From Paenibacillus macerans (GTDB lineage: Bacteria > Bacillota > Bacilli > Paenibacillales > Paenibacillaceae): a stretch of 32,000 nt of DNA. Location of the stretch: NCBI RefSeq assembly GCF_023715465.1, contig NZ_JAMBOE010000002.1, positions 49,104 through 81,103 of the forward strand, written 5' to 3'. The notes beneath the pieces are model-generated. The model saw only the letters and a program-made list of their open reading frames with translations, searched no databases and was not told the origin of the DNA. Below, piece after piece: positions 1 through 32,000 of the stretch; positions within the stretch are counted from its first letter, which is position 1, and each line of letters begins with the position of its first letter. Made by a program: the position numbers and the translations under genes.

Positions 1-800
1 CGTATGGTAATATTGCTGGAGTTTATGGCAGTACGAATGAAATACGTTCCATCGGCATTTCGTGAATCCTTGCGAAAATCAATCGCGTAGTCTTCCCCCT
101 TGCCTGTGCCGACAATGACGGCGCCTCCGGCCAGGTAAAAGGTCACATTGCTTTTTAACGTCAGGTTCCTGCTTTTATAGACACCGGCCGGAACAAATAC
201 AACGCCGCCGCCCGCTTGATGAGCATCATCGATCGCCCGCTGAATCGCATCCGATGCCATCCGTGCCCCCGTGTTATCCGCGTTGTATGGCGACCCCGTC
301 ACATTATAGATCCCGGCACCAGTGGACGGGGGAATATCCGTCTCCAAGGGATCTGCTGCGATGACCATCTTCTTCTTCCAGTCATTGATTTTCACGATCA
401 CATAGGTTGAGGAAGAAAGCGAAAATGTCAGCTTGTTCCCATTGACCGTACCCTTGATGTTTTTGGCCTGTGGACTGATGGAATAAGAGGTAATCGGCGC
501 ATTGGCAGTAACTTCGATCTTGACCGTGCCGGAAAAAGAAAATTGAGCGTAGTCATAGTCATCCAGATACTTAATAACAGGAATCGTTTCGTTATCCGCT
601 TTCAATGTAAACACACTGGATGCGGTATAGATGGATGGCATCGGGTAATTTTGGATCGTGGCCGGAGCACCGGCGGTCTGTGCCAAAGATGCCGAATCAG
701 CATCCATCTCGGTCGCACCAGCAGCTTGGGGTAAAAATCCTGTGATCATGACGGCAAGCACTACCAACAGACTAACTGCTTTTCTTGTAATGGTAAGCAT
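1..800 (-). CDS. Secreted parallel beta-helix glycoside hydrolase / pectate-lyase-superfamily (GH28-like) protein. Only the 5' part is present; the gene continues past the window start.
   Basis: Absent from the ORF track because it runs off the edge. My translation of the minus strand from ATG 800-798 is open for all 266 codons. The RBS GAGGAGG (809-815) lies 8 nt upstream. The N-terminus MLTITRKAVSLLVVLAVMITGFLPQAAGA looks like a signal peptide. Further in, GIYNVTGSPYNADNTGARMASDAIQRAIDDAHQAGGGVVFVPAGVYKSRNLTLKSNVTFYLAGG matches the N-terminal signature of Pectate_lyase_3/GH28-type enzymes. Confidence 0.6.
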   Translation of the reverse strand, partial: MLTITRKAVSLLVVLAVMITGFLPQAAGATEMDADSASLAQTAGAPATIQNYPMPSIYTASSVFTLKADNETIPVIKYLDDYDYAQFSFSGTVKIEVTANAPITSYSISPQAKNIKGTVNGNKLTFSLSSSTYVIVKINDWKKKMVIAADPLETDIPPSTGAGIYNVTGSPYNADNTGARMASDAIQRAIDDAHQAGGGVVFVPAGVYKSRNLTLKSNVTFYLAGGAVIVGTGKGEDYAIDFRKDSRNADGTYFIRTAINSSNITI

Positions 801-857
801 AAAAAATACCTCCTCAAGATTATTCAGCTAGCAGCCCCACTTCCTGACGATCAAGCT

Positions 858-869
858 CCCCCCCCCCCC
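858..869. repeat. C12 (G12 on the minus strand) homopolymer tract upstream of the beta-helix glycosidase start
   Basis: Twelve consecutive C read at 858-869, 58-69 nt upstream of the ATG at 800. On the minus strand the tract follows TTGACA (887-882) and sits where a -10 element would be. Confidence 0.9.
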
Positions 870-911
870 ATTAAAATTTTCACTGTCAAGATGGATTATA
901 ATCCCTGCCCC

Positions 912-938
912 AAAAAAAGGAGTGGGGCAAGCCCACTC
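912..938 (-). terminator. Rho-independent terminator (minus strand)
   Basis: The minus-strand RNA reads GAGUGGG-cuugc-CCCACUC followed by CUUUUUUU (7 U, from plus A912-918). The stem is 7 bp and GC-rich. Confidence 0.65.
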
Positions 939-959
939 TTCAGGGATACATTTTAACTG

Positions 960-988
960 TTGACAAATGAGGGATAAACCTTTAAAGT
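960..988 (+). promoter_or_regulatory. Putative sigmaA promoter of the siderophore-uptake operon
   Basis: TTGACA (960-965), a 17-nt spacer, then TAAAGT (983-988). The Fur box lies about 20 nt downstream. Confidence 0.45.
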
Positions 989-1006
989 TTTCTCAGCGGT
1001 CTTTTA

Positions 1007-1035
1007 ATGATAATGATTATCAATATCACAATCAA
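1007..1035 (-). promoter_or_regulatory. Putative sigmaA promoter (minus strand) for the candidate sRNA
   Basis: TTGATT (1035-1030), a 17-nt spacer, then TATCAT (1012-1007). The Fur box covers the spacer and the -10 element. Confidence 0.4.
1008..1022. promoter_or_regulatory. Fur box
   Basis: TGATAATGATTATCA is an exact match to the Bacillus 7-1-7 Fur consensus TGATAATnATTATCA. It lies 40 nt upstream of the binding-protein start. Confidence 0.85.
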
Positions 1036-1061
1036 TGTAGTTGAAAGGGAGAATACTAGAA

Positions 1062-2009
1062 ATGAAGAAATTGTTGTTACCTCTGTTTGTCCTTACCATC
1101 CTGGTTATAAGCGCCTGCGGCAACCATGCAAACAATAACTCCGGCACAACCAGCAAGGCTCAGGAAGCTAGCGCAAGCGGTAATACCAGCAGCTCCGATA
1201 CCATTACTTATCAATCCGAAAGCGGACCGATTGAGGTCCCTGCAAACCCTCAGCGTGTTGTAGTCCTTTCCGGATATGCAGGCAACTTGCTGGCACTTGA
1301 TATCCCCCTTGTTGGTGTGGATGCCTGGACCAAAGCAAATCCTAAATTCCAGGATCAATTGAAGAATGTCGCCGAAGTGTCCGATGAGAATGTTGAAAGC
1401 ATCCTGAACCTTAAACCCGACTTGATCATCGCCATGTCAGATGTCAAGAACGCGAATAAGCTGGGGCAAATCGCTCCGCTGGTTACCTATACATACAACA
1501 AGGTGGACTATCTGACTCAGATTCTGGAGATCGGCAAAGCCGTTAACCAAGAACAGAAAGCAGCTGACTGGATTGCCGATTTCAAGAAACGTGCCCAAAC
1601 AGCAGGTGAAGAAATCAAAGCTAAAATCGGTGCTGACAGTACAATATCCGTTTTAGAAGGAGATTCCAAGAATCTGTATACCTTCGGTAGCGGCTGGGGA
1701 CGCGGTACGGAAATCATCTATCAGGCCATGGGGCTGAAAATGCCGGATAAGGTTAAAGAAATGACGGCAAAAGACGGTTATTACAATTTGTCATTAGAAA
1801 TCCTGCCGGATTATATGGGGGATTATGTCATCTATAGTAAAGAATCCGCTGGTGATGCCTCCTTCCAGGAGACTTCAACTTACCAGGAGATCCCGGCCGT
1901 TAAAAATAACCATGTCTATGAAGTAGACGCCTCAACGTTCTATTTTAACGATGCGCTTTCTCTTGACTATCAGCTTGATTTTATTTCCAAGTCGTTGCTA
2001 GGGAAATAA
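1062..2009 (+). CDS. Iron-siderophore ABC transporter substrate-binding lipoprotein (FeuA/FhuD-like, cluster A-2 SBP)
   Basis: ORF-track frame 1041..2009. I prefer the ATG at 1062, which has the RBS AAAGGGAGA upstream. MKKLLLPLFVLTILVISACGN carries a lipobox (ISAC). The body resembles Fe3+-siderophore periplasmic-binding-protein folds. A Fur box lies upstream. Confidence 0.85.
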   Translation: MKKLLLPLFVLTILVISACGNHANNNSGTTSKAQEASASGNTSSSDTITYQSESGPIEVPANPQRVVVLSGYAGNLLALDIPLVGVDAWTKANPKFQDQLKNVAEVSDENVESILNLKPDLIIAMSDVKNANKLGQIAPLVTYTYNKVDYLTQILEIGKAVNQEQKAADWIADFKKRAQTAGEEIKAKIGADSTISVLEGDSKNLYTFGSGWGRGTEIIYQAMGLKMPDKVKEMTAKDGYYNLSLEILPDYMGDYVIYSKESAGDASFQETSTYQEIPAVKNNHVYEVDASTFYFNDALSLDYQLDFISKSLLGK

Positions 2010-2016
2010 GGAATGG

Positions 2017-3048
2017 ATGATCGAAATGAAGAAACAGTCTTCGCAAAAGTTGATAAACGGTTCTTTTGCGCTTAAGCTGCTTGTCAGCTTGGTTGTGTTT
2101 GTTGTCATGTTCGCACTAGCGATCAGGCTTGGCGCCAAAAATGTTTCCCTCTCCGACATTTGGAGTGCCATGTTTAACCCGCTTTTGACAGGTGGTGATA
2201 TATCCATCATCCGCGAGTTCCGTTTACCTCGGGAAGTCGGCGGTGTTCTGGTAGGGGCTGCACTTGCGGTTGCCGGGGCGATTATGCAGGTTCTAACCCG
2301 AAACCCGCTCGCCGACCCCGGACTACTCGGTCTGACTGCCGGGGCAAATGCCGCACTAGCGGTTACTTTTGCTTTTATACCTGCCGTCGGTTATTTCGGA
2401 ACGATGATTGCCTGTTTTATCGGTGCAACTGTTGGCTTTATGCTTGTATTCGGCATTGCTGCTCTGCGGAAACAAAACATGTCTCCCCTGCATATGGTGC
2501 TAGCCGGTTCTGCAGTATCGGCTCTGCTGACGGCAGTGGCCGAAGGAATCAGCCTTCAATTTAAGCTCTCCAAAAATGTATCGATGTGGACGTCCGGCGG
2601 ACTGATCGGCACAACCTGGGGACAAATTGCAGCGATAGCCCCGGTTATTATCATTTGCCTCGTCTTTTCTATTCTGCTGTCCCGGCAGCTGACGATCCTT
2701 AGCCTGAACGAAGGAACAGCCGTGGGTCTTGGGCTGAAGATCACTCATGTCAAGATTGCGCTTTACGTGTTGATCACACTTTTGGCAGGCGCCGCGGTTG
2801 CCCTTGTTGGTAACATTGCGTTCATCGGCCTGATGATTCCGCATCTCGTGCGGGCGTTTGCCGGGACCGATTACCGTACCATTCTGCCTCTGTCCGCGAT
2901 CGTTGGCGGTAGTTTCATGTTGTTCGCAGACACGCTCGGGCGGATGATTAACGTCCCGTTTGAAACGCCGGTTGCAGCAATCGTGGCCGTGCTGGGCTTG
3001 CCATTCTTCCTGTTCATTGTCCGCAAAGGAGTGCGATCCTTCTCATGA
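2017..3048 (+). CDS. Iron-siderophore ABC transporter permease (FecCD family, FeuB/FhuB-like)
   Basis: 343 aa and polytopic. It carries FecCD motifs (REFRLPR, NPLADPGLLG, GNIAFIGLMIPH). Confidence 0.9.
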   Translation: MIEMKKQSSQKLINGSFALKLLVSLVVFVVMFALAIRLGAKNVSLSDIWSAMFNPLLTGGDISIIREFRLPREVGGVLVGAALAVAGAIMQVLTRNPLADPGLLGLTAGANAALAVTFAFIPAVGYFGTMIACFIGATVGFMLVFGIAALRKQNMSPLHMVLAGSAVSALLTAVAEGISLQFKLSKNVSMWTSGGLIGTTWGQIAAIAPVIIICLVFSILLSRQLTILSLNEGTAVGLGLKITHVKIALYVLITLLAGAAVALVGNIAFIGLMIPHLVRAFAGTDYRTILPLSAIVGGSFMLFADTLGRMINVPFETPVAAIVAVLGLPFFLFIVRKGVRSFS

Positions 3049-4058
3049 AAACATCCCGTCTTTATCATAAACAACCGCTTGTCATTTCTCTCCTCGTGCT
3101 TCTTATTCTGGGCACCATCGTAACCGGTATTGGTATCGGAGCTTCCCCTGTATCGTATGGCAGGCTGATTCCGACAATCCTTGGGCACGGAACATTCGAA
3201 GATCATTTTGTGCTCTTCTCCATCCGCCTGCCCCGGATACTAATCACGCTGCTGGCGGGTATGGCGCTTGCGTTATCCGGTTCGATTCTGCAGGGAATCA
3301 CCCGCAATGAGCTGGCAGACCCGGGAATCGTAGGCATTAATTCCGGAGCCGGCGTCGGAGTTACCGTATTTTTCATCTTTGCGCCAATTGATGTCGCATC
3401 CTTCGTGTACATGATTCCGCTTATGGCATTCGCCGGGGCTCTAGTAACGGCCGTACTGATCTATGCATTCTCATACACCCGTAGCAGCGGGGTGCAGCCG
3501 ATCAGGCTGATTATCACCGGAGTCGGTTTCTCCATGGCCCTCTCCGGCATGATGATCGTGCTCATCTCTTCCGTTGACCGAACCAAAGTGGATTTTATCT
3601 CCAAATGGCTTGCCGGCAACGTATGGGGAACAGACTGGCCTTTCACCCTGGCCTTACTTCCTTGGCTGCTCATTCTGGTCCCCTATGTGCTATTCAAATC
3701 CAGTGCGCTGAATTTGCTTGCATTAAATGAGCACAGCGCTATCGGTGCCGGCATGGCGGTCCAAAGAGACCGTATCTTTCTTATGCTGGCGGCGGTAGCG
3801 CTGGCGGCCTCGGCCGTTTCCATGACCGGCGGCATCGCGTTTATCGGCCTGATGGCTCCGCATATTGCCAGAGCTTTGGTTGGAGCACGGCATCAGCAAT
3901 TTGTGCCGGTGTCCATTCTAATCGGAGGCTGGCTGCTGCTTCTGGCAGATACGATTGGCCGCAACTTAACTCAGCCGGACGGTACCGCAGCCGGAATCAT
4001 GGTGGCGTTTATCGGGGCTCCCTATTTCCTTTATCTTTTGTCAAAAAAAGCATGGTAG
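3045..4058 (+). CDS. Iron-siderophore ABC transporter permease (FecCD family, FeuC/FhuG-like)
   Basis: 337 aa. Its start overlaps the previous gene by 4 nt (ATGA), suggesting translational coupling. Motifs: IRLPRIL, NELADPGIVG, GGIAFIGLMAPH. Confidence 0.9.
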   Translation: MKTSRLYHKQPLVISLLVLLILGTIVTGIGIGASPVSYGRLIPTILGHGTFEDHFVLFSIRLPRILITLLAGMALALSGSILQGITRNELADPGIVGINSGAGVGVTVFFIFAPIDVASFVYMIPLMAFAGALVTAVLIYAFSYTRSSGVQPIRLIITGVGFSMALSGMMIVLISSVDRTKVDFISKWLAGNVWGTDWPFTLALLPWLLILVPYVLFKSSALNLLALNEHSAIGAGMAVQRDRIFLMLAAVALAASAVSMTGGIAFIGLMAPHIARALVGARHQQFVPVSILIGGWLLLLADTIGRNLTQPDGTAAGIMVAFIGAPYFLYLLSKKAW

Positions 4059-4129
4059 GCGGATCTTCCCGCTAGCTGGAGGCCCAGCCGGGTTAACAAG
4101 GATGGAACGCGGGTCTTGAAGCCGCTTGG

Positions 4130-4218
4130 AAGAGGGGGAAATCCTCACGAGATGTAAAAGTGCAGGCGGTTTTTGTCGAAACTCCTCTAAACTGGTGGTT
4201 CAGATGTAAAAGCGGCTA
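4130..4218. repeat. Intergenic repeat units (GAGATGTA / AAAGTGCAG / CTCTAAAyTGGTG type), left of the IS
   Basis: gagatgtaaaagtgcagg...ctctaaactggtggttcagatgtaaaagcgg shares its motifs with 5619-5750 on the other side of the IS. Confidence 0.45.
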
Positions 4219-4288
4219 GGCCCCCTAATTCCGGAGTCTACACCGTCAAAATAATGTGTGTCGTACGATTGCTTACTTTTTCAACAAA

Positions 4289-5185
4289 TTACAGCGTTCT
4301 ATGGAATTTGGCTTGTTCTTCTTCCTTCAGTTGCTTGACCCATTCACTGAACACAGTGGGCGCTTTGCGTTTCAAGCTCCCATGCATTCTGCGGTTGTTG
4401 TAGAAGTCCATATACCAGTCAATAGCCGCATACGCGTCTTCCATGGTCTCAAACGATTCTTTGGTGAGTAGGTCGCGTTCCATCGAGCTGTGGAACGACT
4501 CGATGTACGCATTCATGTTTGGTGTCTTTGGCGGGATCCGTTCATGGAGCACCTCCCAGCTTTCACAAGTATCGCCAAACAGCACACTCAGGAATTGAGG
4601 GCCGTTGTCCGTGCGGATCACGGGCATGGTCTCTCCGGGTTGCAATCGGCTCTCGATGGCCCGCCCCAAGGCCTGACAGATATGCGTCGCTTCGCAAACA
4701 GAGCCTCTGTAATAGGCGACGATGACGCGATCGAACACATCGATGATGCTAAAGACGAAAAAGAAACGATCGCGGCCGGGAACATACCCGTACTTGATGT
4801 CCGCCTGCCATAATTGGTTCGGGCCGGTGACCAGACGGTTTCTAGCCAGTCTTCGTGGATGCTTGGACTTGGGCTTTCTCCGCTTCTGAAGAATGCCTAG
4901 CTCTTTACAGAGGCGGTAGGCCTTTGACTTTCCTAGAACCAGGTCGTATTTGTCGCGTAAACACTGAGCCAACAGCTTGTAGCCGTAGATGTGCTCTTCG
5001 CCTTCTAGGAGCTCAAGTAGCCACTCTTTGATCTGCTCGTCGCTGACTTTACGACCTTGCAGCGTCAAGGAGTACCCTGGACAAGGGCGGCCTCTTCCCG
5101 GGCTGTTAGAAGTCTCTGTAGACCGTTTCGTGCGTTTGAGGCGCTCGTAGTAGGTGGATTCTGCCAGACCTAATATACGCAGCAC
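4289..5185 (-). CDS. IS3-family transposase OrfB (DDE integrase core), normally made as an OrfAB fusion by a -1 frameshift
   Basis: 298-aa ORF with an rve-type catalytic core. After a -1 slip at 5263-5257 the frame stays open upstream and reads KKEEPCLSEKFEIADRFIKQGNTAALVLRILGLAESTYY. Confidence 0.9.
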   Translation of the reverse strand: MLRILGLAESTYYERLKRTKRSTETSNSPGRGRPCPGYSLTLQGRKVSDEQIKEWLLELLEGEEHIYGYKLLAQCLRDKYDLVLGKSKAYRLCKELGILQKRRKPKSKHPRRLARNRLVTGPNQLWQADIKYGYVPGRDRFFFVFSIIDVFDRVIVAYYRGSVCEATHICQALGRAIESRLQPGETMPVIRTDNGPQFLSVLFGDTCESWEVLHERIPPKTPNMNAYIESFHSSMERDLLTKESFETMEDAYAAIDWYMDFYNNRRMHGSLKRKAPTVFSEWVKQLKEEEQAKFHRTL

Positions 5186-5223
5186 AAGAGCTGCGGTGTT
5201 CCCCTGCTTAATAAAGCGGTCGG

Positions 5224-5550
5224 CTATTTCAAATTTTTCAGATAAGCAGGGTTCTTCTTTTTTAGGAGTTCTCGCAGGATCTCGATTTCGAGTTCCTTTT
5301 CACCCAGCACCTTCATCGCCTTTTCGTATTTCACTTCCACGTCCTGAAGCCGCTTGAGCTCTTGAAGATGATGGTCCGCCGGTGGTAGTTCGTGGATATC
5401 CACTTCATCCCGATACGTTCGAATCCAGTTGCGAATCGTTTCCGGGTGGAGGTTATACTTCCGGGCCAGCACCCCCACCTTGATCCCCGACATAGCTTCA
5501 CGCACTACTTCGATACGCACTTCCTCGTATAGCTTACTTGATCGTCGCAT
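5224..5550 (-). CDS. IS3-family transposase OrfA (HTH)
   Basis: 108 aa. It has an N-terminal HTH (GIKVGVLARKYNLHPETIRNWI) and a leucine-zipper-like C-terminus. The RBS AAGGGAGGA is upstream. Confidence 0.9.
   Translation of the reverse strand: MRRSSKLYEEVRIEVVREAMSGIKVGVLARKYNLHPETIRNWIRTYRDEVDIHELPPADHHLQELKRLQDVEVKYEKAMKVLGEKELEIEILRELLKKKNPAYLKNLK
5257..5263 (-). other. Programmed -1 ribosomal frameshift heptamer A AAA AAG
   Basis: orfA reads CTA AAA AAG on the minus strand. This is the canonical IS3-family slippery site, lying 30 nt before the orfA stop. Confidence 0.8.
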
Positions 5551-5618
5551 ACTGTTCGTCCTCCCTTAGAAATACAATAATATATTGTAGGGCAGGACTC
5601 CAATTCAATTAGGGGGCC

Positions 5619-5750
5619 GTGGGGAAAGTGCAGTTCATTTCCGGTCAAAAGCTACTTTTTTATCGTATAGTCCTTAATGAGATGTATTTTTGCATTTCAA
5701 CCGCTCTAAATTGGTGATTTATGGAAAATTAGAGTGCACTTTTGCAGTTG
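5619..5750. repeat. Intergenic repeat units, right of the IS
   Basis: ggaaagtgcagttcatttcc..., gagatgtatttttgcatttc, ctctaaattggtgattt and agagtgcacttttgcag carry the same motif family as 4130-4218. A shared GCTGGAGGC occurs at 4078-4086 and 5761-5769. Confidence 0.45.
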
Positions 5751-5777
5751 ATCCCAGCGGCTGGAGGCTTTCCCCAA

Positions 5778-6413
5778 TTACGTATCGCTTTGTACGGTAG
5801 ATAGTGAAACAAGAACCGGTCCGGCGAAATCGGAAGCGTCCTCGCCTTTCGGATTATGAAGGCGGAACAGAAAAGCGTTCCCTAGTTCTGAAGTCCACAC
5901 CATATAATCGCTTATGCCTTCCGCTCCGGAAGCTTGAAGGTAAAGTTCCGCGGATCCAAGCGGATGTTCAACCAACTCGCCGCTATAATCGGACACCTCT
6001 CCGACTTGACTCAACTCTTCCTTGCCCGCAGCTTCAAGCTGGGCCAAATCATAATCGGAAGGCAGCGGTTCAATATCCACATAATAATCCGGATTGCTGC
6101 TTAACGATAAGCGGCCCGCAGCTGCATCAAATGCAAATTTCTCAAAGACATACAAGGAAAATCCTTCCCCCTGATGCAGGACCGCCTCCAGTGACTGATT
6201 TCCCTCAGCAGTCAATAAATCAAAGCTCTCGGTTTCTGGACGAGTTGCTTCTACGACTGGCTCCTGCTCGGACGAAGGAGGTGAAGCCGATTCAGCTTCC
6301 GGGGCTGCTGCTTCCGGGGGAGCAGAAGGCTCTGTTTCTCCTGTACAAGCGGAAAGTATGAAAACCAAGACGACAATCGGAATGCTTATCCAAAAGGGAT
6401 ACCGATTCTTCAA
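5778..6413 (-). CDS. Lipoprotein of unknown function (acidic, Pro/Glu/Ala-rich linker)
   Basis: 211 aa, with a TTG start at 6413 and the RBS GAAAGGAG. MKNRYPFWISIPIVVLVFILSACTG carries a lipobox (LSAC). I recognised no domain. Confidence 0.7.
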   Translation of the reverse strand: MKNRYPFWISIPIVVLVFILSACTGETEPSAPPEAAAPEAESASPPSSEQEPVVEATRPETESFDLLTAEGNQSLEAVLHQGEGFSLYVFEKFAFDAAAGRLSLSSNPDYYVDIEPLPSDYDLAQLEAAGKEELSQVGEVSDYSGELVEHPLGSAELYLQASGAEGISDYMVWTSELGNAFLFRLHNPKGEDASDFAGPVLVSLSTVQSDT

Positions 6414-6599
6414 TATGAACGCTCCTTTCGACCTTGACCCTACGGGTATGGTATTCGATGTGTACAGTAAATTAACGATCCACCACTTCCTTATGTTGCA
6501 ACGATATGTTGCTACCCATTATGAAAATGATGCAAACATGTACACAAAGCCCCCTTTATTGGTCCGGGCTATCCGCCTGGAACTATTCGGCTTAGAGTA

Positions 6600-6643
6600 A
6601 GAAAAAACGCTAAGCCGGCCACATCCGAAGGCTTAGCGTTTTG
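6600..6643 (-). terminator. Rho-independent terminator after the ABC-2 permease (bidirectional shape)
   Basis: Stem AACGCTAAGCC (6606-6616) pairs with GGCTTAGCGTT (6630-6640). An A-run flanks the left side and TTTT the right. Confidence 0.75.
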
Positions 6644-6649
6644 GTGTAT

Positions 6650-7399
6650 TTACCCTAATTGGCGTTTAAAAGCTTTACTGGCGAAGAAGTACGCGATGAG
6701 CATGATTCCGACACACCAGACAAGCGCGATCCAGATATCGTTGCCAACAGACCCTTCATACAAGAGGGCGCGAATCGCATTCACGATTGAAGTCAGGGGC
6801 TGGTTCTCCGCGAACGCCCGGACAACCTTCGGCATGGTTTCGGTGGGGACAAAAGCCGAACTGATAAACGGCAGGAAAATCAGCGGGTACGAGTAAGCGG
6901 TCGCCCCTTCCATAGACCCCGCTGTCAATCCGGGAATGACCGCCAGCCATGTCAGCGCCAGCATAAACAGCCCGAGGATCCCAGCTACCGCGAGCCAATC
7001 CAGGATATTAGCGCTGGAACGGAAGCCCATCAAGAGTGCGACGAGGATAACCACCACAACAGTAAGTGTATTGGAAACAAGCGAGGTCAACACGTGAGCC
7101 CACAATACCGACGAGCGCTTGATCGGCATGGTGATGAAACGCGACATCAGCCCGCTCTTTACATCCGTAAACAGCCGTACAGAAGTGTAAGCGACGCCGG
7201 ATGCGATAGCCATCAGCAGGATTCCCGGCAATAAATAATTGACGTAGTTGTCCGTGCCTGTCTCTATGGCGCCGCCAAAAACGTAAACAAACAGCAGCAT
7301 CATCATAATCGGCGTAATCGCCACCGTGATTATCGTATCCGGGCTGCGCATGATATTGCGCATTAAACGCCCAAGCAATACCCCTGTTTTGCTTTTCAT
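6650..7399 (-). CDS. ABC-2 type exporter permease (DrrB-like)
   Basis: 249 aa with six predicted TM segments. Its start abuts the ATPase stop (7399/7400). Confidence 0.85.
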   Translation of the reverse strand: MKSKTGVLLGRLMRNIMRSPDTIITVAITPIMMMLLFVYVFGGAIETGTDNYVNYLLPGILLMAIASGVAYTSVRLFTDVKSGLMSRFITMPIKRSSVLWAHVLTSLVSNTLTVVVVILVALLMGFRSSANILDWLAVAGILGLFMLALTWLAVIPGLTAGSMEGATAYSYPLIFLPFISSAFVPTETMPKVVRAFAENQPLTSIVNAIRALLYEGSVGNDIWIALVWCVGIMLIAYFFASKAFKRQLG

Positions 7400-8164
7400 T
7401 TACATCCCCTCCTTTTTGCCGATGATCGCGAGGAAAATTTCCTCCAAGGTCGGCTGCTTCTCAATGTACTCCACTTTTGCCGGCGGGAACATCTCTTTGA
7501 GTTCGGTAAGGGTACCGGTCGTGATAATTTTTCCGTTATGCAGGATAGCGATACGATCTGCCAGTTGCTCGGCTTCCTCCAGGTACTGGGTCGTCAGCAA
7601 GATGGTCGTGCCGCTGCCGGCAAGCTCCTTGACGGTATCCCAGACTTCAATCCGCGCTTCGGGGTCCAGCCCTGTCGTCGGTTCGTCGAGAAAAATGACG
7701 GCCGGCGTCCCGATCAGACTCATGGCGATGTCAATCCGGCGCTTCATCCCCCCGGAATATTTGTCTACCCGGCGGCCCGCCGCATCGGTCAGGCTGAATC
7801 TTGCAAGCAGATGGTCGGCGACTTGAGCAGGATTGGAAACTCCCCGCAACTTGGCGATCATCATCAGGTTTTCCCGCCCGGTGAGCATGCCGTCCAAAGC
7901 TGCGAACTGCCCTGTCAGGCTGATGCTCTGGCGAACATGATCCGGTTGACGCTGGACGTCAAAGCCGCAAATCCCTGCTTCGCCGCCGTCAGGCTTCATC
8001 AGCGTCGAAAGGATGTTGACCGTTGTCGTCTTGCCCGCTCCATTTGAGCCCAGCAGCGCGAAAATTTCGCCACGCCGCACCTCGAAATCCACCCCCTTTA
8101 AGACTTCCTTGTCTTTAAAGGATTTTTTTAACCCTTTTACAGAAATCGCTGCATTGCTCATCAT
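7400..8164 (-). CDS. ABC exporter ATP-binding protein (DrrA/daunorubicin-resistance-like)
   Basis: 254 aa. Walker A GSNGAGKTT, signature YSGGMKRR, Walker B VIFLDEPTTGLD. Confidence 0.9.
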   Translation of the reverse strand: MMSNAAISVKGLKKSFKDKEVLKGVDFEVRRGEIFALLGSNGAGKTTTVNILSTLMKPDGGEAGICGFDVQRQPDHVRQSISLTGQFAALDGMLTGRENLMMIAKLRGVSNPAQVADHLLARFSLTDAAGRRVDKYSGGMKRRIDIAMSLIGTPAVIFLDEPTTGLDPEARIEVWDTVKELAGSGTTILLTTQYLEEAEQLADRIAILHNGKIITTGTLTELKEMFPPAKVEYIEKQPTLEEIFLAIIGKKEGM

Positions 8165-8196
8165 TTTTCCTCCTTATAAAGAGTGCCTATCTTCTG

Positions 8197-8273
8197 CTAT
8201 TTAGTCACACTGATAATCAGTATTACTTATTACCGGGGCAAAAATATAACTGAATAGCAAGGCGGAAATTTAC
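8197..8273 (-). promoter_or_regulatory. Upstream promoter/operator element, copy A (in front of the ABC exporter genes)
   Basis: About 75% identical to 9071-9145. It contains the perfect dyad ACTGAT-A-ATCAGT (8209-8221) and AGTATTACTTATTAC (8219-8233), which recurs exactly at 9151-9165. Confidence 0.55.
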
Positions 8274-8334
8274 ATTTGTAACCAGCTAATCAGTTGGTGT
8301 TAGCTATTGAACAGTCAGTGTTACCTGCCTGAAT

Positions 8335-8676
8335 TTATTTTTTTCCCAATCGCTTCATGATACTCTGATTCAAATCTTCACGATACTTGGCGACATAGGT
8401 TTTTGCGTTGGCGACGAGTTCGTCGACAAAGGACGCCACGTCGTCCCCGGTGATTTCCAGCACTTGTCGGCCTTCCGCCGCACCGGTTTCGAACAACTCG
8501 ATTAATTCATATTGCATGTGCAGCATATCCATCCCGCTGCCCGCTGAGAAATTCCACATGTAGTTTTGAATTTTCTTAAATACATACTGGTAGTCCTCCG
8601 GTAGAGCTTCAACCCGTGCCATCATCATCTTGTACTCTTTTTTATCACCAATCAATTTTTTGAACATTTCCATCAT
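8335..8676 (-). CDS. DUF1048-family protein (usual partner of PadR regulators)
   Basis: 113 aa with the RBS AAGGAGG 8 nt upstream. The size and the sequence MFKKLIGDKKEYKMMMARVEALPEDYQYVFKKIQNYMW fit my recollection of DUF1048. Confidence 0.6.
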   Translation of the reverse strand: MMEMFKKLIGDKKEYKMMMARVEALPEDYQYVFKKIQNYMWNFSAGSGMDMLHMQYELIELFETGAAEGRQVLEITGDDVASFVDELVANAKTYVAKYREDLNQSIMKRLGKK

Positions 8677-8718
8677 GTTATTTTTCCTCCTTTTTTAGGT
8701 GCGGAATATCTTGTGAAG

Positions 8719-9039
8719 CTAGTTTGACTTCAAAATGTTGATTTTTGAAGATACAAAATCCCATTTCTCCCAAAAGAATTTAAGTTCTTGGCGGCCAGCC
8801 TCATTCAGGGTGTAAAACTTGCGGGGCGGCCCTATATCGGACGGCTTCTTTTCGATGTTCACCAGTTTTTTCTTTTCTAACCGCACGAGGATGGTGTAGA
8901 CCGTCCCTTCCACGACTTCGGTAAACCCAAGCTCATTCAGCCGGCGGGTAATCTCGTAGCCATAGGTTTCACGGCGGCTGATGATTTCCAGCACACAGCC
9001 TTCCAGCGAACCCTTCAGCATTTCAGTTAAATTTTCCAT
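8719..9039 (-). CDS. PadR-family transcriptional regulator
   Basis: Winged HTH (LEGCVLEIISRRETYGYEITRRLNELGF...GTVYTILVRLEKKKLV). I prefer the ATG at 9039, which sits 9 nt from GAGGAGG, over the TTG at 9045 used by the ORF track. Confidence 0.85.
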   Translation of the reverse strand: MENLTEMLKGSLEGCVLEIISRRETYGYEITRRLNELGFTEVVEGTVYTILVRLEKKKLVNIEKKPSDIGPPRKFYTLNEAGRQELKFFWEKWDFVSSKINILKSN

Positions 9040-9070
9040 GTTCAAAAGCCTCCTCGATTTTGCCCCTCCT

Positions 9071-9145
9071 CTATTTAGTCTGACTAATAATCAGTATTAC
9101 ATAGTACCAGGGAAAATTTTACTTAATAGCTTTTGGGAAATCACG
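9071..9145 (-). promoter_or_regulatory. Upstream promoter/operator element, copy B (in front of padR-DUF1048)
   Basis: CTATTTAGTCtgACTaATAATCAGTATTAC... aligns with copy A. Its dyad ACTAATAATCAGT is at 9083-9095. Confidence 0.55.
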
Positions 9146-9208
9146 CTATTAAGTATTACTTATTACATGTACATTGTATTACCGAGTAGAAGGAGTGTCA
9201 ACTACTTT

Positions 9209-9640
9209 TTATATGTGCTCATTAATTTTGATCAATAATTTCTTTAAGACTTGCTTTTCTTCGTCGGTAAGGACCTGAATGATCTCATCCTCCACCTTGC
9301 GGAATGAATCATTAAAGTCATCAATCAGTTCAATCGCTTTTGGCAACACATATATATTTTTTTGGCGTTCGTTAGTGGCTGGAATTTTGCGCTCTATGTA
9401 CCCTTTTTGCTCCAAAACTTGCAATATGCTTGTAATGCTGGCTCCCCGCAGATGAAACCGATCTGCAAGGTTCTTTTGAATAATGTGTTTGTCTTGATTT
9501 TTGTAAATATACTCGATTATTTTTCCTTGTTGAGCGTTCAAACCCAGCTCTTTTATGCTTTCGTCCGCTCTTTTCTTTAACTTAAGGCCAATAATCTGAA
9601 ACAAATCAAGATAAGGCGTATCTTTTCGAGATTGCATCAT
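9209..9640 (-). CDS. MarR-family transcriptional regulator
   Basis: Winged HTH (QQGKIIEYIYKNQDKHIIQKNLADRFHLRGASITSILQVLEQKGYIER). I prefer the start at ATG 9640/9637, downstream of the RBS AGGGGGGA. Confidence 0.85.
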   Translation of the reverse strand: MMQSRKDTPYLDLFQIIGLKLKKRADESIKELGLNAQQGKIIEYIYKNQDKHIIQKNLADRFHLRGASITSILQVLEQKGYIERKIPATNERQKNIYVLPKAIELIDDFNDSFRKVEDEIIQVLTDEEKQVLKKLLIKINEHI

Positions 9641-9683
9641 TATCCCCCCTGCGATTGTTAGAACGCTAACTATAAACAATTAA

Positions 9684-9712
9684 ACTATACAGTGACACCA
9701 TAGGCCTGTCAA
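9684..9712 (-). promoter_or_regulatory. sigmaA promoter of the marR gene
   Basis: TTGACA (9712-9707), a 17-nt spacer, then TATAGT (9689-9684). The dyad GTTAG-AACG-CTAAC (9657-9670) lies just downstream in the leader. Confidence 0.6.
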
Positions 9713-9727
9713 TTAAACGTTAAATTA

Positions 9728-9756
9728 TTGACTGTTAGATTTCTAATAGTTATAAT
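9728..9756 (+). promoter_or_regulatory. sigmaA promoter of the amidohydrolase gene, with a MarR-type dyad in the spacer
   Basis: TTGACT (9728-9733), a 17-nt spacer, then TATAAT (9751-9756). The spacer contains GTTAGAtttCTAA (9734-9746). Confidence 0.65.
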
Positions 9757-9763
9757 TCTAAAC

Positions 9764-9784
9764 ATCATACATCATACATCATAC
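9764..9784 (+). repeat. Perfect 3 x 7-bp tandem repeat (ATCATAC)3 in the amidohydrolase 5' UTR
   Basis: The sequence atcatacatcatacatcatac lies directly before the RBS AGGAGG (9785-9790). Confidence 0.9.
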
Positions 9785-9797
9785 AGGAGGAATTCAA

Positions 9798-11108
9798 ATG
9801 GAAAATCCAGCTCAAATTGCCGCGTTAGACCAAGTCACGGTGATTAAGAATGTACGCATTTTTGATGGGGAAAAAATGATTGCGTCCAGACATGTTGTCA
9901 TTAAAGGAGGGTCCATTATTTCCGTGGGAGGAGACCAGCCGGGCGATGCAATCATCGTTGATGGGGAAAATGCGACATTAATGCCTGGTCTGATCGATGC
10001 CCATGTTCACACTTCCATTGCCGGATTGCGGGATGCCCTAAAATTCGGCGTAACGACAGAACTTGAAATGAATGGCGATTTTACGGCAAGAGGACGCGAG
10101 ATTCAACTGAAAAACGTGGGTGATGTCGCGGAGGTTCTTTCTGCCGGCACGGCGATTACCGCTCCGGGAGGCCATCCGGATGAGTTGCTGCCGGATGGGG
10201 ACGAAATTCCCGAATTCGTAATGAAGGAATTGGAAAAATTATCGGAGGAAGACCGGGAAGCAATGCTGGCTGCATATGCGCATGATCACGAGGAAATCCC
10301 CCAAGTAACGACAGCGGAAGAGGCCATCAAACATGTCCATACCCAAGTGGAGAATGGTGCCGACTATATCAAGATTATGATCGAAGAAGGTACTGTCATA
10401 GGGGCCCCAGGTCTTCCGGTTTTGAGCGAAGACATTCTGCGCGCGGCCGTCCAAGAGGCGCATAAATTTGATAAAATTGTGCTTGCTCATGTTTTGACGG
10501 CTCGATCTTCGCAAACGGCTATCGATCTGGGAGTCGACGGATTGGCCCATTTGTTTATCGATAGACCAGGCTTCACACCGGCATTGGTGAATTCTATTGC
10601 AGAATCAGGCGCGTTCGTTACGCCTTGCTTGGTATTGAATTCATCTATTCTAGGACAGCCGGCACGGGAATTGGCGAACGACCCTCGGGTGTATTCCAAA
10701 TTAAGTCCGGATTGGATCGATATTCTGAACTCCAGCTTTAATACGTATCCTCAAGGCGATATGGAGAACAGCTTTAAAAATGTCATGGATCTTCACAGAG
10801 CCGGTGTGGATATTCTGGTAGGGACAGATGTATCCCCCGTGCCTGTTCCGAACCTTGGCGGTCTTGCCCATGGAGCCAGCGTTCACCATGAGCTGCAACT
10901 GCTGGTCAAGGCAGGCTTCACTCCAATTGAAGCGCTTCAAGCGGCTACCTCGAAACCGGCGCGACGATTCGGTCTTCACGATCGTGGCCGCATTATCGAA
11001 GGTGCACGCGCTGACTTTATTCTCTTAAACGGTGATCCGACAACCAATATCTCGGATTCCTTGTCAATCAAATCCGTGTGGTTTAATGGTGTGCTTCAAG
11101 GCGAATGA
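9798..11108 (+). CDS. Amidohydrolase-superfamily metallo-hydrolase (COG1228-like); substrate unknown
   Basis: 436 aa. It has the HxH metal motif GLIDAHVHT, later conserved His/Asp (LAHV, GLAHLF, GTDV) and the C-terminal ADFILLNGDP motif typical of the family. Confidence 0.8.
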   Translation: MENPAQIAALDQVTVIKNVRIFDGEKMIASRHVVIKGGSIISVGGDQPGDAIIVDGENATLMPGLIDAHVHTSIAGLRDALKFGVTTELEMNGDFTARGREIQLKNVGDVAEVLSAGTAITAPGGHPDELLPDGDEIPEFVMKELEKLSEEDREAMLAAYAHDHEEIPQVTTAEEAIKHVHTQVENGADYIKIMIEEGTVIGAPGLPVLSEDILRAAVQEAHKFDKIVLAHVLTARSSQTAIDLGVDGLAHLFIDRPGFTPALVNSIAESGAFVTPCLVLNSSILGQPARELANDPRVYSKLSPDWIDILNSSFNTYPQGDMENSFKNVMDLHRAGVDILVGTDVSPVPVPNLGGLAHGASVHHELQLLVKAGFTPIEALQAATSKPARRFGLHDRGRIIEGARADFILLNGDPTTNISDSLSIKSVWFNGVLQGE

Positions 11109-11733
11109 TATTAGATTTCCTGGCCAGTGATATAGGAAAATCAAAATAGGTATCGGGATATGGCTCATTTTTCAATGTATAATGCCACCATTCATAATCA
11201 TAAGCGCTAAAACCGCTGGACTCCATGATAGAACGCAATAACCGGCGGTTCTTAGTTTCAGCTTTGGTGATTCCCTTAGCATCGTGATGGGAGATGACAT
11301 CCATCAGATCAAAATCACCGCCCATCGGAACAAGAACGCCGGTATCTAACCGATAAAGAGTCAGATCAATTGCACTACCGCGGCTATGCCCCGATTGAGT
11401 CGCTACGTAACCCTTCCGAATCATTTCGGAACGGTTGATATTAGGATAATGTTTTGATTTTGTACGCCCATCTTCAGGCTCTTCAGACCACTTTAGAAAG
11501 CGATCCACAGCGCGTTGCGGACGATAACCGTCCCAGAGAAGCAAGCCATACCCAAGGACAGCTGCCTGCTCCTGTGCCACATGCAGCGCGGCAGCCAATT
11601 CATGGGTGCCTACAATACGATTGACTTCATAACCATCGACCGGTTTTCCGGTGAAATTGTCCCATGTGGCATACTTAGCATCCCAACGAATTCCGGGGAG
11701 AACTTCATCAAGGAACACAAATCCTTTTTCCAT
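11083..11733 (-). CDS. vanX: D-Ala-D-Ala dipeptidase VanX
   Basis: WDAKYATWDNFTG, LLLWDGYRPQRAV, SGHSRGSAIDLTL and YEWWHY match VanX Zn-binding and catalytic motifs. It carries about 13 extra C-terminal residues relative to the Tn1546 VanX as I recall it. Confidence 0.93.
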   Translation of the reverse strand: MEKGFVFLDEVLPGIRWDAKYATWDNFTGKPVDGYEVNRIVGTHELAAALHVAQEQAAVLGYGLLLWDGYRPQRAVDRFLKWSEEPEDGRTKSKHYPNINRSEMIRKGYVATQSGHSRGSAIDLTLYRLDTGVLVPMGGDFDLMDVISHHDAKGITKAETKNRRLLRSIMESSGFSAYDYEWWHYTLKNEPYPDTYFDFPISLARKSNIIRLEAHH

Positions 11734-11737
11734 ATTC

Positions 11738-12769
11738 TTATCCCTCCATCGCTAATGCAACCACGCGTTCAATCACATCGGCAAGCGTTAAACCGGCGGC
11801 GGCCATCATTCTTGGATAGCGGCTGTATGAGGTACAACCAGGCATCGTGTTGACTTCATTGAGCACGACTTGCCCGTCTTCCTGTAGAAACATATCCACA
11901 CGAGCAAGCCCACTGCAGCCCAAAGCCCGATAAACCAGCTTCGCTGTTTCTTGTACCCGTTTCTTATCCTGATCTGAAAGATCGGCCGGAACCTTGATCG
12001 TAGAGTTTTCGGAACCGTTCTCCGGATTTTTCTCCTGATGGATGCGGAAGAAGCCATGGGACAACTGGATTTGATCCACTTCACCAACAAACAAGTCGTT
12101 ACCGGTTCCAAGCACTGCGCAGCCTACCTCGCTGCCGGAAATCATTTGCTCAATTAGAATTTTTGTGTCATATTGGCTTGCGCTTGCGATGGCTTCCGGC
12201 AATTCGTCCATATGGCATACCTTTCTGACACCAAAAGACGATCCGGAACGGGCTGGTTTAACAAAGACAGGATAAACAAGTTGCTCCGCGTCTGGCATGT
12301 CACCTTTGTTGAATGCCAAAAAATCAGGCGTAGCGATTCCTGCGTTTCTTACGATCACATAAGTCAAAGACTTGTCCATGCACAGCGCTGAGCTCTGGAT
12401 ATCGCAGCCTGCATAGGGAATGCCGGAAAGCTCCAACAGTCCCTGCATGGCGCCATCCTCTCCCATTTTTCCATGCAAAACAGGAAATACGATATCCAGG
12501 CGGATGATCTTGTATTCTCCCTGCTCCAACACAATTAATCCGTGGACATTTCTGTCCGGGGACAAAATGGCGGGAAGGCAATTTCCGCTTTCCCAATTCG
12601 CCTCAGGATAATCGCAGAGCTTCCATTCACCGGCTTTGGTGATCCCGATGTAAAGCGGATCAAATTTGTCTGGGTCAAGGTTTCTGGCGATCTCCTGTGC
12701 GGATTTTATGGAGACATCATGTTCTTCTGAGCAGCCTCCGAATAAAACGGCAATCTTGAGCTTGTTCAT
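11738..12769 (-). CDS. vanA: D-alanine--D-lactate ligase, VanA/VanF type
   Basis: 343 aa and collinear with VanA throughout (LFGGCSEEHDVS, GCDIQSSA-CMDKSLTY, YPVFVKPARSGSSFGV, GEVDQI...FRIHQE, LNEVNT-PG-TSYSRYPRMMAAAG). The omega-loop FRIHQE histidine is the D-Lac-specificity determinant. Confidence 0.93.
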   Translation of the reverse strand: MNKLKIAVLFGGCSEEHDVSIKSAQEIARNLDPDKFDPLYIGITKAGEWKLCDYPEANWESGNCLPAILSPDRNVHGLIVLEQGEYKIIRLDIVFPVLHGKMGEDGAMQGLLELSGIPYAGCDIQSSALCMDKSLTYVIVRNAGIATPDFLAFNKGDMPDAEQLVYPVFVKPARSGSSFGVRKVCHMDELPEAIASASQYDTKILIEQMISGSEVGCAVLGTGNDLFVGEVDQIQLSHGFFRIHQEKNPENGSENSTIKVPADLSDQDKKRVQETAKLVYRALGCSGLARVDMFLQEDGQVVLNEVNTMPGCTSYSRYPRMMAAAGLTLADVIERVVALAMEG

Positions 12770-13732
12770 CTATCTTGTTCCCCTTTCGAATTCTAAGCAA
12801 TTTTGAATCGTGTTCTCTACGATATCTTGCAGCGCGTGATCTGTGTAAAAAGCGGTATGCGGCGTAATCATCACATTCGGCAATTTTTGCAGCCGCGGCA
12901 GAAATTGATTATTGACCGACTTGTTTGTACGGTCGTGATAGAATATACCTTCTTCGTCTTCAATGACGTCCAATGCGGCGCCCCCCAGCCTCCCATCTTC
13001 CAAAGCCCAGATCAGCGCCTCTGTGTCAATAAGAGATCCGCGTGCGGTGTTAATCACAAAGGCCCCCTGTTTCATGCTTTTGATTCGCTTCCGGTCAAGG
13101 ATATGGTAAGTATCGGCGTTGAGCGGCATATGAAGCGTCAGGATATCACTTTGCCGCAGCAGTTCGTCCAGAGTAACATATTCGGCCTTAGCTTGCGGAT
13201 ACAAGTTATAAGCCAGTATGCGGCACCCGAAGCCGTTTAGCCGATCAATCACCGCCTGCCCGATGCGGCCTGTCCCCAATACCCCCACCGTCATGTCGCG
13301 CAGTTCCCGTCCCGGTACAGCACAAAGCTTGTAATCATGGACATCCGCTCTGCATAAAACCGACTTTGCATTTCGTATAGACATAAGTATCAACATCAAA
13401 GTATAATCTGCCACGCTAGCCGGCGAATAAGCTACATTACCAATAGTAATGCCAAGCTTTTCAGCCGCTTCCAAGTCAATGTGGTTGCAGCCTATGCTTC
13501 TTGTGGATATATAAGCGACGCCGTTTTCCTTGAGGGCGCGAAGAGTGGAAGGCCCTACTTTCGTTTTATGATTAACGCTTATACAGCAATTGCCTGATGC
13601 CAACGCGGCGTTTTCGGCTGATAACGCTGACTCAATGATCGTCGGTGCAACACCATAATGCGGTGAATACCTCCTGAACAGATCCGCTTCGCCCTTTTCA
13701 CATCCGTAAATCGTGATCCCTGTTTTCTCCAT
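12770..13732 (-). CDS. vanH: D-specific alpha-keto acid (pyruvate to D-lactate) dehydrogenase VanH
   Basis: 320 aa and collinear with VanH (ITIYGCE..EAD, YISTRSIGCNHID, VAYSP.SVADYT.MLIL, GTGRIG NAD-binding motif, MITPHTAFYT). Its stop abuts the ligase start. Confidence 0.93.
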   Translation of the reverse strand: MEKTGITIYGCEKGEADLFRRYSPHYGVAPTIIESALSAENAALASGNCCISVNHKTKVGPSTLRALKENGVAYISTRSIGCNHIDLEAAEKLGITIGNVAYSPASVADYTLMLILMSIRNAKSVLCRADVHDYKLCAVPGRELRDMTVGVLGTGRIGQAVIDRLNGFGCRILAYNLYPQAKAEYVTLDELLRQSDILTLHMPLNADTYHILDRKRIKSMKQGAFVINTARGSLIDTEALIWALEDGRLGGAALDVIEDEEGIFYHDRTNKSVNNQFLPRLQKLPNVMITPHTAFYTDHALQDIVENTIQNCLEFERGTR

Positions 13733-13753
13733 GGTGTCAACCTTTCTTTTGCA

Positions 13754-13806
13754 AAATAAAAACCTGTCAGCTTTGATAAACCCATGTTATCAATAGCGGA
13801 CAGGCC
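13754..13806 (-). terminator. Terminator-like hairpin plus U-run between vanS and vanH, lying in the predicted vanH leader
   Basis: The minus-strand RNA reads CCUGUC-c-GC-ua-UUGAUAA-cauGGGu-UUAUCAA-a-GC-u-GACAGG followed by UUUUUAUUUU. That is about 15 bp in total. Confidence 0.55.
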
Positions 13807-13808
13807 GT

Positions 13809-13848
13809 ATTTTAATATTGAGTTGTTAAATTCCTAAGAAAATCCTAA
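13809..13848 (-). promoter_or_regulatory. Putative vanH promoter with a direct-repeat VanR (OmpR-family) site
   Basis: On the minus strand, two copies of TTAGGA are spaced 11 bp apart (13848-13843 and 13837-13832). The proximal copy acts as the -35 element, followed by a 17-nt spacer and TAAAAT (13814-13809). Confidence 0.55.
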
Positions 13849-13866
13849 CATCAGATTGAGGTTTTC

Positions 13867-14991
13867 CTAATGCGTAACAGGTAAAGAGACCGTAAAGGTA
13901 ACTGTGTTATCTTTACTTTGGGCCACAATGGTTCCACTATGCAGGGTGACGATTTCTTTGGCGATGGACAACCCTAACCCGGAACCGCCAGTGCCCGCCG
14001 TGCGTGCTTCATCCAAGCGATAAAACTTCTCGAAAATAGCGTCCAGCTTGTCCGGTGGAATGGTATTGCCTTGATTTTGAAAAACGATCTTTATATCACC
14101 CTCTATTTCCTCTGCCGAAATAATGATTTCCGTGTTTGGGTAGCTGTATGCGGCCGCGTTTTTCAGAATATTATTGAATACCCGCGCCAGCTTCACCGGG
14201 TCGCCGTACACGGTCAAATTTTCGTCGGCATGAAGTACGGTGGCATTTCCTTTTTCGGAGAGGAGCGGATAAAACTCGTCCGTCATTTGCACAAGCATGT
14301 AGTAAAGGTCTATCGTTTCCTTTTCCAGCTTGATTTCCTGCAAGTTGTACCGGGTGATTTCAAAAAATTCGTTGATTTGTTCCTCCAAGCGATAGGCTTT
14401 GTCGAGGGTAATGTGAGTATATTTAGCTCTCTGCTCCACGGGCATATCGGGCGCCTCGCCCAATAAACTCAAGTAACCAATTACAGATGTAAGCGGAGTC
14501 CTGATGTCGTGGGCCAAATAAACAACCAAATCATTTTTGCGTTGCTCCGCTTCCTGAGCAGCCTTCTTCTGCCTTTTCAACTTGTCCTTTATGGTATTCA
14601 GACGATTTTCCATGAATTCCATCTCCGGGGAGAGGGATATTTTATCCTCTGAATCTTCCACAAGCCGATCCATGCCGGAGCTGATTTCATCAAAATGTTT
14701 TGTGAACCAGGAGATAGTGAACCAAGACAGGATGACCAGAAAAACCAGGGTCAAAAGAAGCAGAATGAGATCTAAGTTATTGCGAAATACATAATGATAG
14801 ATGAGCAGTGCATCGGAGTTGTTCAGATTAAAAGTATAAATCAGAAATTGAACGATGCGATCTCCAATCTGTCCCCGCAAAATATCCCGCATTAAAAGGA
14901 CGGTAACAGCAGCAATGATCGTAATCAGCAGCATTTGTAAAAAAACTTTTCGCTTCAGCATTGCATAATTGCCCTTCTTATTGCTTTTCAA
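13867..14991 (-). CDS. vanS: Sensor histidine kinase VanS
   Basis: 374 aa with two N-terminal TM segments. H-box YLAHDIRTPLTS, N box NILKNAAAYS, G boxes. The N-terminal NKKGNYAMLKRK parallels VanS-A NKKNDYSKLERK, which supports the start at 14991 (a 14-nt overlap with vanR). Confidence 0.9.
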   Translation of the reverse strand: MKSNKKGNYAMLKRKVFLQMLLITIIAAVTVLLMRDILRGQIGDRIVQFLIYTFNLNNSDALLIYHYVFRNNLDLILLLLTLVFLVILSWFTISWFTKHFDEISSGMDRLVEDSEDKISLSPEMEFMENRLNTIKDKLKRQKKAAQEAEQRKNDLVVYLAHDIRTPLTSVIGYLSLLGEAPDMPVEQRAKYTHITLDKAYRLEEQINEFFEITRYNLQEIKLEKETIDLYYMLVQMTDEFYPLLSEKGNATVLHADENLTVYGDPVKLARVFNNILKNAAAYSYPNTEIIISAEEIEGDIKIVFQNQGNTIPPDKLDAIFEKFYRLDEARTAGTGGSGLGLSIAKEIVTLHSGTIVAQSKDNTVTFTVSLPVTH

Positions 14992-15682
14992 TTTTATAGC
15001 CGACCCCCCATACGGTTTTGATATACTTTGGTTTTTCTACAGTGTCGCCCATTTTTTCACGCAAGTGACGGATATGGACGGTGATCGTATTGTTGCTTTT
15101 GCTGTAATACTCGTCCTTCCAAATCTCAGAAAAAAGTTCCTCGGCACTCACCACTCTGCCCTTTCGCTCCAGTAAAATGCGGAGTATGGAAAACTCGGTG
15201 GGTGTCAGTTCAAGAGGTTGTTCATTCAGTAGGCACTCATGCGTGTTTACATCCATAACCAAACCTGAATGGACGATTACAGGCTCATTGACAGGCGCAG
15301 ACTGCGGCGTGTTGTATTTTTTATAGCGCCGCAACTGTGCTTTTACACGCGCTACCATCTCAAGCGGACGGAACGGTTTTGTGATATAGTCGTCGGCACC
15401 CAAGGTTAGCCCCGTAATTTTATCCGTCTCTTCATCTTTGGCCGTCAGCATAATGATGGGATAGGTATGCTGTTCCCGTATTTTCTGGCAAAGCATAAAG
15501 CCATTGATGTCCGGCAGCATAATGTCCAGAATGGCCAGGTCAAGCTCCGTCGTTTCAATGCAGGCAAGAGCTTCCTTTGCAGAGTAAAACTTGAACACTT
15601 CATAATTTTCATTGCGCAGATACACTTCTATTAAATCCGCTATTTCATGTTCATCGTCAACAACGAGAACTTTAGTACACAT
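14978..15682 (-). CDS. vanR: Response regulator VanR (OmpR/PhoB family)
   Basis: VLVVDDEHEIADL, DLAILDIMLP, ITGLTLGADDYITKPF and TVWGVGYKIE are near-collinear with VanR. I prefer the ATG at 15682, with the RBS AAAGGAG 8 nt upstream, over the ORF-track start at 15715. Confidence 0.92.
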   Translation of the reverse strand: MCTKVLVVDDEHEIADLIEVYLRNENYEVFKFYSAKEALACIETTELDLAILDIMLPDINGFMLCQKIREQHTYPIIMLTAKDEETDKITGLTLGADDYITKPFRPLEMVARVKAQLRRYKKYNTPQSAPVNEPVIVHSGLVMDVNTHECLLNEQPLELTPTEFSILRILLERKGRVVSAEELFSEIWKDEYYSKSNNTITVHIRHLREKMGDTVEKPKYIKTVWGVGYKIEKQ

Positions 15683-15769
15683 GATTTTCAGCTCCTTTCC
15701 GGCAGAACTCAACATCCTCCTATTTTACTAAATTCGGCAACTAAATTTATGACTTCCAGCTTGAGAAAT

Positions 15770-15786
15770 TATTAAGATTTTCATAA
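15770..15786 (-). promoter_or_regulatory. Possible VanR autoregulatory site upstream of vanR
   Basis: On the minus strand, TTATGAaaatcTTAATAattt aligns with the vanH-site TTAGGAttttcTTAGGAattt and keeps the same 11-bp phasing. It begins 8 nt after the MFS stop codon. Confidence 0.35.
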
Positions 15787-15793
15787 GGTCCAT

Positions 15794-17023
15794 TCATTTG
15801 AACTTACCCTTATACAAAACGGGTATAGCCGCTGCTATAAGGATCATCCCCATAAAAGCGGGTGCGGCATGTCCAAGCGATACATAGATTTGACCTCCAA
15901 TGATAGGCCCAATTATTCTTGCTAAAGCCTGAATCGATTGGCTGCCTCCTTGAATCCTTCCTTGCTCACTGGGATCGGCAGACTTGGAGAGCATCCCATT
16001 AAATGAAGGCCCGAAGATCGAATCGCCAAAACCAAATATAAACATTCCCGCGATAATAAGCGGATAGAATGAGAACAAAGCGGATAGCGCAATAAGACCG
16101 TAACCTATAATCTCCGAAACCATTCCAAGAATTGCTATTTGTGCATCACTGAGTTTTTTCAGGAGCTTTGGCATGATGAAACCTTGGGAAATGATGTCCT
16201 GGACGCCAATAATAGAGAACATAAGTCCGATTAGTGCAGGCTTCCAGCTAAAAGTATCCATTGTAAATTGTGAAAAAACCGCCTGTAAAGATCCATTGGG
16301 TATCCAAAGTAAGAACGCTGAGACAAGCAGCCTTTTTAAGTTTTTCATGGAAAGTACGTTTACAAGCTGGGTGAATGGATTCAGTCGTACAAAGGTGATC
16401 TTTTGCAGTCTATTATTCTTGTCAAGGCTCTCAGGCATAAAAAAGAATCCATAAACAACATTTATTAAAGTGATGATTGCTCCGAAATACATGGGTGCAG
16501 AATAATCAAACCTGGCAAGTAATCCGCCTAGAGTCGGGCCAATGACGGTGCCTACACCTACAACCGCACTCATCCATCCAAAGTATTTGGTTCTCTGTTC
16601 TGGTGGAATGATGTCGGCAAAATATGCGAAGATCGTGCTTATGCTCCCACCTGTTATACCTTCTATTATGCGTCCGGCAAATAGTACCCATAGGGCCCCT
16701 CCTATGCCAAAAACGAAATACCCGATTGCGGAACCCAATAGGCATATTAAGAGTAATGGACGACGGCCATATCTGTCGCTCAAAGCTCCAAGTCCGGGGG
16801 CGGCAAAAAACACACAGACTGCATAAACAGAGGTCAGCAGCGTAACAACTATAGCTTGATCTCCCGGATGGCTTATATATGGCTGCACTAAGAATGGGAC
16901 GACAGGTGTTATGATACTGAAGCCTATTCCGCAAAGAAACACAGACATAAGACCAAATATTAAAGCCTTTTTATCAACGGCTTGTACCGTGTTCTGTTCA
17001 TGGTGTGATCTAAATTTAAACAC
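15794..17023 (-). CDS. MFS drug/H+ antiporter (12-TM DHA1, TetA-like)
   Basis: 409 aa with a GTG start and the RBS GAGAGGAG. MFS motif A is GALSDRYGRRPLLL, and motif-C-like GPTLGG is present. Confidence 0.85.
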   Translation of the reverse strand: MFKFRSHHEQNTVQAVDKKALIFGLMSVFLCGIGFSIITPVVPFLVQPYISHPGDQAIVVTLLTSVYAVCVFFAAPGLGALSDRYGRRPLLLICLLGSAIGYFVFGIGGALWVLFAGRIIEGITGGSISTIFAYFADIIPPEQRTKYFGWMSAVVGVGTVIGPTLGGLLARFDYSAPMYFGAIITLINVVYGFFFMPESLDKNNRLQKITFVRLNPFTQLVNVLSMKNLKRLLVSAFLLWIPNGSLQAVFSQFTMDTFSWKPALIGLMFSIIGVQDIISQGFIMPKLLKKLSDAQIAILGMVSEIIGYGLIALSALFSFYPLIIAGMFIFGFGDSIFGPSFNGMLSKSADPSEQGRIQGGSQSIQALARIIGPIIGGQIYVSLGHAAPAFMGMILIAAAIPVLYKGKFK

Positions 17024-17049
17024 TTAAATTCTCCTCTCAAAAAACGCCG

Positions 17050-17108
17050 TTTTGCTTCCTTGGAAACAAAATCATCGTATCATCATTTTGCTTCCTTGGC
17101 AACAAAAT
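17050..17108 (-). promoter_or_regulatory. MFS promoter with two copies of a 23-bp palindromic operator
   Basis: TTTTGCTTCCTTGG(A/C)AACAAAAT occurs at 17050-17072 and 17086-17108, 36 bp apart. Each copy is an imperfect dyad (TTTTGyTTCC-nn-GGAArCAAAA). The minus-strand promoter TTGCCA (17102-17097), a 17-nt spacer and TACGAT (17079-17074) lie between and over the two copies. Confidence 0.65.
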
Positions 17109-17117
17109 AAAAGCAAT

Positions 17118-17152
17118 AAAAAAGCAGCCCGCTCTCAATAGAGCCCGGCTGC
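17118..17152 (-). terminator. Rho-independent terminator after the second marR gene
   Basis: The minus-strand RNA reads GCAGCCGGGCUCU-auug-AGAGCGGGCUGC followed by UUUUUUAUU. Confidence 0.75.
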
Positions 17153-17179
17153 CTATGGTTTGGTTTTCATGATTCAAAT

Positions 17180-17653
17180 TTATTCCAACTTCATATCTAG
17201 CCCCTGTTTCTTTATTTCTGCATCCAAATGCCTGCTATACTTTTCCATGAAGCGAAGCATACCGTCAAATTGTTCCTCGGTTACCTGCGCAAATACGGCT
17301 TTATCCCGCTCTTGAAACTCTTTGTGCAGTTCCTCATGGATTTTATAAATGACTTTCCCTTGCTCAGTAAGCCTAAAATAGATTTCTTTCTTGTTTTCCG
17401 GCTTCTGATAGCTTTCGATAAGGCCTTTTTTTATGAGCTTCTTAGTTATTTTACTTATGGCGCCGCTAGTCATATAAAAGGCCTCCGCAAGTTTTGTCAC
17501 GTTGGAATCAGCATTTCTTTCAATGTATTCGATGCAATGGACTTCAGAAGACTTATATCCCTTAAGACTGTCTTCCATCTTAAACTTATTAAGGTAAACC
17601 ATCTTGTTGAATAAGTCCCTGAAACCCATTATGACCTGTTCTTCTTTGTTCAT
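17180..17653 (-). CDS. MarR-family transcriptional regulator, likely repressor of the adjacent MFS pump
   Basis: Winged HTH (SEVHCIEYIERNADSNVTKLAEAFYMTSGAISKITKKLIKKGLIE). I prefer the ATG at 17653, with the RBS GGGAGGA upstream. Confidence 0.85.
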   Translation of the reverse strand: MNKEEQVIMGFRDLFNKMVYLNKFKMEDSLKGYKSSEVHCIEYIERNADSNVTKLAEAFYMTSGAISKITKKLIKKGLIESYQKPENKKEIYFRLTEQGKVIYKIHEELHKEFQERDKAVFAQVTEEQFDGMLRFMEKYSRHLDAEIKKQGLDMKLE

Positions 17654-17722
17654 GGCCTGTCCTCCCAGCCGTTGGTGCATTAACAATATAAAATTAGAAT
17701 GTTCGTCTCCATGCCTCTACCT

Positions 17723-17762
17723 TACCAAAAACAAGAACAGAGTGGTAGTCCTGCTACCACTC
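17723..17762 (-). terminator. Rho-independent terminator after the MetRS gene
   Basis: The minus-strand RNA reads GAGUGGUAG-cagga-CUACCACUC followed by UGUUCUUGUUUUUGG. Confidence 0.7.
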
Positions 17763-17772
17763 CGAAAGATTT

Positions 17773-19413
17773 TCAGCGATTTAACTGACTGAGAAGCCGT
17801 TGTTCTTCTTCCTCAATCCTTTCGGGAGAGATCCGTTCAAATAAGTGGCTTACGTTTCGAATCATTTTCCCTGCCGGCACCACAACGGGTTCCCAATTGG
17901 CTTCGTCCAGTTCGAGAAACTGGCGAATCCTTTTACAAGCCGCCGGGATGAACGGATTCAACAGATTCCCGAGGTTGGCGATAATTTGTGTGCAGGTGAA
18001 CAGTGTTTGGGCGCATTGATCCGGGTTTTCCCGATAAGTAACCCAAGGCTTTTCCTCGTCAAAGAATTTGTTAGCCTTGCGAATATTTTCGAAAATCAGA
18101 TCCAGCGCATTCTTGAAACGTGCTGCTTCGATCAACTCTCCACAACGCGTGTAGAGATCAATTAAAGTTGTGGACCACTTCGCATCCGGGGCTCCTACCG
18201 GCACCTGAGAATTGAAGGATTTTACAATAAAAGCTAAGGTCCGGTTCACGAAGTTCCCAAATGTCCCTAGAAGTTCACCATTATGACTGTGTATGAACTC
18301 CCTCCATGAAAAGTCTGTATCCCGCCTTTCCGGCCCGTTTGTGATCAGGAAATACCGGATAGAGTCGGATGAATACCGCTCCAAAATATCCGGGACCCAT
18401 ACAGCCCAGTTGCGGCTAGTAGAGAACTTTTTCCCTTCGAGTGTCATGTACTCGCTGGACACAATCCGGTCTGGGCGATGCAGATCGCCGGCCCCCGATA
18501 AAATGGCGGGCCAAATCAACGTATGAAAAGGAATATTATCCTTGCCGTGGACGTAATAGGCAACTGTATTGCCCCCTTTTACCCAATACGGCCTCCAATC
18601 CGTTCCATGCTCCTCCGCCCACCTTAAGCTGGCCGACAGGTAACCGCTCACAGCTTCGATCCATACGTATATTTTCTTTCCCTCGAAACCTTCGACCGGT
18701 ACGTCGACTCCCCAATCCAAGTCCCTGGTCACGGCGCGATCCTGAAGCCCTTCGCGCAGGTATCTCTCCGTCAATTGAAGCGCATTTTCCCTCCAGCCTA
18801 CGGCGTTCTTCAAGTAATTTTCCAGCTCCGTCTGGAACGCAGACAATCGCAGATAATAATGCTCCGTCGGACGATCCACAGGCGTACTGCCGCAAAGTTT
18901 ACATCTTCTGTCCGACAAGTCTGAAGGGTCCAGCAATGTAGAGCAGAAGTCGCACTGGTCTCCCCGTGCCTTTTCTCCGCAAATAGGACATGTCCCCTCG
19001 ACATATCGGTCAGGAAGAAAACGACCGTCAACTTCGCAGTAAGTTTGCTGCACATTCCTCTTGTCTAGACACCCGTTTTCCAAGAGACGAAGGAATAATT
19101 CTTGAACGGTTTGGTGATGGTGTTTCTCATCCGTCCGAGTGTACAAGTCAAAAGAAAAATCCAACATCTTAAAACATTGCACAAATTCATGGTGGTACCG
19201 ATCGGCAATTTCGCTCGGACTCACTCCCACCTGTGACGCTTGAACCGCTACGGGTGTCCCATGACAGTCGCTCCCTGACACATAAAGCACAGAATCTCCA
19301 TTAGCCCGGTGGTAGCGTGCGAGCACATCCCCTGGCAGTACACTCGCTAGCCTTCCCAAGTGAAGGGAACCATTGGCGTATGGCCAAGCTCCACCGATAA
19401 AAATGTTTCTCAC
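17773..19413 (-). CDS. metG: Methionyl-tRNA synthetase, short MetRS1-type form with zinc knuckles and no C-terminal tRNA-binding domain; probable auxiliary copy
   Basis: 546 aa with a GTG start and the RBS AAAGGAGG. It is collinear with E. coli MetRS (PYANGS-HLG, FLPDR-V-GTCP-C, YVW-DA, GKD---FH---WPA). Cys knuckles are CPICG..CDFC and CKLCG. The signature motifs read HLGR and KFSTS. Confidence 0.85.
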   Translation of the reverse strand: MRNIFIGGAWPYANGSLHLGRLASVLPGDVLARYHRANGDSVLYVSGSDCHGTPVAVQASQVGVSPSEIADRYHHEFVQCFKMLDFSFDLYTRTDEKHHHQTVQELFLRLLENGCLDKRNVQQTYCEVDGRFLPDRYVEGTCPICGEKARGDQCDFCSTLLDPSDLSDRRCKLCGSTPVDRPTEHYYLRLSAFQTELENYLKNAVGWRENALQLTERYLREGLQDRAVTRDLDWGVDVPVEGFEGKKIYVWIEAVSGYLSASLRWAEEHGTDWRPYWVKGGNTVAYYVHGKDNIPFHTLIWPAILSGAGDLHRPDRIVSSEYMTLEGKKFSTSRNWAVWVPDILERYSSDSIRYFLITNGPERRDTDFSWREFIHSHNGELLGTFGNFVNRTLAFIVKSFNSQVPVGAPDAKWSTTLIDLYTRCGELIEAARFKNALDLIFENIRKANKFFDEEKPWVTYRENPDQCAQTLFTCTQIIANLGNLLNPFIPAACKRIRQFLELDEANWEPVVVPAGKMIRNVSHLFERISPERIEEEEQRLLSQLNR

Positions 19414-19435
19414 GGTAATTTACCTCCTTTTTATA

Positions 19436-19649
19436 GAAAAACAACAAAAAGACCCCCATCCCTAAAGGGACGAGAGTCTTAGCTCACGTGGTACCACCCA
19501 GTTTCATCAATGTCTTACGACATTCACCTCTTCAAGTACGCCGCAGAACGCGGTTATACTCTAGCACGATAACGGGTGCGGGTTCCCGGCGCAACCTACT
19601 TCCGGATTGAGGTTTCGATGCGCGGCTCAGAGACCATATTCGCGGGAAG
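19436..19649 (-). promoter_or_regulatory. T-box riboswitch leader (3' half unambiguous; Stem I and specifier unresolved)
   Basis: Read on the minus strand: the T-box sequence AAACUGGGUGGUACCACG (19504-19487); a Stem III-like AAUGUC-GUAA-GACAUU (19524-19509); the F-box CCGUUA (19575-19570); AGUAG (19600-19596); and the terminator GACUCUCGUCCCU-uu-AGGGAUGGGGGUC plus U-run (19478-19436). It lies directly upstream of an aaRS gene. Confidence 0.85.
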
Positions 19650-19988
19650 TTACTTCATGATCAGGACGCCGTTCAAGTCGACTAGGCCCCACTGATAAGC
19701 TTTCATAATCGCTTCATACCGGTTTCGCGCAAATTCGTTCTCACCATTCTGCTGTTGATAAATGCGATTATACTCCTCTTCTTCAGACGGTGTCTGACGC
19801 GCAAAGTTTGGATTGATTACACGTTGATCATCAAGTGCTGACATAAACTGATCAAAGGTCATGGAACGTGAAGGTTGAGGCTGCGAGTTCCCCTTCAATT
19901 CATTTTGAAAACGGTTGACTAAAGTCAGCTTGGTGTAGGCCGCAAACTCTGGCGTAAACATTCCGTTCGCAGCAATTGGACTTGTCAT
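19650..19988 (-). CDS. Hypothetical protein (112 aa); no domain recognised
   Basis: A strong RBS, AAAGGAGGTGA, lies 8 nt before the ATG. A good promoter is upstream. The sequence is not low-complexity. Its stop codon lies inside or at the edge of the T-box leader. Confidence 0.6.
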   Translation of the reverse strand: MTSPIAANGMFTPEFAAYTKLTLVNRFQNELKGNSQPQPSRSMTFDQFMSALDDQRVINPNFARQTPSEEEEYNRIYQQQNGENEFARNRYEAIMKAYQWGLVDLNGVLIMK

Positions 19989-20064
19989 CTCTGTTTCACC
20001 TCCTTTCAGAAAATAGCTGGATCCACCTTAGAATTTGACATTATTCTTGCGGCTCGATAAGATA

Positions 20065-20093
20065 ATTCTAAAGTGACCTGATAGTTTTTTCAA
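20065..20093 (-). promoter_or_regulatory. sigmaA promoter for the 112-aa gene, and possibly the T-box/MetRS unit
   Basis: TTGAAA (20093-20088), a 17-nt spacer, then TAGAAT (20070-20065). Confidence 0.6.
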
Positions 20094-20236
20094 GAACTAA
20101 TTGGTCAAAGCATAAGGAACAGAAGAGAGGCTCCATAATCGGGATGTTCGGAATCCCGATATTGCTGGCTCCCGCCCTGGGTCCCGTGGGAAATATCATT
20201 ATGCTGGAGGGGTTGGATTATGAATTCGTTTTCTGA
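20072..20236 (+). pseudogene. Remnant of a DHA2 (EmrB/QacA-type) MFS transporter gene
   Basis: A 55-codon open frame with no start reads ...NWSKHKEQKRGSIIGMFGIPILLAPALGPVGNIIMLEGLDYEFVF*. KRGsiiGmfG....LAPALGPv is the conserved TM4-TM5 region of DHA2 pumps. The similarity ends abruptly after GPV. Confidence 0.45.
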
Positions 20237-20498
20237 TTTCAAGGTAATGACTGCAGTCGTTATCTTCTCGTTTTTGTTATCGATTGCCGTGTTAGGTTTT
20301 TGTCCCCTTCACATTCCGATTCATTTTAATGGCGGCCATGCCGATCGGTTCATTAATAAGTATGTTGGGCTGTTTATTTTTCCGGTGCTGATGACCATCG
20401 GGCTGCTTCTGCGGAAACTGGAGTTCAAGATGGTCTGGGGTATCTACTTCTGCGCACTGCTCCATCTCTATCTTCTCTACAATGCCGTCGTCATATGA
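20220..20498 (+). CDS. Small membrane protein, DUF1648/SdpI-N-terminal-like; possibly truncated
   Basis: 92 aa with three hydrophobic segments. IPIHFNGGHADRFINK resembles the DUF1648 motif. Its start overlaps the end of the MFS remnant. Confidence 0.35.
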   Translation: MNSFSDFKVMTAVVIFSFLLSIAVLGFCPLHIPIHFNGGHADRFINKYVGLFIFPVLMTIGLLLRKLEFKMVWGIYFCALLHLYLLYNAVVI

Positions 20499-20623
20499 CT
20501 TTTACGATAGGGATTCATCAATTCCATTTGATTCAAATCCAGACTTAGACGATCGTAAATATCGGAAACATATCTGAGCCTGAAATGAATTCTTATTAGA
20601 CGTTACCGAAGGAGGCGGCACGG

Positions 20624-21499
20624 ATGAGTGTGCTGAAGGAGAAAATTATGCAGTCGGCGATTCGGCTGTTCGCGGAAAAAGGGTACCAGGCGACATCCAT
20701 ACAGGATATCGCTGATGATTGCAGCATTGCCAAGGGTTCGCTATACAAGCATTTTGGCTCAAAAGAAGAACTGTACATCAGCATTTTGGAGAAGCGTCAG
20801 CAGGACATGATCGATGCAGTCGATCGAATCCGAAAAATGCAGCTGCCTAAAAGGGAAACCTACCTGGAGGAGCTTGCCTGCCAGTTCGATTTTTACATAA
20901 AGCACGGCTATTATATTTCGCGGGATCATAACGAGCTCCCTCCCGTCAACAACGATAAAATCGAAAACGTTCTGAGCAGGATGAGAAGAAGCATGTTTCT
21001 GTATTATCAAGACATTCTCACCCGTCAGTACGGACAGTCCATTGAGCAATGGAAATGGGATGCCGCCGCTATGCTGAGCGGTCTCATCCGGGAATATACC
21101 TTTCACCTGCTTTTCGGATACATGCCTATCGATAAAAAAGAGTTAGCTTTGTTCATCGCTGAACGGATGGACGATCTCGTGGAGGGATTGAGAAAACGAT
21201 CGGCTCCCCCCCTTCTTACCGATGAGCTCATGGCGGAATATGCCCAAATCGATCTCAAGGGGCTGTATGCGTCCCGCGAAGGGAGAAGAGAAGCGCTGAT
21301 TCACAAAATATCGTCCATCATTCCGGATATCGCCGTGCCGAATCAGAGAAAGCAAGAATTGGCGGAGGTCGCCGCCATGCTCCAGGAGGAATCCGGGCAG
21401 GAACAGCCGAGACGTTTCCTGCAGCTAGCGCTCCTTCGTGATTTGCAATCGGAAAGCGAGCTTACCTTTTATGCGAATCAGCTTCTCCCTTTGATTTAA
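20624..21499 (+). CDS. TetR/AcrR-family transcriptional regulator with an unusually long C-terminal domain
   Basis: 291 aa with the RBS GAAGGAGG. The N-terminal HTH is IMQSAIRLFAEKGYQATSIQDIADDCSIAKGSLYKHFGSKEELY. Confidence 0.85.
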   Translation: MSVLKEKIMQSAIRLFAEKGYQATSIQDIADDCSIAKGSLYKHFGSKEELYISILEKRQQDMIDAVDRIRKMQLPKRETYLEELACQFDFYIKHGYYISRDHNELPPVNNDKIENVLSRMRRSMFLYYQDILTRQYGQSIEQWKWDAAAMLSGLIREYTFHLLFGYMPIDKKELALFIAERMDDLVEGLRKRSAPPLLTDELMAEYAQIDLKGLYASREGRREALIHKISSIIPDIAVPNQRKQELAEVAAMLQEESGQEQPRRFLQLALLRDLQSESELTFYANQLLPLI

Positions 21500-21560
21500 C
21501 GAGCTGGTGGTAAGGCCCACAGCCCGCTTTCATGATGCTAGGAATGAATTAATTTGTGTA

Positions 21561-21595
21561 ATCATTGAATCAGGCAGCCGGTCGGCAAAACGATC
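21561..21595 (+). terminator. Hairpin between convergent genes; weak terminator candidate
   Basis: CAGGCAGCC (21561-21569) pairs with GGCTGCCTG (21587-21595) around a 17-nt loop. It is followed by the T-rich tgcctggttgtttgg. Confidence 0.35.
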
Positions 21596-21659
21596 TGGCT
21601 GCCTGTGCCTGGTTGTTTGGTGGATTAAAGACGATAAACCCTGTGCGATTTTGCTTCCT

Positions 21660-22124
21660 TTAATATTCTCCTTTTATTACAAAAAACGAGCCCCGAATGG
21701 TTCCAGCCAGTTTAGACTTCTGCCGGGCAAACTTAAATTTCTCTTCTAATTCCTTGGGCACCTCCATCCCCTCGGAAAGTTTGAAACCAACAGCCCGCTT
21801 CTTAGGGTCATCAACCGTATACATGACATTGAGCCCAAGCCCATCCTCATAAAAGACGTAGGCCATTTTGATATTTTCCACTTGAAAACGCGACGTCTCT
21901 AAAGGTTTGGCCGCAAACTCAATATTACGTTCTTCTTTCAAAATCCGGTTCACATAATCAAGGGTCTCCTGGCTTTCGCTAGCCGGTACAACCGTAAATT
22001 CATGCTTATATTTGTTCATAAAGTAACGGGCTTCATTCGCTCGTAAACCGGCAAGCGCTTCTGCTACGGGTGAAGACTCTAAGCCAACCGTAGACACATT
22101 TTTAAAGTCGACGATATAGGACAT
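21660..22124 (-). CDS. Hypothetical protein (~154 aa), co-oriented with the GyrI-like gene
   Basis: ORF-track frame 21660..22181. I prefer the ATG at 22124, 7 nt from AAGGGGG. I recognised no domain. Confidence 0.55.
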   Translation of the reverse strand: MSYIVDFKNVSTVGLESSPVAEALAGLRANEARYFMNKYKHEFTVVPASESQETLDYVNRILKEERNIEFAAKPLETSRFQVENIKMAYVFYEDGLGLNVMYTVDDPKKRAVGFKLSEGMEVPKELEEKFKFARQKSKLAGTIRGSFFVIKGEY

Positions 22125-22146
22125 GCTCATACCCCCTTTGATCTCT

Positions 22147-22626
22147 TTATTTCCTAACCACAGGAATCCACATTTCACCAAATACTAAACCATTTCGCTG
22201 CCCCATCACAACCGATGTATTTGGCCCGCCAACATAGGCAAAATCTTTTGCTTCCGGCAAGGCTTGGCCAAAGGCAATGCCGGCCAGCGTATTATTTAGC
22301 TCTTCAGCCGACTTCCCTTCCCCTTTAACAACCAGGTATTCCCCCTTAGGAAATTGAATAACCCTGGTTGCTTCCGGTAGCGAGGCCTCGCTCAATACAC
22401 CAGCGTAATGCATCATCTTGTTATTCACCGCTTCGTTCACGGCAAAAATGTAGTCATTTTCGGCTACGGCCTTTAAAGTGTCAAGCGTCCCATCTTGTTT
22501 CACTGCCTGCCAAAAGTCTGCCTTTTCCTTGTTTATGCCGGCATAGTCCGTATAATCGCTCTTAAGCTCAGTTCCAATGCCTACAACGGTAAAGCTGTCT
22601 TTTTCCTCAAGGGTATAATTTGCCAT
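22147..22626 (-). CDS. GyrI-like small-molecule-binding domain protein (AraC effector-binding fold, YobU-like)
   Basis: I prefer the ATG at 22626, with the RBS AAGGAAGG 8 nt upstream. EEKDSFTVVGIGTEL......FWQ... and IQFPKGEYLVVKGEG...GPNTSVVMG...GEMWIPV fit the two-repeat GyrI-like fold. Confidence 0.7.
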   Translation of the reverse strand: MANYTLEEKDSFTVVGIGTELKSDYTDYAGINKEKADFWQAVKQDGTLDTLKAVAENDYIFAVNEAVNNKMMHYAGVLSEASLPEATRVIQFPKGEYLVVKGEGKSAEELNNTLAGIAFGQALPEAKDFAYVGGPNTSVVMGQRNGLVFGEMWIPVVRK

Positions 22627-22736
22627 ATTCAAAACCTTCCTTTTTTTAAAATTTATCAAATGAGTTGTCTTTTCACTTGATGGGTTTATAATAACCATAA
22701 ATCATGTCAAAAAATGATACTGTTTAGGGGAGCACG

Positions 22737-23699
22737 ATGAAAAAAGTTGAACGGATTAATACCATCATGCGATATATCAACAACCGCGCCCACTTTACCA
22801 TTTCTGAAATCATGCAAGAATTCAACATCTCTCGGTCGACAGCGATTCGCGATATCCGAGAAATTGAAGCCATGGGGATCCCGCTAGTCGCTGAAGTTGG
22901 AAGGGATGGAGGTTATTTTGTCATGAATAACTCTGTCCTGCCCACGGTCCGCTTTACCAATAATGAAATTAAAGCTTTGTTTATTGCCTTTATGGCCACA
23001 AGAAATCTACAACTTCCTTATCTGAAGAGTCGTCAGTCTTTAGCCGAAAAATTACTTGGCCTGATCTCGGAAAACCAGCAGGATGACCTGGTTCTTTTAA
23101 ATGAAATATTGCTGTTTGAAGGGACCAACCCCAATAATCCCGATCTGCTTGATCTATCAGACCTGCCCCATCCTATGTTGGAAAAGCTCATCCAAATCCT
23201 GCTGTTGGACAGCTATTTATTGGTTTCCATCGAAGAAGGGAAGGAAATAAAGTCGTATCCCATTTATCTCTTGCACCTTTATCGTGAAAAAAGCTTATGG
23301 TTAATTGAAGGCTTTGACTTAGAGCAAGAAAAAAGGCGGATTGTTCCTGTCGACAATCTCACCGATGTAAAACCCTACCCCGCAAAAAAAAGAGCAAGTA
23401 AGAAAAAGATTTTAGAACAGCTAAGCAAGCAGGACGAAGTTATCAACCTTGTCCTTGAACTTGGTCCAAAGGCAATTGCCCAATTCAAGAAATACCATCC
23501 TTTAAAAGTTTCACTTTCCTATACAAACCCTTACCAAACTACAGCCATTCTAAAGGCTTTTATCAATGTTCATCATTCGGAAGAATTAGCCGAAATCATA
23601 AATTGGCTGCTGTTCCTGGGCGAGGATATCAAGGTCAGGAAGTTGCCGGAAGAAGTTTTGGAAGGGTTACATGAGAGATTAAACTTATACTGCCCCTAG
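22737..23699 (+). CDS. YafY/DeoR-type HTH plus WYL-domain transcriptional regulator (YobV-like)
   Basis: 320 aa. The N-terminal HTH_11 is RINTIMRYINNRAHFTISEIMQEFNISRSTAIRDIREIEAMGIPL. A WYL-like core is YPIYLLHLYREKSLWLIEGFDLEQEKRRIVPVDNL. Confidence 0.8.
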   Translation: MKKVERINTIMRYINNRAHFTISEIMQEFNISRSTAIRDIREIEAMGIPLVAEVGRDGGYFVMNNSVLPTVRFTNNEIKALFIAFMATRNLQLPYLKSRQSLAEKLLGLISENQQDDLVLLNEILLFEGTNPNNPDLLDLSDLPHPMLEKLIQILLLDSYLLVSIEEGKEIKSYPIYLLHLYREKSLWLIEGFDLEQEKRRIVPVDNLTDVKPYPAKKRASKKKILEQLSKQDEVINLVLELGPKAIAQFKKYHPLKVSLSYTNPYQTTAILKAFINVHHSEELAEIINWLLFLGEDIKVRKLPEEVLEGLHERLNLYCP

Positions 23700-24011
23700 G
23701 CAATGCCGGCCAGGCACCAATCAATATCAAATCAACAACTCCAATTGCAAGTTCTTGTCCGCCGACAATTCCCCCTCGGCGCACGATTATTCATATGCTA
23801 CTATCCGTGCAACTCCTTAAAGGGTTCGTGCCTTGGTTTCCCTCATGCTACCTTTACACGATTATCCCTCTCGTTCAGGGGCGCCAGGGGACCGGAGTGA
23901 GGCGAGCTCTTCTCCATTTCTCGGCTATCTGATCAAAGGGGATAATCATGCAAAGCGTCCGGGTAGCGTGTATTGATCTTCGAAAGAATACAGACCTCAT
24001 TTAGAGCTAGT

Positions 24012-26648
<2,637 letters not shown>

Positions 26649-26697
26649 CTAACCATTAAATTGAGAAAAAACATTTGACAAGAGTTTACTGGCATGG

Positions 26698-26712
26698 TAC
26701 ACTTAAAGTGTA
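26698..26712. promoter_or_regulatory. Perfect 7-1-7 palindrome in the rph leader
   Basis: TACACTT-A-AAGTGTA lies about 40-55 nt downstream of the predicted rph TSS and 62 nt upstream of the ATG. Confidence 0.4.
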
Positions 26713-26757
26713 AGATGAGATAATTGCGATCATACCCATTGACGCAGTCGTGATCTG

Positions 26758-26786
26758 ATTATATCATCGTGTCTGTTCATATGCAA
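26758..26786 (-). promoter_or_regulatory. sigmaA promoter of rph
   Basis: TTGCAT (26786-26781), a 17-nt spacer, then TATAAT (26763-26758). This implies a 5' UTR of about 115 nt. Confidence 0.6.
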
Positions 26787-26791
26787 TATTA

Positions 26792-26820
26792 AAGAACTTG
26801 GCAAAATTGCCCAGGTTCTT
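26792..26820. terminator. Hairpin downstream of the nitroreductase gene; its U-run is better on the plus strand
   Basis: AAGAACTTGGCAA..TTGCCCAGGTTCTT forms about 13 bp with one bulge. On the plus strand it is followed by CTTTGATTTT, and on the minus strand by TAATATT. Confidence 0.5.
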
Positions 26821-26852
26821 CTTTGATTTTCCACTAATTTTACGATAAATGA

Positions 26853-27491
26853 TTACTTCCAAAATGTAATCTTGTCAGAATCTAATCGAACCGACTCATG
26901 CCCCTCTTCTTTGGCTTTTCCGATTGAAATAATCATTACCGGGGCATAACGTTCTTCGTCTAAATCAAATGCTTTAGCTAACTGGTCGGCTTCAAAGCCA
27001 GCCATTGGATTCGTATCATACCCATGTGCACGAGCTACTAACATGAACTGCATGGCAAAAAGGCTGCTATCGATTTTTGCAATTTCAACTTTCAATTCTT
27101 GCGGTAAAGTCGGATACATCGACAGAATGGTTTCGAGTTGACGATCTCGGACTTCAGCTGGCATTTTTCCTTGTTCCACAGCCGTATTGTAAATTTCTTC
27201 AACATATAAATAGCTTTGGGTATCGCCAAAAATTAATAACATGGCTGATGACGTATCATTTTGCAGCGTATTGAAACGCACAAGAGGTCTTAGTTTTTCC
27301 TTTCCTTCCGGAGTATCCACCACAACTACACGCCAAGGCTGCATATTTGCGGAGGATGGAGCCAAACTGGCTTCCGAAATCATTTCGCTCATCTCTTCTT
27401 TCGATATTTTAACGTTCTCATCATACTTGCGGACAGAACGTCGTCCCTTGACTATATTGGCGAAATCGTTATTTAGAATATTGTTGAACAT
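26853..27491 (-). CDS. NAD(P)H nitroreductase family protein
   Basis: I prefer the ATG at 27491 (RBS AAAGGAGAG 7 nt upstream), giving 212 aa. RRSVRKY, SAPSSANMQPWR and the C-terminal IISIGKA are nitroreductase-fold hallmarks. The longer form in the ORF track has no support. Confidence 0.85.
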   Translation of the reverse strand: MFNNILNNDFANIVKGRRSVRKYDENVKISKEEMSEMISEASLAPSSANMQPWRVVVVDTPEGKEKLRPLVRFNTLQNDTSSAMLLIFGDTQSYLYVEEIYNTAVEQGKMPAEVRDRQLETILSMYPTLPQELKVEIAKIDSSLFAMQFMLVARAHGYDTNPMAGFEADQLAKAFDLDEERYAPVMIISIGKAKEEGHESVRLDSDKITFWK

Positions 27492-27522
27492 AGAATCTCT
27501 CCTTTTGATAACGCTGGATTTT

Positions 27523-27551
27523 TTGACATTGTGCATGTCGTTCGTTATCAT
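27523..27551 (+). promoter_or_regulatory. sigmaA promoter of the merR-family gene
   Basis: TTGACA (27523-27528), a 17-nt spacer, then TATCAT (27546-27551). Confidence 0.55.
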
Positions 27552-27557
27552 ATTCGT

Positions 27558-27588
27558 ATTATGAACTATGAACTTAGGTTTATAGCAA
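27558..27588 (-). promoter_or_regulatory. MerR-type promoter of the nitroreductase gene (19-bp spacer with dyad operator)
   Basis: TTGCTA (27588-27583), a 19-nt spacer, then CATAAT (27563-27558). The dyad CTATAAAC-ctaa-GTTCATAG (27585-27566) is centred in the spacer. Confidence 0.65.
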
Positions 27589-27607
27589 GAAATAAAGAGG
27601 TCATCTG

Positions 27608-27967
27608 ATGAAAATAAATGAGCTTTCCAAACAAACTGGCCTGCCCATATCAACATTGAGGTTCTATGAACGCAAAAAGCTAATTCCGGACATATTCGTT
27701 AAAAGAGATGAAAATAATTATCGGATTTATTCTGAGGAGATTGTTGAGTATCTAGATGATGTGAAGGCCCTTTTGTCCGCGGACTTTTCTATAGAAGAAT
27801 TAAGTTTGCTGGTCAATCAACAACTTAACTTATCCTACGACGTAAAGAAGAAAATGGTTGAGCAAAAAATCAAAGAAATTGAAGAGATCGAGGAGCAATT
27901 GAAAAAGTCAAAAAAATTCTTGAGTGCAGTTTTGGAAGGTAAAGTGAATTTTCGAACAAAATGTTAA
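27608..27967 (+). CDS. MerR-family transcriptional regulator
   Basis: 119 aa. The N-terminal HTH is MKINELSKQTGLPISTLRFYERKKLI, followed by a coiled-coil dimerisation helix. Confidence 0.88.
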   Translation: MKINELSKQTGLPISTLRFYERKKLIPDIFVKRDENNYRIYSEEIVEYLDDVKALLSADFSIEELSLLVNQQLNLSYDVKKKMVEQKIKEIEEIEEQLKKSKKFLSAVLEGKVNFRTKC

Positions 27968-27984
27968 GAACAATTAACATACAC

Positions 27985-28021
27985 AAAAAAGGACATTCCG
28001 TTTCCCCTGAAACGGATGTCC
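27985..28021 (-). terminator. Rho-independent terminator after the CAP-domain gene
   Basis: The minus-strand RNA reads GGACAUCCGUUUC-agggg-AAACGGAAUGUCC followed by UUUUUUG. Confidence 0.8.
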
Positions 28022-28064
28022 ACATTGGTGTGTAATATACTAAGCGCATTCCTTATATTCCGGC

Positions 28065-28793
28065 TTACCCCGTGAATTCCTGCACCCACTCGCTATTGTA
28101 GTAAGCAACACCGATTTTGGTATAGGAGCTGTTTAAAATATTGGCTTTATGCCCCGGACTGTTCATCCAATCGTTCATCACTTGAGTAGGGGTGCTTTGC
28201 CCTTTGGCAATATTTTCACCGGCAGAATTGTAGGTAATTCCGAACTCCTTCATCATGTCGAATGGGGACCCGTGTGTTGGGGAATTATGATCGAAGTAGT
28301 TATTGTTATACATGTCTTGTGCCTTGACCATAGCCATATTGGCCAACTCAGGACTCATGGTGAGAGCGCCTAACCCCGCTTTGCTTCTTTCCTTATTGAC
28401 CAAATCCAGCACTTGCTGCGCAAATTTGGAGGAATCCTGAGCTTGTCCTGTAGTGCCTGTATTAGGCGAAGGCGTTGCAGGTGTCGGATTCGTTGGTCTT
28501 GATGGAATTTGATTGGTCGGATTGGCCGGTGCCTGGTTTGCCGGATTTCCGGCAGGTGGAATGAAGTCCCCTATATTGGAAGGGAGACCATCGGGAGTTT
28601 CTTTTATCCTAACCGATCCGTGAGCCCGAGTCGATGTAGCTATTGAAGACGCCTGTGTGATAACAGGAGTTGGTGCAGCCGTATGAGCTTTCATTGAAGT
28701 GGTCTTTCCCACCGCGTTGTTTCCCGCCGCATTGTTGCCGGTTGAACACCCCGATACCAGCAATATTACTGCCAATATAATGTACTTTGCCAT
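28065..28793 (-). CDS. CAP/SCP-domain lipoprotein (YkwD-like) with a Pro/Thr/Asn-rich linker
   Basis: MAKYIILAVILLVSGCST carries a lipobox. The linker is PANQAPANPTNQIPSRPTNPTPATPSPN. The C-terminal CAP domain shows NKERSKAGL..L, YFDHNSP, GENIA and SPGHKANIL. Confidence 0.85.
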   Translation of the reverse strand: MAKYIILAVILLVSGCSTGNNAAGNNAVGKTTSMKAHTAAPTPVITQASSIATSTRAHGSVRIKETPDGLPSNIGDFIPPAGNPANQAPANPTNQIPSRPTNPTPATPSPNTGTTGQAQDSSKFAQQVLDLVNKERSKAGLGALTMSPELANMAMVKAQDMYNNNYFDHNSPTHGSPFDMMKEFGITYNSAGENIAKGQSTPTQVMNDWMNSPGHKANILNSSYTKIGVAYYNSEWVQEFTG

Positions 28794-28872
28794 ATTCCAA
28801 TCTCCTCTGTTCGTTAAAGTAATGAATAACTGAAATTAATTTTTCCTGCGGGGCCTCGATTTATTCTTGCAG

Positions 28873-28909
28873 CAAAAATAGCCTTGGCCGACTTATGGCC
28901 AAGGCTATT
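28873..28909 (-). terminator. Rho-independent terminator after helD
   Basis: The minus-strand RNA reads AAUAGCCUUGGCC-auaaguc-GGCCAAGGCUAUU followed by UUUGCUGC. The stem is 13 bp. Confidence 0.75.
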
Positions 28910-28950
28910 TGCATACGGGCGGATCGAAGGCGATTTGTGACTAGCCATCA

Positions 28951-31395
28951 TTATGTTGCTTTCTCATACAAATTCGCCAGCAATACCTGCACAAACGGCG
29001 ACCAATCGGCCGTCGTGTAAAGCTGAAGCCGGTGCATGGCCCGCGTACATGCGGTATACAGAAGCTTGCGATCGTTATCCTGGCCGTAAGCTTGAGGTGA
29101 AGCCTCATAAATCAGAACGGCATCAAACTCGATACCCTTGGCGAGATATACGGGTATAACCACCGCTCCTTTCTCAAAGGTAACTGTCTCCTTCGTAATG
29201 AGCTGCAATGCTTCGCTTCCTTGCGTCCGTAATGATTCAAAGGCGCTTCGGCTTTCGGCCGCCGTCTTCGTAATGACGGCAATCGAGTCGAAGCCTGCGG
29301 CTTTAAGCGCCGCGATGTCTTGCGACATTTGCGCGTCACGCTCCTCCCCGCCATCCAACCTCACAAGAAGAGGTTTCGGTCCGCTCCTTGCAAAGGGGAC
29401 GATTTCCGACCCATCAGCGAGCAGTTCCTTCGTAAATTCCACAATTTCTCGCGTTGAACGATAGCTGCGCACCAGACGGATCAAACTTGTTTCGGATTCG
29501 CCATAAAGCCGAAACAGCGGCGAATCGGACTCCTGCAGGTTTGTGGACTGCGTAAAGATCGCCTGCCCGAAATCGCCGAGTACCGTCATGCGGGCACGAG
29601 GAAACAGTTTTTTGAGATACTCATATTGAAACAGCGAATAATCCTGCCCCTCATCAACGAAGACATGCCGAATCTCCGTGTTTGTCCGCACACCTTCGAT
29701 CAGTTCTTTTAAATACAAATATGGAGTCGCATCCTCATAAAATAATTCGAGCCGGTCCAGCTTTTCTTTGGTTTGCTTGCAGATTTCAGGCCATAGAACA
29801 GGGATTTCCGCCTCATTCGTCTTCTCCCGGTAAGCAGCTTCATCGCCAAACAATTGGGCGTATAGGCCTTGGACATCGATAAACGATAATTTCCTCACGC
29901 TTTGCCTTAGCGGTTTGAAGCTGATCTTCACGATCCTTTGGCTGAGCAAATCTTCCTCCCGTTCGGCAAAGTCAAAGTCGCCTTCATCTCCCCGGCGCTT
30001 CTTGCTTATTTTCTCGTAAACTACGGCGTAACGCTCGGCAATGTCAAAAACTTCCCTGTCCTTGTGCAGCTCGCCGAAAACTTCCGCGTATTGCTCGCTG
30101 TCGAGATATTGGAGCTCCTCCTGTACCCAGGACGCCCTGCGCTCCTGGCGCTCCAGTTGTGACAGTTCCTTCAGAAGCCATTTCTGCAGGAGTTCGACAC
30201 GATTGGCCAAGCGCAAGGTAGGGTCGTAACTGTAAAATTGCGATCTCATTTGCTCTGCGGTGATCAGATCACGGTCCCGAAACCGAATGCCTTTGAAAAG
30301 CATACCTTCCCGCCCCAGCCACTGCGCATAGTTCTCCAGGGCTCTCAAGAAAGCCTCGGACGCTTTGTACTTTATCCCCTGAAGGCGCGCCTCATTATTG
30401 GCAGTTGATTGTGCGGTCAGCACATATTCGATCTGATCGAAGGGATCTTCCAGACGTAAGGATGAACCAAGCCAATATTCGAGATATTCCTGCAAAGTCG
30501 TCTGCTGCATATTCTCCTCGCCGAGCTCGGGAAGGACGGAGGATACATAACTGTTAAAAATCGGATTCGGCGAGAAAAGAACGATCTGGTCAGCCTTAAG
30601 CGAATCGCGGTTTTTGTACAGCAAATACGCCACACGTTGCAAGGCTGCGGAGGTCTTCCCGCTGCCAGCGGCCCCTTGCACGATAAGCAGCCGGCTATCA
30701 TCGTTTCGGATGATAGCGTTTTGCTCTTTTTGGATGGTGGATACGATACTCTTCATTTGCGAGTCCGCGCCTTTGGCCAACATTTGCTGGAGCAGCTCGT
30801 CGCCGATCGTTACGTTCGCATCAAACATATTCCGGATTTGTCCGTCATGGATCTGATACTGCCGTTTCAGCTCCATCGTACCCGTGATCCGCCCGGCCGG
30901 CGTGACGTAAGAGGCCGCACCGGGGGAATGGTCGTAGTAGAGACTCGCGATAGGAGTGCGCCAATCATACACCAGGAAGCTCAATCCATCTTCGTCGACA
31001 AAGGAAGATACACCGATATAAATCTGCTCGCTCTGGTTCAGGCCTTCCTCCAGAAAATCGACACGTCCGAAATAAGGAGACGGGAACAGCCGTTTTAAGT
31101 TTCTCCATTCTTGCGTTAGAAGCCGGAGGCCACGTTCCCGTTCGGATAACACCGCGGCCTGTTGTTTGATCGTATAAAATGTTTCTTCAAATTCTTCGTC
31201 CGAGCCTGTGTTGACCGTAACTTCTTCCCAGAACCGTCTGCGAATATCACCAGCCTGGTCGTGCAGCCCGGCAACCTTCGGTTCCAGCTCGTCCATTCTC
31301 GCTTTTAGCTTTTCCCTAACCTGATCCAGCCGTTTTTGTTCGGTCCGCCATTCCTTCGCTTCCATGTTCTTCTGAACACACTCCTTTTTAGTCAA
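28951..31395 (-). CDS. helD: HelD (helicase IV-like UvrD/Rep superfamily-1 ATPase, RNA polymerase-associated recycling factor)
   Basis: The N-terminal coiled-coil KEWRTEQKRLDQV...FWEEVTVN and PYFGRVDF...IYIG...YDWRTPIASLYY parallel B. subtilis HelD. Walker A is VQGAAGSGKTS and the DExx-like motif is FVDEGQDY. The start is ambiguous: either the TTG at 31395, which has no RBS, or the ATG at 31365, which sits 15 nt from AAGGAG. Confidence 0.85.
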   Translation of the reverse strand: MTKKECVQKNMEAKEWRTEQKRLDQVREKLKARMDELEPKVAGLHDQAGDIRRRFWEEVTVNTGSDEEFEETFYTIKQQAAVLSERERGLRLLTQEWRNLKRLFPSPYFGRVDFLEEGLNQSEQIYIGVSSFVDEDGLSFLVYDWRTPIASLYYDHSPGAASYVTPAGRITGTMELKRQYQIHDGQIRNMFDANVTIGDELLQQMLAKGADSQMKSIVSTIQKEQNAIIRNDDSRLLIVQGAAGSGKTSAALQRVAYLLYKNRDSLKADQIVLFSPNPIFNSYVSSVLPELGEENMQQTTLQEYLEYWLGSSLRLEDPFDQIEYVLTAQSTANNEARLQGIKYKASEAFLRALENYAQWLGREGMLFKGIRFRDRDLITAEQMRSQFYSYDPTLRLANRVELLQKWLLKELSQLERQERRASWVQEELQYLDSEQYAEVFGELHKDREVFDIAERYAVVYEKISKKRRGDEGDFDFAEREEDLLSQRIVKISFKPLRQSVRKLSFIDVQGLYAQLFGDEAAYREKTNEAEIPVLWPEICKQTKEKLDRLELFYEDATPYLYLKELIEGVRTNTEIRHVFVDEGQDYSLFQYEYLKKLFPRARMTVLGDFGQAIFTQSTNLQESDSPLFRLYGESETSLIRLVRSYRSTREIVEFTKELLADGSEIVPFARSGPKPLLVRLDGGEERDAQMSQDIAALKAAGFDSIAVITKTAAESRSAFESLRTQGSEALQLITKETVTFEKGAVVIPVYLAKGIEFDAVLIYEASPQAYGQDNDRKLLYTACTRAMHRLQLYTTADWSPFVQVLLANLYEKAT

Positions 31396-31504
31396 GTCTG
31401 GATAAAAAAAAGAGCATTGACAAATCAGAGGTCACCGGTGTAAAGTTAAATTAGGAATAGAAATTAAAATATCGGTTTTATCATGATTTTTCAGTGCGCT
31501 AATG

Positions 31505-31533
31505 ATTATAACATAGCGCTTTTTTGCGTTCAA
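31505..31533 (-). promoter_or_regulatory. Strong sigmaA promoter (extended -10) upstream of helD
   Basis: TTGAAC (31533-31528), a 17-nt spacer, then TATAAT (31510-31505), preceded by TGt. The inverted repeat GCGCTA-N12-TAGCGC (31496-31519) brackets the -10 element. Confidence 0.65.
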
Positions 31534-31560
31534 TTATTTTTTTTGTGTCGTACCAATAGG

Positions 31561-31604
31561 CAAAAAGCTTTCCATAACCCCTTTCGGACGATTATAGAAA
31601 GCTT
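31561..31604 (-). terminator. Rho-independent terminator after the AraC-family gene
   Basis: The minus-strand RNA reads AAGCUUUCUAUAA..CC-GAAA-GG..UUAUGGAAAGCUU followed by UUUUGCC. Confidence 0.7.
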
Positions 31605-31663
31605 ATTCTGCTTTGCGGCGTCTATCGCGTTCACTTTAAAATTTTTCAGGAAATTGTATACTA

Positions 31664-32000
31664 TTATTTCCTTCTATAATGCAATGGCGCATGGCCCGTA
31701 ACCGCCTTGAACACTCGGCCGAAATGCGTCACGCTTCCGAAGCCCACCTTCCTCGCGATCAAGTTCACCTTCATGGAAGAGCCTTCAAGCAGCTTCTTGG
31801 CTTCTTTGATCCGTACGCTGTTCACGTACTCTACGAACGCAAAGCCCGTCGCCTCTTTGAAGGATCGGCTCAAATAATACGGACTAATATAAAACTTATC
31901 CGCCAGCAAATGAAGCGACAGTTCCTCCATGTAATGCTCGTTGATATAGCGGACGATCTCCGATATTCGTTCGTGCATCGGACTTGGCGATGCCGGCAGC
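31664..32000 (-). CDS. AraC/XylS-family transcriptional regulator. Only the C-terminal HTH domain is present; the gene continues past the window end.
   Basis: The HTH_18 region is LLADKFYISPYYLSRSFKEATGFAFVEYVNSVRIKEAKKLL...IARKVGFGSVTHFGRVFK. The frame stays open from 31978 to the window end. Confidence 0.85.
   Translation of the reverse strand, partial: LPASPSPMHERISEIVRYINEHYMEELSLHLLADKFYISPYYLSRSFKEATGFAFVEYVNSVRIKEAKKLLEGSSMKVNLIARKVGFGSVTHFGRVFKAVTGHAPLHYRRK

Follow-up and report, generated by a model that had tools for sequence, protein, structure and literature searches.

The window (the whole 32,000-nucleotide stretch of Paenibacillus macerans DNA analysed here) very probably carries an intact, chromosomal and VanRS-regulated D-Ala-D-Lac glycopeptide-resistance operon of the Paenibacillus 'clade I' lineage, which an ancestor of the P. 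macerans group would have acquired horizontally and which is present here in a reduced form. On the evidence of model scores and phylogeny, its ligase is an unnamed D-Ala-D-Lac allele of a Paenibacillus-specific lineage (neither VanA nor VanF); the lineage is already published, and the cluster is real but ordinary.

Architecture and integrity of the cluster

Five intact genes were found in the open reading frame listing on the minus strand (11083-15715), in the order of the Tn1546 core, and the cluster is thus the complete vanRSHAX set that an earlier note on this DNA had described:

14978-15682, minus strand: vanR, OmpR/PhoB-type response regulator (234 aa from ATG 15682; reading frame open to 15715)
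13867-14991, minus strand: vanS, sensor histidine kinase (374 aa, TTG start)
12770-13732, minus strand: vanH, D-lactate dehydrogenase (320 aa)
11738-12769, minus strand: D-alanine--(R)-lactate ligase, unnamed Paenibacillus 'clade I' allele (343 aa)
11083-11733, minus strand: vanX, D-Ala-D-Ala dipeptidase (216 aa, comprising a 202-aa core and a strain-specific 14-aa tail)

The probable start of vanR (ATG 15682) was chosen from its ribosome-binding site (AAGGAG, 15692-15697) and from the alignment to VanR-A (residues 12-244 of the ORF product against residues 1-231 of the model in a profile search), and vanH is preceded by a ribosome-binding site of its own (GAAAGG, 13741-13746). The tight packing noted before holds to the nucleotide (14-nt overlap between vanR and vanS, 0-nt gap between vanH and the ligase, 4-nt gap between the ligase and vanX). 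Since the homology of relatives stops at about 11116-11129, the 14-aa tail of VanX is encoded at the junction with an amidohydrolase module particular to the window.

The ligase passes the NCBIfam equivalog model for D-Ala-D-Lac ligases (NF000206 D_ala_D_lac, 620.7 bits, cut-off 550), while scoring 407.7 bits with the VanG model for D-Ala-D-Ser ligases and at most 358 with the Ddl ones, which bears out the claim of D-Ala-D-Lac rather than housekeeping type; two housekeeping Ddl genes are present elsewhere in the genome. The omega-loop His244 of VanA is linked to D-Lac selectivity, and the FRIHQE histidine said to be retained here does occupy this same position when the ligase is aligned pairwise with VanA of Tn1546; furthermore, the top solved-structure matches of the ligase (3se7 and 1e4e) are both VanA. 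VanX (NF033115, 384 bits, cut-off 320) and VanR (NF033117, VanR_ACDEGLN, 389 bits, cut-off 350) pass their models, VanS does so marginally (NF033091, 400.3 bits, cut-off 400), and VanH falls 10 bits short (VanH_gen, 529.6 bits, cut-off 540). The expected domains are present in VanS (HisKA and HATPase_c) and VanH (2-Hacid_dh), and the phospho-acceptor Asp of VanR and the phospho-His of VanS are conserved. In VanX the zinc ligands are H116, D123 and H184 and the catalytic residue is E181; all of these, together with R71, are conserved (5/5). The dN/dS values over all five genes (0.07-0.52; vanR 0.07-0.31, vanS 0.17-0.34, vanH 0.20-0.44, ligase 0.11-0.18) denote purifying selection. Taken together, family models, domains, catalytic residues and dN/dS support the presence of what would be five working genes.

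Phylogenetic placement of the ligase

The ligase falls below the cut-off of every named allele, and its identity to them is 70.6% for VanI, 67.8% for VanB, 65.9% for VanA, 65.0% for VanA-Pa, 64.7% for VanF and 63.7% for VanM. Three assignments were tried and rejected: VanA (548.6 bits against a cut-off of 775, and outside the VanA clade), the VanF allele of the P. popilliae type (547.3 bits against 750) and VanI, the best-scoring model (603.7 bits against 700, and a separate clade in the tree). The phylogeny that had been proposed as a check placed the ligase in a Paenibacillus-only clade of 10 rows (support 92/91) outside the VanA/F/M/B group, in a tree whose rooting on long Ddl branches is uncertain, and within it in a three-row subclade formed with P. 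oralis and genome G298 (support 99/98). The position of this Paenibacillus clade (the P. macerans/P. elgii/P. hemerocallicola clade) has been described as unstable (PMC11273654).

In line with this placement, proteins from P. macerans and P. oralis match the ligase at 97% identity, and the range is 87-97% across P. macerans, P. oralis, P. elgii, P. hemerocallicola, P. mesophilus and P. flagellatus. A vanRSHAX cluster has been reported from five P. macerans strains and from P. oralis, and its lineage named 'clade I' (PMC9689679); the present ligase clusters with the proteins of that clade, in the clade's gene order (vanR-vanS-(vanW)-vanH-ligase-vanX) and with VanRS-A-like regulators.

An allele of VanA/VanF type, that is, one on the chromosome that is closely related or ancestral to the enterococcal genes of Tn1546, would account for the shared gene order, for the VanR protein (75.5% identical to VanR-A, which is its best VanR model), for promoter regions that align with those of Tn1546 and for the identical FRIHQE motif. 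We nevertheless regard it as highly improbable, as the ligase is closer to VanB and VanI than to VanA or VanF, lies about 200 bits under the cut-offs of both the latter models and branches outside VanA/F/M/B, the AU test rejecting its union with VanA/F/M (p = 6.2e-8). Moreover, genuine VanA- and VanF-like ligases of Paenibacillaceae exist in a different clade, which holds the classical soil Paenibacillus relatives (G141, G149, G157, G065 and the VanA-Pa reference); the G065 protein is a true match to the VanF model (825 bits) and is 64.7% identical to the ligase. The earlier label of a chromosomal Paenibacillus VanA/VanF-type cluster therefore stands for the chromosomal vanRSHAX set, in accord with the VanRS-A-like regulators and the Tn1546-like promoters, and fails for the ligase allele, which we assign to the Paenibacillus-specific lineage.

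A discrete block and its spread among Paenibacillus

When the window was compared (blastn) with 10 related loci, homology began at 15786-15791 and ended at 11116-11129 in all 10 (85-96% DNA identity), and the flanks were unrelated, save in the closest kin of the window. The block so delimited is:

11116-15791, minus strand: conserved van block, from the vanR promoter to the last conserved vanX codons (4.68 kb)

Its ends coincide with the VanR box of the vanR promoter (left) and the C-terminal codons of vanX (right). The GC content of the block (46.3%) differs from that of the genome (52.0%), and in most hosts the block (45-50%) stands apart from housekeeping loci (54-61%). In P. oralis and G298 the cluster occupies the same locus, within surroundings collinear at 92-96%, and in the P. 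macerans group (the window, P. oralis and G298) the cassette (95.5-96.1% identity) is conserved about as well as ddl (91-95%) or slightly better, which is consistent with vertical descent within the group. Six other species carry the block at 85-94% nucleotide identity within unrelated flanks. In the five of these with a recovered true Ddl ortholog (all but P. sp. YN15), the housekeeping Ddl is only 61-65% identical as protein and 66-70% as DNA; set against the 85-96% of the block and the unrelated flanks, this argues for horizontal spread. Judged from one housekeeping gene, the flanks and the GC content, the block has clearly passed from one Paenibacillus lineage to another.

Profile and domain searches of the window revealed no VanY, VanZ, VanW, resolvase or transposase adjoining the cluster, and neither inverted nor direct repeats were found at the block ends. 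The nearest insertion sequence is an IS3-family element (about 4217-5618, 5.5 kb from vanX) that is missing from that site in the two closest genomes. The earlier note's account of the flanks and of an unrelated, distant insertion sequence is hence confirmed; its wording 'no mobile-element ends' is right as to the ends, yet the block has, on the above comparison, moved between lineages.

Could the cluster now be carried by a transposon, an integrative and conjugative element or an integron-like cassette with ends or a recombinase that escaped detection? We consider this quite improbable, in spite of the clear transfer, the sharp and identical ends in about 10 genomes with differing flanks, the different gene modules that close relatives have inserted a few bases from each end, and the low GC throughout the window. 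A conserved tyrosine recombinase has been reported 'downstream' in P. macerans and P. oralis (PMC9689679), but the nearest one lies about 39 kb from vanX; there is no recombinase or transposase inside or adjoining the block, no target duplication at its ends, and the IS3 element is strain-specific. As the ends fall at the VanR box and the vanX C-terminus, and the conserved DNA of other species extends about 2 kb further (through gntR-murG), they seem to mark how far selection for function reaches, and a point of truncation, rather than the termini of an element. A search of 72,556 plasmids yielded no close copy.

Loss of vanW and gntR-murG

The related loci retain genes that the window lacks. 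An intact vanW (PF04294) occurs in four of them (L003, L034, L007 and L005) and differing deletion remnants in another four (L002, L006, L035 and L004), while no remnant was found in the window or in P. oralis; on this distribution, vanW has been lost several times over, by independent deletions, in the clade. A gntR-murG pair downstream of vanX is conserved in six species (91-97%) and absent from the P. macerans genome analysed. By gene content, the cluster of the window is thus a reduced five-gene form of the longer vanRS-vanW-vanHAX-gntR-murG unit of other Paenibacillus.

Predicted regulation and resistance

The following control elements were predicted upstream of vanR and vanH:

15766-15787, minus strand: putative VanR boxes of the vanR promoter (direct repeats CTTATGAAAAT / CTTAATAATTT, 11-bp period)
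13832-13870, minus strand: putative VanR~P sites upstream of vanH, three TTAGGA boxes (13865-13870, 13843-13848 and 13832-13837)
13809-13814, minus strand: putative -10 element TAAAAT of the vanH promoter, 17 nt past the proximal TTAGGA box
13763-13806, minus strand: terminator-like hairpin and U-run in the predicted vanH leader (MFE -20.2 kcal/mol, z = -4.0)

The repeats before vanR align with CTTAAGAAATT / CTTAGTCATTT upstream of Tn1546 vanR, pointing to probable VanR binding, and fit the 12-bp repeat pattern of VanR type (PMC4405338). The TTAGGA boxes before vanH are spaced by 22 and 11 bp, and the block TTTTCTTAGGAA(A/T)TTAACAA...AATATTAAAA.ACGGC, conserved in the clade, aligns with the vanS-vanH spacer of Tn1546, which has TAAAAA at the position of the putative -10.

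By analogy with the family, VanS would detect the glycopeptide and phosphorylate VanR; VanR~P, acting on the 11-bp-phased direct repeats before vanR and vanH, would then turn on vanH, the ligase gene and vanX. VanH would reduce pyruvate to D-lactate and the ligase would form D-Ala-D-Lac, while VanX would destroy the D-Ala-D-Ala that the pair of housekeeping Ddl enzymes supplies, so that precursors would end in D-Lac and bind vancomycin poorly. After its horizontal arrival in the P. macerans-group ancestor, the operon would have been inherited vertically at a single plastic, low-GC chromosomal locus. At species level, and by phenotype, one survey recorded vancomycin resistance in 6 of 6 P. macerans isolates (MIC 6-64 mg/L; PMC5484988), and for a single clinical isolate the vancomycin MIC was >=16 (PMC6544421).

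The hairpin between the predicted promoter and vanH could limit expression. An operon that lies silent or is expressed only weakly in this strain, conferring no resistance (for example through termination at the leader hairpin, or through the loss of vanW and gntR-murG) would also suit the absence of the accessory genes of relatives and the scores of VanS (at its cut-off) and VanH (just under it). We hold this to be improbable: purifying selection acts on all five genes, which retain every catalytic residue, the functional Tn1546 has a stronger hairpin at the same position (of other sequence, -30 kcal/mol, z = -6.6) and its vanA operon likewise does without vanW, and the P. macerans isolates surveyed are uniformly resistant. 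A functional, inducible operon is accordingly our preferred reading.

A further reading, speculative and in our view rather unlikely, is that of a self-contained 'promoter-to-stop' cassette that spreads among distant Paenibacillus with no linked mobility gene and was streamlined on the way, vanW having been lost independently at least 4 times and gntR-murG in the P. macerans group; the leader hairpin of vanH (ancestrally of vanW), whose position but not sequence is kept in Tn1546, might then be a conserved attenuator adding a second layer of control to VanRS.

Implications

Soil Paenibacillus count as a reservoir and stepping-stone for the enterococcal van genes. The lineage described here, fixed in the P. 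macerans group (now and then an opportunist, with uniform vancomycin resistance on record), is separate from VanA and VanF, and its block travels between Paenibacillus lineages as a compact unit with Tn1546-like promoters. For annotation, we advise that the ligase be entered as a D-Ala-D-Lac enzyme of the Paenibacillus clade with no allele name, and not as VanA, VanF or VanI. While the knowledge of resistance mechanisms is unchanged, the assignment aids the reading of vancomycin MICs from infections with Paenibacillus; what the analysis adds is the discrete 4.68-kb block, its horizontal spread, the repeated loss of vanW, the missing gntR-murG and the promoters aligned with Tn1546.

Comparison with known systems

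Among named alleles, the vanI of Desulfitobacterium is nearest to the window ligase in model score (603.7 bits) and identity (70.6%), but the Desulfitobacterium protein itself passes the cut-off of 700 (704.5 bits), belongs to a different clade and is encoded at a locus with no adjacent vanH. The vanF of P. popilliae and the VanA-Pt/VanA-Pa operons of P. thiaminolyticus, P. apiarius and Brevibacillus laterosporus are, as here, VanRS-regulated D-Ala-D-Lac clusters (on chromosome or megaplasmid), but their ligases form a different clade and they carry vanY and/or vanZ and/or vanW. The vanA operon of Tn1546 is alike in its vanRSHAX order, VanRS-A-type regulators, aligned VanR boxes and promoter cores, post-promoter hairpin and a TTG-start vanS overlapping vanR (identities: ligase 65.9%, VanH 59.3%, VanX 70.6%, VanS 58.4%, VanR 75.5%); unlike it, the cluster of the window is chromosomal and is without vanY, vanZ, Tn3-type transposase, resolvase and inverted repeats.

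Closer still are the vanRSWHAX(-gntR-murG) loci of P. hemerocallicola, P. sedimenti, P. sp. YN15, P. mesophilus and P. oleatilyticus SM69 (cassette identity 85-94%), which share the promoters and the left end, but have vanW (intact or as a remnant) between vanS and vanH and gntR-murG after vanX, both of which the window lacks. The closest system is the vanRSHAX cluster of P. macerans and P. oralis itself, with the same five genes, order and clade (proteins 91-97% identical to those of P. oralis) and a locus shared with P. oralis and G298; in comparison to these, the window differs at strain level only: it has MarR-MFS genes and an intact second MetRS adjoining the left end, a MarR-amidohydrolase module fused to the 3' end of vanX, and the IS3 element 5.5 kb away.

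The van genes and their integrity

Five contiguous minus-strand van open reading frames were recovered from the window, the identity of each being backed by NCBIfam and Pfam:

14978-15715, minus strand: vanR open reading frame (NCBIfam 389 bits, cut-off 350)
13867-14991, minus strand: vanS (NCBIfam 400.3 bits, cut-off 400)
12770-13732, minus strand: vanH (generic VanH model 529.6 bits, cut-off 540)
11738-12769, minus strand: ligase (D-Ala-D-Lac equivalog 620.7 bits, cut-off 550)
11083-11733, minus strand: vanX (NCBIfam 384 bits, cut-off 320)

The tight packing described in the earlier note is borne out by the ORF listing (vanR/vanS overlap of 14 nt, vanH-ligase gap of 0 nt, ligase-vanX gap of 4 nt), and NCBIfam and Pfam searches within the window agree with it that no VanY, VanZ, resolvase or transposase gene adjoins the cluster, and find no adjoining VanW gene. 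The window spans C60:49104-81103 of a 7.29-Mb genome, in which genes with VanY, VanZ and VanW domains occur only at distant sites and two other Ddl genes are found elsewhere. The true vanR start is probably the ATG at 15682: positions 15692-15697 hold an AAGGAG ribosome-binding site, alignment to the VanR-A model begins at residue 12, and P. oralis uses this start for its gene. Pairwise alignments to the Tn1546 proteins revealed that the ligase retains His244 inside FRIHQE (as previously claimed), that VanX keeps R71, H116, D123, E181 and H184, and that the phospho-acceptor Asp of VanR and the phospho-His of VanS are conserved. Furthermore, purifying selection acts on each of the five genes (dN/dS 0.07-0.52).

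Ligase phylogeny

The ligase falls under every named-allele cut-off of NCBIfam (VanI 603.7 bits, cut-off 700; VanA-Sc 560.8; VanB 553.7; VanA 548.6, cut-off 775; VanF 547.3, cut-off 750). Its identity is 70.6% to VanI (a Desulfitobacterium protein passing the VanI model), 67.8% to VanB, 65.9% to VanA, 65.0% to VanA-Pa, 64.7% to VanF (a protein of comparison genome G065 scoring 825 bits on the VanF model) and 63.7% to VanM, while the nearest proteins, from P. macerans and P. oralis, are 97% identical, followed at 87-95% by those of P. elgii, P. mesophilus, P. hemerocallicola, P. oleatilyticus, P. sedimenti, P. flagellatus and others. A maximum likelihood tree comprising 52 ligases, with the two Ddl proteins of the window's own genome as root, places it in a Paenibacillus-only clade of ten tips (support 92/91) that belongs neither to the VanI-plus-actinomycete group nor to the large VanA/F/M/B group; constraining this clade to group with VanA/F/M costs 136 log-likelihood units and is rejected (AU p = 6.2e-8). 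The comparison with named references that the earlier note had proposed thus yields no VanA or VanF membership, and its ‘VanA/VanF-type’ label holds for the regulatory architecture (VanR 75.5% and VanS 58.4% identical to Tn1546, with VanR only 33% identical to VanR-B) and fails for the ligase allele. Among 401 sampled genomes of the family, 14 carry D-Ala-D-Lac ligases above the cut-off, distributed over several clades.

Horizontal transfer of a discrete block

We identified by blastn one discrete block (15791 to ~11116, 4.68 kb) that is common to ten related loci, 85-96% identical and with the same ends everywhere. It is present at 85-94% nucleotide identity in six species (P. mesophilus, P. 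hemerocallicola, P. sp. P25, P. oleatilyticus, P. sedimenti and P. flagellatus), whose ligases are 90-95% identical to that of the window; the housekeeping Ddl of the window's genome is only 61-65% (protein) and 66-70% (DNA) identical to those of the same six species, and the flanks of the block are unrelated in them. Moreover, at synonymous sites the van genes diverge by only ~0.08-0.21 in most pairs with block-sharing species (dS of the cassette ~0.13-0.2), and the block has a GC content of 45-50%, as compared to 54-61% at housekeeping loci in most hosts. P. sp. YN15 also bears the block (ligase 87%); no true Ddl ortholog was recovered from it. Within the P. macerans group, block identity is similar to ddl identity, which fits vertical descent following one acquisition.

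The block ends show neither terminal repeats nor target-site duplications, and tblastn and blastn against 72,556 plasmids retrieved no close copy (the best DNA matches, ~69%, being Tn1546 and a Brevibacillus megaplasmid). A tyrosine recombinase has been reported ‘downstream’ of the van locus (PMC9689679); none is encoded in the window, the nearest being located on the same contig (C60:20573), ~39 kb from vanX. The gene hyp211 (5778-6413), considered together with its antisense ORF as a hidden recombinase, gave no Pfam match even at E = 0.1, and the window holds no tRNA genes as integration sites. The left block end coincides with the first of two repeats phased at 11 bp, CTTATGAAAAT and CTTAATAATTT (15787-15766), which fit the published 12-bp VanR-type repeat pattern (PMC4405338) and can be aligned to CTTAAGAAATT and CTTAGTCATTT, located upstream of the Tn1546 vanR. 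The right end lies within the last vanX codons. Six other species retain conserved DNA for ~2 kb past vanX, where it takes in a regulator gene of GntR/FCD type, whose translation is coupled to that of vanX, and then a second murG. This pair is 91-97% conserved (at 11657-13419 of the related van locus L035, and also in loci L002, L003, L004, L006 and L034) and is absent from the window's genome, whose closest MurG match reaches 29% identity. Since the left end sits at the vanR-promoter repeats, and the right one in vanX with the DNA continuing in six species, they look like the limit of a selected functional unit and a truncation point, respectively, and neither like a transposon terminus.

Loss of vanW and the vanH leader

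An intact vanW (PF04294) is found between vanS and vanH in four clade members. One of them, the MAG Bacillota OH_CBB_199 (locus L005:5296-9033), shows the order vanRS, vanY, the gene of a 615-aa beta-propeller (PQQ-like) protein, vanW and vanHAX. With a VanS that shares only 53% identity with the one in the window, it appears to represent the vanHAX of this clade joined to a different regulatory pair. Numbered against the intact copy of locus L003, the following pieces of the vanS-vanH interval are kept:

P. mesophilus: 1-153 and 861-956
P. flagellatus: 1-163 and 905-965
P. oleatilyticus: 1-122 and two short 3' remnants
P. sp. P25: 1-122
The window and P. oralis: 1-127, joined 8 bp before the vanH ATG

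As the retained pieces differ across clade members, we infer several independent vanW losses. The vanH of the window is now served by the leader and ribosome-binding region that formerly preceded vanW. The region between vanS and vanH shows these features:

13870-13865, 13848-13843 and 13837-13832, minus strand: three TTAGGA boxes in the vanS-vanH spacer (spacing 22 and 11 bp; putative regulatory role)
13814-13809, minus strand: TAAAAT, 17 nt past the last TTAGGA box
13806-13763, minus strand: terminator-like hairpin with U-run (-20.2 kcal/mol, z = -4.0), past the predicted vanH promoter and ahead of the vanH gene

The core of boxes plus TAAAAT matches the Tn1546 spacer almost base for base in alignment. 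Tn1546 also has a hairpin at the aligned position, although of different sequence and stronger (-30 kcal/mol, z = -6.6). The leader hairpin could terminate vanS transcription, stabilise the 5' end or work as an attenuator. Scans for sigma-70 and terminator consensus produced no more hits than in shuffled sequence, and missed the activator-dependent van promoters.

Genomic neighborhood

The van block occupies the same locus in P. oralis and in G298 (a genome of the same genus), the latter being collinear with the whole window at 92-95%. The flanking genes encode a Tet-like MFS pump paired with a MarR regulator, a second MetRS, an amidohydrolase paired with another MarR, and PadR-DUF1048-ABC transporter components. 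In comparison to G298, the window carries these extra blocks:

IS3 element
9210-11122: MarR and amidohydrolase
15792-19287: MFS, MarR and most of MetRS
TetR and a 112-aa ORF
HelD-like helicase

The divergent MarR-amidohydrolase module (9209-11108) is found only in the window's genome (G298 and P. oralis have 58 bp and ~416 bp of other sequence at its position); at its 3' end it shares 26 nt with vanX, and it supplies a 14-aa strain-specific VanX tail. On the other side, the stop codon of the MFS efflux pump (MarR-MFS module 15794-17686, minus strand, missing in P. oralis and G298) is 2 nt from the left block end; for this pump the top-scoring model is Tet(42), whose 271 bits fall well short of the cut-off of 850. 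Just upstream of the block lies the short MetRS paralog (546 aa, 17773-19413, minus strand, leader 19414-19650), the other MetRS of the genome being a 677-aa frame on a second contig (C49:604001-605101). Because P. oralis and G298 hold only differing deletion remnants of the short paralog, it is dispensable and in the course of being lost in relatives. The IS3-family element (4217-5618; orfA 5224-5550, orfB 4289-5185; terminal inverted repeats GGCCCCCTAATT...GGAGTC) is absent at that site from both genomes, which makes it a recent insertion.

Further along, we observed an 874-aa PPDK_N and PEP-utilizer protein of rifampin-phosphotransferase-like architecture (24012-26636, minus strand), an Rfam match to the Bacillus sRNA ncr1015 between this gene and a nitroreductase gene (26708-26826, plus strand; 93.5 bits, gathering score 60), and an 814-aa UvrD/HelD-like helicase (28951-31395, minus strand; helicase gene 28933-31666 absent from G298). 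The GC content of the window is 46.8%, as compared to 52.0% for the genome. The window is a patchwork of regulator-plus-resistance-type modules (TetR, two MarR, PadR, MFS, ABC), and as these vary among the three closest genomes we consider it a plastic accessory region. The comparison with van-negative relatives suggested earlier succeeded in part: in G048 (a more distant genome of the same genus) the PadR-ABC block and the rifampin-phosphotransferase-like gene lie ~6 kb apart without van genes, a partial empty site, whereas a clean one was not found, the synteny of other relatives ending beyond PadR.

Comparison with known van systems

The cluster is most likely a working VanRS-inducible D-Ala-D-Lac resistance operon of a known Paenibacillus clade, reduced to five genes, and in the P. 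macerans group it is most likely chromosomally inherited after an older horizontal acquisition. As there is no VanY to trim leftover D-Ala-ending precursors, a moderate level of resistance would be predicted, consistent with the vancomycin MICs of 6-64 mg/L published for ungenotyped P. macerans isolates in a Spanish survey (6/6 resistant; PMC5484988). For one clinical isolate, also ungenotyped, the MIC was at least 16 (PMC6544421), and these species-level phenotypes fit a working operon. Five P. macerans strains and P. oralis KCOM 3021 have already been listed as vanRSHAX carriers and placed with other Paenibacillus, Thermobacillus and Aminipila in ‘clade I’ (PMC9689679); the same paper describes vanRSWHAX variants, and murG downstream of some loci. 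The five-gene cluster pointed out in the earlier note is real, ordinary and already in the literature, to which we make small additions: the precise limits of the block, figures for its transfer, the recurrent deletion of vanW, the lack of gntR-murG here and the correspondence of the promoters to those of Tn1546.
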